Shown: piece by piece, positions 1 through 64,000 of the stretch | Position numbering within the stretch: position 1 is the first letter of the stretch | How the letters are laid out: each line of letters begins with the position of its first letter | NCBI GenBank assembly: GCA_964597575.1 | Contig: CAZQXB010000001.1 | Location: 704,595 to 768,594 of the forward strand | Length of the DNA: 64,000 bases | Reading direction: 5' to 3' | DNA from: an uncultured Gammaproteobacteria bacterium | Lineage (GTDB): Bacteria > Patescibacteriota > Patescibacteriia > Magasanikbacterales > UBA922 | Notes under the pieces: model-generated | Told to the model about the DNA's origin: nothing | Seen by the model: only the letters and a program-made list of their open reading frames with translations | Database searches by the model: none | Position numbers and translations under genes: made by a program

Positions 1-249
1 AAATGTGGTATGGCGATTATCCCCCACTTCTTCAATATCTTGGGCCCGAAAACATTTCTGCGAATCCGTTAAACGGCTTCCCTGCGGATGTTTTTCACCT
101 AAAAGATACGGCACCATCGGCTGCATGCCGGAACCCGTAAAAAGAGTTGTTGGGTCGTTCTCAGGCAAGAGCGACGCCGAAGGAAGAACCGCGTGGTTTT
201 GGTTTCTAAAAAAAGCCAGGTATTTCGAACGAAGTTCATTGGTAGTCAT
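1..249 (-). CDS. alaS: alanyl-tRNA synthetase, N-terminal fragment (gene continues beyond the left edge)
   Basis: The reverse-complement of 1-249 translates without stops to [53 protein letters not shown]...[18 protein letters not shown]. This matches the conserved AlaRS N-terminus (NDPTLLFTNAGM, CxRA..DLENVG..RHHTFFEM). It is missing from the ORF track because the frame is open at the window edge. Confidence 0.75.
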
Positions 250-280
250 ACATTTTTAGCGTGTATTCGAGAAAAATTGA

Positions 281-1864
281 TTAGTATTCCACCCTTCCAT
301 AACTGTAATTATTGAATTGCTTGGCCGATTCAAGATGAGTCGGCAGGATAATATTTCTCCATTCTGGTTTAAATACCCTCTTCGCTTCTTCAAGTCCTAA
401 ATGAAATTCTGGCCACTTGGCACGTTCTTGTTTCGTAATCTCCATTTGAAGCGTATTCAAGAGCCGAGCATAATTTACGCCTGGGGCATTGTACGCATAA
501 GGAGCAGTATTCGTCGTCGTTTGAATATATTCTGCAAATTTGGCTGAAGTAACCAGAGGAACCAAGGCGGGTGTAATATCGGTTGAGAGCCGGCCAAGAT
601 ATTCAAAGTCGATTTCCTTTTTCTCGCCGGTCAAAAATAAATCGATATTTCGGCGAGCAATAATATAGTCGACATTAAGGCAAACCACTAAAGTAAGAGA
701 AACAACTCCCACAACCATGGCTCCAGTCCAAAAATGCCGAAATGCCAACCGAGCAACAAGAGCGAGAATGGTCCAAACCATAACCGCAAGCATAAAGTAC
801 GCAAACCACTCACTATATAGTCGGATCACCGTGAAACCATAGGCATCCTGATAGAGATACAGGCGTTTTAAGGCTGAAGCAGCTACGACACCGACCTCAA
901 ACACGAGAAGTGCTTGGAGCACCGTAAGTACCGCGTGACGTGACGTGTCGCTGAACCAGCGGTAGACTCCGATAACAATGACCCCAGACAATGCAATGGC
1001 CGCTAAAAGTTCTCCATATCCCTTTCGGGCGTACGAAGCATAGGTAATACCTTCAGCAAACACATATTCAACCCCTGCAAAAAGATAACGGATTTGAATG
1101 AACACAAATACCGCAAAAAGAAGTGCAATGAGCCCAAGGACAACCGAAACAATCACCGCATCTCCATCCATTTTCTTTGACTCCCTTTGAGAGAGTTCGT
1201 ATTTTTCAACAAACAGGGCGTAAAAAATGCCAGCCACAGCGAGGGTGAGAAGACCGGTACGGAGCAATCTCCAAAAATCAACAAATTCTACATTAATTCC
1301 ACGCACCCAGGCGGCAAATACTTCATCGGCCTGATAGAACAATATTCCAAAAAAGAAAAGAATCGGTACCGCAATAAGTACACCAAGAGCAACCCGTTTC
1401 AAGAGTGCGTGTCGGCTTCCAGCTCCAGAAAATAAATCTCGAGAGACATCACCCCAATGATAGAGCGTACGGTCAATGCTCGCAATGAGGGGAATTCGCG
1501 AGAGTTGAAATGGGACGCGATGTGGATTCGTAACCGCGGCTGTGGCGATAAACAAAAACAGAAAAATTCCCACAAACCATGGTACGCCATAGGTTACCAT
1601 CGCATTTTGGTAAATAACGGGCGTGACTGCCATGACTAACGCGAGAATAGCAAACAAAAAAGCCCATGGTTGGCGAAACAACTTTGTGCGGATAAACAGC
1701 GCCGTACTTCCAAGAATAAAGACCAGCACAAACAAAAAGAAGCCAATCCCAACAAGCTTATCCCAAAAAAAGACGTCGTACAGAACCGCCATGACCAAAG
1801 AAAAGGCAATGAACGCCAGACGCTCTTTTTTTGAAATTTCCGGCCGTAATGAAAACAAAGACAT
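281..1864 (-). CDS. polytopic integral membrane protein of unknown function
   Basis: 527 aa ORF with about 12 hydrophobic helices. No catalytic motif was recognised. Confidence 0.55.
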   Translation of the reverse strand: MSLFSLRPEISKKERLAFIAFSLVMAVLYDVFFWDKLVGIGFFLFVLVFILGSTALFIRTKLFRQPWAFLFAILALVMAVTPVIYQNAMVTYGVPWFVGIFLFLFIATAAVTNPHRVPFQLSRIPLIASIDRTLYHWGDVSRDLFSGAGSRHALLKRVALGVLIAVPILFFFGILFYQADEVFAAWVRGINVEFVDFWRLLRTGLLTLAVAGIFYALFVEKYELSQRESKKMDGDAVIVSVVLGLIALLFAVFVFIQIRYLFAGVEYVFAEGITYASYARKGYGELLAAIALSGVIVIGVYRWFSDTSRHAVLTVLQALLVFEVGVVAASALKRLYLYQDAYGFTVIRLYSEWFAYFMLAVMVWTILALVARLAFRHFWTGAMVVGVVSLTLVVCLNVDYIIARRNIDLFLTGEKKEIDFEYLGRLSTDITPALVPLVTSAKFAEYIQTTTNTAPYAYNAPGVNYARLLNTLQMEITKQERAKWPEFHLGLEEAKRVFKPEWRNIILPTHLESAKQFNNYSYGRVEY

Positions 1865-1867
1865 AGA

Positions 1868-2983
1868 TTAAAATACTACGCTACCCCCTAAGCATACCTC
1901 GTTTTTATAAAAAACCGCAAACTGACCAGGGGTAATAGCACGCTCTGCTTTTTTGAGCCGCACCACCCACTGACCGTTCTTTTCGAGAACAGTAGCCGGT
2001 ACAAGTGCCTGACGGTGGCGAAAACGAACCGAACACTGAAGTGGAAATGATGGCTCTTCCCCCAAAATCCAGTGCGGCTGCTCAATCATCACTTCTTTTG
2101 TGTACAGCAGCGGATCATCTTCATACCCAAGCACCAGTTCGTTTGTATCACGGCGTTTTGCCACCACATAGAGCGGTTTCGGATCAACACCGGCTTCTCC
2201 TTTTGAAGAAATACCGACATGCCGTTGACCAATGGTATAAAAGGGCAGCCCGGTATGTTCCCCGAGCATTTTGCCAGAAGATGTAACCATTTTGCCCGGA
2301 GTCGGAGGAATACGCTTGGCAAGAAATTCTGCCATGGGTACCTCTCCCACAAAACAAATACCCATGCTTTCAGCTCGAAGGGCAGTTGGCAAATTGAGTT
2401 TTTTTGCGAGCGCACGAACCTGTATTTTTGTGTATCCTCCGATCGGAAAAAGAGTAGAAGCAAGCTGTGTTTGACTCAGCTGGTGAAGAAAATAGGTTTG
2501 ATCTTTCACGGAATCTTTCGCCTGAAGTAAAGAAAAACACACCTGTTTCTTTTTCCCGCTCACACTAATTTTTCGACCAACCTTTGCATAGTGCCCGGTT
2601 GCTAAAAAATCGAACCCGAGGGCTTTGGCTTTTTTTAGCCACACCCCAAACTTAATGGTCGCGTTACACATTACATCTGGATTCGGCGTACGACTGAGGG
2701 TGTATTCACGAAACATGTATTCGAGGACATTTTCTTTATACTCTTTCTCAAAATCAAGAGTAAGAAGCGGAATACCAAGGTGCGCGGCCACCCGAAGAGC
2801 ATCGCGTCGATCGGTTTTCCAAGAACATACACCGGAGAGCTCGGCTCCATCACTCCATTGCTTCATATAAGCTCCAGTCACATCATACCCTGCTTTCACT
2901 AAAAGCGCTGCCGAAACCGAAGAATCAACCCCACCGGAAAGGGCCATGAGAACTCGTGGTTTTCTGGAGTTTTTTTTCCCCAT
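1868..2983 (-). CDS. mnmA: tRNA-specific 2-thiouridylase MnmA
   Basis: PP-loop motif SGGVDSSV near the N-terminus and an MnmA-like C-terminal barrel. The start was moved to the internal Met (MGKKNSRKPRVLMALSGGVDSS) because the PP-loop normally lies within the first 20 aa. Confidence 0.88.
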   Translation of the reverse strand: MGKKNSRKPRVLMALSGGVDSSVSAALLVKAGYDVTGAYMKQWSDGAELSGVCSWKTDRRDALRVAAHLGIPLLTLDFEKEYKENVLEYMFREYTLSRTPNPDVMCNATIKFGVWLKKAKALGFDFLATGHYAKVGRKISVSGKKKQVCFSLLQAKDSVKDQTYFLHQLSQTQLASTLFPIGGYTKIQVRALAKKLNLPTALRAESMGICFVGEVPMAEFLAKRIPPTPGKMVTSSGKMLGEHTGLPFYTIGQRHVGISSKGEAGVDPKPLYVVAKRRDTNELVLGYEDDPLLYTKEVMIEQPHWILGEEPSFPLQCSVRFRHRQALVPATVLEKNGQWVVRLKKAERAITPGQFAVFYKNEVCLGGSVVF

Positions 2984-3065
2984 AGGAAAATCAAATATGG
3001 CACCGAATATACCATACAGAAAACAAAAAAGCAACCCTTACGGGCTGCTCGTTTGTTTAAACCAC

Positions 3066-3422
3066 TTACGCCTGAGCGCGTGATTTATTGCAGTTGAAGC
3101 AGTAAACTGGACGTGCGCCGCTTGGTTGGAATGGCAATTTATCGATATGCGTTCCACATTGAGCACAGTTCAAGTCTACGTCAAACATCTGGCGTTCCTG
3201 ACGAGGTGCGCTAGCTGCACGCTTATTGCGCAAACAATCGCGGCAGTAGACTGGCTTGTCGCCACTTGGCTGAAATGGAAGCTCACTGATGTGAGCGTTG
3301 CAGTCAGCGCAGTTAAGATCTACCTGCACCATTGGTCTGTCGTTTTGAAATGACATAAAACATTGGGATATGTACGAATTAATCGACCTTTCCCCGTACG
3401 ATGACTCTATACCCCCTATCAT
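3066..3422 (-). CDS. small protein with two tandem C4 zinc-ribbon repeats
   Basis: The motif CxxC-x16-18-CxxC occurs twice with the conserved core LPFQPSG-RPVYCxxC (NCADCNAHISELPFQPSGDKPVYCRDC and NCAQCGTHIDKLPFQPSGARPVYCFNC). Confidence 0.6.
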   Translation of the reverse strand: MIGGIESSYGERSINSYISQCFMSFQNDRPMVQVDLNCADCNAHISELPFQPSGDKPVYCRDCLRNKRAASAPRQERQMFDVDLNCAQCGTHIDKLPFQPSGARPVYCFNCNKSRAQA

Positions 3423-3574
3423 CTAAAAACGACGATGGTTGATACGTTTTTCACCTCACGGATAACGATAGGTACTATAGCATAAATTCCCAGTTTTGTC
3501 AACCTATTTATCTCATATATGTCAACAGCTTCCCCTCCTCACTAAAACAGACCTGTGATTTCTCTCAAAACTAA

Positions 3575-3612
3575 ACACCCCCACAAGTATGGAGGGGTGT
3601 TTGTTTTTTCTG
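3575..3612. terminator. intrinsic terminator hairpin downstream of the pilin gene
   Basis: Perfect 7-bp stem ACACCCC/GGGGTGT with a 12-nt loop, followed by TTGTTTTTTCTG on the plus strand and TTAGTTTTGAG on the minus strand. It lies immediately 3' of the minus-strand pilin stop at 3624. Confidence 0.4.
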
Positions 3613-3623
3613 CTAGCAGAAAA

Positions 3624-4076
3624 CTATGGAGTTGACGATGCTGTTAAACCTGATGGAGTAGCAACGATCGTACCTGACAAACCACTCACTTCACCTTCGA
3701 GTTCACTGGTGATGCTGTATGCTGAACCGTCAGCTGACAAATATTCGTATGTAGTGTTGTTTCCTGGATCTTCAGGAACTAACCCCATATACGCATCGGT
3801 ACAGCCTGCTGCGCCGAAACCAGACTGGTTCAAACACGCGTACTGTGCAGTACCGAGGTCGATAGCAACTGTTGAAGTTGGATAACTATTGTTATCCGTG
3901 TAAAACAATTCGAGTGCGGTTTGGATTTGCTTAATGTCGGACAAACGGCGGGCATCACGCGATTTCTCACGTGCTGAGCCAAGTGCCACTACGGCAAGCG
4001 TTGACAAAAGGCCGATAATCGCGATAACGACCAAAAGCTCAATAAGCGTAAAACCTTTTCTATTCATGATGTTCAC
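3624..4076 (-). CDS. type IV pilin / pseudopilin (prepilin-type N-terminal cleavage and methylation domain)
   Basis: N-terminus MNRKGFTLIELLVVIAIIGLLSTLAV is the class-III signal (G|FTLIELL, Glu at +5) followed by a hydrophobic helix. Size is 150 aa with an SD of AAGGGGGTG. Confidence 0.85.
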   Translation of the reverse strand: MNIMNRKGFTLIELLVVIAIIGLLSTLAVVALGSAREKSRDARRLSDIKQIQTALELFYTDNNSYPTSTVAIDLGTAQYACLNQSGFGAAGCTDAYMGLVPEDPGNNTTYEYLSADGSAYSITSELEGEVSGLSGTIVATPSGLTASSTP

Positions 4077-4086
4077 CCCCTTTCCT

Positions 4087-4106
4087 GTTCGTGGAACATG
4101 TGTTCA
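4087..4106. promoter_or_regulatory. inverted-repeat operator-like element in the pilin promoter region
   Basis: TGTTC-gtg-GAACA-tg-TGTTC lies within 30 bp upstream of the pilin start codon, between the pilin gene and the receiver gene. Confidence 0.3.
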
Positions 4107-4124
4107 TACACGATTGAATACATC

Positions 4125-4511
4125 TTAAGCGATGTTCAGTGCTTTCTTTACCTTACCAACCGTTTCGGATGGTTTAAAATGTGCCTTAATCAGATAATCC
4201 ACGGCTCCGAGCTCCAACCCTTTTTCTACGTCGTCTTTTTGCCCTAAGTTGGTAAGAAGGATCACCGGAATCGCACCAGTCTCACTGTCATTTTTCAAAT
4301 GCTTCAACACGGTGAAGCCATCCATTTTCGGCAAAAGAACATCAAGTAAAATAATATCCGGTTTTTTCTTTTTTGCATCATCGAGCCCCGCTTCCCCATT
4401 TTCTGCCACACTGACTCGAAAACCTTCCATCTCAAATTTGGTTTTGTAAATATTTGCGAGAAACGTATCATCTTCCACAAGAAGAACGTGCTTGTTAGTA
4501 GTGTCGGCCAT
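4125..4511 (-). CDS. stand-alone response-regulator receiver (CheY-like) protein
   Basis: LLVEDD...DIILLDVLLPKMDG...ILLTN...K contains the acidic pocket, the phospho-acceptor Asp and the conserved Thr/Lys. There is no output domain (128 aa). Confidence 0.8.
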   Translation of the reverse strand: MADTTNKHVLLVEDDTFLANIYKTKFEMEGFRVSVAENGEAGLDDAKKKKPDIILLDVLLPKMDGFTVLKHLKNDSETGAIPVILLTNLGQKDDVEKGLELGAVDYLIKAHFKPSETVGKVKKALNIA

Positions 4512-4535
4512 AAGAAAAAACGAGTAGTGGTTCCA

Positions 4536-5663
4536 TTATACAATGTTTCGAAGAGCAAGTCCAATCGCAACCGACATACGAGGCCCAACGGAATCAAGAA
4601 CTGGTTTTAATCCTTGCTGATACACAACACGCGCCCACGGATCTCCTACAAATACTTTGAGTGGAAATGCAGCCGCGAGCTCTAACTGAATGGCAGGTAC
4701 GAGCGCGGAACCGCCAGTCAAAATAATTTTTTCCGGTCGCTTTTCTTCGTTCCCGGTTTGACGCAAATACATATCGAAACCGTATTGCACTTCTTTAATC
4801 ATGGGTTCAATGATATGCGGAAACAATACTTCGGAAATCACCTCACTTGAAACATGTTCTAAATCATATTTCATTTCCCCAGCAGCCACAATATTAACCC
4901 CCAAGCGCTCTGCGATCATTTCATCAATCATGGCTCCTCCAATTTGGATGCTCCGGTGCGTCACGGGAAGCCCCTGATCCATAATAAAGAAATTGGTACG
5001 CTCCGCGCCCATATCAATAACGAGAACGGTTGACGTATCGCGACCAACAAGTGCCCGCTCAAGCGCAAACGCTTCAGTTTCGAGTTCTGCCAAACGAAGA
5101 CCAGCACGTTCAAAAATACTCGTATAAAAAACAATCAATTCTTTCGGTGCAGCTGTAACCAGCACACGCATATTCTTGCGCTGCTTTTCCATATCGGTTT
5201 GCGGAATAATCTGATGCACCACTTGCATTTCACTCGCTGGGCGTGGCAAAAGCTTCCCAATTTTTGCTTCTACATGCTGAACAATTTCTTTTTCCTTAAG
5301 TTCTGGAAGCGTAATAATCGTATGAAAAACATACGACACCGGTAAACTTGCTACGGCTTGGCGCGTAGTCACCTTTGCTTGCTTTACCACTTCTTGCAAA
5401 AGCTTCGCGTAATGATCAACTCGTGCATCTGTCGTTTCTAACCCTGATACCGGAGGAAGTGATGTGGTGGTAACTGGCGCACCCCGCAGCTGTTCAGGAG
5501 TTTTATCTTGTAAATTGGTAACATGAATATCGAGCGGCTCATCAATCATGCCATACGTCCAAAGTTGCGGGCGATTTTTATTTTTTCGAAGCTCAACAAT
5601 TTTAATACCATGCGCTCCGATATCCACCCCCACGAATGATTCTGTTTTTTGAAACATGGCCAT
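4536..5663 (-). CDS. pilM: type IV pilus assembly ATPase-fold protein PilM
   Basis: Actin/Hsp70-like fold motifs: VGVDIGAHGIKIV, DMGAERTNFFI, ILTGGSALVPAI. Length (375 aa) and position next to a pilin gene fit PilM. Confidence 0.8.
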   Translation of the reverse strand: MAMFQKTESFVGVDIGAHGIKIVELRKNKNRPQLWTYGMIDEPLDIHVTNLQDKTPEQLRGAPVTTTSLPPVSGLETTDARVDHYAKLLQEVVKQAKVTTRQAVASLPVSYVFHTIITLPELKEKEIVQHVEAKIGKLLPRPASEMQVVHQIIPQTDMEKQRKNMRVLVTAAPKELIVFYTSIFERAGLRLAELETEAFALERALVGRDTSTVLVIDMGAERTNFFIMDQGLPVTHRSIQIGGAMIDEMIAERLGVNIVAAGEMKYDLEHVSSEVISEVLFPHIIEPMIKEVQYGFDMYLRQTGNEEKRPEKIILTGGSALVPAIQLELAAAFPLKVFVGDPWARVVYQQGLKPVLDSVGPRMSVAIGLALRNIV

Positions 5664-5799
5664 ACAGAAAATTTCAGTTGAAAAAAGTATACCATATTAT
5701 TATAGTATGCAAAAGGTTATCGTGTGCTCAAAAACAACAACCGAGTGATAACTTGCCAAGCACCTCATTTTCTCGTACGATACGAATACTCTTTTTTCT

Positions 5800-7260
5800 A
5801 TGCTCTCCTTATATAATACGCTTTCAAGAACTGCCGAACCGTTTACCCCCCTTAAGGGAAATGATGTGGGTTTGTATACGTGTGGCCCAACCGTGTATCA
5901 CTACGCTCATTTAGGCAACCTCCGAACATATATTTTTGAAGATGTTTTGAAACGCACCTTGGTTGCTAATGGCTACACAGTAAACCATGTCATGAATATT
6001 ACTGACGTCGGTCATCTTACCGACGACGCTGATCAAGGGGAAGATAAAATGGAAAAAGGCTCACGACGAGAAGGAAAAACGGCCTGGGAAGTGGCCGACT
6101 TTTACACTGCCGCATTTTTAAAAGATATTGATGCTCTGAACATCATTCATCCGAATATTTTGTGTAAAGCGACAGACCATATCCCCGAACAAATTGCGCA
6201 AGTTCAAACTCTTATTGATAAAGGCCATACCTACGAAACAGCAGATGGTATTTATTTTGACACCACGAGCATTTCTGATTACGGAAAATTAGCTCAACTC
6301 GAAAAACAGCAACTTGAAGCGGGTGCGCGAGTCGACATGGGTGAAAAAAAGAACCCACACGATTTTGCGCTTTGGAAATTTACCGCGCCAGGTGAAAAGC
6401 GCCAAATGGAATGGGCGGCTTTTGGTCGTATGGGTTTTCCAGGCTGGCATATTGAATGTTCTGCCATGAGTATTAAATACTTAGGAGAACAGTTTGATAT
6501 TCACTGTGGTGGTATTGATCACATTCCCGTCCACCATACGAACGAAATTGCTCAGGCTGAAAGCGCAACCGGAAAAAAACCGTGGGTAAACTACTGGCTC
6601 CACGGAGAGTTCATTTTAACGAACAGTGAAAAAATGGCAAAGTCGGGCGGCAATCTTTTAACGCTCCAGTCTATTATCGACGAAGGTATTGATCCGCTCG
6701 CCTACCGATACTTTGTTCTTCAAACCCATTACAGAAAACAAGCCAATTATACCCTTGAGGCGCTCAAGGCCGCGGCGGCTGGCTACGAACGACTGGTGAA
6801 AGACATCGGACAACTCTATCACCGAAAGATGGAGAATGATTCCTTTGGAAACCGGGGGTATGCGGAAGGGAAAAAGGGGGCATCTTCTGACGAGTGGAAA
6901 AGAATGATGAAAAACCAAATCAATAACGACCTTTCAACACCGCAAATTCTTGGACTTTTGCGCGATCTCATTCGTGACGAAACATTATCGCCGGAAGAAC
7001 GAATGGATGTGATTGAGTATACCGACCAAATTCTTGGTCTTGACCTTTTGAAGAAAGCTGAGGCCTTTTCCCAAAAAAATCAGCATACAGAAAAAAATAT
7101 TGAGATCCCTCAAAAAGTAGAAAAACTTCTTCAGCAACGGGAAATCGCGCGAAAAGAAAAACACTTTGACGAAAGCGACCTCCTTCGTAAAGAAATTCAA
7201 ACTTTTGGCTTCGACGTTGAAGACACCCCTCAAGGACAGCGACTTATCCCACGCACCTAA
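5800..7260 (+). CDS. cysS: cysteinyl-tRNA synthetase
   Basis: Class I aaRS with CGPTVY..HLGN (HIGH-type) and KMAKSGGN (KMSKS) motifs, plus the CysRS Zn ligand region WHIECS. Confidence 0.9.
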
Positions 7261-7320
7261 AAAGAATCCTCGCCCAATTACGAAAATTCTGGTATACTCT
7301 CTCTATCATGTATTTTTCGT

Positions 7321-7860
7321 ATGCCAACTATCGGTAGCCCTCGCACACCAGATAAACTCCCGGAGGGGCTTCGTAAACTCGCTCCACGAGAAGTGGGTAT
7401 TCCGTCTGACCACGAAAACCCACCTCGTGTTGAACGAACAGAACAAGTTCGCGAAAAAGAAAAAACAGAAAACATCCAAAGTCCAAAAGAACAAAAGCCT
7501 GTCGAAGAAGGGCTTATTTCTCGTATTAGAAAACCAAAAGTTATTCCCCAGGTAAAACCCATCACCCGCGATGAAATTACTCGAGATGTGGAACATATTA
7601 TGTCTGAGGGCCTCACTGAGGCATTCAAGGCACTTTCTCCGATTAAGCAACAGGAATTTAAAATGAAAGGAGAAGAGACCGCTCGGGAAATTAGAAGCCT
7701 CCTTTTTTCAACAAAAGTGAAGATGAAAAAAATCTTTGAACTTATTTTTGACTGGCTGAAACTCCTTCCCGGGGTCAACAAATTCTTTCTGGAACAGGAA
7801 GCAAAAATTAAGGCTGAGCGTGTCATGCGCTTGAAAGAGCTCAAAAATTTTCGCCCTTAA
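7321..7860 (+). CDS. hypothetical Lys/Glu-rich protein, first gene of the ATPase operon
   Basis: 179 aa ORF ending 3 nt before the ATPase gene. It is a charged low-complexity protein with no recognised domain. Confidence 0.45.
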   Translation: MPTIGSPRTPDKLPEGLRKLAPREVGIPSDHENPPRVERTEQVREKEKTENIQSPKEQKPVEEGLISRIRKPKVIPQVKPITRDEITRDVEHIMSEGLTEAFKALSPIKQQEFKMKGEETAREIRSLLFSTKVKMKKIFELIFDWLKLLPGVNKFFLEQEAKIKAERVMRLKELKNFRP

Positions 7861-7863
7861 TGT

Positions 7864-10431
7864 ATGCCGCCAGAATTCCTCGGCGACGCACAACCCTATT
7901 TCAATACCAGCGCATCCGTTGATACCACACTCGTTGCGCTTCTTTTGTTTGGAGCCATTGCCGGTGTTGCCACATTTGTTTTTATCCTCCGGGGAATACT
8001 TCATGTAAAATTTCGCAAAGAAAGTAGTTTTACCCGAGTCGTTCTTCGCATTACGGTTCCAAAAGAGCGTCGCAGTGAGGGCCAAGGAAACCAAAGCCAA
8101 CAAGAAGATCGACTAGAACAAGTGCGTGAAGAAATTGGACTTACAGAAACATTCTTTGGCACGATTGCAGGGCTAAAAGCAGAACGCGGTATGGCTCCGT
8201 GGTTTCGTGGACGAAGTGATCATTTAGCCTGTGAAATGGTCGTTCACGACGGCCTCATTACCTTCTACATTGAAGTTCCCAAACGTTTTCGCACCATGAT
8301 TGAGCAGCAGATTCAGGCCCAGTACCCGCATGCCGAAATAGAACAAATGATTGACTACAACAATTTTAGCCCGAAAAGCAGTATTGTGGGCGCCTATATC
8401 GCAAGCGATGGTCCACGCGTTTCCCCGATTAAAACATATCGTAAAATTGAATCGGACCCCCTCTCATCACTTCTAAACGTCCTTGCGAAAGTGCGGGAAC
8501 CTGGAACAAGTTTGGCTGTGCAATATGTTATTCGATCGGCCAAAAAATCGTGGCGCCGTGAAGGGGTTGGCCTTATTGAAAACCTCAGAAAAGGGAAAGG
8601 ATCAAGCGGTTTGGCTGGAAACGTAGGTTCAGGCGTGGCCGGATTTGGCAGCGCCATTGTACAAAACGTAGCAGGCTCCAAAAATGATAAAAACAAATCT
8701 TCGAAAGATGAAAAGAAACACGAACTTACCCAAGCCGAACAAGAACTTATTAAAAACATCCAAGAAAAGCTTGGGAAAGGCGGGCTTGATGTGACGGTTC
8801 GCCTGCTCTCAGTAGCCGATTCTCCAGAAATTGCAAAAACAAACCTCGACAACCTTGTCTCTTCATTTAGCCAGTACAATCTCTACCAGTACGGAAATAG
8901 CTTAAAAGCAGTTATTCCCCGAAATCAAACACAACTAATTCGTGATTTTATTTATCGCACCTTTCACGAGAAGCGAGCCTTTGTCGTCAATACTGAAGAA
9001 ATGGCCGGCCTCTGGCATCTTCCTCTTCACTCAACCGAAACTCCGAACATTCGCTGGCTTGGTGCACGCAAAGCCCCTCCCCCATCCAATGTACCAACCG
9101 AAGGAATTCTTCTTGGACATGTGAACTACCGGGGAACTGACACGCCAATTCACATGAAAGATGCCGATCGTCGGCGCCATATGTATGTAATTGGGAAATC
9201 CGGCTCTGGAAAATCAGTCCTCCTCGCGAATTTAGCTATTCAAGATATTAAAAATGGACACGGCATTTGTATTATCGACCCTCACGGAGATCTAGTAGAG
9301 GATGTTTTGCAACATGTGCCAAAAGAACGGGCTGAGGATGTGATTATATTGAATCCTTCCGATGTTGAGAGGCCCATTGGGCTAAACATGCTCGAGGCGA
9401 AGACGGAAGATCAGAAAGATTTTGCCGTGGGAGAAATGATCGCCATCTTCTACAAGCTCTTTCCACCGGAAATGATTGGGCCAATGTTTGAGCACAACAT
9501 GAGAAATGTGATGCTCACCCTCATGGCGGACATCGATAACCCAGGCACGATTATCGACATCCCTCGCATGTTTACGGATGATGCTTATGTCAAAAAATAC
9601 TTGGTGAAATTGAAAGATCCTGTTGTGCGAGCCTTCTGGGAAAAAGAAATGGCCAAAACGAGTGATTTCCACAAATCTGAAATGCTTGGCTACCTTATTT
9701 CTAAAGTGGGCCGCTTCGTGGAAAACGAAATGATGCGAAACATCATGGGTCAGCAAAAGAGCGGCTTCAATTTTCGCGAAGCCATGGATAAGAAAAAAAT
9801 TCTTCTCGTCAATTTGGCGAAAGGAACTACCGGAGAAATGAACGCTAAACTCATTGGGCTTATTGTGGTAGCAAAACTTCAGATGGCAGCCATGAGCCGG
9901 GCTGATCTTCCTCAAGAAGAGAGAACTGACTTCTACCTGTATATCGACGAGTTTCAAAACTTTGTAACGGATTCGATTTCGACCATTCTCTCCGAAGCCC
10001 GCAAATACCGCCTTAATCTTATTATTGCCCATCAATATATGGGGCAGCTTATTGACGAAAAGGGCCGCGATGATATTCGGAAAGCCGTGCTTGGAAATGC
10101 GGGTACCATGGCCGCGTTCCGTGTAGGCCCTGAGGATGTAGAAATTCTTTCAAAAGAATTTGCACCAACGTTTGGCGGCTACGACCTCTTAAACGCACCA
10201 CAATTTTCTTGTTATACAAAATTGCTCATTGACAATACCGCAAGTAAGCCATTCAATATGCTTACCTATCCGTACAACCAGGGAAATAAAAAACTGGCAG
10301 AAGCGATTCGTCAGCTTTCTCGACTTACCTACGGTCGCGATCGCCGCATTGTCGAAGAAGAAATTCTTGAGCGAACCCAAATTGGGGCGGCTGAAACAAA
10401 AGCGAAAACAAGTGTTGAGTCAAGTTTATAA
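7864..10431 (+). CDS. membrane-anchored HerA/FtsK/VirD4-superfamily P-loop ATPase with a novel ~420 aa N-terminal domain
   Basis: N-terminal TM helix (LVALLLFGAIAGVATFVFIL). Walker A YVIGKSGSGKS is followed by IIDPHGDLVED (the HerA/DUF87-type DPHGE/D motif). Walker B FYLYIDEFQNF, then IIAHQY. Residues 30-420 are homologous to ORF 18913-20349 (AQYPHAEIEQMIDY vs AQYPEAEITEIEDY; EEMAGLWHLPLH..APPPSNVPTEG vs EELATIWHFPMS..EPPSDLPVEG). Confidence 0.75.
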   Translation: MPPEFLGDAQPYFNTSASVDTTLVALLLFGAIAGVATFVFILRGILHVKFRKESSFTRVVLRITVPKERRSEGQGNQSQQEDRLEQVREEIGLTETFFGTIAGLKAERGMAPWFRGRSDHLACEMVVHDGLITFYIEVPKRFRTMIEQQIQAQYPHAEIEQMIDYNNFSPKSSIVGAYIASDGPRVSPIKTYRKIESDPLSSLLNVLAKVREPGTSLAVQYVIRSAKKSWRREGVGLIENLRKGKGSSGLAGNVGSGVAGFGSAIVQNVAGSKNDKNKSSKDEKKHELTQAEQELIKNIQEKLGKGGLDVTVRLLSVADSPEIAKTNLDNLVSSFSQYNLYQYGNSLKAVIPRNQTQLIRDFIYRTFHEKRAFVVNTEEMAGLWHLPLHSTETPNIRWLGARKAPPPSNVPTEGILLGHVNYRGTDTPIHMKDADRRRHMYVIGKSGSGKSVLLANLAIQDIKNGHGICIIDPHGDLVEDVLQHVPKERAEDVIILNPSDVERPIGLNMLEAKTEDQKDFAVGEMIAIFYKLFPPEMIGPMFEHNMRNVMLTLMADIDNPGTIIDIPRMFTDDAYVKKYLVKLKDPVVRAFWEKEMAKTSDFHKSEMLGYLISKVGRFVENEMMRNIMGQQKSGFNFREAMDKKKILLVNLAKGTTGEMNAKLIGLIVVAKLQMAAMSRADLPQEERTDFYLYIDEFQNFVTDSISTILSEARKYRLNLIIAHQYMGQLIDEKGRDDIRKAVLGNAGTMAAFRVGPEDVEILSKEFAPTFGGYDLLNAPQFSCYTKLLIDNTASKPFNMLTYPYNQGNKKLAEAIRQLSRLTYGRDRRIVEEEILERTQIGAAETKAKTSVESSL

Positions 10432-10455
10432 TAATAACACCATTTTAATACACAT

Positions 10456-11082
10456 ATGAATGACCTTTCTTTTGCACACACCTCATTTGATCCTGCGGCC
10501 GAACCAGTTCCTCCGACCCCTGTTTCTCCAAGCGATAACGCCCCACTGCCCCAGACTTCACCAACAGCACCCCCAGACCTTGCCATTGTCCGCCAGATGA
10601 TTCACCGCATGAAAGACGAACTCGACGCTATGCTTCGCGTACTTCAGGGTGACTCGAGCGGATCAAAAGACTTTCGCCCTCATTTTGAAACAATTACTGC
10701 CGGATCTAACATTCAGATACAGGAAGGTGTCTTTACCGGCAACATGATGCGGGCCACCGACGGCAAAGAATACAGCATCCCCCCAAACTATGCGAGCAAA
10801 TCGAAACTGGTAGAGGGCGACCGCATGAAACTCACTATTACTCCGAGCGGTGCGTTTATTTACAAACAAATTGCTCAGATAGAACGCGATCGTGTTACAG
10901 GCGAACTGACCCTTGACCCAGGCACTGGTCAATGGCATGTGGTCGTGAATGGAAAGCCATACAAAGTATTAACCGCTTCGGTAACCTTTTATCGCGGAAA
11001 ACCAGGAGATAAAGTTTCTATTTTAGTCCCAAAAGGAGTTGAGGCTTCTTGGGGCGCAATGGAGAATGTCATTCAGGGATAG
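10456..11082 (+). CDS. hypothetical protein with Pro-rich N-terminus, last gene of the ATPase operon
   Basis: 208 aa ORF with a 25-nt gap after the ATPase gene, followed by a strong terminator. Confidence 0.45.
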   Translation: MNDLSFAHTSFDPAAEPVPPTPVSPSDNAPLPQTSPTAPPDLAIVRQMIHRMKDELDAMLRVLQGDSSGSKDFRPHFETITAGSNIQIQEGVFTGNMMRATDGKEYSIPPNYASKSKLVEGDRMKLTITPSGAFIYKQIAQIERDRVTGELTLDPGTGQWHVVVNGKPYKVLTASVTFYRGKPGDKVSILVPKGVEASWGAMENVIQG

Positions 11083-11103
11083 CATTCAATATACCTCAAA
11101 AAC

Positions 11104-11138
11104 AAAAATACCCCGGGCCTTGGGGTATTTTTGTTTTC
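11104..11138. terminator. bidirectional intrinsic terminator
   Basis: Perfect 11-bp stem AAAAATACCCC/GGGGTATTTTT with loop GGGCCTT. The A-tract and T-tract on either side serve the convergent genes 10456-11082 (+) and 11161-11433 (-). Confidence 0.6.
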
Positions 11139-11160
11139 TATCCGACTCTTGCCTTACTGT

Positions 11161-11433
11161 TTATTTTTTATCTGGGTCGGTCACATGAGTTGAAATAAGT
11201 TTTGCCATTTCAAACATGTTCACCTGTGATTTTCCTCCGAAAAGCACTTTGAGCTTTTCGTCAGCGTTAATATTACGCTTATTCTTCATATCTTGCAAAC
11301 CTTTTGCCTTGATGTATTCCCAAACCTTTTTCATTACCTGACCGCGAGACATTGGACCTGGTCCTGCAACTGCCTGTAACACTGGTGACAGGTTGAGTGG
11401 CTTAAGAAGTGCTGGGTTGGCTTTCCGTGGCAT
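11161..11433 (-). CDS. SWIB/MDM2-domain protein
   Basis: LKPLNLSPVLQAVAG...SRGQVMKKVWEYIKAKGLQDMKNKRNINADEKLKVLFG...VNMFEMAKLISTHV matches the bacterial SWIB consensus. Confidence 0.75.
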   Translation of the reverse strand: MPRKANPALLKPLNLSPVLQAVAGPGPMSRGQVMKKVWEYIKAKGLQDMKNKRNINADEKLKVLFGGKSQVNMFEMAKLISTHVTDPDKK

Positions 11434-11646
11434 ACACGATATTTAGAAAATTAAATACTACGTTGTAGTTATGCCCACACTATAACACAGGGGTCATGCG
11501 AAGGGCAATAGGTTATACACAGGGAGGAGGAGTGGTGCCAAGAAACATAAAAAACAACGAATACTTTTTCTCAAAGAAAAAAAGAAAACATCTTCCCCAT
11601 CATGAGAAAGTACTATATACTACGTTTCACTAACACGAACGAATAT

Positions 11647-13266
11647 ATGGCACTCTACCACAAGTACCGCCCTCAAACTTTTGCTGATGTTACTGGCCAA
11701 GAACACATAGTTCGAACAATCTCGAATCAAATTCGCACCAATACGCTCGGTCATGCGTATCTTTTCTCTGGACCTCGCGGGGTTGGTAAAACAACCACTG
11801 CCCGCCTCATTGCCAAAGCCGTCAATTGTGAAAAACGGTCCAAAGATATTTTCGAACCCTGCAATACCTGCACATCGTGCATCGAAATTACCGCTGGACA
11901 TGCTTTAGACGTTGTTGAAATTGATGCGGCGAGCCACACCGGTGTTGACCATGTGCGCGAACACATTATCGATAACGCTCGTTTCCGCCCTACAAAATCT
12001 CCGTTTAAAATATTTATTATCGACGAGGTCCACATGCTTTCCACCTCGGCGTTTAATGCGCTTCTAAAAACCCTAGAGGAACCGCCGGCGCATGTTGTAT
12101 TTATTTTAGCGACGACCGAACTTCAAAAAATTCCCGAAACCATTCTTTCCCGATGCCAACGATTTCAGTTCAAAAAAATGCCCTTTGACGACATGCGAAA
12201 GCATTTGCTCGATATCGCCAAGGCAGAAGATATTACAATTGACGATGAGCCGCTTCATCGCATTATTGCCAAAAGTGATGGTTCAGTACGCGATGCCATG
12301 AGCTTGCTCGACCAGCTCATCTCTTTGGGTGAAAAAAAGATTACTGAAGCGAACGCTGCTGCTATTCTCCCTCTCCATAATCTTGATACTGCGTTTCGCT
12401 TTATTGAAAAAACACTTCAAAGAAACCCGGTTGAAGCACTTCGCATACTTGATGCCGCAAGTGAAGCCGGAACATCATGGATTGATTTAGCCGACGACTG
12501 TGTCGTTATTGCGCGTCTCATGTGTATTGGCCGCGTTGGAGGGGATACAAGCCAAGTTGCCCTTCCTATTCCCAAATCCGTGGAAACATCTGCAGGGGCA
12601 CTGGGAAAAAATCTCTCCTCAAGCGAATTGATTCGTTTTATGGACATGCTCCTTTCGCGCCGGGCCGAAATTGCAAAAAGCCCTATCCCAGAACTTCCTT
12701 TTGAAATGCTCACTATTGCCTGGAGTGCCGAAGAAGAAAAAGGGCCACCTCTACCAACCACCAGCTCGATAAACGTTGCTTCGAAAAAAGTGGAACCGGA
12801 AAAAAAAGAGATTCCAGTTGTTTCAAAAAAAGTACTCGCCTCTGAAATGCCGTCACCACCCACTCCCCCTCCTGTTTCTCCTGTTCAACCAGTTGAAGAA
12901 ATAAAAAACAGTACCCCAGAAGAAACCGCGGCCCTTCCCCCACTTGATTTTGGAACGGTGCAGCTAAAATGGAAGCAATTGGTAAAGTCTCTTGAAACAC
13001 GCTCACCTTCATTGGTTTCTGTGCTTCACATGGCTCGCGTGGAAGGGGTCGAGGGAAGAACCATTACCCTTTCTGTCCCTTTTGCTTTTCACAAAGACAC
13101 GCTGGAGAGCAAAAACGGAAGACCGGCACTTGCTGCAGCCCTTCTTGAGCACTTTAATGGCCGGGCAGATCTTTCTATTCTTATCAAAGAAGAAAAAACA
13201 GACACCGCAGACCCAGATCTCGCGCATCTTGCTGCAGCATTTGGTGGAGAATTTGTATCCCCATAG
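11647..13266 (+). CDS. dnaX: DNA polymerase III subunit gamma/tau
   Basis: YRPQTFADVTGQEH, Walker A GPRGVGKTT, zinc module CxxCxxC (CNTCTSC), Walker B IFIIDEVHML, and sensor SRCQRF. The start was set at MALYHKYRPQTF. Confidence 0.9.
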   Translation: MALYHKYRPQTFADVTGQEHIVRTISNQIRTNTLGHAYLFSGPRGVGKTTTARLIAKAVNCEKRSKDIFEPCNTCTSCIEITAGHALDVVEIDAASHTGVDHVREHIIDNARFRPTKSPFKIFIIDEVHMLSTSAFNALLKTLEEPPAHVVFILATTELQKIPETILSRCQRFQFKKMPFDDMRKHLLDIAKAEDITIDDEPLHRIIAKSDGSVRDAMSLLDQLISLGEKKITEANAAAILPLHNLDTAFRFIEKTLQRNPVEALRILDAASEAGTSWIDLADDCVVIARLMCIGRVGGDTSQVALPIPKSVETSAGALGKNLSSSELIRFMDMLLSRRAEIAKSPIPELPFEMLTIAWSAEEEKGPPLPTTSSINVASKKVEPEKKEIPVVSKKVLASEMPSPPTPPPVSPVQPVEEIKNSTPEETAALPPLDFGTVQLKWKQLVKSLETRSPSLVSVLHMARVEGVEGRTITLSVPFAFHKDTLESKNGRPALAAALLEHFNGRADLSILIKEEKTDTADPDLAHLAAAFGGEFVSP

Positions 13267-13270
13267 CTCT

Positions 13271-14257
13271 ATGCGTTTATTCGCTCTTCCCCTTTTTGGC
13301 CTTTTGCTTCTCCCCTTTCCGGTTTTTGCACTCTCACCCACAGGCCCGACCACCCTAGCGGTTCCTTATGTAAGCCAGGCCCCCTATGGCGTATGGGTTG
13401 AGCCGTGGCAAAATGCGTGCGAAGAAACGACCATTGCTATGGTTGATGCATTTTATGGAAAGCGCACTCTTACTCGCGCAACAGGAACAACCGCTATCCG
13501 GCTGGCGCTTAAACTCCGTGAACACCGCCATGGAAAAAGTTTGGATGAATCTGCCGAAGTCATGAAAGATATCATTAACTCGTATTATCCATGGGAAGCT
13601 TCTGTTGTACGAAACCCAACGCTTGAGCAAATCATGGAGGAAATAAAAAATGGCCGACCAGTGATTGCGCTCACCCACGGGAAAGCACTCGGGAATCCCC
13701 GATTTCAACAAGGCGGGCCAGACTATCATACTATTGTTCTCTCTGGGTTTAACGAACCCACCAAAGAATTTATTACCCAAGAACCTGGTACATCGATTGG
13801 GCAAAATCATCGCTATTCGTTTACGACCGTCATGAATGCACTCCACGATTTTGTTCCAAATAAGAAAACTTCGACCGGCGTGCCGACGGTTTTATTCACC
13901 TCACCTCGAATAGAGGCAAGCGGAACAAGTGATGCAGACGGTGACGGACTCTCCAAACAAGATGAACTTCGGCACGGAACCGTGCTCTATTTTTCAGACA
14001 GTGATGGGGACGGGTACACTGACGGCGAAGAGGTTGTGCTCGGTTTTTTACCCAATAAAAATGAACAGGCCCTTCCGTACGGAACGCTTGTAAAAAGTAC
14101 TGATGCCCCCGCAGTATACCGTTTGGAAAATGGAAAAAAACGCCATATCGTGAGTGAGCAGGCATTTTTAGGACGCGGATGGAAATGGACACAAATCGTT
14201 CTTGTGAGCAGTAGATTTCTCGAGAACGTTCCAGTCGGCACTCCTATCACCCGGTAA
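13271..14257 (+). CDS. secreted peptidase-C39-like (C39_2 family) protein with C-terminal thrombospondin-type-3 repeats
   Basis: Signal peptide MRLFALPLFGLLLLPFPVFA. VPYVSQAPYG...NACEETTIAMVDAFYGK resembles the Peptidase_C39_2 Cys motif. The C-terminus has DADGDGLSKQDE and DSDGDGYTDGEE Ca-binding TSP3 repeats. The track ORF start at 12992 overlaps dnaX, so the ATG at 13271 was used. Confidence 0.65.
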   Translation: MRLFALPLFGLLLLPFPVFALSPTGPTTLAVPYVSQAPYGVWVEPWQNACEETTIAMVDAFYGKRTLTRATGTTAIRLALKLREHRHGKSLDESAEVMKDIINSYYPWEASVVRNPTLEQIMEEIKNGRPVIALTHGKALGNPRFQQGGPDYHTIVLSGFNEPTKEFITQEPGTSIGQNHRYSFTTVMNALHDFVPNKKTSTGVPTVLFTSPRIEASGTSDADGDGLSKQDELRHGTVLYFSDSDGDGYTDGEEVVLGFLPNKNEQALPYGTLVKSTDAPAVYRLENGKKRHIVSEQAFLGRGWKWTQIVLVSSRFLENVPVGTPITR

Positions 14258-14289
14258 ATAGGCCGTGTTACCATCTCGTTCAGAAAAAT

Positions 14290-14325
14290 AAAAAGCGATC
14301 CATTGCTGGGTCGCTTTTTACTAAT
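14290..14325 (+). terminator. intrinsic terminator after the C39-like peptidase gene
   Basis: 12-bp stem AAAAAGCGATCC/GGGTCGCTTTTT (one G-U wobble) with loop ATTGCT, followed by TTTTTACT. Confidence 0.55.
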
Positions 14326-14570
14326 CAATAAAGATCAAAGAGAGCACCTACGCCTGCTCTTCACCTGGTTTCTTTTCATCTGGTGTTGGGGCAGGGGCCG
14401 GTGCATTGTTCATGATCATAGTCCGAGTGGTTATGAATGCATGCCAACTAGTGGTAGGTGACATACATTCATCATACTCCTCAAGCAAACCCTGTCAACT
14501 ACCCACATTGACAAAGAGCGAAAAAAATGATACTTCTACATCACGTTGAAATTCAACGAGGAAGTATACG

Positions 14571-15125
14571 ATGAACGACAAAGAGGCACAAATCGAGACC
14601 ACGCTTTTCCTTGTGAGGGCGCTCCCCATGCATGGAGGAGTCCAAACGGAGGCTTACATACAGACCCGTGACAGCGCGGCTGCAGAGCGAGTGAGCGAAT
14701 ATATTGCCCACAAGCTAGGCATGGTGTCATCCACGACCGTCGGGGCTATCTACAGCTCCCAGACCCCGGGTGCGACTCTCACGGCTCTCCGCATCAAGAA
14801 GGGTCTTCTCAGCTACCGCAAGGTGAGCAGCTTCCTCCGCGTCGAGACCGTGATCCGCCAGGAAAACAGCACGGCGGACTCGAGCTCCGCGCATGGCTAC
14901 GCGATCCGGATCACCGAGCTCGTCCGGGAGAACCTCGGACAGCACATCGTCGTGGTCCTGGCCTGCGACGCGGATACTTTCGCGCAGACGGTGCGGAAGT
15001 TCTCGGGGGGTGGGGGTTCGATCCCGGAGTTGGTGCCTGGCACCGTCGTTACGCTCACGCTCCACGGAGCTGGACCTGAGTGGACGAAGACGGTCATGGA
15101 CTGCCACAGCCCCGCCAAGAGCTAG
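14571..15125 (+). CDS. hypothetical protein encoded in high-GC island 1
   Basis: 184 aa ORF with a good SD (GAGGAAG, 8 nt upstream). Local GC is about 60% against a 45% background, with GC3-biased codons. No recognised domain. Confidence 0.5.
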   Translation: MNDKEAQIETTLFLVRALPMHGGVQTEAYIQTRDSAAAERVSEYIAHKLGMVSSTTVGAIYSSQTPGATLTALRIKKGLLSYRKVSSFLRVETVIRQENSTADSSSAHGYAIRITELVRENLGQHIVVVLACDADTFAQTVRKFSGGGGSIPELVPGTVVTLTLHGAGPEWTKTVMDCHSPAKS

Positions 15126-15292
15126 CCCCTCTGACCACCCCTCCCTTCTCTTCCGGCGTCCCATCGCAGCAGACCACACGGCTCACCACCGAACGGCCTG
15201 CTGCGATCTTTTCTTTAGAGAGAAAAACTATTTCTGAACGAAGAATATACCTTGACGAACGACACCAAATTGCGTATACTCATGGCACATAA

Positions 15293-15363
15293 TCGGGGAT
15301 CGTCTAACGGTAGGACTTCAGGTTCTGGTCCTGAATATCGGGGTTCGAATCCCTGTCCCCGAA
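15293..15363 (+). tRNA. tRNA-Gln (anticodon CTG)
   Basis: Hand-folded cloverleaf. Acceptor TCGGGGA/TCCCCGA with U1-A72, a Gln identity element. D stem GTCT/GGAC. Anticodon stem TCAGG/CCTGA with loop TTCTGGT (anticodon CTG). T arm CGGGG-TTCGAAT-CCCTG. Discriminator A, no encoded CCA. Confidence 0.8.
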
Positions 15364-15370
15364 CAAAAAA

Positions 15371-15403
15371 ATATACCACCCACATGGGTGGTATATTTTT
15401 TTG
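15371..15403 (+). terminator. intrinsic terminator after tRNA-Gln
   Basis: Perfect 11-bp stem ATATACCACCC/GGGTGGTATAT with loop ACAT, followed by TTTTTTT. Confidence 0.6.
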
Positions 15404-15521
15404 ATTTGTTGGATTAGGAATTCGAACGGGGAGGGTTTGGGAACCGGGAGGTTCCCACTTTTGTTGGGGGAAGGTTGGGAAGGGGTGGAAACCCTTTCCC
15501 AGGAGGAGCTTTAGCGACAAC

Positions 15522-15537
15522 TTCGAATTCCCTGTCC
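15522..15537 (+). repeat. direct repeat copying the 3' end of tRNA-Gln (att-like footprint)
   Basis: TTCGAATTCCCTGTCC here versus TTCGAATCCCTGTCC at 15344-15358 (T-loop to acceptor 3' strand). A related inverted fragment GGAATTCGAAC is at 15417-15427. A G-rich, non-coding-looking segment lies between the copies. Confidence 0.5.
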
Positions 15538-15658
15538 AAAAAGAGAAGGCGGAAGCCAACGAGAGGCTAAGGAGAATCCCTGGATTGAAAAAAGCCTGCC
15601 CCGACGACGCTTGGTCGAAACAGACTTCTTCTCCTCAAAGGAAAAGAGTGGTGATGGA

Positions 15659-16114
15659 TCATTTCCTCTCTGACGGCGACTCTTCTCCATGATGACAGGA
15701 TGGTGCACCTCGAGAAATCCTTCGGATATGCTCAGCATGGCGACCTGGCCTATCTTGCACCCTCGAAATCGAAACCAAACCAACATCATCATCTGGGGCA
15801 CTGGTAAGATCGAATGGAAAGGTAATATGCGCACTTCCATCTCCACCACTAGGCCACTGACGCGGTATCATACCGAACGCACGAAAGACGGTTCCTCGAA
15901 CCCACACACAGGACGGGGTAGCAAAGGCATCGCCTTTTTTCCTGCCAGACCAGGCAATGAAGGCGAAAACATAGTGGATTGACTGATCGGCGGCAGCGAG
16001 CTTGAGCTCGAAGTTGGGAGCATCACGCCCAGGCTCTGGAATGGGGGCACCGGTGTGGCCCGCAAAAATCTCACGGGCACCGATGATACGGTAGGTATTT
16101 AGCGCCTGTACCAT
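15659..16114 (-). CDS. hypothetical protein encoded in high-GC island 1
   Basis: 151 aa ORF with about 58% GC. The N-terminal two thirds look like a globular beta-rich protein. The C-terminal about 40 aa are low complexity, so the true 3' end is uncertain. Confidence 0.35.
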   Translation of the reverse strand: MVQALNTYRIIGAREIFAGHTGAPIPEPGRDAPNFELKLAAADQSIHYVFAFIAWSGRKKGDAFATPSCVWVRGTVFRAFGMIPRQWPSGGDGSAHITFPFDLTSAPDDDVGLVSISRVQDRPGRHAEHIRRISRGAPSCHHGEESPSERK

Positions 16115-16216
16115 GGATCACGTCTCCTTCACCCGTATCATACTCATAACAAAAAAGATGCGTCAAATATTGCCTTTTCTTCCTTTTTCCGCTACCATTC
16201 TACTATTATCATTTCT

Positions 16217-17068
16217 ATGGCTGAACGAATCGACGGAATTGCTATTGCACACAACCTTGAAGGAGGTTTATTTCAGCGTGTCGAAGCATTAAAAAAACAA
16301 GCCATTACCCCAACCCTTGTCGTTTACCTTATTGGGAACGACAGACGATCTGAAGCCTACATTGCGAAAAAAGCTGCGGTAGCGGAGCGCGTTGGCATTA
16401 CGTTTATTCTTCGTCAATTTCCTCTTGAAACCACCACTGAAGCATTGTGCGAATATATTGAAAAAGACAATGACGATAGTGCCATTCACGCAATGATTGT
16501 TCAACTCCCGTTACCACCTCATATTGAAAAAGAAATGGTATTAAACACCGTCGCCGCAAAAAAAGATGCCGATTGTCTCACTTACGAAAACTTAGGCCGG
16601 CTCGTGAATGAAACCAATTTTCTTATTCCCCCAACTCCGGGTGCAGTACTGGCTATTTTAGAAAATCAACATGTTGATATTACAGGAAAAAATATTACTC
16701 TTGTGGGAACAGGCCAGTTGGTCGGAAAACCACTGTCGATTGTACTTATTCACACCAAAGCGAGTGTAACCACCTGCAATGAACAAACAAAAAACATTGT
16801 AGAAAAATGTCGTGAAGCTGATATTTTAGTTACCGGAGTCGGCAAACCAAACTTGATCACAAAAGACATGGTCAAACCCGGAGCTGTTGTAATTGATACC
16901 GGCACCTCATTCCTCAACGGAAAAATATCTGGCGATGTAATGTATGATGCAGTGGCAGAAGTTGCACGCGCCATTACTCCGACCCCAGGTGGGGTTGGTC
17001 CAATTACCGTCGCCAAGCTTCTTGAAAATGTTGTCATTTGTGCTGAGAGACAAACGAACAAACTCTAA
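16217..17068 (+). CDS. folD: bifunctional methylenetetrahydrofolate dehydrogenase / methenyltetrahydrofolate cyclohydrolase
   Basis: FolD-specific motifs: YxxSK region (SEAYIAKKAAVAERVGI), Rossmann GTGQLVGKPL and the C-terminal PTPGGVGPITVAKLLEN. Confidence 0.9.
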   Translation: MAERIDGIAIAHNLEGGLFQRVEALKKQAITPTLVVYLIGNDRRSEAYIAKKAAVAERVGITFILRQFPLETTTEALCEYIEKDNDDSAIHAMIVQLPLPPHIEKEMVLNTVAAKKDADCLTYENLGRLVNETNFLIPPTPGAVLAILENQHVDITGKNITLVGTGQLVGKPLSIVLIHTKASVTTCNEQTKNIVEKCREADILVTGVGKPNLITKDMVKPGAVVIDTGTSFLNGKISGDVMYDAVAEVARAITPTPGGVGPITVAKLLENVVICAERQTNKL

Positions 17069-17139
17069 ATTTGCACACCTCACCCCACTAGAGTACAGTA
17101 TCTCTAGCCCCAACTCATCCAACAAACAGGAGGAAGTGC

Positions 17140-17526
17140 ATGCACAGACGCGTGTTGGGAGTATACGGAATCGTGGTGGTGGCAATGGTAGGAGTTGGCT
17201 GCACCTATGACGGACACTATGTGGCGCCACCACAAGTGACTGCCACGTGTGCAGAAATGACAGACTCGATCTGCGAAAAGATCGACTCCTGTCTCAACCC
17301 GTTCGAAAAGCTCGTTCTCTCTGAGGATGAGTGCCTCCGAAAGGCAGAACCCATTGTCTGCACGCTTAGTTCGTCAGTGGCCTATGCTGGCGAATGCGTC
17401 CGGCAAGCAATCATCGTTCAGTGTGAACCCCTGCGGGGATTTCTCCTCGACGATGAAGCAGTCGCAACTATGACATCAACCTGCACGAGTTTCTTCACGA
17501 AAGTGAAAGCGGACGTGAAGAAATGA
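17140..17526 (+). CDS. small secreted or lipoprotein-like Cys-rich protein
   Basis: N-terminal hydrophobic segment ending in VGVGC, then 8 further Cys in 100 aa. Slightly elevated GC. Confidence 0.45.
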   Translation: MHRRVLGVYGIVVVAMVGVGCTYDGHYVAPPQVTATCAEMTDSICEKIDSCLNPFEKLVLSEDECLRKAEPIVCTLSSSVAYAGECVRQAIIVQCEPLRGFLLDDEAVATMTSTCTSFFTKVKADVKK

Positions 17527-17620
17527 GGAGACGGTAGTGCGGATTTTTTCCAAGATAGCCCACTTTGGCCCGAGCGTGCGTAAAGCACACTCGAAACCCT
17601 AGGCGCGGCTGTCTTCTTGT

Positions 17621-18610
17621 TTACGAATGATTTTCACCTACAACGAGTTGCAAATACTCTTCTAAAAGAAGATCGAGTTCAGAAATAAGTGATACACGCA
17701 TCAATTTTCCACGCAATTCTTTCATACCAGGAATAACTTCGCCCATTTTGGTTGCTTTAAAATACCACGACAAATGTTTGCGGAAAGTCGTCATCCCCTT
17801 TTCTCCATACTGAAGCACATGCAACTGCGCATGTTCGCGGATAACTCGTACCCGTTCATCTGGAGTAACAACAAATGTAGGATCAAGCGCTTCTTTAAAA
17901 AACCAAGGATTACCAAGAGCACCGCGCGCGATAAGAACTCCATCAGCTTTGGTAATATCGAGCGCTTCCTGTACCTGCTTCGCTTCATGAATATCGCCAT
18001 TTGCTAAAAGCGGTACCGGAGAAATTTTTTTTGCTTCAGCAATACGTGCCCAATCACTCTTTCCGCTATAGCTCTGTTCTTTGGTTCGACCGTGCACGGT
18101 AATAAGCTCGGCTCCGGCTTCTGCAACGACAGGAATAAATTTTTTGAAATCATCAGGATCTTTCCAGCCTAAACGAATTTTTATAGAAAGCGGTGTCGTG
18201 CCAATCGCTTGTTTTATTTCACGAATAATAGCCGCAGCACGTTCGGGTTCTTTCATAAGGGCGCACCCATTGAAGTTGCTGGTAATTTTATACACCGGGC
18301 AGCCCATGTTAATATCGATTCCCTCAGGCTTCGCATGCTCCATCACAATCGCAGCAGCGCGCGCCATGGTCAACGGATCGGAACCAAAAATCTGTTGTAC
18401 AATGGGTCGTTCAGCAGGCACAAAATCAGTCATGCCGAGGGTTTTTGCATTATTCCGAACGAGAGCCTCTGAGGAGACCATTTCGCGAAATACCACATCT
18501 GCTCCACCAATATTTCTGACCACTTGGCAAAAGGCAGAATCAGTCATATCTGCCATGGGTGACAGAGCTAAAATACGACCATTATTTTTGAGAATATCTT
18601 GGATCCACAT
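17621..18610 (-). CDS. dusB: tRNA-dihydrouridine synthase
   Basis: Dus TIM-barrel motifs: LSPMADMTDSAFCQV, IDINMGCP, catalytic-Cys region, and KIRLGW..D at the FMN site. Confidence 0.85.
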   Translation of the reverse strand: MWIQDILKNNGRILALSPMADMTDSAFCQVVRNIGGADVVFREMVSSEALVRNNAKTLGMTDFVPAERPIVQQIFGSDPLTMARAAAIVMEHAKPEGIDINMGCPVYKITSNFNGCALMKEPERAAAIIREIKQAIGTTPLSIKIRLGWKDPDDFKKFIPVVAEAGAELITVHGRTKEQSYSGKSDWARIAEAKKISPVPLLANGDIHEAKQVQEALDITKADGVLIARGALGNPWFFKEALDPTFVVTPDERVRVIREHAQLHVLQYGEKGMTTFRKHLSWYFKATKMGEVIPGMKELRGKLMRVSLISELDLLLEEYLQLVVGENHS

Positions 18611-18854
18611 ACGAGTATTACTTTGGTGAAAAAGAAGTATATCATATTTGGCTAAAATATCAAGAGAATCCTATTTTTATCTTGATAAAAATGATACCTT
18701 GAGGGTCGTAGACCCAAGCTCTCCACCCGACGATCACCGAGGCGCTCCACCCCCACCCCTACGGTGCACTAAGGAGGCGCAAGCGTAACAAGACCCCAGA
18801 AACAGAAGACTGCTCACCAGGGGTCGACAATTCTTTTCTTTTCAAGAACTTGAG

Positions 18855-18896
18855 GACAGAAAAATAAAGATCTCCCGTTATGCGAGAGATCTTTAT
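18855..18896 (-). terminator. intrinsic terminator of the 478-aa paralog gene (minus strand)
   Basis: Perfect 11-bp stem ATAAAGATCTC/GAGATCTTTAT with an 11-nt loop. On the minus strand it is followed by TTTTTCTGTCC. It begins 17 nt after the stop at 18913. Confidence 0.5.
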
Positions 18897-18912
18897 CTAT
18901 TTGATTGTCCTC

Positions 18913-20349
18913 TTAGGAATCGAGTATATGGCCGGAATCGGTCATGTACCGTCGCGGAGCAGGCTTGTCTGGTGCTGGGGTTGGCTCTACAGACTTCTTC
19001 TCTTCAACCATGACACCCTGCGGCAAAACCATACCCAGACCCTCAACTGGCAAGTCTGACGGCGGCTCGGTTTTCTTCGCCCCAGCTTTTTGTAAGAGTG
19101 GTACCCGCACGTGAGACATTGGAAAGTGCCAAATTGTGGCCAGCTCTTCAATATTCAACACAAATGATTTCAAAATTTTTCCCATGGCCCGTTCTTTATA
19201 GGCCTGCATAATTTTTCGCTTGCGTTCATTTTTTATTCTATCAGCAAACAAATATTTGGTACTGGTGAGGTATTTTGGTAAAAGTGCATTCGAGGTGGGG
19301 TTGTTAAACTGATTGATCGCCCCGATAAGCGAATTCACCCCACGCGCCGGGTTAAATATCTCTTTCCGAGCCACATAAATCATGCGAATTTTTGTTTTGT
19401 ACCCAATTTTACTAATTTTATCTTCCATGGCTTCGACCAATTTTTTCTGCCCTGGAGTAAGGTATTGCATTTTATTTTGATCACTTTTTCCCTCTTTTGC
19501 GGCCCCCTCTCCCCCACCTAAAAACTCACTTCCAACCAACTGTGGCCCAAAAACGTTTGCAGCCTGGATTGGAATATCTAAGGCTTTTCCTAAAAAACCC
19601 TGTTTTTTAGGCTTTTTCTTTTCTCCAATAAGCTTATTAATCTCCTCAATAGAATCCTTTTTCCACTCTTTATCAGGGGTCGGCTCAATCACCATCTGGT
19701 ACCACATCTGTTCGCCCGGACCAATGCGACTGAAACTTTCCAAGAATGTACCCATCGGATCTTTCACTGGCGCATCTTTATCAACCATGTGCTCGAAATC
19801 ACGGTATACCCGAAGCGGGTAGGCATCAGGCGCCACCAACTTAAACTCAGCCCCCCACATATTATATGTTTTGTCAGGGTAGTGCTCGGGAATTCCCTTG
19901 GTGTAATCTTCAATTTCCGTAATTTCAGCTTCAGGGTATTGTGCATAAAGTGCCGCCTCCATAACGTCACGGTACTGTTCTAAAACCCGCACGACAAACT
20001 GGATATACCCCTCGATACTTACAATTTCAAAACTGAACGAAAAAGGTTCAAACCCTCGCCGATACATGAGGGCGATAGCATTCCCTTCGTAAATAGAAAA
20101 AATATGAGCGAACATTTGCTCAACCGCTTTTGGTGTCTGAACATTGAGCTGCGGAACATCAATCGCAAGGTGTACCCAACGCCACTTATCAACATATTTT
20201 TTATTCTTGTAGAAAGCCAATAAAAAAAGACCGCCTTTCAAAAGTAAGGCCGCAACAAGAATCCAAGCCCCGGCAGTAAAAAGTCGCGTCAAAGCGACAA
20301 CGGGCGGAGCCGTAACCTCACGCATGACAAGAAAGAGAAACTCTTCCAT
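18913..20349 (-). CDS. membrane-anchored paralog of the N-terminal domain of the 855-aa ATPase, lacking the ATPase
   Basis: 478 aa with TM helix AGAWILVAALLLKGGLFLLAFY. It aligns along its whole length with residues about 30-420 of ORF 7864-10431, including the conserved blocks AQYPEAEITEIEDY and IWHFPM...EPPSDLPVEG. It ends where the ATPase module begins in the long protein. Confidence 0.65.
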   Translation of the reverse strand: MEEFLFLVMREVTAPPVVALTRLFTAGAWILVAALLLKGGLFLLAFYKNKKYVDKWRWVHLAIDVPQLNVQTPKAVEQMFAHIFSIYEGNAIALMYRRGFEPFSFSFEIVSIEGYIQFVVRVLEQYRDVMEAALYAQYPEAEITEIEDYTKGIPEHYPDKTYNMWGAEFKLVAPDAYPLRVYRDFEHMVDKDAPVKDPMGTFLESFSRIGPGEQMWYQMVIEPTPDKEWKKDSIEEINKLIGEKKKPKKQGFLGKALDIPIQAANVFGPQLVGSEFLGGGEGAAKEGKSDQNKMQYLTPGQKKLVEAMEDKISKIGYKTKIRMIYVARKEIFNPARGVNSLIGAINQFNNPTSNALLPKYLTSTKYLFADRIKNERKRKIMQAYKERAMGKILKSFVLNIEELATIWHFPMSHVRVPLLQKAGAKKTEPPSDLPVEGLGMVLPQGVMVEEKKSVEPTPAPDKPAPRRYMTDSGHILDS

Positions 20350-20359
20350 AGGAAGAACG

Positions 20360-20521
20360 CTATACCTCGATTAAGGTATAAATTGCCCAATAGATCACAG
20401 CAACACCAAGGCCACTCCACCACCATCCGAACTGGCCCGATTTATAACCGGCCACAAAAAAAACAATGGCAACAAGAGTTCCAACCAGTGCGATCATGTG
20501 TCGCACGGCATTTTCTGACAT
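20360..20521 (-). CDS. small 2-TM membrane protein (53 aa) between secF and the paralog gene
   Basis: MSENAVRHMIALVGTLVAIVFFVAGYKSGQFGWWWSGLGVAVIYWAIYTLIEV has two hydrophobic helices. It is below the 60-aa ORF-track cutoff. There are 8 nt between its stop and the start of the downstream gene. Confidence 0.35.
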   Translation of the reverse strand: MSENAVRHMIALVGTLVAIVFFVAGYKSGQFGWWWSGLGVAVIYWAIYTLIEV

Positions 20522-20611
20522 AAAACGGAATACAAAAAAACAATCACGATGCTATAGAACAGTATACTACACGAGAGCTGCCTTCGGCAAGGAAAAAAGA
20601 ATTCCCTTTCG

Positions 20612-21553
20612 TTATGCTCGACGACGCATTTGCCAGTTGTTGAGCGTCACAAGAAGTGGGCTCGCCAGGAAGATAGAAGAATATGCCCCGGCAAAGATAC
20701 CAACGATGAGTGTTAGAGCAAAGTTGTGGATGCTCTCACCGCCAAAAAAGAAGATCGCGAGCAAACTCAGTTCAGCGGTGAACGAGGTATTAAAGGAACG
20801 AATGACCGTCTGGTTCACACTCATTTCGACGGTATCGTCAAAATTCGCAGTTCCTCGGCGTAGGATGTTCTCACGAATTCGATCGAAAACAATGATCGTA
20901 TCGTTTACGGAATACCCAAGAATCGTCAAAAGGGCTACCACAATAGGAATGTCAATCTCGAGCCCTGCAAATCTCCCCAAAACCGACAACACCCCCATGG
21001 TGATAAGAATATTATGGATTAAAGCAATAATAGCAATTGCCCCATACTTCCACGAAGTAACAGGCTGAGATACTTTTCTGAAGGTGTAAGCAACGTAGAG
21101 AATGATACCAAGTAATACTGCGGCTGTAGCAGCTACGGCGCGATTTCGAAGTTCAACGCTAATTGCTGGACCAACCTTCTCAAAACGGTCTTCGCGAAAA
21201 GCGGCAGCCAACTCTTCTGCCCCAGTAGCACCAGTAAGCTCTGAAAGCTCATTGAGCACATTCTGGTGTTCTTCTTCAGACAAGAAGCGCATGCGCAAAA
21301 TGTACCCATTGTCGCCCGTTGTTTGAGCAACCACCTGGTCAATTCCAGCTTCACGCACCTCAGCAATCACAGCCTCTTGACTCGGACGCTCCTGTAGATA
21401 CGTAACCGCAACAAGCGATCCACCAGTGAAATCAATCCCTGGTTTTAATCCAAAGATCACGAGCACCACAATACTTGCGATCGATAAGACGCTTGAGATA
21501 AAGAATGGAATCGAACGGTATCGGACAATCTTAAACGTAAACATAGTCATCAT
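20612..21553 (-). CDS. secF: protein translocase subunit SecF
   Basis: GIDFTGGSLVAV and a six-TM RND-like C-terminus. Its start codon overlaps the secD stop. Confidence 0.85.
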   Translation of the reverse strand: MMTMFTFKIVRYRSIPFFISSVLSIASIVVLVIFGLKPGIDFTGGSLVAVTYLQERPSQEAVIAEVREAGIDQVVAQTTGDNGYILRMRFLSEEEHQNVLNELSELTGATGAEELAAAFREDRFEKVGPAISVELRNRAVAATAAVLLGIILYVAYTFRKVSQPVTSWKYGAIAIIALIHNILITMGVLSVLGRFAGLEIDIPIVVALLTILGYSVNDTIIVFDRIRENILRRGTANFDDTVEMSVNQTVIRSFNTSFTAELSLLAIFFFGGESIHNFALTLIVGIFAGAYSSIFLASPLLVTLNNWQMRRRA

Positions 21554-23598
21554 TATGATTTTCGTTTCTTCGCTCCTAAAAAGAGCCGATTACCATGTTC
21601 AGGAAACCATGGCACCATAAAACGAAGAATAACACGGGTAACGGTAATTGCGGAAAACATACTCACAAACACCCCGATAATCAGAACGAAGGCAAACCCT
21701 TTCACGAAACTAGAACCGAACCACAGAAGTACGACACAGGTAATAATCGCTGACACATTACCATCATGAATGGCGTTCCATGCTCGATCAAACCCTTCTT
21801 CAACGGCCTTAAACAACGATTTTCCACCCTGAAGTTCTTCTTTTAATCGCTCAAAGATAAGGACATTGTTATCAATCGCCATACCCATAGAAAGAATGAG
21901 ACCGGCAATACCCGATAACGTGAGGGTTACCCCAAAGAGTTTAAAGAGGGCAAGTGTAAGCACGGTGTAGAGGGCTAAACTGAGTGTCGCAATGAGACCA
22001 GGCAATCGGTATACTGCGACCATGAAAATCGCAATAAGAGTGAGCGCAGCCAAACCTGCTTTCAAACTAAGGGTAAGGGAATCAAGTCCGAGGGTCGCTC
22101 CAACCTGCTGCTGACTCACGAGCTCAACCGGTACAGGCAAGGCTCCGGCATTCAACTGTTGGGTCAACAATTTCGCTTCAGCAAAGGTAAAGCCTCCTTG
22201 AATGACGGCTCGGCCATCACTAATGACGGTTTGTACAACCGGTGCACTAATAGGGTTATTATCGAGGAAGATTCCCACTTGTTTCCCCAAATTGCGTTCC
22301 GTAATTTCACGGAAAAGGTCGCGACCTTCGTCGTTAAACTGAAGTGACACCATAACCGCACCGGTTTGCTGGTCACTCACCACTTCTGCGCGTTTAAGCT
22401 GAGAGCCAGAAAGTTTTGTTGGCTTCCAACCGTTATTTGGTGGAACAATATCGTCTTTTGTTTTGGTGGCTACAAAAACATGAGAAAGCTCATATTCTTT
22501 TTCAGGTCCTTCGCTAATCTTATAGATAACATGGTACCCGAATTCTGTTTCGACCGGTCCAATAATTTCTCCGGCTTTGGCTGCTGAAACTGCATCGTCA
22601 AAAGCTTTTACCATTTGACCTTTCGTAAAGCTACCTAAGTCACCGCCAGTTTGTGCGGCCCCAGGTTCTGTTGAGTATTTTTTCGCAAGTTCACTAAAAT
22701 TCTTCGCATTCGCTTCTTTAAAAATATCTTCGGCTTTCTTTCGCGCCTCTTCTTTCGTATACAGTGGCTCGTCACATCCCTGCGACCCTAAATAGCAGAA
22801 TAAAATATGTTTTGCCGCAATAACTGGCGCACCATCGCGTTCTCCCCCGCGCTTTAATATATGGTACCCGAGTGGTGTTTCAATAAGCGTCTGTGATGTT
22901 TGGTCGGGTTTTGCACTCTCAGCCCAGGTGTACATATTTTCATACACCGTTCGCTTATTCACAAAACCAAGATTACCAGCGAGATCCTTACTTTGCGTAT
23001 CATCGCTTAACTCTTTTGCAAGAGTTGCAAAGTCTTCCCCTTTTTTCACGCGAGCAAGAGTGGTATTCGCTTTTTTAAGCGCTTCTGCATTAAAGTCGGC
23101 CAATTGTTTTTCTTCTTCAGCAGTTAATGCACGCGCTGGCTCGTTTGATGGTTCACGAAAATCCAAAATTGGCGTTTCTCCAATCAAACGAATTGCTTGT
23201 GTAATATCTTGAACTCCAGGAAGTTCAACGAGAATACGGTACGCATCCCCTACTTTTGTAGTCTGGACATTCGACTCTGCCACACCGAACGCATTCACCC
23301 GGCGCTCAATAACACCACGCACACCCTCTACGGAATCGGCTTGGTCAGCAGCCGGAAGGCTTGTCACATTTGCCTCATATACTAACTGCGCGCCCCCTTG
23401 TAAATCGAGCCCCAAAGAGAACGATTTTGGTGGAATCCGAGGGATACCGAGCGCAATACTTCCATTGACCGCATCAATAGCTTTATTCGCATAGGCCGGA
23501 AAAATATACACGGCGCAAGCTACGATAAGCACAAAAATACCCGCAATTCCCCATCGGACCTTCGCACGAACTTCAGCTGCAGAAAGTGTTTGTTTCAT
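21553..23598 (-). CDS. secD: protein translocase subunit SecD with two inserted parvulin-type (PpiC) peptidyl-prolyl isomerase domains
   Basis: N-terminal TM, LGLDLQGGAQLVYEA (SecD P1 motif), and a C-terminal six-TM bundle. The periplasmic region holds two rotamase modules: DFATLAKELSDD...LAGNLGFVNK...ETPLGYHILK and NFSELAKKYSTEPGAAQTGGDLGSFTKGQMVKAFDDAV...GPVETEFGYHVIYK. Confidence 0.85.
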   Translation of the reverse strand: MKQTLSAAEVRAKVRWGIAGIFVLIVACAVYIFPAYANKAIDAVNGSIALGIPRIPPKSFSLGLDLQGGAQLVYEANVTSLPAADQADSVEGVRGVIERRVNAFGVAESNVQTTKVGDAYRILVELPGVQDITQAIRLIGETPILDFREPSNEPARALTAEEEKQLADFNAEALKKANTTLARVKKGEDFATLAKELSDDTQSKDLAGNLGFVNKRTVYENMYTWAESAKPDQTSQTLIETPLGYHILKRGGERDGAPVIAAKHILFCYLGSQGCDEPLYTKEEARKKAEDIFKEANAKNFSELAKKYSTEPGAAQTGGDLGSFTKGQMVKAFDDAVSAAKAGEIIGPVETEFGYHVIYKISEGPEKEYELSHVFVATKTKDDIVPPNNGWKPTKLSGSQLKRAEVVSDQQTGAVMVSLQFNDEGRDLFREITERNLGKQVGIFLDNNPISAPVVQTVISDGRAVIQGGFTFAEAKLLTQQLNAGALPVPVELVSQQQVGATLGLDSLTLSLKAGLAALTLIAIFMVAVYRLPGLIATLSLALYTVLTLALFKLFGVTLTLSGIAGLILSMGMAIDNNVLIFERLKEELQGGKSLFKAVEEGFDRAWNAIHDGNVSAIITCVVLLWFGSSFVKGFAFVLIIGVFVSMFSAITVTRVILRFMVPWFPEHGNRLFLGAKKRKS

Positions 23599-23936
23599 AA
23601 ATTCAAGAAAGTGGGCCTATTGTACGCGAATTTTGGCCTTTTCGTCAACTGCGGTTTATGCACACGATATTGACATATGGCAACGATCATGATATTCCTT
23701 ATTTTAACGATGAAACCGAAAAGCACTCACCCACCCACCGGAAAGCGAAAAAGAAAGGAGCATCGAAAAAAAACTCGACGTTACTCGAAGAATGGCCGGA
23801 AGCGCATGCGGCGATGGCTCGCTGTCATCTGCAGTGAAAGCCGTTGGTGGCGCCAAGAGGCTATCGAGACTACCAGTGGGCGTCGTCGACACGATCCGGA
23901 ATAGAGTCCGGAACGCGCTGGCCGGTATTCGTAAGA

Positions 23937-24008
23937 AATCACCCGCCAACTCGTTATCTCCCTTACCCTAGCGGTAGGAGGGAAAACGAGCGGGTGATTT
24001 TTTATTTC
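23937..24008 (+). terminator. plus-oriented intrinsic terminator closing a GC-rich structured intergenic segment
   Basis: 10-bp outer stem AATCACCCGC/GCGGGTGATT encloses a nested hairpin TCCCTTACC..GGTAGGAGGGA, followed by TTTTTATTTC. Both flanking CDS (secD, secA) are on the minus strand. Confidence 0.45.
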
Positions 24009-24016
24009 ACCCCCGG

Positions 24017-26779
24017 TTACGCCCCATGACACTTCTTAAACTTCTTTCCCGAGCCGCATGGGCACATATCATTTCGCCCCACTTTTTGTTGTGCGTCCGC
24101 TGCTCCTGCAACTGGCGGGGGTGCTGCTGTTTCTTTGGTTGCACCGCTTAGCGTTAGTGTGTCGGTCGCCATAATCGTCGGCGCAACTTGAATACCAATA
24201 TTCACCTTGAAGAATCCGTAGACGACTTCTTTCTGAATGTTTGCTAAAAGTTCATTAAACATGCGGAAAGTTTCTTTCTTATACTCAACGAGCGGATCAC
24301 GTTGACCGTAGCCACGAAGGCCGATACCGGCACGCAAATGATCAATGGAAACGAGATGATCAACCCACAAGGTATCGATCGCACGAATAAGTACTCCTGA
24401 TTCAATATCGCGCATCGTTATGTGTGCTGCTTCAGGCGAACTTGAGGCACCCTGAATTGCTTGCTCCATCTGCGTATATGTTTTTACCGCTAACCCAAAT
24501 AAAAATTCAACAATTTTTTCACGCACTTCCACGTCGCCAAGCTTTCCATCTTCACGCTTTGTAAATGCGAGAAGTGTTGCTTTTTCTTCATCACTGACCG
24601 GAAACATGGTCCGAGCGGTTTCATACACTTCCTGCATGTTCCACTCCCCGCTTTCGGTGTTGGTATGGAACCCAACCACGAGTTCAATTTCTTTTTGCAT
24701 CATGTCGAGCACCATGCCTTTACTTGGTCGCGTATCAGACACTTCTTTCACATCAAGCAGCTCTAACACCTGACGACGTTTCTTATAAATCACATCGCGG
24801 TGTTTGTTCAACACATCATCGTATTCAAGCAAATGCTTACGCGTATCAAAGTGATGCGATTCTACCTTCTTCTGCGCTGATGCCAAAATTTTTCCAAGAA
24901 TCGGCTGTTCAATCGGTAAATCTTCCGGAACATTCAAACGGGTCATCACATTTTTCATTCTGTCTCCTGCAAAAATGCGCATGAGTTCATCTTCTGTTGA
25001 AATGAAAAATTGTGTTTCCCCTGGATCCCCTTGGCGGGCACTGCGTCCACGGAGCTGATTATCGATACGACGAGACTCATGACGCTCCGTACCGAGAACA
25101 AACAACCCACCGGCACTGAGAACCTTCTCATGCTCCTCTTTATTCATGGGGGTACCACCGAGTTTAATATCTACCCCGCGCCCAGCCATGTTCGTCGCCA
25201 AAGTCACGGCTCCCGGGCGACCTGCCTGCGCAATAATCTCCCCCTCACGCTCATGATTCTTCGCATTTAAAAGTTCATGCTGAATTCCTTGGGCTTGCAA
25301 ATACATGCTGAGTTGCTCATTTTTTTCAACCGAAGCTGTACCAATAAGCACTGGCTGACCCTTCGCGCGAGTTTCTTTTACTTTTGCCACAATGGCCTTG
25401 AACTTCGCCGCTTCTGTTTTATAAATACGATCGGTTTGGTCGATTCGACGATCCGGCTTGTTGGTTGGAATAACCACGACTTCCACATTATAAATTTTTC
25501 CAAGCTCTTCAGCTTCCGTAGCCGCTGTACCTGTCATACCAGAAAGTTTCTTGTACATGCGGAACAAGTTCTGGAACGTAATCGTCGCAAGTGTCTGGCT
25601 TTCTTTTTGAATTTTTACTCCTTCTTTCGCTTCAATGGCTTGATGCAAACCTTCGCTATAACGACGACCTGGCATTTTGCGGCCGGTAAATTCGTCGATG
25701 ATAACCACTTCACCCTTATCGACGACGTATTCTTTATCGCGCTTAAAAAGAACCTCGGCCTTGAGCGCCTGTTCAATGTGGTGGACGAGGCGAATACCGC
25801 CTTCAGCGTAAATATTTTCTACCCCAAGCCAACCTTCAAATTTATGAATGCCTTCTTCCGTTAAAGAAACGCTGCGCAACTTTTCATCAACATTATAATC
25901 GGTTACCTTATCAAGCTTCCGCGCAAGATCTGCAAATTGATAATACTGTTCTGTGGCCTCCATTGAAGGAGCCGAAATAATAAGCGGGGTGCGGGCTTCA
26001 TCAATTAAAATGGAATCCACTTCGTCGACAATGGCATAATGCATTTCGTTCCCCGGGCGCATCACCATGTCGGAAACGCGCTGCACCATGTTGTCGCGCA
26101 AATAATCGAAGCCATATTCGTTGTTCGTGCCGTAAGTAATGTCACAACGATACGCTTCTTGACGAGTCGCTGGGCGTAAAAATTCGTATTCTACTTTGAA
26201 ACTCCCTAAATCGTCGCGTTCTTTATCGGCTTCACTTCCCTCAGCAACTTTCGCTGCTTCTTCCGGCGGTTTCGCAAAACCTGCATCGTACACATACGTA
26301 ACACGCTGGTTTTGAATCACCCCAACACTAAGCCCAAGGAATGCATAAATCTGCCCCATCCAAACTGCATCACGGCGTGCCAAATAATCGTTCACCGTTA
26401 CCACATGCACGCCCTTTCCCTCTAACGCATTTACATAGGTCGGAAGAGTTGCGGTCAGCGTTTTTCCTTCACCGGTTCTCATTTCTGCAATCTGCCCTTT
26501 GTGGAGCACTAAGCCACCGATAAGCTGAACATCGTAATGCCGCATCCCAGCCACACGTTTCGCCGCTTCTCGGACGGTAGCAAACGCTTCCGGTAAAATA
26601 GCATCGGTGGTTTCTCCGTTTTGAAGTCGCGCTTTAAATTCAGCGGTTTTCGCTTTGAGTGCTTCATCAGAAAGAGCAGAATAGCTCGATTCAAGCTCGT
26701 TTATTTTTTTAACAACAGGATCAAGTGTTTTCAGTACTTTTGCATTCGGATCTCCAAGTAATTTCGTAAGAAAAGACAT
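24017..26779 (-). CDS. secA: preprotein translocase ATPase SecA
   Basis: DEAD-like motor motifs (MRTGEGKTL, DEVDSILIDEARTPLII), the preprotein cross-linking and helical scaffold domains, and a C-terminal Zn finger CPCGSGKKFKKCHG. The start was set at MSFLTKLLGD. Confidence 0.9.
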   Translation of the reverse strand: MSFLTKLLGDPNAKVLKTLDPVVKKINELESSYSALSDEALKAKTAEFKARLQNGETTDAILPEAFATVREAAKRVAGMRHYDVQLIGGLVLHKGQIAEMRTGEGKTLTATLPTYVNALEGKGVHVVTVNDYLARRDAVWMGQIYAFLGLSVGVIQNQRVTYVYDAGFAKPPEEAAKVAEGSEADKERDDLGSFKVEYEFLRPATRQEAYRCDITYGTNNEYGFDYLRDNMVQRVSDMVMRPGNEMHYAIVDEVDSILIDEARTPLIISAPSMEATEQYYQFADLARKLDKVTDYNVDEKLRSVSLTEEGIHKFEGWLGVENIYAEGGIRLVHHIEQALKAEVLFKRDKEYVVDKGEVVIIDEFTGRKMPGRRYSEGLHQAIEAKEGVKIQKESQTLATITFQNLFRMYKKLSGMTGTAATEAEELGKIYNVEVVVIPTNKPDRRIDQTDRIYKTEAAKFKAIVAKVKETRAKGQPVLIGTASVEKNEQLSMYLQAQGIQHELLNAKNHEREGEIIAQAGRPGAVTLATNMAGRGVDIKLGGTPMNKEEHEKVLSAGGLFVLGTERHESRRIDNQLRGRSARQGDPGETQFFISTEDELMRIFAGDRMKNVMTRLNVPEDLPIEQPILGKILASAQKKVESHHFDTRKHLLEYDDVLNKHRDVIYKKRRQVLELLDVKEVSDTRPSKGMVLDMMQKEIELVVGFHTNTESGEWNMQEVYETARTMFPVSDEEKATLLAFTKREDGKLGDVEVREKIVEFLFGLAVKTYTQMEQAIQGASSSPEAAHITMRDIESGVLIRAIDTLWVDHLVSIDHLRAGIGLRGYGQRDPLVEYKKETFRMFNELLANIQKEVVYGFFKVNIGIQVAPTIMATDTLTLSGATKETAAPPPVAGAADAQQKVGRNDMCPCGSGKKFKKCHGA

Positions 26780-26905
26780 ACAAGTGAATAGGGATGTAAC
26801 ACGTCGGAGTGTAGCACTTCCCCTCGCTATTGGCAACCCCAAAAAATGCAAAAGGACAGATGGGGATCTGTCCGGAGAAAAGAAAACGAGGGTTCTTTAA
26901 GAGCT

Positions 26906-27307
26906 CTAGCGCATGACTTCTGTTCTGAAGTGACCATGACACCGCCTGCCGTTCGTTCTAAGACCGAGGATATACTTCCCGGGCAGAATGGGCGGCAACT
27001 CAACCGCTGCCAAGTACTTCCGCCCCTCTGTGTCCGATACGTCGACCACTGTCTGCACTCCAAGAATGGCGAGGCGATGAAAGGTTCGACGCACTGGGCC
27101 TTGTGGAATGACGAACGAATCATGAACCACAAAGCAGATTGGGGCACTAACGACGAGCACAGGATGCCGTCGAGCCTGAGCTGGAACTGTAAACTCAATA
27201 CCTACGAAGCCGTCGCTCGCCTCAATATTCTGCATGAGTGCATATCGACGGACATAGATGCCTCCAACAAACAGACCGACCACGAGGAACACGTACATGG
27301 AAATCAC
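26906..27307 (-). CDS. hypothetical small membrane-anchored protein (high-GC island 2)
   Basis: 133 aa ORF with an N-terminal TM helix (YVFLVVGLFVGGIYV). GC is about 55%. Confidence 0.35.
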   Translation of the reverse strand: MISMYVFLVVGLFVGGIYVRRYALMQNIEASDGFVGIEFTVPAQARRHPVLVVSAPICFVVHDSFVIPQGPVRRTFHRLAILGVQTVVDVSDTEGRKYLAAVELPPILPGKYILGLRTNGRRCHGHFRTEVMR

Positions 27308-27323
27308 GGTGAACTTCCTTCCA

Positions 27324-27983
27324 TCACACCTTGAATGTGATGTTGATGCCGAACTCCGTGCGAAGCAACCTGCGCAGATCGTTCGCCGTCTTCTCGCGCG
27401 CGTCGAACTTGAGCGTCTTCATGCCACACGCTCTCGCCCCAACTAGGTTTTCATCTTTGTCATCGATGAAAAGAATTTTGCTCGGATCACAGTCGGCGCG
27501 TTCGATGGCCGTAAGATATATTTCTCGCTCTGGCTTCCGATGGCCAATTTCAAACGAGAGAATACGACGATCCCGGGGGATCAAACGCAGAAGCTGCGGG
27601 ATGCACTTCTTAGCCCACTCCCAGTGAGGGGCAGTGGTGTTGGAAATGATCCCAAGAAAAGGAACGGCTTTTGCCAAATCCCCGACTGCCGACTCAATAC
27701 CAATGACTGGAGTAAACACGTCCCCCCAGCACGCGATGATATCGGAGTTTGGAAAGTTCGGCGCACCGAGAATCCGCCGCACCTCGCAGGCAAACCGCGC
27801 TCCATCCATTCCCCGCTCGAATCCATCTTCGAGCTCGCCTCCGTAGAGGAGAGAAAAAACGGTTTTGGCAGAGTGTGGATCGTTAGTCTTCCTGGCAAAC
27901 TTCTCACACGCAATCATGTGATCGAAATAAACGAGCACACGACCCAAATCGAAATATACTGCCTCAATGTTAGAAATTTTCAT
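27324..27983 (-). CDS. HAD-superfamily hydrolase (subfamily IA-like)
   Basis: Motif I AVYFDLGRVLV near the N-terminus, motif II ISNTT, motif III K, and motif IV LFIDDKDENLVGARACGM. The start was set at MKISNIE. Confidence 0.6.
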   Translation of the reverse strand: MKISNIEAVYFDLGRVLVYFDHMIACEKFARKTNDPHSAKTVFSLLYGGELEDGFERGMDGARFACEVRRILGAPNFPNSDIIACWGDVFTPVIGIESAVGDLAKAVPFLGIISNTTAPHWEWAKKCIPQLLRLIPRDRRILSFEIGHRKPEREIYLTAIERADCDPSKILFIDDKDENLVGARACGMKTLKFDAREKTANDLRRLLRTEFGINITFKV

Positions 27984-28163
27984 GAACAATCCTCTCCTTG
28001 CCCAAGGTTGGGCGCCGCACCTGCCAAAAACGACAGATGACTTTTGAGAATACTTGAGTTGCACCAAAAAGTCAAGGCAAAACTTCTTCAATTATAAAGA
28101 GCGTAGAGGGTGATCTACGCTCGGGGAAGAACTCCCGGGAATGGAACGGTATCGGCGTGGGCG

Positions 28164-28763
28164 CTAGAGGGAGATGACCTCGGCGACGCTGCCGAAGGGT
28201 CCGATTCGGACGAACCGGATGTCCGCGACCTTCATGGTGTGGGGGTGGTCGGGGTACTCGCCCCTGAAACCACGCTCATCGTGGGCCAGGGTGAGGTGCG
28301 GGCGCCACTGCCCGCTGACCAGAGGATGTCCGTACTTTTGCACGTTTTCCTGCTGTTCAGGGGTCAACTCGAGCTTCTCCTCGGCCTGTCGCCCGGTCGA
28401 GATGGTCTGGTCACGAAAGTCCGCGATGGCGAGAGCCGCATGGTGCGCCCGGAAGAGGATCCTCGTCAACCTCTCGTTCCCCCTCCACATCACATCCCAG
28501 AAGAGGAACTTTTTCCCGAACTGAGCCAGTGGGCCGAGCGGGATCTCGGTGCCGGAGGCGAGCTCATGCCGACAGTCCTCGAGAATCTCGCGCGCCCGGG
28601 TAACGGACAGCCCTACCACGGACGTGTGGTACAGGGTCAGGTGGGGCAGAGGCGTCTGGAAGCGTGCCCGGTCCGCATATTGGGTGATGAGCCTCTCCAC
28701 CTCTGCCTGGGTGGCTGGGTCAGGGCGGACGACAAAGCCGTACGCTCCACTGTATGAGTTCAT
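28164..28763 (-). CDS. 2H phosphoesterase superfamily protein (LigT / 2'-5' RNA ligase-like)
   Basis: Two H-x-T-x motifs (PHLTLYH and PHLTLAH) spaced about 100 aa apart are the hallmark of the 2H family. About 63% GC with strong GC3 bias. Confidence 0.55.
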   Translation of the reverse strand: MNSYSGAYGFVVRPDPATQAEVERLITQYADRARFQTPLPHLTLYHTSVVGLSVTRAREILEDCRHELASGTEIPLGPLAQFGKKFLFWDVMWRGNERLTRILFRAHHAALAIADFRDQTISTGRQAEEKLELTPEQQENVQKYGHPLVSGQWRPHLTLAHDERGFRGEYPDHPHTMKVADIRFVRIGPFGSVAEVISL

Positions 28764-28890
28764 CTCGTGTCCTCTTTCTGCAAGCAGGATCGCTTGCGAT
28801 TTCTAATCTCTATATACCAAAAAAAAGCTTAAAAGTCAATAATTTAGCTCTCACCCTTCCACATATTCACAAGTCAAACCCTTCTTCCTC

Positions 28891-28919
28891 TTGACAAAAT
28901 ACTAATAAAATGATAAGAT
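28891..28919 (+). promoter_or_regulatory. sigma70-type promoter for gene 29002-29706
   Basis: TTGACA, a 17-nt spacer ending in TG (extended -10), then TAAGAT. The surrounding 140 bp is AT-rich inside a GC-rich island. SD GGGAGGG lies 10 nt before the ATG at 29002. Confidence 0.45.
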
Positions 28920-29001
28920 CGCCTGTCTGTGTACGTCTTTAACCTACATTAGGAAAAGATGCGATGCGCAGAAGGACAAGGCCCTAGGGAGGGCAACGAC
29001 A

Positions 29002-29706
29002 ATGAACAACAACCAGACCAACAAGACCGCCGTGCTGGTGCACGGCATGTTCCTCCAGGCCAAAGGCTGGGAGGAGAACGTCTGGGGCAACACCCAGACC
29101 GGCAAGCTCGGGCGCCTGCCCACGGCCGTGCTCATGTTCGAGAAGTACAGCGCGACCACCATGATCTTCGGCACCGGTGCCAGCATGGAGGGGGACGAGA
29201 AGGAGTCCCAGTTCACGTACCGGACGCTCATGGAGCGGTTCAACGACCTGCGCAACTTCAAGCAGTTCGAGGGCATCGACCTCGTGGCGCTGCGCGAGCG
29301 GATCTCGGCGGGCCGGGTGATCGACACCGAGACGCAGAACACCCTGCAGGAGGTGCAGGCCGCGGCGCGGGCCTGCAACGAGCGCGGGAACACCGACCTG
29401 ATCCAGGTCTCGTCCCCGAGCCACCTCCCCCGCTGCATCCGCGATGGGGTGAAGGCGCTCCAGGCGGCGGAGTTCGCCGGCAAGAAGCCGACGCTCCTCG
29501 CCACCGCGAGCGAGGTCTACTACAGCGGCGCGACCGACGACGACACGCTCATCGTCGAGTACCCCCACCGGGCCGACAGCCCGGCCGAGTACTACGCCCT
29601 GCACGCGGTGCTGAAGCGGCTCATGCCCGCGTTCTACCCCGCCAAGGTCACGGCCGAGGTGCGGAACCGCATCATCGCCGGCATCGACAAGGTCCTCCAG
29701 GGCTGA
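29002..29706 (+). CDS. hypothetical protein, possibly DUF218/YdcF-like (extreme high-GC gene)
   Basis: 234 aa. This is the only frame with normal amino-acid composition; the overlapping long frames are Arg/Gly/Pro-rich artefacts. GC3 is near 95%. There is weak resemblance to YdcF/DUF218 (VLVHGM..., MIFGTGAS, VSSPSHLPRC). Confidence 0.5.
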   Translation: MNNNQTNKTAVLVHGMFLQAKGWEENVWGNTQTGKLGRLPTAVLMFEKYSATTMIFGTGASMEGDEKESQFTYRTLMERFNDLRNFKQFEGIDLVALRERISAGRVIDTETQNTLQEVQAAARACNERGNTDLIQVSSPSHLPRCIRDGVKALQAAEFAGKKPTLLATASEVYYSGATDDDTLIVEYPHRADSPAEYYALHAVLKRLMPAFYPAKVTAEVRNRIIAGIDKVLQG

Positions 29707-29942
29707 TCGCACCTGCCCGCAACCTCTTCCCGTTCTCTACTATCGAGAGCGACGTGAGGTCCCACCTACCGGGCATTCGCCCACCGTCCCTCCATCGACC
29801 ACGTCGGTGCGAGGGACTCTTTTTTTACAAAAAGTATCCACCGAGGTGGATTTTTTGATATTGACAAATACGCGAAAATGTGGTATATTACCTTGCTTCT
29901 GTGATTGAAGATAACCTATTTAACCGTCCTAGGAGGGACATC

Positions 29943-30407
29943 ATGGAAGACGTAGCGTACCAACTTGTCGGCATCTTCACTGGGCTATTCAAGGAGCCGA
30001 TAATCTTGATCATCATCCTTGGGCCCGCACTTGTGATCGCGACCTACTACATCATCGAGGCGATGAGTGGGGAAGACCTCCCGACCAACCACATGATACC
30101 TCGTGTGGGAGGAAAGAAGGGGGCGGGCACGTCTGACGACAACGGGAATCCTGATCACGACCTGTATGCCTCCGACCGCCCCGGAGGGGGACCCGACCAC
30201 GTCGGTGCCATGATCGCCAGTGTCCATGCTGCTGAAGCCGCCGAACAGAGTGGCGATGGCGATGGAAACAACGAAGGCGGCGCGCTCATGCCGCTGTTCG
30301 ACATGTACAACGAGCGCAACGCAGATGGAACACGCGCCTTTGACCTCGACACCGACGGCGACGGCATCCCGAACGCGGTCGACGATCGGCCGAACGATCC
30401 GTTCTAG
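29943..30407 (+). CDS. small membrane-anchored protein with a C-terminal TSP3-like Ca-binding repeat
   Basis: Start set at MEDVAYQLVG. TM helix IILIIILGPALVIATYYII. C-terminal DLDTDGDGIPNAVDDRPNDPF. Confidence 0.4.
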   Translation: MEDVAYQLVGIFTGLFKEPIILIIILGPALVIATYYIIEAMSGEDLPTNHMIPRVGGKKGAGTSDDNGNPDHDLYASDRPGGGPDHVGAMIASVHAAEAAEQSGDGDGNNEGGALMPLFDMYNERNADGTRAFDLDTDGDGIPNAVDDRPNDPF

Positions 30408-30412
30408 AAAAA

Positions 30413-30455
30413 CCCCCGCATAACCACAGTGTTATGACGGGGGTGCATTTATTTT
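30413..30455. terminator. bidirectional intrinsic terminator
   Basis: Stem CCCCCGCATAAC/GTTATGACGGGGG (one mismatch) followed by TGCATTTATTTTAG. It sits between convergent genes ending at 30407 (+) and 30466 (-). Confidence 0.55.
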
Positions 30456-30465
30456 AGAAATCTTT

Positions 30466-30819
30466 TTATTCTTCTGGAATATATTCTTTGGTATCGCGAA
30501 TCGCTTCTTTATCTTTCGCACGCATCTTTTCTTTCATTTTTTCGAGTTCCAACTTTAACTGACCATGCACCATGTCAATCGCAGCATATAAGTCACCCGC
30601 ATCTTTTTCGACACGCACTAAATCATGATGTGGTACCTGCAGGTTAACCTCAGCATAAAAAATTTCCCCTTTGTGGTGATGCCCGCTTCGAAGCCCCACA
30701 TCAATGTCGGCCGAAATAATATGATCAAAAAACTTTTCAAGCGATTGTACTTTTTCTTCCGCGTATACCTTAATTGCCTCCGTAAGTTCCATGCCCGTAC
30801 CACGAATGGTCGTATTCAT
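30466..30819 (-). CDS. hpf: ribosome hibernation promoting factor / RaiA family
   Basis: MNTTIRGTGMELTEAIKVYAEEKV...HHHKGEIFYAEVNLQVPHHDLV is the YfiA/HPF fold signature. Start set at MNTTIRG. Confidence 0.8.
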   Translation of the reverse strand: MNTTIRGTGMELTEAIKVYAEEKVQSLEKFFDHIISADIDVGLRSGHHHKGEIFYAEVNLQVPHHDLVRVEKDAGDLYAAIDMVHGQLKLELEKMKEKMRAKDKEAIRDTKEYIPEE

Positions 30820-30823
30820 ACAA

Positions 30824-31774
30824 TTAAATAATTTGGACCTCTTCAACGAGGGTAACTCCAAAGGTATCGTACACGTTCTGCTTTACCTTATCAATGAGTA
30901 TTAAAATTTCTTCAGCCGTAGCCCCGCCTGAATTTAAAATAAAATTTCCGTGCTTTTCACTCACAATAGCTTTTCCTTCTGTCATCCCTTTGGCTCCCGA
31001 TTTTTCAATAAGCCAACCCGCTGACACCAGCCCCTTTTCTTTAAATTCCGGTAAAAGTTCTGGGGCACCTTCTGGAATTTTCGTGCATTCTTCTACAGAA
31101 ACATTTTTGAAAATACACCCGGTCGAAAATCCTTGCGGCTGCGTTCGAATCCGAAACGCCACATAGTCCAAAGCCTTCTTGCGGGCATCACTATTCGAAC
31201 CCGATTGAAGTGCGAGTGTTACCCGAAGAACAACAGCAGACGATGTTTTGAATACGCTATGACGATAATGAAAATCGCAAGCACTTTTTTCATACTGAAC
31301 GACTTCTCCACGATCATACACCATCACACTTTCAACCGACCCGCTCATTTCACTCCCGACCGCTCCGGCATTTCCCCGCACCGCCCCACCAATCGTCCCA
31401 GGAACCCCGACCCCCCACTCAAAACCGGTTAGGCCTGCCTTTATACTCTCATCGGCCACCGCTGCAGTAACACAACCCGCGTCAGCGTACACTTTTGTGC
31501 CTTCAATCGTTATCGCCTGTGCGGCAATTTTGAGAGCCACACCAGAAAAACCAGCATCTCGAACAAGCATATTACTTCCCCCACCGAGAAGAAAAAAAGG
31601 GATACCCTCAGCTTCTAGGTATTGAAGTGCTTCGACTGCTTTTTCCACGGTGGTAACCACAAGAAGAACATCAACCGGACCACCAATTTTAAAGGTAGTG
31701 TACTTTGCGAGAGGTTCGTTCACGCGAACCTTCCCAAAGGTTTTTAGTATGGCGACTTGATCGAGTGAAATCAT
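30824..31774 (-). CDS. murB: UDP-N-acetylenolpyruvoylglucosamine reductase
   Basis: FAD-binding TTFKIGGP...LLGGGSNML, catalytic Ser region, and C-terminal MurB domain. Confidence 0.9.
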   Translation of the reverse strand: MISLDQVAILKTFGKVRVNEPLAKYTTFKIGGPVDVLLVVTTVEKAVEALQYLEAEGIPFFLLGGGSNMLVRDAGFSGVALKIAAQAITIEGTKVYADAGCVTAAVADESIKAGLTGFEWGVGVPGTIGGAVRGNAGAVGSEMSGSVESVMVYDRGEVVQYEKSACDFHYRHSVFKTSSAVVLRVTLALQSGSNSDARKKALDYVAFRIRTQPQGFSTGCIFKNVSVEECTKIPEGAPELLPEFKEKGLVSAGWLIEKSGAKGMTEGKAIVSEKHGNFILNSGGATAEEILILIDKVKQNVYDTFGVTLVEEVQII

Positions 31775-31799
31775 AGAAAAGATATGCTTGCCTTATCGT

Positions 31800-33047
31800 A
31801 TGGTTGTCAGTATACTATTCTCTACTATGCTTGGCGAAATTCTACCCAAAAACCCCGTAGCTTACATCACCCGCGACCTTGAGCGGGCACTTGGGATTCC
31901 CAAAACAAACGGGTTCTTCATTATGACAAATGAAACCCCTTTTGTGAAGAGAGCACGCCAAGAACGTTCCGATATTCACACCATACCAAGTGGGACTCTT
32001 TTAGATACTCATGAAATTCTGGCTCACCACCAAACACAGGAATTTTTGAACACAAATGGTATTCGGCATATTATTGTTTTCAAAACAACCACTGCTATTG
32101 AACGAATCGCAAAGGAACAGGGGTTAACTGTTTTAAACCCGCCAGCTGCACTTGCCAATTCCATTGAAGAAAAAATTACTCAGCTTTCCCTCTTACCGGA
32201 AATTCGAGATCTCTTTCTCCCATTTCAAGTCTCCCTTCTTAAGGAGGTCGCTTTTCAAGGCACTCCTTTTGTTTTGCAATTCAACCATTCTCATACCGGA
32301 AGTGGAACAAAATATATTGATTCTGAAAAAACCTTACAGGAACTTCAAACTCAATTTCCCGATCGTCCGGTTCGCACGGCACCGTTTATTCGTGGTCCTC
32401 TGTTCACCAATAATACGGTTGTGACGAAAGAAAAAATTCTCACGGGAAATATCAACTATCAAATCACTGGTCTTGCCCCATTTACCCATAATCGCTTTGC
32501 CACAATTGGAAACGACTGGGCTCTGCCATACACCCTTCTCACAAACGAACAAAAAAAGAACTATGAAAACATTGCCGTGCGGGTCGGTGAAGTTCTTCAA
32601 GCACTCGGCTGGCGCGGGCTATTTGGCATTGATGTCCTCTTCGACGAAACCACAAACAAATTTTGGCTTCTCGAAATCAACGCCCGCCAACCTGCTTCAG
32701 CAACGTATGAATCACACCTCCAAAAGAAGGCGGGGCCGGGCATGACCACAATGGAGGCCCACCTCTTGGCACTTCTTAATACATCAGTTGAGGGCCCGCT
32801 TCAATCTATTTTAGGCGGGGCTCAAATTACCCAAAAAATTGTAGGAAAAATACCTCATTCTGAAATACAAGAAAAAATAGAGAAAGAATTAGAATCACAG
32901 GGCTACGCTGTCACCCCCTACTCGAACACAGAGCGAGAGCAAGATTGGTTACGCATACAGCACGATGACGGCGGGTTTATGCAAATGCATAACACACTGA
33001 ACGCCCAAGCCAACAAATTAAAAACAACTCTTGAAGCGATTTTATGA
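31800..33047 (+). CDS. ATP-grasp superfamily ligase of unknown specificity
   Basis: The C-terminal half carries the ATP-grasp core GWRGLFGIDVLFDETTNKFWLLEINARQPAS (Mg/ATP-binding E-x-N). Start chosen at the first ATG (MVVSILF); the track ORF begins at a TTG 12 nt upstream. Confidence 0.65.
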   Translation: MVVSILFSTMLGEILPKNPVAYITRDLERALGIPKTNGFFIMTNETPFVKRARQERSDIHTIPSGTLLDTHEILAHHQTQEFLNTNGIRHIIVFKTTTAIERIAKEQGLTVLNPPAALANSIEEKITQLSLLPEIRDLFLPFQVSLLKEVAFQGTPFVLQFNHSHTGSGTKYIDSEKTLQELQTQFPDRPVRTAPFIRGPLFTNNTVVTKEKILTGNINYQITGLAPFTHNRFATIGNDWALPYTLLTNEQKKNYENIAVRVGEVLQALGWRGLFGIDVLFDETTNKFWLLEINARQPASATYESHLQKKAGPGMTTMEAHLLALLNTSVEGPLQSILGGAQITQKIVGKIPHSEIQEKIEKELESQGYAVTPYSNTEREQDWLRIQHDDGGFMQMHNTLNAQANKLKTTLEAIL

Positions 33048-33814
33048 GCACTCTTCACGAAGAAACAAAACAAATGATTCGCGCGTATGCCAATTTGGCC
33101 ATTGGTCAAGTACATGTTCGCACTCCCTACATGAATAATCGCCGTCTTGGGCTTCGGGGAGCGCTTGGAGTTCTTGTAGGCAAAGGAACGCCTACTGAAA
33201 TTGAAGAAGAGGTCGTCATCATGGCACTGAAAGAGCATATAAACTTGAATGACCTCACTCCAGAACTTGCCACACGTTTTTTAATTGATCACAAACTGGG
33301 CGTTGACTGCTCGGGATACGCATTTCATCTTTTGGAAACAGAACTCTACGCACGTCATAAAAAAAAGCTCTCGCACGTCATCCATTTACCACTCATTAAA
33401 AATCCGTTTCGAAGAATTTTTGCCAAAATGCAATGCGTGAAAAATGTAGGCGTACGAACACTTGCACACGCTAAAAATAGTGCCCCTGTCCTTCTCAAAA
33501 ACATTCAGGCGGGAGACATGATTGTAGCACTTCAGATTAAGAAAGATCCGGCACGCCACCACCTTCTTCTTGTAACCGACGTCGTCGCTGACAACTATAT
33601 TACTGAAATCCGCTATACCCACAGCCCAGAATGGACCATCGGGGGCCAATATGGCCACGGGGTCCGAAGTGGCCTTATTCGAGTTACGAACCTCGAAAAA
33701 CCACTCTTAGCTCAAATTTGGGAAGAAGGCGGTATGACTGTCGAAGAAAATGGCACCTATCTTGAATACGCTTCGGCTGAAACCATCGATATCCGCAGGT
33801 TAAACTGCCTCTAA
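33044..33814 (+). CDS. putative papain-fold Cys peptidase/amidase (NlpC/P60- or CHAP-like)
   Basis: GVDCSGYAFHLL matches the NlpC/P60 catalytic-Cys motif (DCSG), with downstream His candidates (HHLLLV, HSPEW). The ATGA overlaps the ATP-grasp stop, suggesting translational coupling. Confidence 0.45.
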   Translation: MSTLHEETKQMIRAYANLAIGQVHVRTPYMNNRRLGLRGALGVLVGKGTPTEIEEEVVIMALKEHINLNDLTPELATRFLIDHKLGVDCSGYAFHLLETELYARHKKKLSHVIHLPLIKNPFRRIFAKMQCVKNVGVRTLAHAKNSAPVLLKNIQAGDMIVALQIKKDPARHHLLLVTDVVADNYITEIRYTHSPEWTIGGQYGHGVRSGLIRVTNLEKPLLAQIWEEGGMTVEENGTYLEYASAETIDIRRLNCL

Positions 33815-33884
33815 CCCTTACCCTGGCCATTTCGCATAAATAGTTGTAAAAACTGCTCTTTTTTGATAGGCTTCTTCTAGGTCT

Positions 33885-35015
33885 ATGATTATCCCTCTCG
33901 AGAGCATTGAACTGCTTCGAACAATTTTTGTGTACGCCCTCCTCTCGGGGGTTGTTGCGTTTGCTTGGGCACCGCTTCTCATAAAGCTCCTCTATAAGTA
34001 CAACATTACCCGAAATAACCCCTACGATGCGACGCTCGCCATTGAAGCGCGAAAATCAAAAGCAGGGGTACCGATCATGGGAGGACTCCTTATTATTGTA
34101 ACGGTTGCCCTCGTAACTGTTTTTTTTAACTGGGAAAGAAAATTTACCTGGATGCCTATTTCGGTCATGCTTCTCTCCGCACTCCTTGGTGGAGTTGATG
34201 ACCTTCTGAACATATTCGGGGAACGGCGAAGAAACAGAAAACTCTCGCACATTATCCGACTGATCCGTGTTCACAAAGACTGGAAAGAGCGCGCCTGGCT
34301 CACCCTCACCCTTCCTTGGGCAATATTTAAACGCGCCAGCCTTTGGCTTGGGTCAAACCCGGGTCGAGGGCTCCATGTACACGAACGCCTCATTCTCCAA
34401 TTTACGGCTGGAGCTATTACCGCCTGGTGGATTTTTTTTAAACTTGCAGAAAGCTGGCGCACCATTCACATTCCTTTTGACGGATACATCAATATTGGTT
34501 TTTGGATCATTCCCCTTATTATCTTTTTCGTTGTCGCTACCGCTAATGCCGTCAACTTTTCTGACGGCATGGATGGACTCGTGGGAGGGTCTCTTCTCAT
34601 TACGTTTTCCGCACTTACCCTACTTGCCTGGATTGAAGGGTATTCCTCGATTGCATATATGAACGCAACGACGGTTGGCGCGCTCATTGCCTATACCTAT
34701 TTCAATATCAAACCAGCACGCTTCCAAATGGGTGATGTAGGGTCGCTTGGGCTTGGGGCACTGCTCGCGGTAAATACGATGGTTATGAACCACATGATTC
34801 TTCTTCCACTGTTTGGTTTTATTTTTTATATTGAACTGGGAAGCGTTCTTATTCAGGTGTTTGGTCGCCACATTCTTGCACGTCGTATTTTCCGCATGGC
34901 GCCGATTCACCACCATTTTGAACTCCGCGGTTGGAGCGAAGAAAAAGTGGTCATGCGTTTTTGGGTCATCCACGCCGCCTTTGTTCTCCTCGGCATGTGG
35001 ATTGCCCTCTACTAG
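33885..35015 (+). CDS. mraY: phospho-N-acetylmuramoyl-pentapeptide transferase
   Basis: NAVNFSDGMDGL, DVGSLGLGA and PIHHHFE motifs with 10 TM helices. Confidence 0.9.
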   Translation: MIIPLESIELLRTIFVYALLSGVVAFAWAPLLIKLLYKYNITRNNPYDATLAIEARKSKAGVPIMGGLLIIVTVALVTVFFNWERKFTWMPISVMLLSALLGGVDDLLNIFGERRRNRKLSHIIRLIRVHKDWKERAWLTLTLPWAIFKRASLWLGSNPGRGLHVHERLILQFTAGAITAWWIFFKLAESWRTIHIPFDGYINIGFWIIPLIIFFVVATANAVNFSDGMDGLVGGSLLITFSALTLLAWIEGYSSIAYMNATTVGALIAYTYFNIKPARFQMGDVGSLGLGALLAVNTMVMNHMILLPLFGFIFYIELGSVLIQVFGRHILARRIFRMAPIHHHFELRGWSEEKVVMRFWVIHAAFVLLGMWIALY

Positions 35016-35019
35016 ACGT

Positions 35020-35664
35020 ATGTATCTTTCCTGGGGTGAAAAAAACGTCGACACCGCAAACCTGGCAGATATAAACACAGCCTATGCTTCTGGGTATGTC
35101 GCAACTCGTGTTGAACGGGGCACGTTCCAACAAACACGAAGTCTCCGTATTGATTTAAGCGTATTTGAGCTCTCAAGCGAGAACCGCCGAGTGCTGAAAA
35201 AAACCGAAGCGCTGACAATGGAAACACTTCCTCTCCCCCTCTCCGACTACCACTGGTCTATTGGTAAACTTGGAAAAGATTTTTATAGCGAAAAGTTTGG
35301 TGACGGCACGTTTAGTGCAAATAAAATAAAAGAGCTTCTGACCGATAAAGAAAAAAGTAATTTTAATCGCGTGCTTCGTTTTTCTTTAGACGGGAGAGTT
35401 GTCGGTTACACCATTTGTTTAGAAACGAACGAGATGGTCCATTACTCATACCCTTTTTACGATCTTTCTCTACAAGTACCGAACCTGGGCCTTGGCATGA
35501 TGCTCCGAGCCATTGCACGTGCGAAGGAGACAGGGAAAAAATATATTTATTTAGGCTCATTCCAACGCCCAACAGATACTTACAAACTTCAATTCGAGGG
35601 ATTAGAATGGTTTGACGGGAAGGAGTGGCAAAAGGATCCTTCACCTCTCAAACAACTTGTTTAA
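35020..35664 (+). CDS. ATE/Bpt-family (arginyl/leucyl-tRNA-protein transferase-like) aminoacyl-tRNA-dependent transferase
   Basis: The C-terminal block LGLGMMLRAIARAKETGKKYIYLGSFQRPTDTYKLQFEGLEW matches the ATE_C consensus (LG...L..I..AK..G..Y.YLGY.I.....M.YK..F.P.E). Starts 5 nt after the mraY stop. Confidence 0.5.
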   Translation: MYLSWGEKNVDTANLADINTAYASGYVATRVERGTFQQTRSLRIDLSVFELSSENRRVLKKTEALTMETLPLPLSDYHWSIGKLGKDFYSEKFGDGTFSANKIKELLTDKEKSNFNRVLRFSLDGRVVGYTICLETNEMVHYSYPFYDLSLQVPNLGLGMMLRAIARAKETGKKYIYLGSFQRPTDTYKLQFEGLEWFDGKEWQKDPSPLKQLV

Positions 35665-35668
35665 AAAT

Positions 35669-36355
35669 ATGCCGCAAACGAATGCTTGGGAAAAAGAATA
35701 TAAAAATAGTCAACTTTTGCATTTTCATCCAGAACCACAAAAGGATACGCTTCGTTTTTTAAAATATCTTAAAAAAGAACACGATTTTCGCCTAGACGGA
35801 AAAACGGTCCTTGATCTGGGATCTGGCACCGGCCGAAACGCAAATCACATGGCGAGCCTTGGTGCCGCTGCAACTGGCATTGAAATCTCACCAACAGCGA
35901 TTCTTATTGCAGAAGAAGCGGCACGAGAAAAAGGAGTGCGAGTAAAATATATTCGTCAAAGCATGGGGGAATCGTACCCTTTTCCTGATGCGTCATTTGA
36001 TCTCATCATCGATGTCGTGTCCTCAAACTCCCTCACCGAAAAAGAACGCGGAACCTATCTCGAAGAAGCAAGCCGAGTACTCAAACCCGGAGGCTTCATG
36101 TTTGTAAAAGCTTTAGCACTCGATGGAGACAAAAATGCCAAAACACTTCTTCAAGATTCCCCTGGACCAGAAAAAGATACCTATATTATGAAAGAGCTTG
36201 GATTGACTGAGCGTGTATTTCGTCGTGAAGACCTATTATCACTCTACGGGAAATACTTTACCGTTCTCGACCTTGAAAAAAAGGAGAGCTATCCGTGCAT
36301 GAATGGAAAAAGTTATAAACGACAATTTTGGCTTCTTGCCTTACAAAAGACGTAG
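35669..36355 (+). CDS. class I SAM-dependent methyltransferase
   Basis: Motif I VLDLGSGTGRN and post-I acidic residue. 229 aa. Starts 5 nt after the previous stop. Confidence 0.7.
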   Translation: MPQTNAWEKEYKNSQLLHFHPEPQKDTLRFLKYLKKEHDFRLDGKTVLDLGSGTGRNANHMASLGAAATGIEISPTAILIAEEAAREKGVRVKYIRQSMGESYPFPDASFDLIIDVVSSNSLTEKERGTYLEEASRVLKPGGFMFVKALALDGDKNAKTLLQDSPGPEKDTYIMKELGLTERVFRREDLLSLYGKYFTVLDLEKKESYPCMNGKSYKRQFWLLALQKT

Positions 36356-36382
36356 GCCTTCCAAAAGCACCTTTCCTATCCT

Positions 36383-37807
36383 GTGATGAAATCTATGAAA
36401 CACATTCACTTTATTGGTATCTGTGGAGTAGCGATGAGCGCACTTGCCATTGCTTTTCATAAAAAAGGATACCGTGTTACTGGTAGCGATGTTGGGTTTT
36501 ACCCTCCAATTTCAACACACCTCGAAAAACAAGGGGTGAGCTACTATGCAGGCTGGCATCCAGAAAAAGTCTTAGCTGAATTTGTATCCAAAAACTCAAA
36601 CGACGAATACCTCGTGATTGTGGGAAACGTAGCAAGCTCGAACAATCCAGAATGGCTCTTTGTAAAAGAAAACGGCATTCCCTATCTTTCTTATCCAGAA
36701 GCCGTAGCAACATTTTTTGTCCGCGAACACTCTATCGTGGCAGCCGGAACATACGGGAAAACTACCTCAACCACACTTTTGACTTGGATTTTAGCTCAAG
36801 CGGGTTTTGACCCTAGTTACATGTTTGGCGGCCTCACCATCGACCCCACGGACGCAGCAGCTATTACTGAAAGCTCTTGGAGCATTCTTGAAGGCGACGA
36901 ATATAAATCGAGCCGCTTTGATCTTCGGCCAAAATTTAGCCATTACAAACCCACGCACCTTCTTCTTACCGGCATGTCTTGGGATCATGTAGACGTCTAC
37001 CCTACAGAAGAATCGTATGTTGAAGCATTTACTACTCTTATAGCAGGAATGCCAAAACAAGGGCTCATTGTAGCGAATCAAGACGATTCCCGGGTAGAAT
37101 CCTTAACAAAAACATTTACCGGAACACGAATCACCTATGGTATGGGCCCTGAAGCCAATGTTCGCTACAGCAGTATAGAGCAAAAAAAATCAGGACTTAC
37201 TTTTACCATTACTGCAGACGAAAAAGAATGGGTAGTAACCAGCCCCATGCTTGGAGCTTACCAAGCAGCAAATATTACCGGGTGCTTTGCTCTGGCTCGT
37301 GCCATTGGCATTTCTCCAGAAAAAATAATCGCAAGCATCGCCTCTTTCAGTGGTATTAAGCGCCGGCTTGAAAAACGCCTCGCTGACCCAGTAACCATTT
37401 TTGACGATATCGCACACTCACCTGCCAAAGCAGCCTCTGTTCTCCAAACGCTCCGCGAACTTACGAGCGGAAAATTGATTGCTGTTTTTGAACCAAACAG
37501 TGGAAACCGGGAAGAGAGTGCCAAACCCCTCTATACCCATGCGTTTGACCACGCAGACGAGGTTATCATTCCCCGGCTTACCAACATCAAAATTGACCTT
37601 ACCAAAAAAGAACGCCCTATGGATGGCGAGACCCTCACTGAAGTAATTGCACAAACGCACAAGAATGTTCATCACATTGACGACGACGAACAACTTGTTA
37701 CCCACCTCAAAAAAACCGCCAGACCGAACGACTGCATTGTGTTTCTCGGTTCCCACGGTTTCCGCGGAATGATTGAACAGACGGTTGAACTATTCGCGAA
37801 AAATTGA
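36383..37807 (+). CDS. UDP-N-acetylmuramate ligase of the MurC/Mpl family (Mpl-like signature)
   Basis: HFIGICGVAMSALA and TGSDVGFYPPIST resemble Mpl (YPPMS). Also has the Mur-ligase P-loop GTYGKTTST and a C-terminal domain. Confidence 0.85.
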   Translation: MMKSMKHIHFIGICGVAMSALAIAFHKKGYRVTGSDVGFYPPISTHLEKQGVSYYAGWHPEKVLAEFVSKNSNDEYLVIVGNVASSNNPEWLFVKENGIPYLSYPEAVATFFVREHSIVAAGTYGKTTSTTLLTWILAQAGFDPSYMFGGLTIDPTDAAAITESSWSILEGDEYKSSRFDLRPKFSHYKPTHLLLTGMSWDHVDVYPTEESYVEAFTTLIAGMPKQGLIVANQDDSRVESLTKTFTGTRITYGMGPEANVRYSSIEQKKSGLTFTITADEKEWVVTSPMLGAYQAANITGCFALARAIGISPEKIIASIASFSGIKRRLEKRLADPVTIFDDIAHSPAKAASVLQTLRELTSGKLIAVFEPNSGNREESAKPLYTHAFDHADEVIIPRLTNIKIDLTKKERPMDGETLTEVIAQTHKNVHHIDDDEQLVTHLKKTARPNDCIVFLGSHGFRGMIEQTVELFAKN

Positions 37808-37811
37808 AGAA

Positions 37812-37976
37812 CCTACTTCCCCTCATCAGTCACCTCAACGACAGCGTTTTTGTCATTCATCTCAAGGACAAGCAAAGAAATGCCGCACATGGGGCATTCC
37901 ACAACTTGATCTTTTGCGAAGGTGTGATACGATGAGGTATCAATAGAATTTTTACATTCTGGGCAGATAAAATGCA
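37812..37976 (-). CDS. LysW-like / zinc-ribbon small protein (54 aa)
   Basis: MHFICPECKNSID...VVECPMCGISLLVLEMNDKNAVVEVTDEGK has two CPxC pairs and an acidic tail. Below the ORF-track length cutoff. Convergent with the ligase gene. Confidence 0.35.
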
Positions 37977-38037
37977 TATGGGTATGTGAAGAGAATACCC
38001 ATAGTATACAGAAGCCAGCCCAAATATTTCAAGAGCT

Positions 38038-38925
38038 ATGAAGACCCCGCAAATTACCTACCCTTTGCTTGCCGCCGCCCTTGGCGTTTCTGAGGTTATT
38101 TTAAAACGGGAAGATCTTCACCCCTACGGCTCTCACAAAGGAAGATCTATCCCGCTCATGATGAAACACTATGTCAAAGAAGGATGGCAGTCTTTTTCTC
38201 TTTCTTCATCAGGAAATGCAGCCCTGGCCGCAATTCATACTCTTCTTCAGCACAATAAGAATAACCCCGGAAAAGAAATTACCCTCAACATTTATGTTGG
38301 CGAACACATTGACAGCGGAAAATTAAAACGTCTTTCCGAGGCAAGCGAAAATAACACTCGTATTGCTATTCTTCAAGACGCGCGCCCAAAGCAGCGGGCA
38401 TTTCAAGATGAGGCAGAAAAAAAAGCCAAGAATCTTCGCCAATCAACCGATGATTTAGCGCTTGTAGGCTATCATACTTTAGCCGATGAACTTCAAAAAA
38501 TTGAACATCTGAGCGATATTTTCATACCCACGTCCTCCGGCACCACCGCCCAAGGCCTCCTTGAAGCTTTTATCTCTCGAGAAAAACCGATACGCATTCA
38601 CATTGTGCAGACAACCGCTTGTTTTCCTTTAGCGGAAACATTTGTTCAGGAACTTCCTACAAAAACAGAGACATCCTTGGCAGGCGCTATTGTTGATCAC
38701 GTGGCCAACCGGAAACAAGCACTCACCTCTCTCCTTCAAACCCACCAAGGAAGTGGTTGGATAATCGCAGATGAGGAAATCTCTACAGCTCTTACCCTCG
38801 TCAAACAAACATGCAACCTTTCTCTTTCGGCAAATGGTGTTCTCGGCGTGGCTGGGCTTCAAAAAATGAGAAAGCAAGGCCTTCATGTTGAAGGAGCAGC
38901 AGTGTGTATCGTTACTGGACAGTAA
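38038..38925 (+). CDS. fold-type II PLP-dependent enzyme (PALP / tryptophan-synthase-beta-like family)
   Basis: LKREDLHPYGSHKGRS (Schiff-base Lys) and SSSGNAALAAI (the S-G-N motif). 295 aa. Confidence 0.6.
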   Translation: MKTPQITYPLLAAALGVSEVILKREDLHPYGSHKGRSIPLMMKHYVKEGWQSFSLSSSGNAALAAIHTLLQHNKNNPGKEITLNIYVGEHIDSGKLKRLSEASENNTRIAILQDARPKQRAFQDEAEKKAKNLRQSTDDLALVGYHTLADELQKIEHLSDIFIPTSSGTTAQGLLEAFISREKPIRIHIVQTTACFPLAETFVQELPTKTETSLAGAIVDHVANRKQALTSLLQTHQGSGWIIADEEISTALTLVKQTCNLSLSANGVLGVAGLQKMRKQGLHVEGAAVCIVTGQ

Positions 38926-38945
38926 GGAAAAGACGGGGAAGAACC

Positions 38946-41900
38946 TTACTCTTTCTCTAAAGAAACATCTTCGGCAATAAACGAAGCACCTTCTGCTTTT
39001 GCCTTATCCGAGATGCTTGAAAGCTCTTTTGCCACATACCCTGTCCGTGTAAAATGGAGCGTGTACGTATTATTTCCCACCAAAAAGGCATACTGGCCTT
39101 TTTTATTTGTCACAAAAGTATCAACGAGCTTATTGTACTCAGACGCAAACAGACGGACGACGGTGCCAGGAAGTGCCTGTTTTGTTTCTCCATCAAATAC
39201 CTGACCCCAGTGTCGAGGTTTCTTTGGTACTAAAAATTTCGTAAAGAGGATATACGCAAAAAGCTGGAGAAAACCAAACAGAACAGCCACCCAAGTAAAG
39301 GTCACAAGCAAACTTGCAGCAAGGATAAAAAATCCAGACAATGCTACACCATGCTGAACCACACGAAGACGACGTTGCCTCAAAATTCTCTCCGGTGTTT
39401 TCTGCTCTACCCCAACAGGATCAAGGGCAATCGGGTAGCCTAAACCCACACTTCCATCCTCAACCACAATAAGTTCCCCATGATAGACGTCTGCAAACTG
39501 ACCATCATTCACTAAGTCTAGTGGAATAATTTTTGTCGGTTCAAAACCACTCTTTCCAACCTCAATGCGGTATTCCCCGGGTTCAGCTAAAAAGACATAC
39601 CGACCCTGCACATCAGTGACACGAGTTTGAACAATTTTATTGGTGGTATTGTTAATCAAGCGAACTACGGCCAAATCAATCGGTGCTTTCGACAAACTGT
39701 GGTACACCACGCCCCATTCTTTTTGTTTGGTACGCCCAAGAAGAAGAAAAGGCTGAAGAAAAACATAGTAGAACAGCGGCACGCCGGTTCCGGCAAAGGC
39801 CGGAGCTAAGGCAAGAACAGGAAGAACACCAACCGTTGGCACGACAATCGTTTTGGTGACTGCTTCTACCTCAGGATCCTCGGCCCAAGCGCGAGCACCA
39901 CTTAATAAATCAAGAAGAGCCTGACGTGCAGCTTCAAATGCACTGAGTTGCTCTTGAGAAGCATTCGCTTCTGTTCCCCCAACTTCATTACCACCTTCTC
40001 CGCCAGGCCCTGCAAGGCGTATCCGATACGTGATCGATGGATTAAGAACATTGTTCGTTACCGTAAACACTCCTGCATCGACTGCGTTTTTTCCTGATTC
40101 TTGAAGCGCAAGTCGATACGTACCATTTGGCACCATAAAGACATAACTTCCATCACTTGCGGTAGTTACGGGATTCATCTGTCCATACGCAGTTCCGTCC
40201 CAGAGCTCGGTCGTATCACCTCCACCAATTCCAGCAGTATAGAGCATAACTTGTATACCCGCTACTGGGGCCAAACGTTCTTCGTCATATACGATTCCGC
40301 GAGGTAAACTTTCAATAACCACTTGATGAACATCGGTTACGTCTCGATAATACGTAATAAGCTCTCCCGGATATTGTGCTGGCTCACCGAGTGGGATGTC
40401 GGCTTCATACGAACCAGAATCTAAATCAAAAGCCAAAGGATACGTCGATTCGTTGAACTTCAGTTCGATCAGATACACTCCCTGTTCAGCCAAGCCTTCT
40501 CCATTCACATTCACAGAAAGAGAATCCCCTGCCACACCCGCAATTCGAATAAGTTCAGTGTCTTTTGTAACTTGTACTGGCGCAACACCAACACTTCCCC
40601 CTGTCCGCTTTGTAGTAAGAGTAAAATCAACCACCGTTGAAGTTGCAGCTACAGGTTCTGTTGGAGCTGGAGCACATTGAGCACCTGTGCGACCACCGAT
40701 AATCTTTCCATCCCCTACCGCAAGGTGGGAATTTGGCCAAAGAAGAAAATTATTTTCTTCTACCCCATTTTTAAGTAAACGAAAGCGAATTTGGTGTTTC
40801 CACAGGGCCTCGAGGTAAAGCATTTCAATTTTCACCCTTTCCTCCACACACTCTTTGACTACCTCAACGACAACATCATTATAATCTTTATCAATATCAT
40901 TTGAATCTTCAAACAAAATACGTTGAATATCCGTTGCATAATCAACAACTCGCACATTTGGCCCTCCCATATGCCGTTCGGTTCCATCAGGGTTCACAAT
41001 ATACATGTCATACGACATGGTGTTGCAATCAAACGCACACATATTGCCCGAAACAGGAGTGAACACAGCCGGAGCAGTTGACGACACGCGCACGGCTTGT
41101 GGAGGCGGAGACGGTGGTCTTGCTGGAGGCACGACCGGTGGGCGTGCCGGAGGTGGTGATACAGGGTTTGGTGTCGCAGGCGGAGGCGTTACTGGAGGGT
41201 TTAGGGTAGGTTCTGGCACTGGCTCTGGTTGTACAGGAGGCGCCACTTGAGGCGGCGGCACTGGTGCGACCGAAGCAGCGCTTCCGCATCCGTTTACCGT
41301 ATCAAGCCGCACGTCAGCGGTAAGATGCGGACTCATCCTTCCTCGCCCATTCTGAAATTTTACATGAAGGGTGTATATTCCATCACTTGTCGAAGGCAGC
41401 TGCCACGAAACAACCTCTACCTCACCTTTCATAGAACGCCATACACCCACAAACGGATAGGTATTTTCAAGCAAGTAAGAAACAGCTTCTCCAGATCGGA
41501 GAGTTACGTTCACAAAAGGTGAAGTTACACAGGCGGGCGCTTCAATAGTACCCCCAATTTCACCACCGAAATAGATAAATGAACCACCCGGGGATGGAGA
41601 AGGAGTCGGGCTTGGACTCGGCGAAGGTGAAGGACTCGGTGACGGAGCAGGTGGTGGGGGCGGCGGAGGTGGGGGTGGGGTTGGAGGAATATCACTAATG
41701 AGTGCAGAAGCCGACGCTGTATTATTTATTGACGTGATATCAGCCCCACTATCGAAAATGGTTGCTGTATTTTCCAATGATCCAGTAAAACTCCCCAGTG
41801 CGGTAACAGCAAACACTACCCCACCACTTCCACTTACAGCAACAGTACCAATGGTTGTTGTACACGTTGTTCCCGCTACCGCCTCATTCGAACAGCTCCA

Positions 41901-43442
41901 TGTTCCGGTACTTGAAGCACTTGAAAATACACCACCCACCGGTACAGTGGTTGAAATATATACACCACTTGCAGAAGCGTCACCAATATTGGAGTAATCA
42001 AAAGAAAAAAGTACGGTAGAACTTGAATATGTTGACGTTGGACTTTCGGTATTGGTCAAAGCAAGGTCAGGTGCTGTCGCACTTGGGGTACCAGTAAACC
42101 CAAAATCCATGGAGGTGAACACCATTCTACTGTTTGACGGATAGGGAACAATACTTGTAACGAGAGAATTCAAATGAGCTCCCGTACCCGTCGCAGTCCC
42201 ATCAGAATCGAGAAAATTATCAAAAGAGGCGCTCTGATCATCCCCAACATTAGGAGTAGTGGTCGACAATCCCGCCAAAGCACTCTGATCAAGAGGAATA
42301 ACTAGATAATAGCCACTATGCTGTTGCAGCGTCGTCGATACGTTCAAACTAGCATTAGTACCGAATGTGTATATCCCATCGGCAGTAGTAGTCGCCTGCC
42401 CTAAAAGGGATGTTAATTCGCCTGCATATAAACGCACCACAACCCCACCAATACCCGGCTCTCCAGCATCTTGAAACCCATCACTATCAAGGTCATTCCA
42501 AATACGATCACCAATTTGGGGAATATGTGCCCCGGAATAGGCCATAAACGCAAAATTAATACCAGAGGCTGGACTTTCGACGAACGTAACATTTGGGTAT
42601 GAACTCCCTACAGCATATCCAAGATAACGTGTAGATGATGAAAAGTTAAACGTTTGCAAGCGCACATCAGTTCCATCTGCCACATCAATACCATATTGCC
42701 CAGAACTATTTGTTCTACACGCATCAATAAGTGTGTTTGAAGAGTCATACACTTCGACGACAACACCCTGCGCACCCGTCTCCCCACCATCAAAAACACC
42801 GTCAGCGTCAGCATCAGTAAAAGCTGTACCAGTAATATCTGTCCCGGTACACTCAGGTGGCGGAGTAAAAGGAATATTATTATTATCAATTCGAGGAGAA
42901 GAAGATGCGTTCAAATCAAAAGTAAGATAATAAGGATTCGCTGCACACCCCCCAGGAATTACACCCCCTGGCGGTGAGGCACCGATATTAATTGTACTTT
43001 GAGAGGTACTAGCAAACGGCCCCGCTTGCGGTAAACACGTGGTACTGAGTGTATACCCCGGAGGAGGAGTTATATTCATCGTATACACACCCGGAACCAT
43101 GGGTGTACCCGTAGCAAGCCAGGTATAGAATCCATGATTGGGTAGATAGCGATCGTCATAAATTAGGGTTCCAAAAAGTCCTGTATTATAGGCAAAATAC
43201 GTGGCACCGCCAGGCGGAGCCGAAATAGTGAGGTAGCCACCGTACAGAGGATAATGACCATTGGATTCGTCGTAAAAATATCCACTCGGGTCTATCGGGT
43301 CTTTTTCCTTATTCAAAAGATATGACTCTTCATCTTTCTGGTGAGGAATAAGAGGTATTGCAGCAAAGACGAAAATAAAAAACAAAGCAAAAAATAAAAA
43401 CTTCTGCTTCCCTCCCTGTGTTAAATGCATCAAAAATTTCAC
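38946..43442 (-). CDS. giant (1498 aa) cell-surface adhesin-like protein
   Basis: N-terminal signal anchor. Repeated Cna-B/SdrD-B/CarboxypepD_reg-like beta-sandwich signatures (NSSGQYGIDVADGT, DGIYTFGT, DGSYVFMVPNGTYRL, QGRYVFLAEPGEYRI, KGQYAFLVGNNTYTL). DUF11-like region. Long PPPPPPPPPPAPSPSPSPSPSPSP and PxPP linkers. Hydrophobic helices near the C-terminus. Confidence 0.7.
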   Translation of the reverse strand: MKFLMHLTQGGKQKFLFFALFFIFVFAAIPLIPHQKDEESYLLNKEKDPIDPSGYFYDESNGHYPLYGGYLTISAPPGGATYFAYNTGLFGTLIYDDRYLPNHGFYTWLATGTPMVPGVYTMNITPPPGYTLSTTCLPQAGPFASTSQSTINIGASPPGGVIPGGCAANPYYLTFDLNASSSPRIDNNNIPFTPPPECTGTDITGTAFTDADADGVFDGGETGAQGVVVEVYDSSNTLIDACRTNSSGQYGIDVADGTDVRLQTFNFSSSTRYLGYAVGSSYPNVTFVESPASGINFAFMAYSGAHIPQIGDRIWNDLDSDGFQDAGEPGIGGVVVRLYAGELTSLLGQATTTADGIYTFGTNASLNVSTTLQQHSGYYLVIPLDQSALAGLSTTTPNVGDDQSASFDNFLDSDGTATGTGAHLNSLVTSIVPYPSNSRMVFTSMDFGFTGTPSATAPDLALTNTESPTSTYSSSTVLFSFDYSNIGDASASGVYISTTVPVGGVFSSASSTGTWSCSNEAVAGTTCTTTIGTVAVSGSGGVVFAVTALGSFTGSLENTATIFDSGADITSINNTASASALISDIPPTPPPPPPPPPPAPSPSPSPSPSPSPTPSPSPGGSFIYFGGEIGGTIEAPACVTSPFVNVTLRSGEAVSYLLENTYPFVGVWRSMKGEVEVVSWQLPSTSDGIYTLHVKFQNGRGRMSPHLTADVRLDTVNGCGSAASVAPVPPPQVAPPVQPEPVPEPTLNPPVTPPPATPNPVSPPPARPPVVPPARPPSPPPQAVRVSSTAPAVFTPVSGNMCAFDCNTMSYDMYIVNPDGTERHMGGPNVRVVDYATDIQRILFEDSNDIDKDYNDVVVEVVKECVEERVKIEMLYLEALWKHQIRFRLLKNGVEENNFLLWPNSHLAVGDGKIIGGRTGAQCAPAPTEPVAATSTVVDFTLTTKRTGGSVGVAPVQVTKDTELIRIAGVAGDSLSVNVNGEGLAEQGVYLIELKFNESTYPLAFDLDSGSYEADIPLGEPAQYPGELITYYRDVTDVHQVVIESLPRGIVYDEERLAPVAGIQVMLYTAGIGGGDTTELWDGTAYGQMNPVTTASDGSYVFMVPNGTYRLALQESGKNAVDAGVFTVTNNVLNPSITYRIRLAGPGGEGGNEVGGTEANASQEQLSAFEAARQALLDLLSGARAWAEDPEVEAVTKTIVVPTVGVLPVLALAPAFAGTGVPLFYYVFLQPFLLLGRTKQKEWGVVYHSLSKAPIDLAVVRLINNTTNKIVQTRVTDVQGRYVFLAEPGEYRIEVGKSGFEPTKIIPLDLVNDGQFADVYHGELIVVEDGSVGLGYPIALDPVGVEQKTPERILRQRRLRVVQHGVALSGFFILAASLLVTFTWVAVLFGFLQLFAYILFTKFLVPKKPRHWGQVFDGETKQALPGTVVRLFASEYNKLVDTFVTNKKGQYAFLVGNNTYTLHFTRTGYVAKELSSISDKAKAEGASFIAEDVSLEKE
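41590..41700 (-). repeat. coding low-complexity repeat (Pro/Ser-Pro) inside the adhesin gene
   Basis: (GGN)n on the plus strand encodes PPTPPPPPPPPPPAPSPSPSPSPSPSPTPSPSP. Likely length-polymorphic. Confidence 0.5.
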
Positions 43443-43518
43443 AAAAACAATCAGGGTATTTGAAAGGGACTATACCACACCCAACCTCATTTACCAATAG
43501 ACCTGTGCACAACCATTT

Positions 43519-44220
43519 CTACTTCACCGCCAAAATAAAGATATTCTCACCGAGTTCGACAGATGACTCCTCACCTTTATTGATAAAATAATTTTTTTCT
43601 ACGGTAAAGTGTGCTTCCAAAAGGAGAGTTTGTAATTCCGAAAGAGAAAAACCGTAATAAATGCGCTCACCAAGCGACTCCCCTGACCCAATTTTCCACG
43701 GAACACTCATATTCTTCCCATCCGGAAGTCGCACAAATGAGCCGGTAGCCACCTTACCCTTTACCCAGTCATTCTCTAAATTCCAGTTAAGCATAATAAG
43801 TTTTCCTCCGGGTTTCAGCACACGCCATATTTCTTTCAACGCTTGTTTTTGTTTTTCAGGAGTCGGCAAATGATGAAAAGAGGCAATTGCATATACTGCA
43901 TCAAAAGATGCGTCCCTATACGGCAAATGGGTCATCTCCCCCACATCGAAAGATATATCAGGAAATTTCTCTCGTGCCAAAGCAATGAGTTTTTCACTCT
44001 GATCAATACCCGTGTAATCGATGAGCACCCCCTCAAACAATTGAAATAACCGCCCGTTGCCACACCCAACATCAAGCACGCGATCCCCTGTTTGAAGAAA
44101 ATTATAAAAAAAAGGCGCTTTCAGATCTTCCCACAAATACGCACGCGTACCGGAAAAGAGATCGGCCACTCTATCGTAGACGTTCTTGTTTTGTTCAATA
44201 ATCTGTTCAGCATGATCCAT
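43519..44220 (-). CDS. class I SAM-dependent methyltransferase
   Basis: VLDVGCGNGRL (motif I) and LKPGGKLIM (motif III). Confidence 0.75.
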   Translation of the reverse strand: MDHAEQIIEQNKNVYDRVADLFSGTRAYLWEDLKAPFFYNFLQTGDRVLDVGCGNGRLFQLFEGVLIDYTGIDQSEKLIALAREKFPDISFDVGEMTHLPYRDASFDAVYAIASFHHLPTPEKQKQALKEIWRVLKPGGKLIMLNWNLENDWVKGKVATGSFVRLPDGKNMSVPWKIGSGESLGERIYYGFSLSELQTLLLEAHFTVEKNYFINKGEESSVELGENIFILAVK

Positions 44221-44279
44221 ATGTATTCGCTAAGTGAGGTAGGTTAAAGTATACTTAATCTACTCTTGAATCTCAATAT

Positions 44280-45062
44280 ATGTCGTTGATCGTTTGTATT
44301 ACAGGGGCAAGTCGTGGCATTGGTCGAGCTATCTCTTATGAATACGCGAGAAAAGGCGCAGAACTTATTCTTGCCAGTCGTGGAAGTGAAGAACTGAGCG
44401 ACTTGAAGACTGAGTTAGAAAAAGTAGGCGCTACCAATGTACACGCGGTTCCTTGTGATTTCTCAAAAGATGGGGCGAAGATACTTATCGAGTATGTCAT
44501 GAAGAAAAACATCGTACCTGACATAGCTATCCTGAACGCTGGTCTTGGGTCATACGGACCATTTATTACCATTCCGCAAGAGAAGAATGATGAAATGATT
44601 GCGGTAAATATTACGGCTCTTACTGAATTGGCCCGATCATTTGGCGAAACCATGCATGCACGTGGTTCTGGTCAAATTCTTTTAACTGCATCAACAGCAG
44701 CATTTCAAGCTGGGCCCCTTATGGCCACATATTTTGCAACTAAGGCTTATGTGTTATCGCTTGGACTTGCGCTACGCGAGGAATTCGCATTACACGGTAT
44801 TCAAGTATCTGTTCTTTGCCCAGGGCCAACCCAAACCAATTTCAGTGCTGTAGCCCATACGGAAAGCATCAGTGTTTTTGACACCAAACGAACCGATAGC
44901 GCTGAACATGTAGCACGTGTCGCAGTGGAAGGATTACAGAACAATAAGGCAATTATTATTCCCGGAATAAAAAATGCCTTTATTGTATTTTTGACCGGAT
45001 TTGTCCCAAAAACTTTGGCTGCGCGAATCGTGTTTCACCTCTTCATGAAAAAGAAAGAGTAA
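44280..45062 (+). CDS. short-chain dehydrogenase/reductase (SDR)
   Basis: ITGASRGIGRAI (TGxxxGxG), NAG, and catalytic Y..K (YFATKAY). Confidence 0.85.
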   Translation: MSLIVCITGASRGIGRAISYEYARKGAELILASRGSEELSDLKTELEKVGATNVHAVPCDFSKDGAKILIEYVMKKNIVPDIAILNAGLGSYGPFITIPQEKNDEMIAVNITALTELARSFGETMHARGSGQILLTASTAAFQAGPLMATYFATKAYVLSLGLALREEFALHGIQVSVLCPGPTQTNFSAVAHTESISVFDTKRTDSAEHVARVAVEGLQNNKAIIIPGIKNAFIVFLTGFVPKTLAARIVFHLFMKKKE

Positions 45063-45076
45063 AAATCATTTTTATC

Positions 45077-45520
45077 TTAAACAATCTTTTTCAAATCACC
45101 GCGAATGACAGTCGGTCTCATTGCCAAATACTCTTCTCTTGAATTCATCTCCGGAATATCATGTAAAAAGAAAATCTTTTTTTCCAAATAAAACGCTAAG
45201 CCAACTTCTAAAAACGTATTTGGTCCAATGTAATTTGGAATATCATTTTTATCATAATTCAACACAAGAATCGCATCTGACCACGCCACCTTATCAAAAT
45301 GCCACCTGATGGCCTCCGCCTTTCGCTCCCAAATCCAACCAGCATCTATGTTTGAGGCCTTGCGTTTAGCGTAATACTCTTTCACCGGAATCATAACTCC
45401 GTTTTCATCTTTTACCTCATACGGAGGAAGTTTCACTTCATGCCCGAGGACTTCAAGTTCTTTTTTCGCCTCATCCATTTCTGCATGAAAGGCAATGCTG
45501 CCGCAAATAGTAATTTTCAT
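45077..45520 (-). CDS. hypothetical protein, possibly nucleoside 2-deoxyribosyltransferase-like fold
   Basis: MKITICGSI... N-terminus and DAILVLNYD...IGPNTFLEVGLAFYLEKKIFFL resemble the Ndt-like Rossmann pattern. Weak. Confidence 0.35.
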   Translation of the reverse strand: MKITICGSIAFHAEMDEAKKELEVLGHEVKLPPYEVKDENGVMIPVKEYYAKRKASNIDAGWIWERKAEAIRWHFDKVAWSDAILVLNYDKNDIPNYIGPNTFLEVGLAFYLEKKIFFLHDIPEMNSREEYLAMRPTVIRGDLKKIV

Positions 45521-45537
45521 ATTATATAATATTTTTT

Positions 45538-45927
45538 CTATCTTCTTCCTCCCCTTGGACTATTCGGTGGCATATAGTGACCGGTCTCGTTTTTTCCGGG
45601 TGTAAATCCAACAGTGGGGGCAGCATCAAGATGGACCTTCCGAACCAAAGTTAGAGTAGGCGTATCAATCATTGCCCCACTCACTTTATCCCAAATTTTC
45701 GCTCTTGCAGTTCCCACAATATACCCACGCTCTGTATTTGCCCTACGAATCAAGATCTTTCCTTCTTCATCAGATGGTAGAATTTCCCAATCGCCTTCTT
45801 TCTTACACCCTAAAGTATGTACCACAAACTGCTCAACCACTGCGGCTGACACGCCAAACTTCTCTTCTAGTCTTGCAGCGAGCGTCTCGAAAGAAAATGC
45901 TTCGACTGGCTGTGGTTCATGTTCCAT
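45538..45927 (-). CDS. hypothetical protein
   Basis: 129 aa ORF in the same minus-strand run as 45077-45520 and 45943-46251. No recognised motif. Confidence 0.35.
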   Translation of the reverse strand: MEHEPQPVEAFSFETLAARLEEKFGVSAAVVEQFVVHTLGCKKEGDWEILPSDEEGKILIRRANTERGYIVGTARAKIWDKVSGAMIDTPTLTLVRKVHLDAAPTVGFTPGKNETGHYMPPNSPRGGRR

Positions 45928-45942
45928 AAAAATAATAAATTT

Positions 45943-46251
45943 TTAATTTCTCACTTCGTACTCTTTTATTTTTTTGCGGCACCATTCCCCAATTTCAAGC
46001 GCATGTGAAATTCCCTGCATATACATTCCATCTACCAAAGAAACCTTTTGGCCGTGTTTGTTTATGGCTTCTCCACCTCTTTTTAACCGAAGGTATACAT
46101 TCCCTTTCTTATCATCACCCGTTACTTGTATATCTCCAGAAAAATCACCCCACGGTACGGAAAACGAATGCCAACTCAGTATATCGCATTTTCTTGAAAA
46201 GAACATGGGGCCAGTACTATTCCTTAAGGGAAGGGGTAATTCCCCTTGCAA
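45943..46251 (-). CDS. hypothetical protein
   Basis: 102 aa ORF, first gene of a three-gene minus-strand run. Confidence 0.3.
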   Translation of the reverse strand: MQGELPLPLRNSTGPMFFSRKCDILSWHSFSVPWGDFSGDIQVTGDDKKGNVYLRLKRGGEAINKHGQKVSLVDGMYMQGISHALEIGEWCRKKIKEYEVRN

Positions 46252-46288
46252 ATAGAGGAAAAAAATACTACATTAAGCCCATTCGTTT

Positions 46289-47959
46289 ATGGAAAATACC
46301 TCTCAAATTCTTCTTACCGAACTCCTTCTTACCCTTCCAAACACGAAGGAGGAATTTGACGCACGCCGTACCAAAATTGCCGCGAAGATGAAAATGCGAC
46401 AACCAGGCAACCGGGAACTTCTTTTTACTTATCAAAAACTCCTCAAAGAGAAAAAAATCGCCAAAAGTGAGTTGTTCGAAAAACTCCTCCGAAAGGCAGA
46501 CGTGCGCAATGTTTCAGGAATCGCCGTTATTACTTCCCTCGTTAAACCATACACCTGCCCAGGAAAGTGCGTTTACTGCCCGACGGAAGTCCGCATGCCA
46601 AAAAGCTATATTGCCTCGGAACCCGCTGCTGCTCGGGCTCTCCGTTTAGATTTTTCCCCCTACGAGCAGATGCGTCGTCGCATTGAATCGCTTGAAATGA
46701 ATGGGCATCACGTGGATAAAATTGAATATATTATTAAGGGTGGTACATGGAACGCCTACCCGATTAAATACCAATACTGGTTCATGCTCGAATCATTTCG
46801 AGCAGCTAATGAAACCGGGGGGCGGGCACGCAAAAATACCGTTCTTCTCAAAGAAACCTCTCCCCTTTCCGACCTAGAAAAGGCTCTCGCAAAAGAACAG
46901 AAGAAAAATGAGACGGCAAAACACCGATTGATCGGGGTCACTTTGGAAACTCGACCCGACGCTATCTCTCCGAAATCAATTCTCCATATGCGCCGGCAAG
47001 GGTGCACCAGGGTCGAACTTGGGCTTCAAGCCCCAGATGACAAAATTTTAGAACTCATTCGTCGCGGGCATACCGTTGACGAATTTCGCAGTGCCCTCAA
47101 ACTTCTTCGTGATGCTGGGTTTAAGGTCGACCTTCACTTCATGCCGGATTTACCTGGTACCACTCCTGAACATGATGTGGAAATGTATAAGCTACTTTTT
47201 TCTGACGAAGGGCTGAAGCCTGACATGGTCAAAATATATCCGAACACTGTGATTCCTTCGGCAGAACTGTACCAATGGTTTCTCGATGGCCGCTTTACGC
47301 CCTACGGAGATAAAGCGTTGTTTGAAGCGCTCATTCAGATGAAAGAAGCAACACCACGTTACTGCCGTATTTCACGACTTATTCGCGATATTCCGGCCAC
47401 CGAAATCAAAGGCGGAAATTCCATTACCAACTTACGTGAAATGCTTGAGACAGAAATGAAAAAAAGAAGCCTTACGTGCCACTGCTTGCGATGCCGTGAA
47501 ATTGGACGTGTTCTCACGAAACACCCTAAAGAAGCTGAACGACTGGTGGCAGAAAAACCACAGTTTTTTGCTGAATCATACGAAACGACAGGTGGCACAG
47601 AATACTTTCTCACTTTTGAAGATAGTGAACGCAAAGCGGTCTACGCGTTTTTACGATTACGAATTCCTGAAAAAGATTTGGATAATAAAAAAATGCTCTA
47701 TACCCTCATTCCAGAAATTAAAGATGTGGCGTTTGTGCGCGAACTCCACACGTATGGCAACTTGGTAAAAATTGGAGCACAGACAGAAGGTGCGAGCCAA
47801 CACAAAGGGTTAGGGAAAGCACTCTTGGTTGAAGCAGAAAAAATCTCAAAAGAACATGGCTTTAAAAAAGTAGCGGTTATTTCTGGCGTAGGCGTCCGCG
47901 GCTACTATCGCAAATGGGGATATAAAAAACAAGGAACGTATATGGTGAAAAAAATATAG
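46289..47959 (+). CDS. elp3: Elp3-like radical-SAM / GNAT acetyltransferase (tRNA wobble-uridine carboxymethylation family)
   Basis: SGIAVITSLVKPYTCPGKCVYCP (radical-SAM Cys triad, as in Elp3 SGIAVVAVM..CPHGKC.YCP), a radical SAM core, and a C-terminal GNAT motif HKGLGKAL. 556 aa. Confidence 0.75.
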   Translation: MENTSQILLTELLLTLPNTKEEFDARRTKIAAKMKMRQPGNRELLFTYQKLLKEKKIAKSELFEKLLRKADVRNVSGIAVITSLVKPYTCPGKCVYCPTEVRMPKSYIASEPAAARALRLDFSPYEQMRRRIESLEMNGHHVDKIEYIIKGGTWNAYPIKYQYWFMLESFRAANETGGRARKNTVLLKETSPLSDLEKALAKEQKKNETAKHRLIGVTLETRPDAISPKSILHMRRQGCTRVELGLQAPDDKILELIRRGHTVDEFRSALKLLRDAGFKVDLHFMPDLPGTTPEHDVEMYKLLFSDEGLKPDMVKIYPNTVIPSAELYQWFLDGRFTPYGDKALFEALIQMKEATPRYCRISRLIRDIPATEIKGGNSITNLREMLETEMKKRSLTCHCLRCREIGRVLTKHPKEAERLVAEKPQFFAESYETTGGTEYFLTFEDSERKAVYAFLRLRIPEKDLDNKKMLYTLIPEIKDVAFVRELHTYGNLVKIGAQTEGASQHKGLGKALLVEAEKISKEHGFKKVAVISGVGVRGYYRKWGYKKQGTYMVKKI

Positions 47960-48059
47960 CCATGCTAGGATACGGACATACTTCATTATCTACAGATATA
48001 TGGTGTAACATGTCTCTTGAGCGCGTACTTTCTAAATTACTCTAGAGATTTTTTTATTT

Positions 48060-49304
48060 ATGATGAACCGTACTCCTCTTTCCTCATTTGATATCGATGT
48101 CGCCAACGCCCTGAAAAAAGAACTGGATCGTGAAGAATCTGGGCTTGAACTTATCCCTTCAGAAAATTTTGTCTCCCCTGCCGTACTTGAGGCACTTGGC
48201 AGTGTGGCCACCAACAAATACGCCGAAGGTTTACCCGGCAAGCGTTACTATGGTGGCTGCGAAAATATCGACGTAATTGAACAGCTCGCCATTGATCGTG
48301 CCAAAGAATTATTCGGAGCAGAACACGTAAACGTGCAACCACTCTCTGGCGCCCCAGCAAATTTGGCTGCCTATTTTGCCTTACTCCAACCAGGAGATAC
48401 CATTCTTGGCATGGACCTCTCTCACGGTGGGCATTTAACGCACGGCCACCCGGTAACCGTCATGGCAAAAATTTTTAATTTCATTCGCTATAAAACAAAC
48501 GCGGAGGGAAAAATTGATCTCGACAATTTGCGCGAAATGGCGAAAACCCACAAACCTAAAATGATCTTAGTGGGATATAGTGCATACTCTCGTGAAATTG
48601 ATTATGCGGCCATAAAAGCGATTGCCGACGAAGTTGGCGCACTCACCATGGCAGACATTGCCCACATTGCTGGCCTCATTGCGGGAAAGCAAATGAATAA
48701 CCCCGTTCCCCTTTTCGACATTGTAACCACAACCACCCATAAGACCCTTCGTGGACCTCGTGGTGGCATGATTATGTGCAAAAAGATCCATGCGGCAGCA
48801 GTCAATAAAACCATCTTCCCAGGGCTCCAGGGTGGCCCACACGAAAATGTGATTGCAGCAAAAGCTGTGGCCTTTAAAGAAGCACTTTTGCCATCGTTTC
48901 AAGAATACGCGAAACAAATTAAATTAAACGCTAAAATACTGGAAGAAGAATTGAGAAACCGCGATTACCGATTAATGTTTGAGGGTACCGACAACCACCT
49001 CCTTCTTGTCGACGTTACACCGAAAGGAATTACCGGTGCCATTGCTCAAGAAACGCTCGATAAAGCAGGTATCACCTTAAATAAAAACATGATTCCGGAT
49101 GACCCTCGCCCACCACTTGATCCTTCAGGGATTCGCTTGGGTACGCCAGCCATTACCACCCGCGGCATGAAAGAGGCTGAGATGCGTCTTGTTGCAGACC
49201 TTATTGACCGCGCGCTCATGAATCACAGCAATGAAACCATGCTTCGAGACATTAAAAATGAAGTGAAGAGCCTTACAAGCAAATTCCCTCTCTATGCAGT
49301 CTAG
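48060..49304 (+). CDS. glyA: serine hydroxymethyltransferase
   Basis: SENF.S, PLP-Lys region TTTTHKTLRGPRGG, and SHGGHLTHG. Confidence 0.9.
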   Translation: MMNRTPLSSFDIDVANALKKELDREESGLELIPSENFVSPAVLEALGSVATNKYAEGLPGKRYYGGCENIDVIEQLAIDRAKELFGAEHVNVQPLSGAPANLAAYFALLQPGDTILGMDLSHGGHLTHGHPVTVMAKIFNFIRYKTNAEGKIDLDNLREMAKTHKPKMILVGYSAYSREIDYAAIKAIADEVGALTMADIAHIAGLIAGKQMNNPVPLFDIVTTTTHKTLRGPRGGMIMCKKIHAAAVNKTIFPGLQGGPHENVIAAKAVAFKEALLPSFQEYAKQIKLNAKILEEELRNRDYRLMFEGTDNHLLLVDVTPKGITGAIAQETLDKAGITLNKNMIPDDPRPPLDPSGIRLGTPAITTRGMKEAEMRLVADLIDRALMNHSNETMLRDIKNEVKSLTSKFPLYAV

Positions 49305-49734
49305 TGGGCAAGAGAAAATTTTTCAGACTGAGGCGCAAATGATGGATTTCGGGCAAGAATTCTCTTCAACTCTTCGGGGGGGAGATATTGTAACTCTTCA
49401 TGGCGAACTTGGGGCAGGAAAAACAACGCTCACAAAAGGTATTCTTCAAGGTATGGGCGTGAAAGAAATTCTTGGAAGCCCTACGTTCACCCTTATGAAC
49501 GTATATGGTGTACCAGCACCGAAAAATGAAATTTCGACTGTTATCCATATCGATGCCTACCGCACAGAAAGTGAAGCGGAATTTCTTGATATCGGTATTG
49601 AAGACTACTTAGGAAAAGAAGATACCGTTTGTATTATTGAGTGGCCGGAAAAAATTTCTGGATTACTTAAGAATAAAAAAATAACACCCCTTTATCTGAC
49701 CCATATTCCCGAGGGGCGTAAAGTATCTTTCTAA
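49294..49734 (+). CDS. tsaE: tRNA threonylcarbamoyladenosine biosynthesis ATPase TsaE
   Basis: Walker A GELGAGKTTL, small YjeE-like size. 11-nt overlap with glyA. Confidence 0.8.
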   Translation: MQSSGQEKIFQTEAQMMDFGQEFSSTLRGGDIVTLHGELGAGKTTLTKGILQGMGVKEILGSPTFTLMNVYGVPAPKNEISTVIHIDAYRTESEAEFLDIGIEDYLGKEDTVCIIEWPEKISGLLKNKKITPLYLTHIPEGRKVSF

Positions 49735-49779
49735 AAAAATTCTCACACAGAACAAAAGAACCCCACAAGCGGGTTCTTT

Positions 49780-50916
49780 TTAGTACTGACGATGCCAGAG
49801 TCGATACAGCCAATACGCAATAAATTCTTGAATACGCATGAGCCATCCCCGTTTCGCCCATTCCTCGGGTAAGAGTTGTCGCGATTCTTCAAGCCACTGA
49901 TCAAGCGTACCTCGGAGTGCCTGAACAGCTTTTTTATCGTGCACCACAGCGTTCGCCTCATAGTTATCATAGAAGCTCGTAGGGTCGATATTACTTGAAC
50001 CGACCATGGCCCACTCATCATCGACTAAGACCCCTTTTCCATGCATCATACGGTTCACCACATGCACGTTCACGCCGAGTTTATGCATAAGTGACATCCA
50101 CCCATATGCTGCGTATGTGGCAATGCGTACATCTGTGCGCCAAGGCATAAGCAAGTCCACCCGTACCCCACGTTTCCGTGCGGCCCAAAGTGCCTGAAGA
50201 AATTTCTTGTCGGGAAAATAATATGGAGTAAACAAGGTTACACTTGTCTTGGCATTCCCCAGTGCTTTCGTATACTGCTCTCGTGCATTTGATTTTTTAT
50301 CATGCGCGTCATCGTACACAAATTCAATATCCTTACCATTTTTTTTCCAAGGTTCTTTTGCCGTGGCAGTGAGTAAATGTTTCACGGCTTTTTTTGGCCC
50401 GCCACAAATATGATACATTTTTGCAAAAGTACGCAGAAGCGACCGCACAGCTTTTCCCTCAATTCGCAGTTGCACATCTAACCAATCTCCCATGTGCTGC
50501 TGGATATTCACGCCGCCAATAAACCCAATTTTTTCATCAACAATAAGCACTTTGCGATGCGTTCGAGAAATCATCATGCGCCAAATACCGCGATAACGCT
50601 TTTTCCGTTCTTGAAAAACGCGCACATCAACCCCAGCGGCTCGAAGTGAATTAATTCGTGTTCGCGACAAGGAAAAACTGCCGAGCCCATCGATAATAAG
50701 CTTAACGTCTACACCTGCTTTTGCTTTCTCGGTAATAAGGTCAAAAAAACGACCACCGGCTTCGTCGTCAACAAAAATATACAGCTCCCAATATACCGAT
50801 TGCTTTGCACCCTGAATTGCCTCGTACATGGCATCCCAAGCAAGCTGTGAAGTAGAATAAATATTAACACGAGACGGAGACATATCGGGGTTACTGATCT
50901 TCAAAGTAGTGTACAC
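49780..50916 (-). CDS. cls: phospholipase D-family cardiolipin synthase
   Basis: Two HKD motifs: HRKVLIVD and HGKGVLVDDEWAMVGSSN. Confidence 0.85.
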   Translation of the reverse strand: MYTTLKISNPDMSPSRVNIYSTSQLAWDAMYEAIQGAKQSVYWELYIFVDDEAGGRFFDLITEKAKAGVDVKLIIDGLGSFSLSRTRINSLRAAGVDVRVFQERKKRYRGIWRMMISRTHRKVLIVDEKIGFIGGVNIQQHMGDWLDVQLRIEGKAVRSLLRTFAKMYHICGGPKKAVKHLLTATAKEPWKKNGKDIEFVYDDAHDKKSNAREQYTKALGNAKTSVTLFTPYYFPDKKFLQALWAARKRGVRVDLLMPWRTDVRIATYAAYGWMSLMHKLGVNVHVVNRMMHGKGVLVDDEWAMVGSSNIDPTSFYDNYEANAVVHDKKAVQALRGTLDQWLEESRQLLPEEWAKRGWLMRIQEFIAYWLYRLWHRQY

Positions 50917-52114
50917 CTAAAAGTTCTTCCGGCATATAGGTTTGATCAACGGGTTCCTTAAAATCTGGATTGTACTTATACTCTTTCCCGTACCCAATTT
51001 CTTTCATAAATTTCGTCGGCGCGTTACGCAAATGAAGAGGCACCCCGACATGGGAAGTTCGTCGTGCATCGTCTGCAGCTTTTTTATAAGCCGTATAGAG
51101 TGCATTTGATTTTTTTGATTTCGCACAGTACACCACAGCTTGCGCTAAATGTACGGCACATTCTGGCATCCCCAACTTGTGACAAGCATCGTATGCCGCA
51201 TTCGCCTGAATGAGCGCCTCACTATTTGCCATACCAATATCTTCACTCGCAAACCGAACCACTCGACGTGCGATATAGAGCGGATCTGCCCCACCCTCAA
51301 GCATGCGTGCCAACCAATACAGCGAAGCGGTCGGGTCAGAACCGCGCATTGATTTATGAAGTGCTGAAATAGCATTGTAAAATTCTTCACCGCGTTTATC
51401 AAAAACCACATGCACGCGTTGCATCGCTTCTTTCGCAAGAGAAACGCTCACTTCTTTTTTGTGCATCTTTTTCGCGAGCGTTACGGCCAGATCAAGAGTA
51501 TTTAGTGCGGCCCGAGCATCACCCCCGGATGCTTCTGAAATAAATGAAAGCGTATCCGGAGGCACCACCACGGATTCATTACCCAAACCATTCTCGGTAT
51601 CTTTCAGTGCCCGCTCAAGCACCGCTTGAATGTGCTCTGGTAATAATGATTCTAAGATAAACACTCTGGTGCGTGATAAAAGCGCTCCAATAATTTCAAA
51701 AGAAGGATTTTCGGTGGTAGCACCAATAAGCGTAACCACTCCTCGTTCCACATGCGGCAAAAGAGCATCTTGCTGCGCTTTATTCCAGCGGTGAATTTCA
51801 TCAACAAACAAAAGGGTTTTTTGCCCCTCAAGCGATCGTTCTTTGGCTTCAAGAATTACTTTATTTAAATCGGCCTTACCACTCGTCACCCCAGAAAGAG
51901 CAACAAAAACAGCATTACTTTGTCGTGCGATAATTTCGGCAAGCGTCGTTTTTCCGACCCCCGGAGGACCCCAAAAAACAAGCGAAGGCACTTCCCCGCC
52001 GAGGATAAGCTCACGAAGCATTTTTCCCTCTCCCACAATAGCAAGCTGACCCACGAATTCATCGAGGGTTTTTGGTCGCATGCGATTGGCTAATGGAGCT
52101 ATTGGGCTTGGCAT
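50891..52114 (-). CDS. rarA: replication-associated recombination protein A (AAA+ ATPase)
   Basis: WGPPGVGKTTLA, LFVDEIHRWNK, and the MgsA C-terminal tetramerisation region. Confidence 0.85.
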   Translation of the reverse strand: MPSPIAPLANRMRPKTLDEFVGQLAIVGEGKMLRELILGGEVPSLVFWGPPGVGKTTLAEIIARQSNAVFVALSGVTSGKADLNKVILEAKERSLEGQKTLLFVDEIHRWNKAQQDALLPHVERGVVTLIGATTENPSFEIIGALLSRTRVFILESLLPEHIQAVLERALKDTENGLGNESVVVPPDTLSFISEASGGDARAALNTLDLAVTLAKKMHKKEVSVSLAKEAMQRVHVVFDKRGEEFYNAISALHKSMRGSDPTASLYWLARMLEGGADPLYIARRVVRFASEDIGMANSEALIQANAAYDACHKLGMPECAVHLAQAVVYCAKSKKSNALYTAYKKAADDARRTSHVGVPLHLRNAPTKFMKEIGYGKEYKYNPDFKEPVDQTYMPEELLGVHYFEDQ

Positions 52115-52169
52115 AAAACAGAGGTACTCTCTATCTTAGACAAGCCGCTCCGAGAAGTAAAGACTCGGC

Positions 52170-52868
52170 TTACGGATGAATGACCGTCCCTTTAAACCGC
52201 TCTCCCAGAAGTGCTTTTTCCACCTCTACAATATTTGTTCCCCGAAGAATTCCGACGGTTAGTTTCAACTTTGTGGCGTGCTTTGTGGCGATTGGATCAA
52301 ACGGGGCACTATACCCCGCTACCCACGCCCCCTCTGGGCTCATCGCCTGATACTCTTTCCACGTCATCTGGTCGAGCGCTTGAGCGTCGGTAGCATGCTG
52401 CGGATCTTTATCAAACACATAATCAATGTTTGAAAGATTATACAGATGCGATACGCCATATGTTTTAGCGAAAAGAACTGCCCCGGTATCTGTAGAAAAC
52501 CCTGGCTTCCAGCCGCCTGCCACAATAATTGGGGCTTTAGTTCGCACTTTCTTTCGAGGATCACGCAATACTTCTTTGTGAGCAGCCTCACCAAATAAAA
52601 CTCGAATAAATTCTGCGTTAAGGAGAGTGGCGTGAATACCGACCAAATCAAGATCATTATTATCATTTTCACCGAGTGAACGAAGCGCACCTTGATACGC
52701 CCGAGCTGTCCCTCCGCCACCAACAACCAAAATAAACCGACCACCCTCTTTTACTCGTCGTAAAATGAGATCACGAAATGCTTGCAAAAACGGAACATCA
52801 AACCCATCTTTCGGAATAACGATTGATCCCCCAAGAGAGAGTACGGTATACATCGGGTGTGGCGACAT
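52170..52868 (-). CDS. pyrH: amino-acid-kinase family protein, probable (archaeal-type) UMP kinase
   Basis: LSLGGSIV N-terminal motif, VVGGGGTAR, and AGGWKPGFSTD. Confidence 0.55.
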   Translation of the reverse strand: MSPHPMYTVLSLGGSIVIPKDGFDVPFLQAFRDLILRRVKEGGRFILVVGGGGTARAYQGALRSLGENDNNDLDLVGIHATLLNAEFIRVLFGEAAHKEVLRDPRKKVRTKAPIIVAGGWKPGFSTDTGAVLFAKTYGVSHLYNLSNIDYVFDKDPQHATDAQALDQMTWKEYQAMSPEGAWVAGYSAPFDPIATKHATKLKLTVGILRGTNIVEVEKALLGERFKGTVIHP

Positions 52869-53051
52869 AGAAAAATAAAAAGTTAGTCAGACGAAGATTT
52901 TGGCCAAAAATGCTGTCCTCGTTTTTTGAGTTTACTAAACGCTTCTTTTTTAAATTGTTCCGGCTTATTTGCGAGCCATCGACTTGGTGTCCGATAGGCT
53001 GTCTTTCCCTTTCCTTTCTGCACTCGGCTTGAGGAATAGTTTTTCATACAC

Positions 53052-53393
53052 TTAGTTGTCCCGCTGCCATGAACTGAGAATTCCGTTAACTAACGCCATA
53101 AGAAGCGCTCCGAAAATGGCCGCCCAGAAGCCAACAACTTCGAATCCTTCTAAAATACTGCCGGCAAACCAAAACAAAAATCCGTTTAAGATAAAAGTAA
53201 AAAGGCCCAAAGTTAAAATATTTACCGGCAAGGTAAGCACAAGAAGAATAGGACGAATAACCGCATTAATAACCCCTAAAATAAGTGCAGCGATAAGAGC
53301 TGCCCCAAACCCTGCCACCTCAACATTTGGAAGAATATACGCGATTGCGAGTAAGGCGAATGCGTTTACAACCCAACGAATAATGAGAGCCAT
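53052..53393 (-). CDS. DUF360 / phage-holin-4_2 family small membrane protein
   Basis: Four TM helices; GVINAVIRPILLVLTLPVNILTLGLFTFILNGF matches the YvlD/DUF360 pattern. Confidence 0.55.
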   Translation of the reverse strand: MALIIRWVVNAFALLAIAYILPNVEVAGFGAALIAALILGVINAVIRPILLVLTLPVNILTLGLFTFILNGFLFWFAGSILEGFEVVGFWAAIFGALLMALVNGILSSWQRDN

Positions 53394-53436
53394 ACGATAC
53401 AGTACATTAAGAATGAATAGTTGGTGTGGAGATATA

Positions 53437-54318
53437 TTACCCCCTTTTTAGTACTATAACCCCATTACCCTCTTCTATCAAGCCGTCACGAAGTAACCCT
53501 TCAAGAATACTATTCATCTTCTCTTTTGAACGATCGGGAAAAGCCAAGAGCACATTTTTTCGTGAAACTTTTTTTGACACACGAAGTGTTTCAATAATAC
53601 GCCCGCGCACATACCGATTCGAATCAAGGAACCGAACCGTGGGTTTTTTCAGCACTCTTTTCTTCTTCTGAACTTTGAATGCCGCTTTGCAAAGAGTGTT
53701 CAGCGGACAGGTGCCACACAGGGGCGCCTTTGCGGTACATTGGAGTGATCCAAAATCCATGAGCGCTTGGTTCCAATCGTACGCTCTCTTTTTCGGAAGA
53801 ATTTCTTCGGCCACCGTAAGAAGCACCTCATCAGACACTACTTTATTTGCTCCAAAAAAGACCCGGGAATAAAAACGACGGTGATTCGTATCCATCATGG
53901 GAATAGGTTTTTGAAAGGCGAACGAAAGAATGGCTCGAGCAGTGTAATCGCCCACTCCGGGCAGGGTCTTTAATGTTTCTTTGTCTTCAGGAAATACCCC
54001 CTTAAAATCGTTTAGCACTGTCTCAGCTGTTCGTTTTAAAAAAAGCGCTCTCCTGTTATACCCTAACCCTTGCCAAGCCATAATAACCCTAGCGGGTGTT
54101 GCTTCAGCAAGTTTTTTTACTGTTGGAAATGACGCAAGAAAAGCGAGATACTTTGGAATGACCCGATCAACCTGGGTTTGCTGGAGCATCACCTCGGAAA
54201 CAAGAATATGGTACGCATCGTGCGTGAGGCGCCATGGCAAATGAGTTCGGGCATGTTTTTTATACCAACTCAATATGTTCCTCCGAATAGCGCTCCTCTT
54301 TTTTATTTCCTGAACCAT
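53437..54318 (-). CDS. mutY: A/G-specific adenine glycosylase MutY-family (HhH-GPD + 4Fe-4S), short form
   Basis: SEVMLQQTQV, W.GLGYNRRA, LPGVGDYTARAIL, and cluster CTAKAPLCGTCPLNTLC. At 293 aa it lacks the NUDIX-like C-terminal domain. Confidence 0.7.
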   Translation of the reverse strand: MVQEIKKRSAIRRNILSWYKKHARTHLPWRLTHDAYHILVSEVMLQQTQVDRVIPKYLAFLASFPTVKKLAEATPARVIMAWQGLGYNRRALFLKRTAETVLNDFKGVFPEDKETLKTLPGVGDYTARAILSFAFQKPIPMMDTNHRRFYSRVFFGANKVVSDEVLLTVAEEILPKKRAYDWNQALMDFGSLQCTAKAPLCGTCPLNTLCKAAFKVQKKKRVLKKPTVRFLDSNRYVRGRIIETLRVSKKVSRKNVLLAFPDRSKEKMNSILEGLLRDGLIEEGNGVIVLKRG

Positions 54319-54323
54319 ATATG

Positions 54324-55097
54324 CTAGGTCCCAACCGTTCTTTTTTTCGGCGTAGTGCCTGTAACTCGGACCGGCACACCTTCATCAAGATAAGTAAACA
54401 AAATCTTTGCGTCAGGCTCACGCATATTAATACACCCATGCGAGTGCGTTTTCAAACCAAAATCATTATGCCAATACGCCGCATGAATATAATAGCCGCC
54501 AGTCTTAAACTCCATATTCCATTTTACATTCTTCAAGTCATATCCGACGCCAACATATCGCTTACTTGGTATTTTCTTTCCGATACTGAATACTCCGTCT
54601 GGTGTTGGCGTATTCGGATTTCCAGTGGAAACCGGAAATTCATAGAGGGCTTGGCCGCCGGCTACATACTGCATCATCTGCGTACTTCGATTAACCAAAA
54701 GTTCACGCGAGATGCGTGCTTGAGGTGAACCATCATTTGGACTATACCCCTCCATGAGTTCGACGTAATCCGTATGTCCGTCATTATCGGAATCTTTTCC
54801 ATGCATGTTTGTTCCAAACTGTACTTCTTGTGCATCAAACAGGCCGTCACCATCGGAATCTACGGTCGACAAAAGAACGTTTGCCCCATGATTCGGAGAA
54901 AAACCTTCCCCCACCTCTGTTCCATCAAAAAACCCATCACCGTCGGTGTCGCTATTCAATGCATTGGTCCCATACACCTTCTCCAAAATATCAGAGAGGC
55001 CGTCACCGTCCGTATCAACCTCTTCAGAAAATACCAAAGAAGGGCAGAGAGTAACCGCCACAAGCAAGCCAAGAAAAAAGGTGAGGCGTCTTTTCAT
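54324..55097 (-). CDS. L,D-transpeptidase (YkuD) with N-terminal thrombospondin-type-3 repeats
   Basis: Signal peptide, five DxDxDGxxD repeats (DTDGDGLSD, DTDGDGFFD, DSDGDGLFD, DSDNDGHTD), and catalytic H..SHGCINM. Confidence 0.8.
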   Translation of the reverse strand: MKRRLTFFLGLLVAVTLCPSLVFSEEVDTDGDGLSDILEKVYGTNALNSDTDGDGFFDGTEVGEGFSPNHGANVLLSTVDSDGDGLFDAQEVQFGTNMHGKDSDNDGHTDYVELMEGYSPNDGSPQARISRELLVNRSTQMMQYVAGGQALYEFPVSTGNPNTPTPDGVFSIGKKIPSKRYVGVGYDLKNVKWNMEFKTGGYYIHAAYWHNDFGLKTHSHGCINMREPDAKILFTYLDEGVPVRVTGTTPKKRTVGT

Positions 55098-55100
55098 ATA

Positions 55101-55994
55101 CTACTTACGCGACTGAACACGAAGACCATTTTTATCAATTGTTACCATAATATCACCTTGGGTGTCGGTACGCCAGATCATGCTTTTAAACCGATCGAGT
55201 CGACGAAGCACCCGGGGTGAAGGGTGCCCATAGGTATTTTCGACACCAGAAGAAATAATACTATGCTTCGGCTGTACCGCTTTCATAAAAAGATCGCTTG
55301 TTGAGCCCGGGCTCCCATGATGCCCGACTTTAAGTACGTCAGCCCGAAGTGAAGAGGAGGCGGTTCTCAATAAATACTTCTCGAGCTCATCTTCGGCGTC
55401 CCCCGTCATAAGAATCCTATGATCAGAGGCCGTCAGACGAAATACAATGGAACCATTATTCGAGCCCGTATCTTTGGTAAACGAGGGAACCCTGTTATCT
55501 GCCGCAAGGGCATGATTCGGGTACAGCCATTCAAACCCTACCCCAAACATCTGTTCTGTACCTGTGGCCAGGCGTATGGTGTGCAACGCCCCCTCACTTT
55601 TTATTCTTGATAAAAAATATTGCCATACCGGATCATTTGTTTTCGTGTCTCCATTCGTCATAACCGCATGAACAACAAATTTATTCAAAACATCCGTACA
55701 CCCTCCGTAGTGATCAAGGTCCGGATGCGTTACCAAAAGAAGGTCAATTTCTCGGTCAAAATACTGTTTCGCGCGCCCTAAAGCCTCAAGTACTTTGGCG
55801 TCTTTGCCACAATCGACGAGCATGTTTTTACCACCTTCAAAGGTGAAGTAGGTACTGTCTCCTTGGCCAATATCTAAAAACACCGCTCGCACTTCTCCAC
55901 TTCCTACAAGGGGAAATCGCTTTTTCTCGAACCAATACCAACTAAGCACCAAAGCGAGAAGGATAAGGGAAACAATGATCCAATTCTTTTTCAT
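55101..55994 (-). CDS. comEC: ComEC C-terminal metallo-beta-lactamase domain protein (separate ORF)
   Basis: LDIGQGDS...LVDCG and KVGHHGS motifs of the ComEC MBL domain, with an N-terminal TM. The start overlaps the upstream ORF by 4 nt. Confidence 0.75.
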   Translation of the reverse strand: MKKNWIIVSLILLALVLSWYWFEKKRFPLVGSGEVRAVFLDIGQGDSTYFTFEGGKNMLVDCGKDAKVLEALGRAKQYFDREIDLLLVTHPDLDHYGGCTDVLNKFVVHAVMTNGDTKTNDPVWQYFLSRIKSEGALHTIRLATGTEQMFGVGFEWLYPNHALAADNRVPSFTKDTGSNNGSIVFRLTASDHRILMTGDAEDELEKYLLRTASSSLRADVLKVGHHGSPGSTSDLFMKAVQPKHSIISSGVENTYGHPSPRVLRRLDRFKSMIWRTDTQGDIMVTIDKNGLRVQSRK

Positions 55995-57496
55995 AGTCTA
56001 TTTTTCTCTTTCTTTTTTAGAAGAAAAAACCACACAAGGACACCGTAACCTATAGCCGGCATGAATATTGGAACGCTCAACTCAACACTCGCATAAGGAA
56101 TGTGAGCAAAAAAGGTAACAACCGCAACCGTTATTTTCATAACCGCATACGAAATAAATCCGAGAAAAAGCCCGAGCGATGGAGAGAAGATACTTAAAAA
56201 AACGGCAAAGGCACTCAGCCCCATAATAAGAGGTACGAGGGGTCCGACGAGCGCATTTACAATCGGTGCCACAAGCGATGTTGTTCCAAATTGGTATAAC
56301 CCATAGGGCAAAGTCCACAAAATCGCAGAAAGCGTTACCCCGAATATTTCTTGGAGTTTTAATTTATCTGGAACAAAAGAAAGTTTTTCCTTCATCCACG
56401 GAGTAGCGTAGATAATTCCAATGGTGGCCAAAAAAGAAAGGATAAACCCGGGGTCATAGAGAAGCATGTGCGGCCGGAAAAAAACCATTGTCGCGGCTGT
56501 TGCCCCAAGCACGTTTTTCATCGCCCTCCCTCGCCCGAGCCACTCTGACAAAAAAACAATTCCCGCCATAATGCCAGCACGAACAACTGAGGCTGAGGCT
56601 CCTGTAAAAATCACAAAGCAAAGAACCCCAAGAGCCACGATAATAAGGGCTCTCGGACGACGAATCCGAAACCTAAAACAACACGATAAAATTGCACCCG
56701 CGAGAATCACAATATTTTGCCCGGAAACCGCAACTAAATGAGTGATACCAGTTTGGCGAAACATAGGGTCTAAACTTCCAAGCCCCCCGCGATAACCGTA
56801 TAAAAGTCCTGCTACGAATCCAGCGTATGGCTCGGGCCAAATAAAAGCGATTTTCTTGGCCACAAACTCTTTTACCTGAAAAAGATACCGAAATACTCCC
56901 CCTCCTCGTTTCGTATCAAGAACAGTAATCTGTGGCCAGGTGCAGGTTACGAAAATATCTTGACTGGCGAGATACAAATCGTATCGAAACCCTTCTTCTG
57001 ATTGCGGTTTCTTGAGTGTACAGTGGACCGACAGATGCTCCCCGTAGGCATGTGGCGGATACGGGAAAGTGGTAAATTGTACATTTCCATGCACGGGAAC
57101 CGTTTTTTTATTATACGTAATCCGTGCTCCGCCCAGCGTATACCTCGTATAGGAAATACGTTTATCCGGTTCTTTGTTTAGCACCCCAGTTATGGTCACT
57201 TCTTTTGAAAGATATGACACAATATGGGTTTGATCACTCATGTCCGGAGTTGCTCCGAGAACACGAAGAACGGCTAGAAGAATAATCCAACACACGAGAA
57301 GAATGAAACGATGCAGCCGATTATTCCAAAAGAAAAAAAGTAAAATTCCCGAACCCCACCACAGTGCATAGAGGGAATTCCAAGAAAACTTTGGACCAAG
57401 AAGCGCCACTGCGGTCGCCACAAGAAAAACAAGACAACACGCAAAAAACGTGTTGCCTTTAGAATGCATTATGTTGTGTAGCCACCGTCCCTCCAT
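55991..57496 (-). CDS. comEC: ComEC/Rec2 membrane channel portion (DUF4131 + competence domain)
   Basis: TGITHLVAVSGQNIVILAGAI competence-domain signature and about 10 TM helices. Confidence 0.8.
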   Translation of the reverse strand: MEGRWLHNIMHSKGNTFFACCLVFLVATAVALLGPKFSWNSLYALWWGSGILLFFFWNNRLHRFILLVCWIILLAVLRVLGATPDMSDQTHIVSYLSKEVTITGVLNKEPDKRISYTRYTLGGARITYNKKTVPVHGNVQFTTFPYPPHAYGEHLSVHCTLKKPQSEEGFRYDLYLASQDIFVTCTWPQITVLDTKRGGGVFRYLFQVKEFVAKKIAFIWPEPYAGFVAGLLYGYRGGLGSLDPMFRQTGITHLVAVSGQNIVILAGAILSCCFRFRIRRPRALIIVALGVLCFVIFTGASASVVRAGIMAGIVFLSEWLGRGRAMKNVLGATAATMVFFRPHMLLYDPGFILSFLATIGIIYATPWMKEKLSFVPDKLKLQEIFGVTLSAILWTLPYGLYQFGTTSLVAPIVNALVGPLVPLIMGLSAFAVFLSIFSPSLGLFLGFISYAVMKITVAVVTFFAHIPYASVELSVPIFMPAIGYGVLVWFFLLKKKEKNRL

Positions 57497-57508
57497 ACGG
57501 CGTGAATT

Positions 57509-60052
57509 CTACATCACGATACTTACCAGCTTTCCTTTAATATAAATGACTTTTTTCGGAGTATTTCCTTGAAGATACCCTTGCACTTTTTCTTCTTTAA
57601 GAGCACTAGCGGTCGCCTCTTCTTCAGAAACATCTGCCGGAAGTTCAATAGTGTGACGAAGTTTCCCATTAATCTGAATAGCGATCGTAACCGTATTCGC
57701 CACCAATTTTTTCGGGTCAAATGATGGCCAAGCACTAAGAGCAACACTCCCCGCCCCACCAAGCACTTGCCACAATTCTTCTGCGATGTGTGGCGCAAGT
57801 GGTGACACGGCTTTTACAATCATCTCGTATTGCGCCTTGCCTACCTGTTTTTGTTTCGTCGCTTCGTTTACCCAAATGGTTATTTGAGACACCGCTGTAT
57901 TAAAGCGCATCGCATCAATATCTTCGCCCACTTTTTTCACGGTTTCGTGTGTCACCTGCTCAAGCGATTCTACCGATTCTTTTGCGACCACATCTTGCAG
58001 CTTCCACAAGCGCTCTAACATGCGGCGAATACCAATAAGCCCGTTGGTGTCCCACTCCACAGCCTGGTCAAATGGCCCCATGAATAAAATATAGGCACGA
58101 AGGGCATCTGCCCCAAACTGTTCAACCATTTCATCCGGGTTCACCACATTGCCCTTACTTTTACTCATCTTCTCTCCGCCTTTGGCTAAAATCATTCCAT
58201 GCGATGTGCGGCGTTTGTATGGCTCCCGTGTAGGAACAACCCCAATATCAAACAAAAACTGATTCCAAAATCGGGAATAGAGTAAGTGAAGCACCGTGTG
58301 TTCCATGCCTCCGTTATACCAATCCACCGGAGCCCAATACTTTAACGCTTCTTTTGAAGCGAGCGCTGAATCATTTTTGGGATCCATGTAGCGAAGGAAA
58401 TACCAACTTGACCCTGCCCAGTTTGGCATGGTATCGGTTTCACGACGAGCAGCTCCGCCACAATGAGGGCAAGTGGTATTCACCCACTCGGTCATAGCCG
58501 CAAGCGGTGATTCCCCAGTATCTGTTGGTTGATATTTTTCTACTTCAGGCAACGTAAGAGGAAGATCAGAGTCGTCAAGAGCAATCCAGCCAGGATTTAT
58601 TTCTTCGCCTTTATTTTGAAATTGCTTTTTTTCAGCACAAGACGCACAGAACACCAGTGGGATGGGTTCACCCCAATACCGTTGACGGGAAAAAACCCAA
58701 TCACGTAACTTATAATTGACCTTATATTTTCCGATGCTTTTTTCTTCAAGCCATGTAATCATTTTTTTCTGTGCCTCAATAACCTCAAGATCATTGAGGA
58801 ATTCGGAGTTAGCGCATATACCGTCTCCTTCATAGCACATACCCGTACCATCACTCACACCTTTCATTCTACTTTCAATTTGACTGATGTTTTCCTTGTT
58901 ATATTTAATTATAACTGGCTTTCCATCAGCACCGAGGTGGTAAAATTCAAGGGGAAAAACAACGTATTTGATGGGCAAATTAAATTTCTTTGCAAACTCA
59001 AAATCACGCTCATCGTGCGCGGGCACCGCCATAATGGCACCAGTTCCCACATCCCCCATCACATAGTTCGTAATCCACACGGGAATTTCTTCATTCGTTA
59101 CCGGATGAAGTGCTGTGATTCCAGCGGGTACGCCTGTTTTTTCAGGCTCTGCCTCGCGAGCACTCACCCGTTCAGCAAGAGCTTTTTCCACATATTGTTT
59201 TACGTCATCGTCTGCTTTCCAGCCTACATCAAGCCATTTTTTCGCAAGCTCTGGCGCAACAGCTAAAAAGGTTACGCCAAAAAGAGTATCCGGGCGTGTA
59301 GTAAAAACAGTAACCGTATGTTTTTCATCCTGCCCCGGAACCCGAAGGGTAAAAACAATTTCTGCACCCTCACTTTTACCAATCCAATTTTCCTGCTGCA
59401 CCTTGGCTCGCTCAATATAATCAACATCTTTCAAACCCTCGACAAGTGAATCAGCATATTTCGTAATACCGAGCATCCACTGTTCTTTGTCGCGCTTTTC
59501 AACAGGCGTGCCGCAGCGTTCACAACCGCCATTCACCACTTCTTCATTCGCTAATCCAATTTTATCCTTAGGGCACCAATTAATGGGCTGATTCTTTTTA
59601 TACGCCAACCCGTGTTTAAACAGTTGCAGAAAAATCCATTGCGTCCACTTATAATATGTGGGGTCAGTGGTATCAACGGTACGAGACCAATCAAACCCAA
59701 AACCAAGCGACTTCAGCTGCCTCGTAAAGGTGGCAATATTTTCAGCCGTTACGTCAGCCGGTGCGCGACCTGTTTTAATCGCAAAATTTTCTGTTGGGAG
59801 ACCAAACGCATCAAACCCAATCGGAAACAGCGCATTGTACCCCTCCATACGTTTTTTGCGCGTAATCACATCCATGGCCGTGTAGGATCGTGGATGCCCT
59901 ACATGAAGCCCGGCGCCCGATGGGTAAGGAAACTCAATTAAGCCATAAAATTTTGGCTTTTTGGAATTCGTATCAACTTCAAATGTTTTTTCCTTTTCCC
60001 AAAATGCCTGCCATTTTGGTTCAATATCTTTCGGGTTATAGGCCTGAGTCAT
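57509..60052 (-). CDS. leuS: leucyl-tRNA synthetase
   Basis: HVGHPRSY (HIGH), KMSKSKGN, and CP1 editing domain. Confidence 0.9.
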   Translation of the reverse strand: MTQAYNPKDIEPKWQAFWEKEKTFEVDTNSKKPKFYGLIEFPYPSGAGLHVGHPRSYTAMDVITRKKRMEGYNALFPIGFDAFGLPTENFAIKTGRAPADVTAENIATFTRQLKSLGFGFDWSRTVDTTDPTYYKWTQWIFLQLFKHGLAYKKNQPINWCPKDKIGLANEEVVNGGCERCGTPVEKRDKEQWMLGITKYADSLVEGLKDVDYIERAKVQQENWIGKSEGAEIVFTLRVPGQDEKHTVTVFTTRPDTLFGVTFLAVAPELAKKWLDVGWKADDDVKQYVEKALAERVSAREAEPEKTGVPAGITALHPVTNEEIPVWITNYVMGDVGTGAIMAVPAHDERDFEFAKKFNLPIKYVVFPLEFYHLGADGKPVIIKYNKENISQIESRMKGVSDGTGMCYEGDGICANSEFLNDLEVIEAQKKMITWLEEKSIGKYKVNYKLRDWVFSRQRYWGEPIPLVFCASCAEKKQFQNKGEEINPGWIALDDSDLPLTLPEVEKYQPTDTGESPLAAMTEWVNTTCPHCGGAARRETDTMPNWAGSSWYFLRYMDPKNDSALASKEALKYWAPVDWYNGGMEHTVLHLLYSRFWNQFLFDIGVVPTREPYKRRTSHGMILAKGGEKMSKSKGNVVNPDEMVEQFGADALRAYILFMGPFDQAVEWDTNGLIGIRRMLERLWKLQDVVAKESVESLEQVTHETVKKVGEDIDAMRFNTAVSQITIWVNEATKQKQVGKAQYEMIVKAVSPLAPHIAEELWQVLGGAGSVALSAWPSFDPKKLVANTVTIAIQINGKLRHTIELPADVSEEEATASALKEEKVQGYLQGNTPKKVIYIKGKLVSIVM

Positions 60053-60098
60053 AGAGAGGTAAAAGTCTCCCTTATCCTACGCAACAATGCCCAAAAAA

Positions 60099-60521
60099 TC
60101 AAGCGGCAGAGCTCTTTTTTGACTTCCTTGCAAGGAGAGAGACCGTAATGGTGGCCCCAATGGTTCCATACACTAAGTCAGCCATGGTGTCGGCCACTGT
60201 CCCCTGAAATGACACTCGGGTAAGGATCGTTACGGCATACTCATACCATTCCCAAAAAACAGCCACGGATAAAGTTATGAGCACAATAAGACCTGCTTCA
60301 AGCGCAAACGAGCGAATGGAGAGAAACTTTTTCTTTTTTGCAGCTTGGAGAAGGTAGTACACCGACATGGCTATACTTACCCCGCCTAACACATGCATCG
60401 GCACATCAAACGAAGGGAAGTACGAGTACACATCAAAGAGAAGAATCGTTGCTATCTGAAAGAGGTACACGAGACCCGGAAAAAACAAAGCATGGATGAA
60501 CATTCGCGCCCAAAAGGTCAT
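60099..60521 (-). CDS. small polytopic membrane protein (VanZ-like?)
   Basis: 140 aa with four hydrophobic helices. Confidence 0.4.
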   Translation of the reverse strand: MTFWARMFIHALFFPGLVYLFQIATILLFDVYSYFPSFDVPMHVLGGVSIAMSVYYLLQAAKKKKFLSIRSFALEAGLIVLITLSVAVFWEWYEYAVTILTRVSFQGTVADTMADLVYGTIGATITVSLLARKSKKSSAA

Positions 60522-60529
60522 AGAGTATG

Positions 60530-61594
60530 TTAACGACGAGGTGTCGGATTTTTTGGAGCACTTCCCATGTTTTTATACACATCATTGCGGCGAGATCGAC
60601 GAATAAGAATCCAAGCAATAATGAATACCACGAGGGCAACAGGTAAGTACACCACCGCCCAAATGAGTGCATCACCAATTGATTTTCCCACTCCGAGCAA
60701 ACTACGAAGAGCATCTTTAAAGGCTACGGCTGGCTTCCACTCATCACCCTCATCAACAACGGGAACATTTTCTGGCTTGGTCGTAAGGTTTACGGTGATC
60801 GTTGATTTTGCTGAAGACTGTTGCAAATATTTTGTACGACCTTCCAAACGATCAATTTGGGAACGAACATTGCCGAGTTCACGTTGCACCTCAAGTACAT
60901 CCTGAATTTTCTCAGCCCGTTTCATAATTTCCAAATACTGCGCTTCCGTCGCACGGTAATTTTTTAACTGTGCCTGAATATCCACATACTCTTCCGTAAC
61001 GTCTTGGGCATTCACCTGTTGGCTTTCCACTTCGCCAACTTGTTTTAGTGCGCTTAACGATTCTTCGAACTTATCACTTGGTACTCGCACGGTTACTGAG
61101 CCCACAAAACTTACCACTTCTCGTGCCTGGTACATGTAATTATTTTTGCTCACATTCCGATTTACCTCTTCGCCCCCACGAGTTTTTATTAAACCTACAA
61201 TGTCATCAATCGCTTTCGGTACATCCGCAACGGCAAGCGACATGTAGCCGGTTTTAATAATGAGTGGTTGATCAGGAATAAATTCTTCCCCACCACCAGT
61301 TTGGAAACCAGGAGGAGGAGTTGGCGCAGGCACAATTGGGCGACCAATCATTGCTTTTGAATCCATGGCGACCCCCATATACGCAGAGTCCCCGCCCATC
61401 ATAGCAGCTTCAGCTGCCATAGGGGGCACTGCCTGAGGTGCCATTTCTGGGGCACCTGCATTCCGCATCGAAAGAGAATATCCGCCACTCGACCCTGTCG
61501 TTTGCGACATTGCATTATAAAAAGATAAACCTGCCGCGAATCCAACCACGACGATAAGAACGACTGCCCCGAGTATAATATCTTTGCGTTGCAT
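60530..61594 (-). CDS. DUF4349-like membrane-anchored coiled-coil protein
   Basis: N-terminal TM, Ala/Met-rich low complexity, a central coiled coil (QAQLKNYRATEAQYLEIMKRAEKIQDVLEVQRELGNVRSQIDRLEGRTKYLQ) and a C-terminal TM. This architecture fits DUF4349. Confidence 0.45.
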   Translation of the reverse strand: MQRKDIILGAVVLIVVVGFAAGLSFYNAMSQTTGSSGGYSLSMRNAGAPEMAPQAVPPMAAEAAMMGGDSAYMGVAMDSKAMIGRPIVPAPTPPPGFQTGGGEEFIPDQPLIIKTGYMSLAVADVPKAIDDIVGLIKTRGGEEVNRNVSKNNYMYQAREVVSFVGSVTVRVPSDKFEESLSALKQVGEVESQQVNAQDVTEEYVDIQAQLKNYRATEAQYLEIMKRAEKIQDVLEVQRELGNVRSQIDRLEGRTKYLQQSSAKSTITVNLTTKPENVPVVDEGDEWKPAVAFKDALRSLLGVGKSIGDALIWAVVYLPVALVVFIIAWILIRRSRRNDVYKNMGSAPKNPTPRR

Positions 61595-61693
61595 AAATAA
61601 AGAAGAAAAGAAGAAGAATGAATATAGTATAGCGTAAAAATGAACAAAAAGAAACCACCGGTTTTAACCGATGGTTTCTTGTGAAGAACACTT

Positions 61694-62020
61694 TTACGCC
61701 GCGTTTTTATCGAGAACTTCTTTAATCTTTTCTTTAGAAACACCACCAACGACTTTATCAACAACTTGGCCGTTTTTGAATACCAAGAATGTTGGAATGC
61801 TCATGACTTGGTATTTTCCTGCGACTTCTTGGTTTTCATCTACGTTCAATTTCCCAATGATGATTTTTGAAGCATCGTATTCTTTCGCAAGTTCTTCGAT
61901 AATCGGGCCCATTTGCTGACATGGCCCACACCATGGTGCCCAAAAATCCACAAATACAGGAACTTTTGATTCAAGAACTTCCTTTTGGAAGGTTGCGTCA
62001 GTAAAATGAAGATCTGCCAT
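61694..62020 (-). CDS. trxA: thioredoxin
   Basis: WAPWCGPC active site. 108 aa from MADLHFTD. Confidence 0.85.
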   Translation of the reverse strand: MADLHFTDATFQKEVLESKVPVFVDFWAPWCGPCQQMGPIIEELAKEYDASKIIIGKLNVDENQEVAGKYQVMSIPTFLVFKNGQVVDKVVGGVSKEKIKEVLDKNAA

Positions 62021-62100
62021 ATACGTTGATATAAAAATGAATGCTGACGTACTATACCACACCTTTCTCGTGAAAGAAAAATAAACGACGTGACTCACAA

Positions 62101-62460
62101 TTACGAAAGGTTCTCGGATGTCTTTCGATACTTTTCTTCCTCAACTCGAATTGCGGCGTCCTTTTTTTCTGTTAAACGGGCAATGTCTTCGTTATACCGA
62201 TCAAAAAATACTGCTTCAGTTTCTTTTGTTATTTCTTCTGGAAGAAGCTTACCGCGCAGAGTAGCTACATTTTCCTGAAGTTCTCTTTGTAGACGATCCG
62301 CTTCGCGCCTAAACAATTCTTCAATTTCGACTACCTCCTTTTGGAGAGCCCCTTCCGTTTCCGCGCTTTCCGCTTGTCGAGGGATAGTAGGAACCTCTCC
62401 TTCAATCGCTTCTCCGCGAAAAACAGGAACTTCCTCCATATTTCGTGCTTCTGGCCCCAT
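62101..62460 (-). CDS. hypothetical Glu-rich coiled-coil protein downstream of infB
   Basis: 119 aa. Not RbfA-like. Confidence 0.35.
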   Translation of the reverse strand: MGPEARNMEEVPVFRGEAIEGEVPTIPRQAESAETEGALQKEVVEIEELFRREADRLQRELQENVATLRGKLLPEEITKETEAVFFDRYNEDIARLTEKKDAAIRVEEEKYRKTSENLS

Positions 62461-62479
62461 ACGTTAAAATGTTTAAGGT

Positions 62480-64000
62480 TTATTGAAAGATAATCTTTCG
62501 TGCTTTTGATTCCTCACTATAACATTCTAGCACATCACCGACCTCAATTTTAACCTTTCCTTCAAAACGAATACCACACTCGCTTCCAGCCGGAACTTCC
62601 TTTTTCTGATCCGCACCAATTTGGCAAGAAACAATCTTTCCCATCCCGACAATTTCTTTGTTGCGCTTTACCCGAGCCAAGGTGTCTTTTTTAATCTTCC
62701 CGTCTTCCACGCGGCCACCCACAGTCATGGCAGTCTTATCAGTACGGAAAATAGCCATGATCTTCAAAATACCGAGTTCCGTAACAATCTTTTCTTGGTC
62801 AAGAAGTTTTTCAAGTTCCACTTTGACCCAGTTAATAAGGTCATAAATGACGTCGTAGCGAGTAAACGCTACATTGTTATCGCGCATCATTTCCTCGGCG
62901 TTTCCCATAGGGTTTACCTTAAACCCGATCACGGTCGCATTTCCGGCCATGGCCTTCTTCACATCATCATCGTTAATGTTACCCAAACCTTTTCCAACCA
63001 CTTTCACGCCAACTTCATCGTGACGAATTTTATCAAGAGAACCAACGATGGCTTCAAGTGACCCAAGTACATCGGCCTTCACAACGATATTTAAGGTCTT
63101 CTTTTTATTTTCATCATCTTCTGAGCTCGACTGTGCAACAACGGTCTGTTCAGCACCAGTTTGGCGGTTTCGTTTTTCCTTAAAGTCAATCATTTTCGCC
63201 CCTTCTGCACGTGATACATCTAAAATATCTCCCACTTCTGGCGCTACTTTAAAACCAATAATCTGTACTGGAACACTTGGACCAGCGGCATCAATATCTT
63301 TTCCACGATGATCTTTCATGGCGCGAACTTTCCCGTAAATTTCTCCATTCACAACCAACTGATCACCCTTATGAAGGGTTCCAGCCTGAACCAACACGGT
63401 CGCTACCGGGCCAGTTCCTTTATCAACCCGAGAATCAATAATAGTTCCAACTGCAGCAATACCAGCGTCAGCTCGAATATTTTCTTCACGCACGTCAGCG
63501 ACGAGTAAAAGGACATCGAGTAATTTATCAATATTCAATTTTTCTTTGGCAGAAATTTCAACACAAGGAACGTCGCCGCCCCATTCTTCTAAAAGAATGT
63601 TCCGGCTAGCGAGCTCACTTTTCACGCGTGCCACATCAGCAGTTGGTTTATCAACCTTGTTAATCGCAACCACAAATGGCAGCTGCGCCGCACGAATAAT
63701 CTGAATTACCTCTTCTGTTTGAGGTTTGACACCGTCGTCTGCGGCCACCACCAAAATCGCGATATCGGCTACTTTTGCCCCTCGACTCCGCATGACTGTA
63801 AAAGCTTCGTGCCCAGGGGTATCGATAAAGGTAAGAGCACGTTCTACTTTTGTTTTTGGATCTTTCCAAATGGTTTGATACGCCCCAATATGTTGAGTAA
63901 TACCACCTGATTCTGTCGCCACGATATTCGTTTCACGAATGGTATCGAGTAATTTCGTTTTTCCATGGTCAACGTGACCCATCACAACGACGACCGGTGA
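62480..64000 (-). CDS. infB: translation initiation factor IF-2 (C-terminal ~500 aa; N-terminus beyond the right edge)
   Basis: G-domain [26 protein letters not shown], and the C-terminal beta-barrels. The frame stays open past 64000. Confidence 0.9.

Follow-up and report, generated by a model that had tools for sequence, protein, structure and literature searches.

A membrane-anchored ATPase joining DUF8128 to a coupling-protein-type motor in a Candidatus Magasanikbacteria-like genome

The DNA analysed here (64 kb, the window) comes from a Candidatus Magasanikbacteria-like genome (Patescibacteria, an ultra-small bacterium) and is housekeeping in character. Three co-directional open reading frames, orfA, an ATPase gene and orfC, lie on the plus strand and have a perfect 17-bp hairpin at their end. 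The features referred to below are as follows.

3624-4076, minus strand: pilin gene
4125-4511, minus strand: response regulator gene
4536-5663, minus strand: PilM gene
7290-7298, plus strand: candidate extended -10 promoter element, TGgTATACT
7321-7860, plus strand: orfA, 179 aa
7864-10431, plus strand: whole gene for a membrane-anchored DUF8128-T4CP fusion ATPase, 855 aa (domain searches, AF2)
7930-7989, plus strand: single TM helix, residues 23-42 (hydropathy, flank charges, AF2)
8029-9108, plus strand: DUF8128 (PF26449) domain, residues ~56-415
9109-10263, plus strand: T4CP-type P-loop motor, residues ~416-800
10264-10431, plus strand: conserved C-terminal tail, residues 801-855, ending E-x-S-L
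10456-11082, plus strand: orfC, 208 aa
11099-11137, both directions: intrinsic-terminator-like hairpin
18913-20349, minus strand: stand-alone DUF8128 paralog, 478 aa, TM helix and DUF8128 only (BLASTP, PF26449)
55991-57496: ComEC gene, 45 kb from the ATPase gene

The neighbours of the ATPase gene are CysRS, orfA, orfC, SWIB and DnaX. The gap between orfA and the ATPase gene is 3 nt (TGT), as given in the first-pass annotation, and that between the ATPase gene and orfC is 24 nt, not the 25 nt given there. The putative promoter element was read by eye 22 nt 5′ of orfA, past the CysRS stop codon, and was left out by a promoter scan because it has no -35 match. The hairpin, located between the convergent orfC (plus) and SWIB (minus) genes, pairs perfectly over 17 bp around a loop of 5 nt and is bordered by an A-run at one end and a T-run at the other. 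Its free energy is -21.5 kcal/mol (z-score -5.0), and an equal folding was reached in 0 of 200 shuffles. The three reading frames, the bidirectional hairpin, the nearby pilin and PilM genes and the retained ComEC gene were all described in the first-pass annotation and were all found. It had also placed the ATPase gene outside any recognisable ICE, and the 64-kb window indeed contains no ICE hallmarks; no relaxase, VirB4, VirB6, channel or other VirB gene was found in it, and no VirB3/VirB6/VirB8-type gene adjoins the ATPase gene.

The 855-aa protein consists of four parts, one TM helix, DUF8128 (PF26449), a PPPxNxP linker and a VirD4/TrwB-type ATPase, and its full-length AF2 model has a pLDDT of 85.1 and a pTM of 0.72. 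There is only one hydrophobic segment (core residues 23-42, AF2 helix 21-55), with flank charges of -3 on the N-terminal and +4 on the C-terminal side. The predicted topology is N-out/C-in. DUF8128 and the ATPase would both be cytoplasmic, because there is no second TM helix before the P-loop domain, which is necessarily cytoplasmic. DUF8128 is predicted to be an α+β domain with a fold like that of the VirB4 N-terminal domain, and its C-terminal end carries a conserved EEMAxxWHxP motif followed by the PPPSNVP linker (9076-9096). An unusual domain of ~400 aa between the TM helix and the P-loop, noted earlier as uncharacterised, is thus present but is not without a family; PF26449 matches are found in precomputed annotation of an identical protein (P0001) and of all listed homologs.

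The motifs on which a HerA/FtsK/VirD4-superfamily ATPase had been proposed were all located. GKSGSGKS (Walker A) corresponds to residues 444-451 (9193-9216), IIDPHGD to residues 470-476, and YLYIDEFQNF (Walker B/DEF) to residues 691-700 (9934-9963). All catalytic motifs are intact in alignment A1. An all-α insertion, modelled by AF2 as helices at residues ~515-642, sits between Walker A and Walker B (691-697). The motor is strongly conserved (82% and 73% identity). In the C-terminal tail, E852 and L855 are invariant in alignment A1 and S854 is present in at least 90% of the sequences; by analogy with T4CP C-tails, this segment may serve in docking.

The ATPase scored above the Pfam cut-offs with TrwB_AAD_bind (42.9 bits, cut-off 20.5; alignment over residues 433-758), T4SS-DNA_transf (36.5 bits, cut-off 20.1) and TraG-D_C (28.8 bits, cut-off 22). 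Its NCBIfam matches are TraD/VirD4-like families, and TrwB is its sole PDB sequence match. By sequence, the motor is VirD4/T4CP. On the other hand, structure comparison assigned the N-domain to the VirB4 N-terminal-domain fold. The protein is therefore a hybrid of two families, VirB4 and VirD4, that the first-pass annotation had excluded together with FtsK and EssC. The FtsK_SpoIIIE model reached 13.8 bits, below its cut-off of 24, and neither a gamma domain nor a multi-TM N-terminus is apparent. The single P-loop domain differs from the two to three tandem FtsK-like ATPase domains of EssC/EccC, to which EssC adds FHA domains (EccCb E 0.016, residues 412-480 only). Neither the N-terminal HAS barrel nor the NurA or Sir2/DUF partner of HerA was found, and GspE-type (T2SSE; PilB/PilT/ComGA) and ComFA domains gave no match at E≤1. 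DEAD matched the Walker A region only (E 0.023).

The N-domain fold and the order of N-domain and P-loop, which is that of VirB4, could also mean that the protein is VirB4, the core T4SS ATPase, mislabelled as a coupling protein by profile models. We consider this improbable. T4CP models pass and VirB4 models fail: P-loop_TraG gave 12.2 bits (cut-off 25.8), TIGR00929 (VirB4) matched the Walker A region only (E 0.022), and CagE_TrbE_VirB and AAA_10 gave no match. Further, an Embleya plasmid and phage G (see below) encode a VirB4-like ATPase in addition to the homolog, which has a relaxase next door, and Patescibacteria already possess a VirB4 clade of their own, whose gene is often near dnaA (PMC12102498).

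A survey of homologous loci showed that the neighbourhood is conserved. An orfA homolog (alignment A4) lies directly 5′ of the ATPase gene in 78 of the 80 genome loci and in all 4 distant loci with differing flanks (HMM E 1e-40 to 1e-48), at a median spacing of 4 nt (n=82 loci); orfA is a strict genetic partner of the ATPase. The N-half of its product is variable, charged and Pro-rich, and the C-half is conserved and helical (FK.KGEETA..I...WLK.LPGVN.FFLEQEAKIK); it has 38 K+R, 29 D+E and 16 P and no match in Pfam, NCBIfam, PADLOC, PHROG or PDB. The orfC product has a variable, Pro-rich N-part (19 P, most of them in the N-terminal third) and a conserved, β-rich C-part (EGVFxG..M.G.DGKEY.VPPNYASKSKLVEGD.MKLTI...; alignment A3), and no Pfam, NCBIfam, other family or PDB match. 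These compositions agree with the earlier description of charged or Pro-rich hypothetical proteins. However, orfC follows the ATPase gene in 48/80 loci and 3/4 distant loci at variable spacing, and in locus L085 a 1416-aa gene separates the two. Hence, of the three-gene operon proposed in the first-pass annotation, orfA and the ATPase gene form a tight two-gene unit, and orfC is a loosely linked neighbour, not a fixed member.

DnaX is found 3′ in 64/80 loci and also in L082 and L085, and the SWIB gene adjoins, which would suit a chromosome- or replication-linked, FtsK-like DNA pump. Such a pump is very unlikely, as L083 and L084 have no DnaX beside the ATPase gene and the FtsK model and features fail as described above.

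The first-pass annotation had proposed a motor that drives uptake or secretion in a divergent type IV pilus/competence apparatus. In favour of this are the pilin, response regulator and PilM genes, which lie 2-4 kb upstream here and recur in 15-20 of 80 related loci. In addition, a Kuenenbacteria locus has PilM-PilN-PilO convergent directly after the ATPase gene, and ComEC is present in the window. However, the linkage is not conserved: pil genes are nearby only at the level of Magasanikbacteria synteny and in the one Kuenenbacteria locus, and there is no pil gene within 7 kb in L082, L083 and L085, which represent three other lineages. Adjacency within Magasanikbacteria is uninformative because synteny there extends over the entire region, with CysRS and DnaX as part of it. 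Given also the distance to ComEC, the lack of similarity to PilB/PilT (GspE) or ComFA families and the company kept by the relatives described below (not pilus genes or ComEC), this proposal is not supported and has little likelihood.

In four other metagenome contigs (L086, L087, L088 and L089), DUF8128 and the ATPase are encoded by two adjacent genes. In L087, a 635-aa DUF8128 gene precedes an 881-aa ATPase that is 44% identical to residues 417-847 of the fused protein and that starts exactly at the domain border. Since the two parts are split in some contigs and fused here, this shows that DUF8128 and the motor form one functional module. The stand-alone paralog in the window lies directly 3′ of SecD-PPIase/SecF with no ATPase gene after it, and matches residues 99-437 of the fused protein (BLASTP 1e-29). 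It shares 34-43% identity with split-type DUF8128 proteins and 22-28% with the fused N-domain; judged from these identities, its ortholog is the DUF8128 part of the two-gene form.

The split module is accompanied by SecDF and a sigma4/HARE-HTH protein, which counts against a pilus motor and raises the question of a motor that works with Sec to export proteins or to extract them from the membrane. Stand-alone or split DUF8128 genes are on the same strand as and 3′ of SecD-SecF in the window and three other contigs, with the sigma4/HARE-HTH gene between SecDF and DUF8128 in two of these loci. VirB4 reportedly dislocates pilin from the membrane, a report attributed to Kerr & Christie in 2010, which was counted for this explanation. 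We nonetheless regard it as quite unlikely: the fused gene is beside Sec genes in 0/84 loci, the L088 split pair is without SecDF in the stretch covered, and the mobile-element relatives are linked to DNA-processing nickases.

These relatives belong to mobile elements of Gram-positive bacteria: WP_331738717 of an Embleya plasmid, CLJ_RS00250 of C. botulinum pCLJ, gp156 of Bacillus phage G and the SPO1-like phage gene CampHawk_129 (phrog_5156). They have the same TM-DUF8128-ATPase build over 76-82% of the protein at 21-33% identity. The phrog_5156 match covers residues 118-840 (5.8e-90). On the Embleya plasmid, PrgI and a VirB4-like gene are followed by the gene for an 812-aa T4CP, whose N-part resembles DUF8128, and then by Replic_Relax. 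Phage G encodes the TrbL/VirB6-like gp153, the VirB4-like gp155, the homolog gp156 and a Replic_Relax protein, gp146; CampHawk_129 overlaps a Replic_Relax gene. The relatives are embedded in transfer or replication modules whose other genes include Replic_Relax nickases and genes like those for VirB4, VirB6, PrgI or VirB2, whereas the chromosomal gene is not. No orfA or orfC homologs were found with them, and no published function was found for any of the four. The Replic_Relax nickases and VirB4-, VirB6- and PrgI/VirB3-like genes beside them give them the look of coupling ATPases that serve DNA transfer, in the coupling position of a conjugation-like apparatus.

Phage and plasmid relatives, together with a PADLOC mad8 match (1.3e-15) and weak HerA matches on the P-loop region, might indicate that an integrated conjugative element or prophage has decayed here and left this gene behind, or that the gene belongs to a HerA- or mad8-like defence system. 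The context, however, is housekeeping, and partners of the integrase, relaxase, nuclease, Sir2 or NurA kind were not found in it. This, the constant chromosomal position across 80 loci, the motor identity of 82% and the intact catalytic motifs make such an origin or role extremely unlikely.

The protein is probably, though by no means surely, a chromosomally fixed coupling-protein-type translocation ATPase of Patescibacteria (VirD4/TrwB branch) with an unusual build. From a short outside tail, it would pass through one membrane helix into cytoplasmic DUF8128, a Pro-rich linker, the T4CP motor and the C-tail. DUF8128 may be a membrane-proximal docking platform, using the surface by which the VirB4 N-domain holds VirB3/VirB8-type partners; it may also bind the orfA product. 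It would position the ATP-driven, probably hexameric motor at a membrane channel, and the motor would most likely feed or energise transfer of a macromolecule, the best guess being DNA or nucleoprotein. The route could be the type IV system that Patescibacteria encode at another site, or a different channel. The motor appears domesticated, because relaxase and channel genes are absent nearby in this genome, and a coupling role is proposed by analogy only, since the 64-kb window has no channel, relaxase or VirB gene.

In a broader and rather doubtful proposal, the module of TM-DUF8128 and T4CP motor, in its split as well as its fused form, would translocate macromolecules autonomously and without need of a relaxase, and would retain the ancestral VirB4/VirD4 build of N-terminal docking domain and motor. 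With orfA-type partners, it might be a core Patescibacteria machine for import or export of nucleic acid or protein at host contact, and large Bacillus phages (SPO1-like, G) might use the same module in a step of DNA handling that has not been recognised before.

Patescibacteria encode 5,713 VirD4-like T4CPs in 2,918 genomes; only 148 of these have virB4 nearby, and what they do is an open question (PMC12102498). Per genome, there are about two VirD4-like 'orphans', located away from the essential type IV secretion cluster (PMC12102498). In S. epibionticum, as Wang et al. 2023 are summarised in PMC12102498, a t4cp homolog is not essential and the T4SS is. The new elements here are that orphan VirD4-like proteins carry, or pair with, a VirB4-N-domain-like membrane docking domain, that a small gene is their fixed partner, that split and fused forms are interchangeable, and that their relatives include coupling ATPases from Replic_Relax-type Gram-positive elements and from SPO1-like phages. 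The VirB4-like fold suggests how many unexplained Patescibacteria coupling motors are built and attached, and the four new elements together yield concrete, testable hypotheses on their docking and partners. They also bear on the way in which coupling proteins are held at the inner-membrane complex and on whether the common ancestor of VirB4 and VirD4 had a shared N-terminal domain.

Among known systems, TrsD of pGO1/pSK41 has remote likeness to the VirB4 N-terminus and is abundant in Patescibacteria (PMC12102498). Like the split form, it is a separate gene for a VirB4-N-terminus-like protein beside an ATPase. However, TrsD has 227 aa and lies beside VirB4, whereas DUF8128 proteins have 430-690 aa and a TM helix and lie beside a T4CP-like ATPase; hhalign of the DUF8128 profile with the single pSK41 TrsD sequence gave a probability of 0.5%. 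EccE of type VII (ESX) secretion (PDB 6lar_G), a different system, gave a far weaker, partial structural match to DUF8128 (145 residues) with no sequence similarity.

Canonical T4CPs have two TM helices with the motor directly after. The 855-aa protein shares with T4CPs (VirD4/TrwB/TraD/TraG; PDB 1e9r) the P-loop motor, all-α insertion, TraG-D_C region and N-terminal membrane anchor, and its mobile-element relatives adjoin a relaxase-type gene. It differs in having one TM helix, in the ~360-residue DUF8128 between anchor and motor, in its occurrence as two genes elsewhere, and in being chromosomal and core, with a relaxase or T4SS gene seen only beside the distant plasmid and phage relatives. 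From VirB4/TrwK (PDB 7o42, 8rtb; 4ag5, C-terminal domain) it is set apart by its own TM helix, where VirB4 depends on VirB3, by the lack of any VirB4 sequence model above threshold and by the separate VirB4-like ATPase on mobile elements; the domain order and the N-domain fold are the same in both.

The ATPase gene is the second of three genes read in the same direction, and each of the three ORFs proposed in the first-pass annotation was recovered at its coordinates. The cluster and two further genes of the window are as follows.

5800–7260: cysteinyl-tRNA synthetase, upstream of orfA
7321–7860, + strand: orfA, 179 aa
7864–10431, + strand: ATPase (DUF8128–T4CP fusion), 855 aa
10456–11082, + strand: orfC, 208 aa
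55991–57496: ComEC

The genes are separated by 3 nt (orfA and ATPase) and 24 nt (ATPase and orfC). orfA and the ATPase gene share a reading frame, with only TAA and one codon (TGT) between them; the frame is also shared in the distantly related locus L082, not in L083, and is probably of no meaning. The motifs reported earlier for the ATPase lie at residues 444–451 (GKSGSGKS), 470–476 (IIDPHGD) and 691–700 (YLYIDEFQNF), and the single TM helix corresponds to one hydrophobic segment with core residues 23–42, preceded by a net charge of −3 and followed by +4. The perfect hairpin was likewise found, at 11099–11137 (17 bp with flanking A- and T-runs; −21.5 kcal/mol, z = −5.0), between the convergent orfC and SWIB-domain genes.

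Genes for PilM, a response regulator and a type IV pilin lie upstream on the opposite strand to the ATPase. The other genes of the window have housekeeping roles (among them SecA, SecDF, DnaX, FolD, Dus, Mur enzymes, LeuRS, IF-2, SHMT, MgsA), and no integrase, relaxase, VirB4 or VirB6 was found in the 64 kb. The ATPase gene is real, chromosomal and highly conserved. An origin in an ICE, a prophage or a defence system was rejected on the basis of the housekeeping context and the conservation, and the reading of the gene as a remnant or a defence gene is less likely.

A protein identical to the ATPase is recorded in NCBI on a contig of 913,817 bp. The best 120 homologs of the ATPase are 64–82% identical over the full length and are assigned by their sources to Candidatus Magasanikbacteria or Patescibacteria. 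Many GTDB representative records with Magasanikbacteria-type orthologs and synteny (L001, L005, L007 and others) are titled 'uncultured Gammaproteobacteria bacterium', which looks like a mislabel. The homologs are annotated as 'type IV secretion system DNA-binding domain-containing protein' or 'type IV secretory system conjugative DNA transfer family protein'. In the C-terminal half, TrwB_AAD_bind, T4SS-DNA_transf, TraG-D_C and DUF87 all exceed Pfam cut-offs, the NCBIfam matches are TraD/VirD4-like models, and TrwB is the only solved structure matched by sequence. The motor is 82% identical within Magasanikbacteria and 73% over the wider set. VirB4, FtsK and EccC models remained below threshold and were confined to the surroundings of Walker A, and an FtsK-like reading of the protein is less likely. 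The fold, as modelled, places the motor in the superfamily and leaves VirB4 and T4CP undecided; the sequence models and the gene context on mobile elements decide in favour of T4CP, and a VirB4 reading is less likely. The identity and architecture of the protein as a coupling ATPase of the type IV kind are secure.

The N-terminal half corresponds to PF26449 (DUF8128) in the precomputed annotation. An AlphaFold2 model of residues 50–425, built from 38 input sequences including a divergent paralog family, had a pLDDT of 78 and a pTM of 0.80. In the Foldseek search suggested for this domain by the first-pass annotation, all 12 matches at E ≤ 1e-3 were TrwK/VirB4 chains from R388 complexes. As the model lacks a P-loop and no other P-loop protein was among the matches, the matched part is probably the VirB4 N-terminal domain, and DUF8128 is predicted to have a VirB4-N-domain-like fold. 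According to the titles of those PDB entries, the VirB4 N-terminal domain belongs to an inner-membrane complex with VirB3, VirB6 and VirB8. No sequence relation was detected between DUF8128 and TrsD of pSK41. DUF8128 is probably cytoplasmic, since no TM segment lies between it and the ATPase.

The window includes a second copy of the domain, close to genes of the Sec system.

18913–20349, − strand: stand-alone TM+DUF8128 protein, 478 aa
20612–21553, in the − strand neighbourhood of the stand-alone DUF8128 gene: SecF
21553–23598, − strand: SecD
24017–26851: SecA

The 478-aa protein matches residues 99–437 of the ATPase (BLASTP, 1e-29), and its gene, which has no ATPase beside it, directly follows those for SecD-PPIase and SecF. 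In this SecD, the periplasmic part is interrupted by PPIase (rotamase) domains, with two matched stretches; the same fusion occurs in the related loci L086 and L087, with one or two rotamase matches and 46–48% identity. DUF8128 of the split type is also located downstream of SecDF in L086, L087 and the P0379 contig. The gene following the stand-alone copy is Dus in the window and an ATPase gene in L086 and L087. A reading of the 855-aa ATPase as Sec-linked, to which this location is relevant, is less likely.

Searching 1.84 billion proteins with a profile of both DUF8128 families gave 3,886 clusters at E ≤ 0.001, each represented at 50% identity, and most of these are stand-alone forms of 430–690 aa. 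Members of the family of the window's stand-alone copy share a conserved tail at the C-terminus, 'TDSG...(K/R)FG'. Wherever the DNA downstream of a stand-alone gene could be read, a T4CP-like ATPase gene was next (4/4 contigs; L086, L087, L088 and L089), and in all four the start of this split ATPase coincides with the start of the motor in the fused protein. The ATPase of L087 (881 aa; gene at 9924–12569, after the DUF8128 gene at 8001–9908) is 44% identical to residues 417–847 of the fused protein. The split DUF8128 proteins have long disordered tails ending in PPxxLP(F/Y/I)(V), and the same proline motif ends DUF8128 and makes the linker in the fused protein (PPPSNVP, residues 405–411). DUF8128 and the motor are one module that occurs in split and fused forms. 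Identity to the split-type DUF8128 is 34–43% for the stand-alone copy of the window and 22–28% for the fused N-domain, and the window has only one T4CP-like ATPase gene. Since the stand-alone copy is closer to the split type, the genome would therefore include a fused paralog and an orphaned half of a split paralog. The upstream partner of the split module is a Sigma70_r4/HARE-HTH protein, not orfA; no homolog of this protein was found in the window, and HMM searches of the split-type loci for orfA and orfC gave no relatives.

Relatives of the fused protein are also present on phages and plasmids. The family phrog_5156, which has no assigned function, matches residues 118–840 (5.8e-90), and the fused architecture was detected by tblastn in gp156 of Bacillus phage G (residues 95–791, 5e-47) and in SPO1-like Herelleviridae (residues 124–787). 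In phage CampHawk (L090, 6767–10304), the homolog follows a ParM/Alp7A-like gene and overlaps a Replic_Relax gene ('replication initiation by nicking'). In phage G (L091, 2818–8382), it comes after the VirB4-like ATPase gp155 and the TrbL/VirB6-like gp153, with Replic_Relax near; together these amount to a conjugation-like mini-cluster in a lytic phage genome. Plasmids of ~270 kb in C. botulinum and C. sporogenes carry an 800-aa version, and the overlapping gene upstream of it matches TrbC/VirB2 just under threshold. An Embleya plasmid has the order PrgI, VirB4-like ATPase, 812-aa T4CP (33% identity to residues 369–824), Replic_Relax and NlpC/P60. The DUF8128 HMM detects the N-terminal parts of all these phage and plasmid relatives (E 8.8e-20 to 9.4e-8). 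Taken with the gene orders, this indicates that on mobile elements the homologs hold the position of the coupling protein beside a nickase and coexist with a separate VirB4. No relatives of orfA or orfC were found with their HMMs in the phage or plasmid loci.

Conservation of the neighbourhood was surveyed in GTDB species representatives, which supplied 80 loci of Magasanikbacteria-like genomes (ATPase identity 57–79%). An orfA homolog lies immediately upstream of the ATPase in 78 of the 80, the remaining two being cut at that point, and orfC lies downstream in 48. CysRS, PilM, DnaX and a C39 peptidase are also syntenic in the Magasanikbacteria-like loci, and this depth is therefore not discriminating. 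Four distant loci (L082–L085), including Kerfeldbacteria, Buchananbacteria and Kuenenbacteria, have varying flanking genes (CorA, AAA ATPase, PrmC, L27). Despite these different flanks, orfA is directly upstream in all four (HMM E 1e-40 to 1e-48), and the gap to the ATPase has a median of 4 nt over 82 loci. Thus, orfA is a fixed partner of the fused ATPase. Three of the four have orfC, at a variable distance from the ATPase; in L085 a 1,416-aa gene intervenes. Immediately upstream of the orfC homolog, three distant lineages have a small gene (~176–179 aa) for a membrane-anchored SAM-methyltransferase-like protein, absent at the corresponding position of the window.

L082, 9554–10093: SAM-methyltransferase-like gene, between ATPase and orfC
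L083, ~9570–10100: SAM-methyltransferase-like gene, between ATPase and orfC
L085, 14212–14742: SAM-methyltransferase-like gene

Searches of the PDB with the orfA and orfC profiles gave nothing significant; the best matches, to bucandin (0.022), p300 (0.07) and DotY (0.18–0.32), were taken as chance. The comparative context does not support the earlier proposal of a pilus or competence motor: pil genes adjoin the ATPase only in Kuenenbacteria among the four distant loci, and none lies within 7 kb of it in the remaining three.

Further features of the window were recorded. The ComEC region (55101–57496, − strand) consists of two consecutive ORFs with a 4-nt overlap, one for DUF4131 and Competence (501 aa) and one for a separate metallo-beta-lactamase (297 aa). 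Between MnmA and the pilin gene, 3066–3422 (− strand) encodes a 118-aa protein with two zinc-ribbon-like repeats (LNCAxCxxHIxxLPFQPSGxxPVYCxxC). A predicted surface protein of 1,498 aa (38946–43442, − strand) with SdrD_B, DUF11 and carboxypeptidase-regulatory-like repeats is possibly an adhesin. A GC-rich island at 27000–30500 (up to 66% GC, ~45% for the window) has overlapping ORFs on both strands (255 and 199 aa, −; 234 aa, +) and no Rfam match, and is possibly foreign DNA. In the segment 14300–16200 (52–57% GC), no long ORF is convincing and the only tRNA lies at 15293–15363; the Rfam scan of the window gave one tRNA and nothing else at gathering score.

The preferred explanation is that DUF8128 would serve as a docking platform close to the membrane, in the way that VirB4 employs its own N-domain, and that orfA may bind to it. 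The motor would be hexameric and would energise transfer of DNA or another macromolecule in Patescibacteria, via a T4SS encoded elsewhere or another channel. The build and partner set of the ATPase are previously undescribed. Literature searches covering VirB4/TrsD, SPO1 replication-relaxation, CPR coupling proteins and DUF8128 itself yielded no account of the architecture, and no paper was found that names DUF8128 or deals with its fold, with the pairing of split and fused forms, with orfA or with the relatives in phages. In S. epibionticum, an essential T4SS cluster has no recognisable coupling or relaxase proteins (Wang et al. 2023, PMC10633639), and Quinonero-Coronel et al. (PMC12102498) give the t4cp homolog as not essential and leave exaptation open. 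The latter paper also reports abundant TrsD proteins, which it describes as distantly resembling the VirB4 N-terminus and of which most adjoin virB4 (PMC12102498).

Follow-up and report, generated by a model that had tools for sequence, protein, structure and literature searches.

Candidate gains of foreign DNA beside a tRNA-Gln gene at a variable genomic locus

Which process placed GC-rich DNA around a tRNA-Gln(CUG) gene, and does a short tRNA-like string downstream of that gene record the integration of a mobile element? A first-pass annotation of the region had offered two answers, the scar of a decayed tyrosine-integrase element and a hotspot at which foreign DNA is repeatedly exchanged. 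The locus was analysed here within a 64-kb stretch of DNA (the window; mean GC 46.1%) and compared with related contigs. The comparison bears out the second answer: the tRNA-Gln locus is an ordinary, variable genomic hotspot to which foreign DNA has been added, with empty sites in relatives and a prophage at the same tRNA end in sister strains. On the reading that we consider rather probable, the old intergenic slot formed by a C39-like peptidase, tRNA-Gln, a small conserved minus-strand gene and folD would be a site of recurrent DNA gain in a small-genome bacterium, probably one of the Patescibacteria/CPR; this genome would have made two separate acquisitions there, a ~1-kb cassette upstream and a ~175-nt palindromic piece downstream of the tRNA, and the tRNA and the 151-aa gene would have been inherited vertically. 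The features of the locus are collected in Table 1.

Table 1. Features of the tRNA-Gln locus, in window coordinates
Feature	Position	Strand	Basis
Lineage-specific segment, 989 bp, 55% GC, from peptidase stop to tRNA promoter	14258-15246	.	BLAST and inspection of L006/L007
Hairpin terminator of peptidase gene, TAAAAAGCGATCCA / TGGGTCGCTTTTTA, within the lineage-specific segment	14289-14320	+	Inverted repeat
Small ORF, 46 aa (38 aa from ATG at 14464)	14348-14488	-	ORF list; no family match
184-aa orphan ORF, 61.8% GC	14571-15125	+	Codon-position GC; amino-acid composition
Terminator of 184-aa gene: 13-bp stem ATCGCAGCAGACC / GGCCTGCTGCGAT, then TCTTTTCTTT	15164-15216	+	Inverted repeat; fold
tRNA-Gln promoter, TTGACG-17-TATACT	15252-15280	+	Conserved in L006, L007, L009, L012
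tRNA-Gln(CUG)	15293-15364	+	ARAGORN; Rfam, 58.4 bits
Native two-way tRNA terminator, perfect 19-nt arms	15364-15403	.	Inverted-repeat search; alignment with L009, L012, L006
Lineage-specific insertion, ~171-180 nt, 53% GC, G-rich on + strand	~15405-15585	.	Alignment with L012, L009, L006
Palindromic three-way structure	15406-15542	.	Inverted repeat; folds
Inverted T-loop-like string GGAATTCGAAC, 5' arm of palindrome	15417-15427	-	Sequence comparison
Canonical four-run G-quadruplex motif GGGGAGGGTTTGGGAACCGGG	15428-15448	+	Motif search; one of only two in 64 kb
T-arm/acceptor-like copy TTCGAATTCCCTGTCC, 3' arm of palindrome	15522-15537	+	Sequence comparison
Second short direct copy of tRNA T-loop/T-stem, GAATCCCTG, 9 nt, right insertion edge	15574-15582	+	Sequence comparison
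Terminator of 151-aa gene, hairpin then U-run	15588-15625	-	Fold; alignment with L009, L012
151-aa gene, divergent from folD	15659-16114	-	ORF list; homology

Gene order at the locus and in related contigs

The tRNA gene and the two ORFs previously reported on either side of it are all present. Comparison with related contigs gives an ancestral order of C39 peptidase, tRNA-Gln(CUG), small minus-strand gene and folD, and dnaX and dus, assigned from the contig gene tables, lie near the locus. The ORFs scanned between 10.4 and 17.5 kb comprise the C39 peptidase, ORFs of 184, 151, 128 and 208 aa, and folD; none of the four ORFs designated by length matches a known family, and no integrase was found among the ORFs of this interval. 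The tRNA is identical in L006, L007, L009 and L012 from its first base through the 3' strand of the acceptor stem, and its terminator aligns as an orthologue of those in L009, L012 and L006. As judged from sequence conservation, the gene is ancestral at this position and vertically inherited.

The search for an empty site suggested by the first-pass annotation was successful. The distance from the peptidase stop to the -35 box of the tRNA promoter is ~8 bp in L006 and L011, where the tRNA terminator is followed after only ~70 bp by the next gene, a homologue of the 151-aa gene. The 989-bp upstream segment is missing from L006, L007 and L011, and the ~175-nt downstream piece from L006, L011, L009 and L012. 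At the nucleotide level this genome and the L006/L007/L011 clade are ~30% diverged; in L009, which represents a third lineage, the upstream neighbour of the tRNA differs again. The distant folD relatives L004 and L015-L018 have lost synteny and are unusable as an outgroup, and a scan of genome contigs with the folD protein as sole query gave no match.

The 151-aa ORF had been taken as island DNA, which does not agree with its distribution. Its product shares 36% identity over 83 aa (E = 1e-14) with the L006/L002 homologue, the family can be aligned across four lineages, and homologues occupy the same position in the three others. The gene has a promoter at 16166-16137, and its terminator is kept in L009 and L012, with fold z-scores of -5.1 to -5.7 in all three. 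The 151-aa gene is a member of a family of small, rapidly evolving proteins with vertical inheritance in this clade; being ancestral, it removes the right-hand side from any putative island. Of the two flanks, both reported at 58-60% GC, only the left one, with the 184-aa ORF, is clearly GC-rich; on the right, the 151-aa ORF has a GC content of 53.9% and reaches 58-59% in local peaks.

The hotspot is active in sister strains. There the last base pairs of this tRNA serve as attB for an inovirus-like prophage that encodes a large serine recombinase: in L007 and L010 the tRNA precedes the gene for a 546-aa protein (Resolvase, Recombinase and Zn-ribbon domains), behind which come a G2P-type Rep protein and a Zot-type ATPase, while L002 contains the other prophage junction. 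Inoviruses with serine recombinases, tRNA attachment sites and CPR hosts were reportedly described by Roux in 2019. The empty allele (L011) and the occupied alleles come from one metagenome, and the tRNA end in the present window is in the empty-site state. GA, which closes the acceptor stem, is the only core common to all three junctions (attB, attL and attR), and TTCGAA lies 17-12 nt from it in attB and 22-17 nt from it in the P arm. A 5-bp outward shift of the arm motif has been described for serine integrases, and the spacing in the relatives agrees with that model (PMC3783163). The recombinase of the sister strains inserts the prophage at the GA dinucleotide, and the phage-side arm mimics the T-arm at the displacement of 5 bp expected for this class of enzyme. 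No relative of the L007 recombinase was found in viral contigs, and a tblastn search of the 64 kb found no recombinase gene in the window.

The palindromic piece downstream of the tRNA

The downstream insertion lies between two convergent terminators, both of them conserved; the BLAST alignment with L012 jumps from 15407 to 15588, and both L012 and L009 lack the intervening DNA. Short direct repeats flank it, either GATT (15403-15406 and 15583-15586) or TGGATT (15410-15415 and 15581-15586). The arms of the palindrome (15406-15426 and 15522-15542) form a 21-nt imperfect inverted repeat, 81% complementary, which would close the three-way structure with a stem of ~16 base pairs around inner hairpins at 15438-15457 and 15471-15500; the right arm lies ~45 nt inside the right boundary of the insertion. 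Predicted folding energies are -62.2 kcal/mol (z = -4.4) for the + strand and -49 kcal/mol (z = -5.0) for the - strand.

The piece is also, as had been noted, the densest stretch of + strand G-runs in the window. The proposal that it may fold into a G-quadruplex or encode a small RNA is partly sustained. The motif GGGGAGGGTTTGGGAACCGGG contains four runs of at least three Gs with loops of 1-7 nt, a G-quadruplex at the level of motif only, with which the strong overlapping hairpin at 15438-15457 would compete, and the fold as a whole is stable. The small-RNA part fares less well, the piece being absent from relatives and matching no RNA family: at the gathering threshold Rfam recognized only the tRNA, and the piece had no credible match even at E-values up to 10. 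A possible processing stem between a C-rich stretch (15135-15154) and a G-rich one (15469-15488) was rejected, as the two are only 75% complementary and the tRNA's own promoter lies between them.

The two arms of the palindrome contain the tRNA-like strings. The inverted T-loop-like fragment of the left arm was confirmed. The 16-nt string of the right arm, described earlier as a copy of the last 16 nt of the tRNA, is likewise present, although it does not correspond to the tRNA end: TTCGAATTCCCTGTCC equals TTCGAATCCCTGTCC of the tRNA (15344-15358) plus one extra T, corresponds to the T-loop together with the 3' half of the T-stem and to 3 nt of the acceptor stem, and ends 5 nt before the discriminator base. 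It starts 158 nt past that base and is not a displaced tRNA 3' end. A decayed second tRNA was also considered and rejected, since the 5' half of the T-stem is missing before the copy.

The copy resembles the tRNA only modestly more than chance would predict. In a comparison of the tRNA with the 600 nt downstream of it, the local alignment score of 12.5 was reached by 3 of 1000 shuffles, a local p-value of ~0.003-0.01. Three or four other sites in the 64 kb match the tRNA equally well or better, one of them (19/23, at 55516-55538) within a coding ORF, and the significance of the copy comes from its proximity to the tRNA. The second, 9-nt copy within the same ~175 nt adds a little support.

It is conceivable, though in our view unlikely, that the resemblance is coincidental and that the piece is an ordinary palindromic intergenic insertion, be it a MITE- or REP-like element, additional hairpins at a point where genes converge, or a small structured RNA. 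The chance matches elsewhere in the window agree with such an origin, as does the sequence TTCGAA, which is itself palindromic and so easily becomes part of an inverted repeat; the piece has short flanking repeats and folds strongly on both strands, the latter being usual for DNA palindromes, and the similarity to the attP of the relatives, discussed below, is not significant. The local p-value and the second copy weigh against coincidence, and the adjoining tRNA has been proven to act as attB in sister strains, where the phage-side arm mimics the T-arm too. Furthermore, neither the rest of the 64-kb window nor the related loci contain a second copy of the palindrome, which is unlike an abundant MITE, and the piece matches no Rfam family.

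Under the reading preferred here, the G-rich palindrome would have been inserted exactly between the terminator of the tRNA and the convergent terminator of the next gene, with arms that would imitate the T-loop and acceptor side of tRNA-Gln. It might derive from a site-specific mobile element, as its relic or as a miniature form, with arms resembling recombinase half-sites for the end of tRNA-Gln. A more specific and decidedly doubtful proposal is that the ~130-nt palindrome is a non-autonomous mini-element made of two phage-type half-sites (P and P') of a large serine integrase specific for tRNA-Gln, or else that it represents the ends, now collapsed, of an inovirus-like prophage that was lost after landing at a pseudo-attB lying between the terminators. 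The T-arm mimicry of its arms is compatible with P and P' half-sites, and TTCGAA lies 17-22 and 16-21 nt from flanking GA, a dinucleotide and a spacing like those in the attP of the sister strains. In an anchored flank test, the flank of the right arm matched the P-arm flank of the relatives at 9 of 12 positions (rank 1 of 46; runner-up 8/12); the palindrome as a whole did not match their reconstructed attP significantly, 52 of 500 shuffles scoring as well. Three exact-pattern scans of viral contigs for pieces of the palindrome gave no match. If it were such a mini-element, the palindrome would be the serine-integrase counterpart of a MITE.

A compositionally foreign segment upstream of the tRNA

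The homology of L006 and L007 to the window ends at the peptidase stop and restarts at AATA(TA)CCTTGACG. Besides the terminator of the peptidase gene, the intervening segment holds a 46-aa ORF, which has a near-consensus promoter (TTGACA-16-TATGAT, 14498-14471) and may be leaderless, and the 184-aa ORF. The latter has GC contents of 0.59, 0.48 and 0.79 at codon positions 1, 2 and 3, compared with GC3 of 0.35-0.48 in neighbouring genes, and is preceded at 7 nt by a ribosome-binding site, GAGGAAG. Gene callers chose an antisense ORF of 145 aa (14727-15164) in its place; the divergence of amino-acid composition (KL) is 0.08 bits for the sense frame and 0.42 bits for the antisense frame, which is Arg-rich where the sense frame is ordinary. 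By these compositional measures the 184-aa frame is the real coding frame. The predicted terminator behind it folds at -23.6 kcal/mol (z = -5.1), and the gene is probably expressed.

Searches with the 184-aa protein were negative throughout: no match was found in 5.8 billion protein clusters (word search), in 1.84 billion representatives (full HMMER scan), in Pfam, PHROGs, NCBIfam, PADLOC or PDB, or by tblastn in plasmids and phages, the latter having been proposed earlier as a source, or in all related loci and the rest of the window. A blastn search of 14258-15650 against phages and plasmids returned only tRNA-Gln genes, and a single-sequence AlphaFold model was uninformative (pLDDT 36). The ORF is also unrelated to a GC-rich 186-aa ORF that the relatives have of their own. 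The gene's absence from the protein collections searched is due to gene callers, which were trained on the AT-leaning host and took the antisense frame, and this points to a gap in annotation.

A deviant composition, a coding signature and absence from relatives thus coincide in the 184-aa ORF, no donor or homologue having been found, and it is probably a recent foreign orphan gene, its horizontal transfer being deduced and not traced for want of that donor. Its codon-position signature would fit a donor genome of ~60-65% GC, and the gene would form the core of a ~1-kb cassette inserted into the interval from the peptidase stop to the tRNA promoter, where AT-rich signals like those of the host (a -35 box, the ribosome-binding site and its own terminator) appear to flank it. 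As neither an integrase nor long terminal repeats nor a long target duplication came to light, the cassette would have entered by illegitimate recombination. A perfect 11-nt inverted repeat near the ends of the segment (14276-14286 and 15231-15241) was set aside, being at about chance level in 2.5 kb. Other ORFs in the same window have GC3 values of 82-98%, so the uptake of high-GC genes appears to be recurrent.

The polarity of the ~1-kb difference is suggested by base composition only, the outgroups examined having no synteny. The opposite polarity, in which the 184-aa gene and its flanks are ancestral and were deleted in the L006/L007/L011 clade, seems improbable to us. The peptidase directly adjoins the tRNA in only one other clade, L009 has a different upstream neighbour and no outgroup has kept synteny, all of which a deletion would accommodate; against it stands the GC3 of the gene, since one older than the split of clades so diverged should have drifted to host composition, and no trace of the gene was found in any relative or protein database searched.

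The tyrosine-integrase element of the first-pass annotation, decayed in the 3' end of tRNA-Gln with the tRNA and its 16-nt copy as attL and attR and the two GC-rich ORFs as cargo, is less probable still and is largely refuted by the alignment with relatives. The direct repeat, with its low shuffle count, begins right at the T-loop, one of the sublocations known for tyrosine-integrase crossover, and the locus is indeed variable. Nevertheless, between tRNA and copy there is only the native terminator, which has orthologues in L009 and L012, and a 120-nt hairpin, and this rules the copy out as a classical attR. Of the supposed cargo, the 184-aa gene sits outside the repeats, upstream of the tRNA promoter, and the 151-aa gene belongs to the ancestral gene order; the copy lacks the last 5 nt of the tRNA and is not followed by the native downstream sequence, and the ORFs scanned around the locus include no integrase. 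Finally, the only integrase at this tRNA in relatives is the large serine recombinase, whose 2-nt crossover leaves no long direct repeat.

An assembly artefact, with the GC-rich DNA joined chimerically from another organism of the metagenome, is hardly credible: despite the foreign base composition, and although the Logan contigs of two runs end at 15457 and the next begins at 15479, which leaves 21 nt of the G-rich piece without independent support, two independent run-level Logan assemblies are 100% identical to the window over 3271-15457 and 6438-15457 and run unbroken through the peptidase, the 184-aa ORF, the tRNA and its terminator (a third covers 15479-24307), and the 184-aa ORF is matched by a fitting promoter, ribosome-binding site and terminator.

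Implications and comparison with known systems

Several consequences extend beyond this locus. A short tRNA-like repeat beside a tRNA does not on its own amount to an att scar, and here synteny with relatives overturned half of the original inference. A bacterium with a very small genome, probably an episymbiont, appears to gain genes repeatedly from GC-rich donors, which bears on the sources from which such bacteria obtain new genes, their hosts possibly among them. A patescibacterial epibiont described in the literature (PMC13059738), with 27-28% GC, is a different organism. The related contigs, in turn, yield attB, attL and attR as a clean, natural set for a large serine integrase that is new, has the tRNA-Gln end as its target and is carried by an inovirus-like prophage in the clade; integrase/att pairs of this kind are of practical interest for genome engineering.

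Among known systems, tyrosine-integrase islands of the P4, HPI and ICE type share with the locus a partial direct repeat of the tRNA 3' half downstream. They differ in that the repeat here stops short of the tRNA end, a native terminator lies inside the would-be island, and neither an integrase nor cargo between the repeats is present. MITE, REP/BIME and Correia-like elements resemble the downstream piece in size (~130-180 nt), in its intergenic position between convergent terminators, in its strong predicted hairpin, and in its imperfect inverted repeat and short flanking direct repeats. Unlike them, the piece is single-copy in the 64 kb and all related loci, its inverted repeats lie off the exact ends, with ~45 nt beyond the right arm, and its arms resemble the neighbouring tRNA.

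Large serine recombinase systems of the phiC31, Bxb1 and A118 type find their likeness in the relatives L007, L010 and L002, which have the Resolvase/Recombinase/Zn-ribbon protein, the 2-nt GA core and a phage arm motif lying 5 bp more distant from the crossover, in agreement with the Rutherford 2013 model; the window itself differs in having no recombinase and no prophage, and the overall similarity of the palindrome is not significant. Compared with tRNA-associated islets and strain-variable hotspots, the foreign gene here precedes the tRNA promoter instead of following the 3' end, integrase and full-length att repeats are absent, and the cargo is a single orphan gene. With these hotspots the locus nonetheless shares compositionally foreign, lineage-specific DNA adjoining a tRNA, relatives that have an empty site, and a single slot in which the insertions differ from lineage to lineage.

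Ancestral tRNA-Gln and its flanks in related contigs

The single tRNA in the 64 kb, tRNA-Gln(CUG), was called concordantly by ARAGORN and Rfam (58.4 bits) and is served by its own promoter and terminator (see the table). Related contigs, representing three lineages, were gathered in two ways: as carriers of the P0003 cluster, to which the closest folD relative belongs (74% identical; the second-closest relative reaches 55%), and by a scan with the 3′ 47 nt of the tRNA as query. Because the tRNA sequence is unchanged, from its first base to the 3′ strand of the acceptor, in four of these contigs (L006, L011, L009 and L012), the gene is ancestral at this locus. The related contigs also supply the empty site that had been sought: in L006 and L011 the order is SWIB, dnaX, C39 peptidase, tRNA-Gln, a 103-aa minus-strand gene, folD and dus, with ~8 bp from the peptidase stop to the -35 box of the tRNA promoter and ~70 bp from the tRNA terminator to the 103-aa gene. 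In L009 and L012, the terminator after tRNA-Gln is an orthologous one; next come a second terminator, conserved and on the minus strand, then a minus-strand gene of 133-155 aa, and folD.

The first-pass annotation had described GC-rich islands on both sides of the tRNA. The left side bears out the composition, with its 184-aa ORF, whereas the right side does not, as the 151-aa ORF has 53.9% GC against a window mean of 46.1%. This ORF matches the 103-aa ORF of L006 and L002 (36% identity over 83 aa, E = 1e-14), can be aligned over its full length with the L009 and L012 homologues, and has its C-terminal tail in common with L012 (alignment A3, of the protein family). Since homologues occupy the same place in relatives, a two-sided island is not upheld; the 151-aa gene is fast-evolving, clade-restricted and divergent from folD, and is not island DNA. 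In relatives, the homologue is masked by an over-extended folD call: folD is over-called at 340 aa (L002 899-1921, L006 6842-7864), the true gene being ~283 aa, and the extension covers the conserved 103-aa minus-strand gene.

Features of the tRNA-Gln locus, of a second GC-rich block and of the prophage in sister strains (window positions unless a contig is named)
Feature	Position	Strand	Remarks
Peptidase-gene terminator	14289-14320		first item in 989-bp segment
Small ORF with its promoter	14348-14498	-	second item in 989-bp segment; 11/12 consensus promoter TTGACA-16-TATGAT
184-aa ORF			third item in 989-bp segment; 61.8% GC
Strong terminator	15164-15216		last item in 989-bp segment; z = -5.1
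tRNA-Gln promoter	15252-15280		TTGACG-17-TATACT; own to the tRNA
tRNA-Gln(CUG)	15293-15364	+	
tRNA segment TTCGAATCCCTGTCC	15344-15358		
tRNA terminator	15364-15403		perfect, 19-nt arms, able to act both ways
Palindrome 5′ arm	15406-15426		
Inverted string GGAATTCGAAC	15417-15427		
G-quadruplex motif	15428-15448		single canonical motif in the piece
Palindrome 3′ arm	15522-15542		
tRNA-like copy	15522-15537		one T added
9-mer GAATCCCTG	15574-15582		37 nt beyond the copy
151-aa gene terminator	15588-15625		conserved
199-aa ORF	28164-28763	-	2′-5′ RNA ligase-like match
234-aa ORF	29002-29706	+	weak DUF218 match
Large serine recombinase, 546 aa	L007/L010		Resolvase, Recombinase, Zn-ribbon domains
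G2P-type Rep; ArdC-N protein; Zot-type ATPase; small hydrophobic proteins	L007/L010, 3′ of tRNA		

A GC-rich segment upstream of the tRNA

L006, L007 and L011 lack a 989-bp segment of the window (14258-15246) that separates the stop codon of the peptidase gene from the promoter of the tRNA. An assembly artefact was rejected, as a contig from one run covers 3271-15457 and a contig from another covers 6438-15457, both with 100% identity to the window. The 184-aa ORF in this segment has GC1/2/3 of 0.59/0.48/0.79, against a GC3 of 0.35-0.48 in adjacent genes, the codon-position pattern that genuine genes of GC-rich genomes show. Its amino-acid make-up is ordinary (KL 0.08 bits relative to the window's long ORFs), and the antisense 150-aa frame contains 17% Arg (KL 0.42). 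Gene callers picked the antisense frame, giving an Arg-rich 145-aa gene (14727-15164, minus strand) in both Logan contigs (independent run-level assemblies), and the 184-aa protein is for this reason missing from all protein collections searched. No homologue of the ORF was found in any collection or locus searched, and a single-sequence structure model was uninformative.

Divergent from the 184-aa gene, and within the same lineage-specific segment, an ATG 6 nt 3′ of the TTGACA-16-TATGAT promoter is the start of an ORF of 38 aa, whose tail is rich in Pro and Ala and which may be read from a leaderless mRNA. A perfect 11-nt inverted repeat (TCGTTCAGAAA at 14276-14286, TTTCTGAACGA at 15231-15241) has its halves 19 nt in from the left end of the segment and 5 nt in from the right; it was not accepted as transposon evidence, since chance alone should give about one pair of this kind per 2.5 kb.

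Because other ORFs in the window reach GC3 values of 82% (199 aa) and 98% (234 aa), GC-rich genes have been taken up more than once by this genome. A second and stronger GC-rich block, at 27300-30450, also contains a HAD hydrolase and a 175-aa ORF; no plasmid homologue of it was found, and it looks like another recent gain from a very GC-rich donor. The relatives have a GC-rich ORF of their own, of 186 aa and 56-59% GC with a lipoprotein-like N-terminus (L002 3672-4232, equivalent to L006 9615-10175), which sits between dus and a DUF8128 gene, is missing from the window and has no relationship to the 184-aa ORF; insertions of GC-rich orphans specific to one lineage thus recur in the clade.

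A prophage at the same tRNA in sister strains

Directly 3′ of the tRNA, L007 and L010 carry DNA of 37% GC whose gene set, including a large serine recombinase, indicates an inovirus-like prophage. The final 20 codons of the recombinase ORF are the tRNA in antisense. L002 and L010 derive from one metagenome. Rightwards from the last bases of the tRNA, L002 shares 98.8% identity with L006, and leftwards it consists of 35% GC DNA; the simplest reading is that it holds the opposite end of the prophage, a link drawn between the non-overlapping contigs L002 and L010. L011, also from this metagenome, is an empty allele. Comparison of the junctions attB (...CCCTGTCCCCGA|ACGAAAAAAT), attL (...CCCTGTCCCCGA|GCAAAACAGA) and attR (...GTTCGAAACTCGTCCCAGTATGGGA|ACGAAAAAAT) leaves GA as all that the three have in common, which is characteristic of crossover by a serine recombinase. 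In the sister strains, tRNA-Gln is an active site of integration.

The prophage is assigned to L007 1286-6352, L010 and L002 1-560, and on integration the discriminator base of the tRNA, an A, becomes G. The MAG containing L007 bears the label Gammaproteobacteria, probably a binning error.

The tRNA-like copy and the palindromic insertion

Downstream of the tRNA, the first-pass annotation had noted a copy of the last 16 nt of the tRNA together with an inverted T-loop-like string. Both are present, but the copy stops 5 nt short of the discriminator base and so does not represent the last 16 nt. Nor is a duplicated tRNA end, the attL/attR scar of a tyrosine-integrase element, supported: since the native terminator sits between them, the copy cannot be the displaced end (attR) of an element in this tRNA. 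Local alignment of the whole tRNA with the 600 nt downstream scored 12.5, which was reached in 3/1000 shuffles; in the remainder of the window, the same scan gave four other places scoring 12-13, one of them (55516-55538) a 19/23 ungapped match within a 297-aa coding ORF. The similarity is therefore only modestly significant, and solely owing to its location. Farther on lies a second copy, a 9-mer that repeats part of this tRNA segment exactly. About 270 nt 5′ of the tRNA, in the 184-aa ORF, a T-arm-like string (GGGGTTCGATCCC, 15013-15026) matches the tRNA's GGGGTTCGAATCCC with one gap; the score was reached in 27/1000 shuffles, and this string is probably due to chance.

In alignment A2, of the tRNA-downstream region, L012 can be aligned with the window through the tRNA and terminator to 15407 and again from 15588, so the window has 171-180 nt extra, with direct repeats at the edges of either GATT (15403, 15583) or TGGATT (15410, 15581). 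The insertion occupies precisely the gap that separates the terminator of the tRNA from the conserved one of the 151-aa gene. Its bulk is a palindromic three-way structure whose arms enclose two inner hairpins, with a predicted fold of -62 kcal/mol (z = -4.4) on the plus strand and -49 kcal/mol (z = -5.0) on the minus strand. The tRNA-like copy forms the 3′ arm and the inverted T-loop-like string the 5′ arm. A canonical motif for the G-quadruplex first suggested for this G-rich stretch is present, overlapped by a strong hairpin. No second copy of the piece was found in the window or related loci, nor was it found in viral contigs, and it had no Rfam match. Logan contigs of two runs both stop at 15457 and the following contig begins at 15479, and no independent assembly supports the 21 nt CTTTTGTTGGGGGAAGGTTGG that separate the two inner hairpins. 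The cause could be a loss of coverage where the sequence is G-rich, or polymorphism within the population.

Both arms are T-arm mimics, and flanking GA dinucleotides are found 17-22 and 16-21 nt away from TTCGAA. According to the main rival explanation, the likeness to the tRNA is coincidental, within an ordinary palindromic insertion; this agrees with a full alignment of the palindrome to the reconstructed attP, equalled by 52/500 shuffles, and with the window containing no homologue of the relatives' recombinase, Rep or Zot. It is countered by the 12 nt ahead of the right-arm TTCGAA, which match the relatives' P-arm flank at 9/12 positions, the best among 46 TTCGAA sites in the window (runner-up 8). 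We weakly favour, as the most likely single mechanism, that an element targeting tRNA-Gln left the palindrome as a relic, or that the palindrome is such an element in miniature.

Overall, an ancestral tRNA gene sits in a variable hotspot of an ordinary kind, to which this lineage has added two independent pieces; together with the prophage at the same tRNA in sister strains, these support the hotspot originally proposed. In the sister-strain phage arm, the T-arm-like block (GTTCGAA...GTCCC) is 5 bp farther from GA than in the tRNA. Such a 5-bp displacement relates attP and attB half-sites (Rutherford et al. 2013, PMC3783163), and the phage arm resembles a serine-integrase attP in having its block shifted outwards relative to attB. 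Inoviruses with serine recombinases, tRNA att sites and CPR hosts have already been documented (Roux et al. 2019, PMC6813254).

Follow-up and report, generated by a model that had tools for sequence, protein, structure and literature searches.

The dimers of VirB4 ATPases are held together entirely by their N-terminal domains, which also bind VirB3 and VirB8, their partners in the membrane (PMC9259494). A naturally split VirB4 occurs on the Staphylococcus plasmid pGO1 (TraD/TraE of pSK41), where TrsD, a small protein related to the N-terminal part of VirB4, is encoded (trsD, 25886-26569; L090) directly upstream of TrsE, the ATPase part (trsE, 26584-28602). In canonical VirD4-type coupling proteins (T4CPs; VirD4/TrwB/TraD) the membrane domain is short, with two helices, and a VirB4-like N-domain is absent. 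In Patescibacteria, TrsD-like proteins are reported to be the most abundant component of type IV secretion systems (T4SS), and 5,713 VirD4-type homologues have been counted in 2,918 genomes, about two per genome (PMC12102498). Hardly any of these VirD4-like ATPases is encoded close to the genes for type IV secretion, and the survey left open what they do ("exapted for other functions"); a t4cp homologue proved dispensable when S. epibionticum grows as an epibiont (PMC12102498).

Here we analyse a 478-residue protein encoded in a 64-kb window (the whole stretch of DNA under study) from Magasanikbacteria. It belongs to Pfam family DUF8128 (PF26449) and to PHROG phrog_5156, both annotated as of unknown function with neither an assigned fold nor a partner, and a literature search for "DUF8128" found no mention of it. 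An initial annotation had described the protein as a stand-alone, motor-less paralogue of the N-terminal domain of an 855-residue ATPase encoded in the same window. We favour, with a probability of roughly 65%, the explanation that it forms the anchor half of a VirB4/VirD4-like ATPase, split into two genes and widespread among Patescibacteria, and would serve as a membrane scaffold for a translocation motor.

Results

The 478-residue protein and its fused paralogue

The gene has an ATG start in the open reading frame (ORF) listing of the window (Table 1). PF26449 is the precomputed Pfam match of an identical protein, and PF26449.1 is precomputed for nearly all listed orthologues and also for the N-halves of 855-type proteins. 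The 478-residue protein itself gave no match in our Pfam scan, whose model set apparently did not include PF26449, nor in NCBIfam or PADLOC. phrog_5156 is listed for both window proteins, with E = 9.5e-15 for the 478-residue and 5.8e-90 for the 855-residue protein.

The initial annotation had aligned the short protein end to end with residues ~30-420 of the long one, and BLASTP reproduced this with one HSP (query 17-467, subject 23-437, 26% identity, E = 2e-31). Because of this E-value we judge the similarity to be real and far beyond a compositional level. Both proteins have one N-terminal hydrophobic helix in a hydropathy scan, as expected for the shared transmembrane (TM) anchor that had been proposed, and AF2 models this helix at residues 16-54 (pLDDT >93) of the short protein and 18-55 of the long one. 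The two motif blocks noted earlier are also present in both sequences (YAQYPEAEITEIEDY in the 478-residue protein versus QAQYPHAEIEQMIDY in the 855-residue protein; LATIWHFPMSHV...EPPSDLPVEG versus MAGLWHLPLHST...APPPSNVPTEG). Homology ends at ...VEG, residue 437 of the short protein and 414 of the long one, ~30 residues before Walker A (GKSGSGKS, residues 444-451), in agreement with the earlier observation that the paralogue stops where the ATPase begins. The Walker A/B ATPase domain is absent from the 478-residue protein and present in its paralogue, and the NBD with its all-alpha insertion is likewise found in the 855-residue paralogue, and in the type-B ATPases described below, and not in the short protein. 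A domain common to a motor-containing and a motor-less protein had therefore been correctly recognised.

The basic stretch KNKKYVDKWR that follows the helix would, by positive-inside reasoning, place the rest of the 478-residue protein in the cytoplasm. Because no second TM helix separates DUF8128 from the cytoplasmic ATPase to which it is fused in the paralogue, the domain should indeed face the cytoplasm, and for the same reason we rejected a periplasmic or lipoprotein domain. The DUF8128 domain has a disordered insert at about residues 245-295 and the WHFP...PPSDLPVEG motifs at its end. In the C-terminal tail TDSG is conserved, while the terminal aromatic-Gly motif, (K/E)(F/Y)G, that the closest homologues keep is missing.

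Among the NCBIfam VirB4 models, the 855-residue protein matched the mycoplasma VirB4 model alone (17 bits against a cut-off of 590), and its PADLOC matches were generic P-loop or mad8 only. The two ORFs that flank its gene had no family match in Pfam, NCBIfam, PADLOC or further family searches.

Table 1. Positions of the features discussed, in window coordinates.
Feature	Position	Strand	Basis or remark
DUF8128 gene, 478 aa	18913..20349	-	Putative membrane-anchor half of split type-B unit; PF26449 listed for identical protein P0001
N-terminal TM helix, about aa 16-48, then basic KNKKYVDKWR	20206..20304	-	Hydropathy scan and AF2
DUF8128 domain, aa 58-437	19039..20178	-	Predicted alpha/beta fold like VirB4/TrwK N-terminal domain
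Low-complexity C-terminal tail, aa 438-478 (41 aa)	18916..19038	-	pLDDT 47-61; tail comparison across loci
secD, two inserted PpiC-type PPIase domains, first gene of putative operon	21553..23598	-	Pfam
Promoter-like site upstream of secD	23648-23619	-	Consensus match only
secF	20612..21553	-	Pfam SecD_SecF_C, E = 4e-54
53-aa hydrophobic mini-protein, GWWW motif (orf53)	20360..20521	-	Always between secF and DUF8128 gene; 74/83 loci
Intrinsic terminator of secD-secF-orf53-DUF8128 unit	18857..18898	-	16-bp stem, then U-run
855-aa fused paralogue (type A)	7864..10431	+	TM helix aa 18-50, DUF8128 aa 58-414, VirB4/VirD4-type ATPase aa 415-840
179-aa ORF directly upstream of 855-type gene	7321..7860	+	tblastn: conserved at L054, L056, L065, L083
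208-aa ORF directly downstream of 855-type gene	10456..11082	+	tblastn: conserved at L010, L036, L043

A predicted VirB4-like fold

The AF2 model of the 478-residue protein was confident (pLDDT 87.7, pTM 0.80), and the top 12 Foldseek matches were all TrwK (probability 0.89-1.0, and ≥0.99 in 11 of the 12). P-loop ATPase structures, including the VirB4 C-terminal-domain entry 4ag5, were absent from the matches, and the likeness is therefore to the VirB4 N-terminal domain. The DUF8128 domain is thus predicted to have the fold of that domain, which upholds the VirB4 analogy drawn earlier; the likeness is that of a predicted model, with 8% identity and low global TM-scores of ~0.3. By sequence, the DUF8128 profile found no real match in the PDB, and the protein matched none of the VirB4 profiles (CagE_TrbE_VirB, AAA_10 and the NCBIfam VirB4 models).

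Membrane association is a feature shared with the N-terminal domain of VirB4/TrwK of plasmid R388. In contrast to that system, the DUF8128 protein has its own N-terminal TM helix in place of a separate VirB3, its partner ATPase is VirD4/T4CP-like by sequence rather than VirB4-like, and its gene is a core chromosomal gene that adjoins secDF with no virB2/3/6/8 near. EccE of mycobacterial type VII secretion (ESX-3, ESX-5) scored much weaker, with a partial domain alignment and no sequence similarity, and has two TM helices rather than one.

A separate ATPase gene

In nine related loci the DUF8128 gene is directly followed by a gene for a soluble VirD4-like ATPase of ~590 residues (L057, L061, L075, L077, L079, L086, L089, L091 and L096), and the two genes overlap in L096 and, by 4 nt, in L089. 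Examples of the ATPase gene are 9427-11187 of L057 and 7001-8746 of L096. We refer to this two-gene version as type B and to the fused protein as type A. The short N-halves are 36-47% identical among themselves and 21-26% identical to the N-half of the 855-residue protein; the stand-alone ATPases, unlinked ones included, are 56-74% identical among themselves and 41-45% identical to its C-half. On these sequence comparisons, each half of the split pair forms a sister clade to the corresponding half of the 855-residue protein. The stand-alone ATPases have no N-terminal TM helix and start exactly at the beta-strand after the PPxxLPxEG of the fused protein, a linker that is ordered in the fused AF2 model (pLDDT 85-97) and disordered in the short protein (pLDDT 61-74). 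Split anchors have a second motif of this kind, PPxNLPxx, at their very C-terminal end.

Because of the adjacent ATPase gene in nine loci and the sister clades, we assign the 478-residue protein, on sequence grounds, as the N-terminal anchor half of a split paralogue, and not as an evolutionarily stand-alone motor-less paralogue. The initial annotation has to be revised on this point: the matching ATPase has a gene of its own, which adjoins the anchor gene in some lineages and is dispersed in Magasanikbacteria. In most Magasanikbacteria, including the window, the ATPase gene does not adjoin the anchor gene. Type-B ATPases unlinked from DUF8128 were found on at least four contigs, three of them with a protein labelled Magasanikbacteria by NCBI, and among the contigs compared, anchor and type-B ATPase could be matched to one genome only where their genes adjoin. 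In the window, dus follows the anchor gene instead of an ATPase gene, none lies at the second usual place, upstream of the zinc-ribbon-mnmA pair, and a search of all 64 kb for a second ATPase found the 855-residue gene alone. The ATPase motor of the type-B unit may lie outside these 64 kb or may have been lost in this genome.

The C-half of the 855-residue protein and the type-B ATPases pass the Pfam cut-offs for TrwB_AAD_bind, T4SS-DNA_transf and TraG-D_C, and align over their full length with the T4CP of pGO1, TrsK. They differ from T4CPs in falling far below every NCBIfam equivalog cut-off, in almost never lying near virB4 or a relaxase, and in their membrane parts: the 855-residue protein has one helix and a 360-residue DUF8128 domain, and the stand-alone ATPases have no N-terminal helix. 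Both types are evidently among the VirD4 homologues already counted in Patescibacteria (PMC12102498). The domain, too, had already been catalogued, in Pfam.

In its genetic logic the type-B pair resembles TrsD and TrsE, since at the nine loci the DUF8128 gene also lies directly upstream of its cognate ATPase gene. Despite this, hhalign of the DUF8128 profile against pGO1 TrsD detected no relationship (probability 0.2, E = 0.29), and TrsD has 227 residues compared to ~480 for the DUF8128 protein. Patescibacterial TrsD homologues mostly adjoin virB4, whereas the DUF8128 gene adjoins secDF and has a T4CP-like partner.

The 478-residue protein might instead pair with the 855-residue fused paralogue, N-domain to N-domain, as the "outside" VirB4 subunit does on the "central" one in R388. 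The subunits of the hexamer would then gain a second, ATPase-free, membrane-tethered scaffold that would bind other partners such as orf53 or SecDF. That VirB4 dimers rest entirely on N-terminal domains (PMC9259494) is in keeping with such pairing, as are the predicted VirB4 N-domain fold of both proteins, the 11 kb within which both are encoded, and the single ATPase gene of the window. Moreover, an 855-type gene lies ≤8 kb from the anchor gene in 9/83 loci, and in L091 the fused paralogue is directly behind the split pair in one operon. We nevertheless regard this pairing as rather unlikely: the type-B ATPase is clearly the evolutionary partner, with congruent clades and adjacent or overlapping genes, the low identity between the two paralogous N-domains (given above) speaks against it, and proximity of an 855-type gene is the exception. 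The pairing would, in addition, be compatible with the 478-residue protein being a split anchor.

Linkage to secDF

The 478-residue gene is the last of a minus-strand series, secD-secF-orf53-DUF8128, with gaps of 90 nt between secF and orf53 and 10 nt between orf53 and the DUF8128 gene. The order and the first gap are as originally described; the second had been given as 8 nt. The series has its own strong terminator, as had been claimed, with a hairpin directly past the stop codon (dG -30.5 kcal/mol, z = -9.0 versus shuffles in RNA folding). The 53-residue mini-protein has a clear consensus sequence across loci and no Pfam or NCBIfam match; neither it nor the 478-residue protein matched the YajC family in these two collections. 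No T4SS genes were found in the window by Pfam searches of most ORFs of ≥150 residues and by tblastn, which returned housekeeping, Sec, pilin/PilM and ComEC genes. Rfam and repeat scans of a GC-rich island at 28-30 kb were empty.

The initial annotation had raised the question whether homologues elsewhere are linked to secDF as well, and this is so for 65 of the 72 informative loci, which strongly conserve the order secA-secD-secF-orf53-DUF8128. The linkage extends to more distant Patescibacteria (L089, L091 and L096) and is absent at L075, L077 and L079. An envelope function had been deduced from it; the linkage itself is confirmed, but as the domain faces the cytoplasm the protein would be a membrane-associated cytoplasmic scaffold at most, and the linkage may reflect co-expression only.

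This conserved order, together with the short gaps, the one terminator and the promoter-like site upstream of secD, might be taken to mean that the 478-residue protein was exapted, after loss of its ATPase, as an ATPase-independent Sec translocon accessory that acts, together with the 53-residue membrane protein, from the cytoplasmic side on SecDF or SecA. The C-terminal tail of this sub-lineage has also drifted from the PPxNLP form of loci with an adjacent ATPase. However, secDF linkage is also seen at loci that retain the ATPase gene next to the anchor gene (L057, L061, L086, L089, L091 and L096), and it therefore predates, and is independent of, the separation of the motor. Motor-less forms have also kept, (nearly) without variation, the WHFP and PPxxLPxEG residues that stand ahead of the ATPase in the fused protein, and there is no similarity to YajC or a known Sec accessory in Pfam or NCBIfam. 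We consider a Sec accessory slightly less probable again than pairing with the 855-residue protein.

Conservation of the family

Orthologues of the 478-residue protein were found at >80 loci, and its family comprises 572 clusters (50% identity) at E ≤ 1e-30. A search with the N-domain of the 855-residue protein yielded partial proteins, without the query itself, and its counts are left out here. In 149 family members drawn from both classes, H408, P410 and P417 never vary and Q137, Y149, P430 and P434 are kept at ≥90%. Although the ORF ends where an ATPase would begin and its extreme C-terminus is unlike that of its closest relatives, it is most improbable that it is a decaying, functionless remnant of a truncated ATPase gene, given this breadth, the confident AF2 model, and intact orthologues of 450-520 residues with invariant motifs and 38-75% identity in >80 species-level genomes; conservation effectively refutes a pseudogene. 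A role in anti-phage defence (HerA-type) was also rejected, as the protein has no PADLOC match and the locus lies in conserved core synteny.

Relatives in phages and plasmids

The family is not limited to this lineage, since Bacillus phages and Firmicutes plasmids also encode fused DUF8128-ATPase homologues. Gp156 of Bacillus phage G aligned by hhalign to the DUF8128-like domain plus ATPase with a probability of 99.9 (E = 1e-31), and SPO1-like phage proteins (e.g. CampHawk_129) and CLJ_RS00250 of Clostridium botulinum plasmid pCLJ have the same fused architecture. In tblastn these relatives span residues 95-791 with 21-25% identity. Unlike the window proteins, they have no N-terminal TM helix. 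The CampHawk homologue adjoins a Replic_Relax nickase and ParM, and the phage G homologue adjoins a VirB4-type ATPase; hhalign found no relationship to phage G gp155. Relatives were found by tblastn of INPHARED phages, and none in a scan of IMG/VR viral contigs with the family alignment.

Discussion

The data above are best explained if the 478-residue protein crosses the membrane once, has the DUF8128 domain as its cytoplasmic body and is itself the N-terminal half of the type-B unit. The other half would be the soluble VirD4-like ATPase of ~590 residues, of hexameric type and with no membrane helix, and the fused type-A protein would be a sister paralogue of the whole. The ancestral gene order was likely secD-secF-(small TM ORF)-DUF8128-ATPase-zinc-ribbon protein-mnmA, from which the ATPase gene would since have separated in most Magasanikbacteria, this one included. 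By analogy with VirB3 and the VirB4 N-terminal domain in type IV secretion, the anchor would tether and organise the ATPase on the cytoplasmic side of the membrane, and its proline-rich/aromatic C-terminal tail may serve to dock it to the ATPase in trans. Speaking against this explanation are the lack of an ATPase gene behind the anchor gene in the window, the loss of the terminal aromatic-Gly motif from the window protein, the low identity and TM-scores of the VirB4 likeness, and the dispensability of the t4cp homologue in S. epibionticum.

What would such a motor move? We infer that the anchor acts as the membrane scaffold of a hexameric ATPase that translocates DNA or protein, and that the motor would drive the translocation of macromolecules, with expression coordinated with that of SecDF. 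DNA would be the most likely substrate, because the ATPase is of the coupling-protein type and phage homologues adjoin a Replic_Relax nickase.

The split anchor and ATPase are found across the candidate phyla radiation and would vary a known machine without amounting to an entirely new system. More tentatively, and with the odds against it, the fused and split paralogues could constitute a distinct membrane translocation motor, encoded by near-universal core genes of Patescibacteria and independent of VirB4-based T4SS, in which a VirB4-type N-domain anchor is combined with a VirD4-type ATPase and was ancestrally co-transcribed with SecDF. If true, this motor could have survived as an intermediate from the ancient separation of VirB4 and VirD4. 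It could also be the ATP-driven motor, missing so far, on which these reduced, host-dependent cells rely to take up or export DNA (or protein).

The 478-residue ORF would be half of a recognisable machine whose partner gene is simply not adjacent in the window. With it the orphan VirD4-like ATPases of Patescibacteria gain an anatomy: a predicted VirB4-like N-domain (DUF8128), two ancient paralogues (one fused, the other split into anchor and motor), a conserved operon with SecDF and a 53-residue membrane protein, and relatives encoded by Bacillus phages and clostridial plasmids. Confirmation would turn DUF8128 into a testable scaffold-motor hypothesis, would bear on the divergence of VirB4 and VirD4, and would provide a candidate translocation machine in organisms that have to import most of their building blocks from hosts.

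The shared domain and its putative operon

The 478-aa product of the DUF8128 gene (the anchor) aligned with the N-terminal part of the 855-aa ATPase (7864-10431, plus strand), confirming the observation made in the initial annotation. BLASTP gave one alignment (query 17-467, subject 23-437) with 26% identity and E=2e-31. The motif blocks described as common to the two proteins were present in both sequences, and many of their residues were invariant or near-invariant in an alignment of 149 members drawn from both classes of the family. Homology stopped at ...PPSDLPVEG (aa 437), equivalent to aa 414 of the 855-aa protein and just N-terminal of Walker A, so the paralogue does end where the ATPase starts.

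The gene follows secD, secF and a 53-aa ORF, all on its own strand, with secA further upstream of secD. The co-orientation and the 90-nt gap between secF and the 53-aa ORF were as annotated; the gap from this ORF to the DUF8128 gene was 10 nt rather than 8. The stop codon is followed by the strong terminator that had been proposed, a 16-bp hairpin with a U-run (-30.5 kcal/mol, z=-9). The G+C-rich stretch beyond it had no Rfam match at the gathering threshold. The two-PpiC-domain architecture of SecD recurred in every related locus examined.

A scan for relatives, using one genome per species, gave at least 561 loci, of which the best 80 were retrieved. Homologues elsewhere do adjoin secDF, a point the annotation had raised: secD and secF were immediately upstream, on the same strand, in 65 of the 72 loci with at least 3.5 kb of upstream sequence, and slightly more distant in two others. 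The linkage was kept in loci L089, L091 and L096, the first two with anchors just 36-37% identical to the window protein, and was absent in L075, L077 and L079. The 53-aa ORF (consensus MSDxxIRHLIAFxGTLxxxLAYxAGYxSGxxGWWWT...) was found in 74/83 loci and matched no known family. An 855-type gene lay within 8 kb of the anchor in 9/83 loci, flanked by homologues of the window 179-aa and 208-aa ORFs. These two ORFs, which matched no Pfam, NCBIfam, PADLOC or PHROG family, may encode partners of the fused paralogue.

Family membership and predicted fold

Local Pfam, NCBIfam and PADLOC scans gave no matches for the 478-aa protein. A large protein database assigns PF26449 (DUF8128) to a sequence identical to it, to nearly all listed orthologues and to the N-terminal halves of proteins of the 855 type, so the shared domain has a catalogue entry but is uncharacterised. 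A literature search by the name DUF8128 found no paper that mentions it. When 1.84 billion cluster representatives were searched exhaustively with HMMER, 1,780 clusters reached E<=1e-3 and 572 of these E<=1e-30; almost all of the top 150 were short forms (420-690 aa). Named matches came from Magasanikbacteria, Nomurabacteria, Falkowbacteria, Uhrbacteria and other Patescibacteria. Many records titled "uncultured Gammaproteobacteria bacterium" with CAY*/CAZ* accessions (L007, L011, L014 and many more) carried secA-secD-secF-DUF8128 loci of the Magasanikbacteria type, whose proteins were 50-68% identical to those of the window; the titles of these records are apparently incorrect.

The C-terminal half of the 855-aa protein exceeded the Pfam cut-offs for TrwB_AAD_bind, T4SS-DNA_transf, DUF87 and TraG-D_C, and scored far under all NCBIfam equivalog cut-offs. 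By sequence, it is assigned to the VirD4/TraD type of the FtsK-HerA superfamily.

Structure prediction for the shared domain, as the annotation had suggested, pointed to the fold of the VirB4 N-terminal domain. The AlphaFold2 model, built from an alignment of 149 sequences, was confident (pLDDT 87.7, pTM 0.80), with a long N-terminal helix (aa 16-54), an alpha/beta body, and disorder in an insert (about aa 245-295) and in the tail from aa 438 on. Twelve chains of TrwK, the VirB4 of plasmid R388, took the top Foldseek ranks (probability 0.89-1.0; 11/12 at >=0.99). The model has no P-loop domain, and no other P-loop ATPase was among the Foldseek hits, the VirB4 C-terminal-domain entry 4ag5 being absent too; therefore, the match is to the VirB4 N-terminal domain. 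The DUF8128 family profile found nothing among PDB sequences, and on the predicted model the similarity is structural only. The ATPase domain aligned end-to-end in sequence with the VirD4-like TrsK of Staphylococcus plasmid pGO1, and only around Walker A with its VirB4-like TrsE. Together, the fold match and these alignments indicate that the fused protein combines a VirB4-type N-domain with a VirD4-like ATPase.

A proposed split pair of anchor and ATPase

Using the window proteins as tblastn queries, an ATPase-like gene was found directly 3' of the DUF8128 gene in six loci (L057, L061, L075, L077, L079 and L086), and a search from the ATPase side added L089, L091 and L096. These stand-alone ATPases are about 590 aa long, lack an N-terminal membrane helix, and start exactly at the beta-strand after PPxxLPxEG of the fused protein. 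Their family is very large and very conserved (>8,000 matches; the top 120 all >=70% identical). Identities among short N-halves were 36-47%, against 21-26% between these and the 855 N-half; among stand-alone ATPases they were 56-74%, against 41-45% to the 855 C-half. Both halves divide alike, which argues that duplication of an ancestral DUF8128+ATPase unit gave rise to the 855-aa protein (type A, fused) and to the pair of anchor and motor (type B, split). The scheme fits a Patescibacteria survey that counted 5,713 VirD4-type homologues in 2,918 genomes, only 148 of them near virB4, for which its authors suggest exaptation (PMC12102498).

Some genomes have additional genes behind the split pair: one for a further fused DUF8128-ATPase paralogue, which lacks a TM anchor and shares 30% identity with the 855-aa protein, and/or one for a polytopic TPR membrane protein of large size (about 760 aa). 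These hint at a bigger operon. The stand-alone type-B ATPase of L075 carries a zinc ribbon (zf_Tbcl_2) as a C-terminal fusion, and the motif recurs at the C-terminal end of the L086 ATPase; in L087, L088 and L098 a zf_Tbcl_2 gene lies 3' of the ATPase gene.

The DUF8128 domain is probably on the cytoplasmic side, because in the fused paralogue it joins a cytoplasmic ATPase with no membrane helix between, and because a basic stretch follows the N-terminal helix in both proteins. In the R388 machine, VirB4 dimerises through its N-domains, which also bind VirB3 and VirB8, both membrane proteins (PMC9259494). By analogy, the anchor would most likely tether and organise a soluble hexameric ATPase at the membrane, the two docking in trans. 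Such docking is supported by the PPxxLPxEG linker, modelled as ordered in the fused protein (pLDDT 85-97) and as disordered in the short one, and by a second PPxNLPxx motif at the extreme C-terminus of split anchors, behind a variable low-complexity linker.

State of the locus in the window

Several contigs, three with a protein labelled Magasanikbacteria by NCBI, have a type-B ATPase gene that is not linked to the anchor gene and typically lies some genes upstream of a zf_Tbcl_2-mnmA-DUF4153 block. In the window, the gene after the anchor is dus, and the genes ahead of the corresponding block encode a pilin, a response regulator and PilM rather than an ATPase. No second ATPase was found anywhere within the 64 kb, nor were other T4SS genes. 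The window anchor lacks the terminal (K/E)(F/Y)G kept by its closest homologues.

Elsewhere, a GC-rich island (about 28100-29900; 0.59, compared with about 0.45 on average for the window) contains overlapping ORFs on both strands, no Pfam or Rfam match and no repeats, and may be horizontally acquired. ComEC is encoded in two genes.

Features of the window and of retrieved loci (L-numbers)
Sequence	Feature	Location	Strand	Remarks
Window	zf_Tbcl_2-mnmA-DUF4153 block	281-3422	-	
Window	Double treble-clef zinc-ribbon protein (zf_Tbcl_2)	3066-3422	-	Near mnmA
Window	Type IV pilin, response regulator, PilM	3624-5663	-	
Window	179-aa ORF	7321-7860	+	Beside 855-aa ATPase gene
Window	208-aa ORF	10456-11082	+	Beside 855-aa ATPase gene
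Window	G+C-rich stretch, ~90 nt	18700-18790	-	Between DUF8128 terminator and promoter-like site upstream of dus
Window	DUF8128 gene	18913-20349	-	478 aa, start codon ATG
Window	53-aa hydrophobic mini-protein	20360-20521	-	Conserved GWWW motif; between secF and DUF8128 gene
Window	SecD	21553-23598	-	Two PpiC-type peptidyl-prolyl isomerase (rotamase) domains inserted in periplasmic P1 region
Window	Likely gene in GC-rich island	28164-28763	-	Two H-x-T-L motifs (2H-phosphoesterase-like)
Window	Likely gene in GC-rich island	29002-29706	+	
Window	ComEC, two genes	55101-57496	-	DUF4131+Competence (501 aa); metallo-beta-lactamase (297 aa)
L075	ATPase with zf_Tbcl_2	9381-11138		
L086	ATPase with zinc-ribbon motif	9372-11159		
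L086	Extra gene after split pair	11167-13503		
L089	SecD-SecF-DUF8128-ATPase			4-nt overlap
L091	SecD-SecF-small ORF-DUF8128-ATPase, then second fused DUF8128-ATPase, then TPR membrane protein			Extra genes after split pair: 7962-10184, 10222-12492
L096	SecF-DUF8128-ATPase-118 aa-MnmA			Uhrbacteria genome
L102 (phage CampHawk)	ParM-like gene, three tiny TM ORFs, DUF8128-ATPase, Replic_Relax nickase	3779-9304		In a row
L103 (phage G)	VirB4-type P-loop protein gene, DUF8128-ATPase gene	3240-7382		DUF8128-ATPase gene second

Relatives in phages and plasmids

PHROG family phrog_5156, annotated as function unknown, matched the full length of the 855-aa protein (E=6e-90) and aa 83-452 of the anchor (E=9.5e-15). 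Fused homologues were found by tblastn in Bacillus phage G (gp156, E=5e-47), in SPO1-like phages, and on large Firmicutes plasmids including Clostridium botulinum pCLJ. In hhalign, the DUF8128 profile aligned with gp156 across the N-domain motifs (probability 99.9, E=1e-31). SPO1-like Bacillus phages encode the gene row tabulated for CampHawk, and in phage G the gene comes after that of a VirB4-type P-loop protein. Such neighbours suggest DNA handling and would fit a role like that of a coupling protein; the gene sets of CampHawk and phage G look like a plasmid- or conjugation-like module within lytic phages.

Relation to known systems

The naturally split VirB4 of pGO1, TrsD-TrsE, follows the same genetic logic of an N-domain protein and an ATPase gene. 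However, TrsD has no detectable profile similarity to DUF8128, whose partner ATPase is VirD4-like. Sequence-based tests placed the 478-aa protein in none of VirB4, TrsD, T4CP or YajC, leaving the VirB4 N-domain fold and Pfam DUF8128 as its only affiliations. The idea of a domain common to motor-containing and motor-less proteins stands, with the 478-aa protein recast as half of a split pair. A new kind of system, raised in the annotation for the two loci together, is rejected. We consider it probable, at roughly two in three, that the 478-aa protein forms the anchor half of a split ATPase common in Patescibacteria, VirD4-like and bearing a VirB4-type N-domain. Our confidence is fairly high for the identity of the protein and low for any specific function. 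The VirB4-like fold of DUF8128, the fused and split paralogues, the conserved secDF-orf53 (53-aa ORF) operon, and the link of the family to phage and plasmid homologues all appear to be previously unreported.
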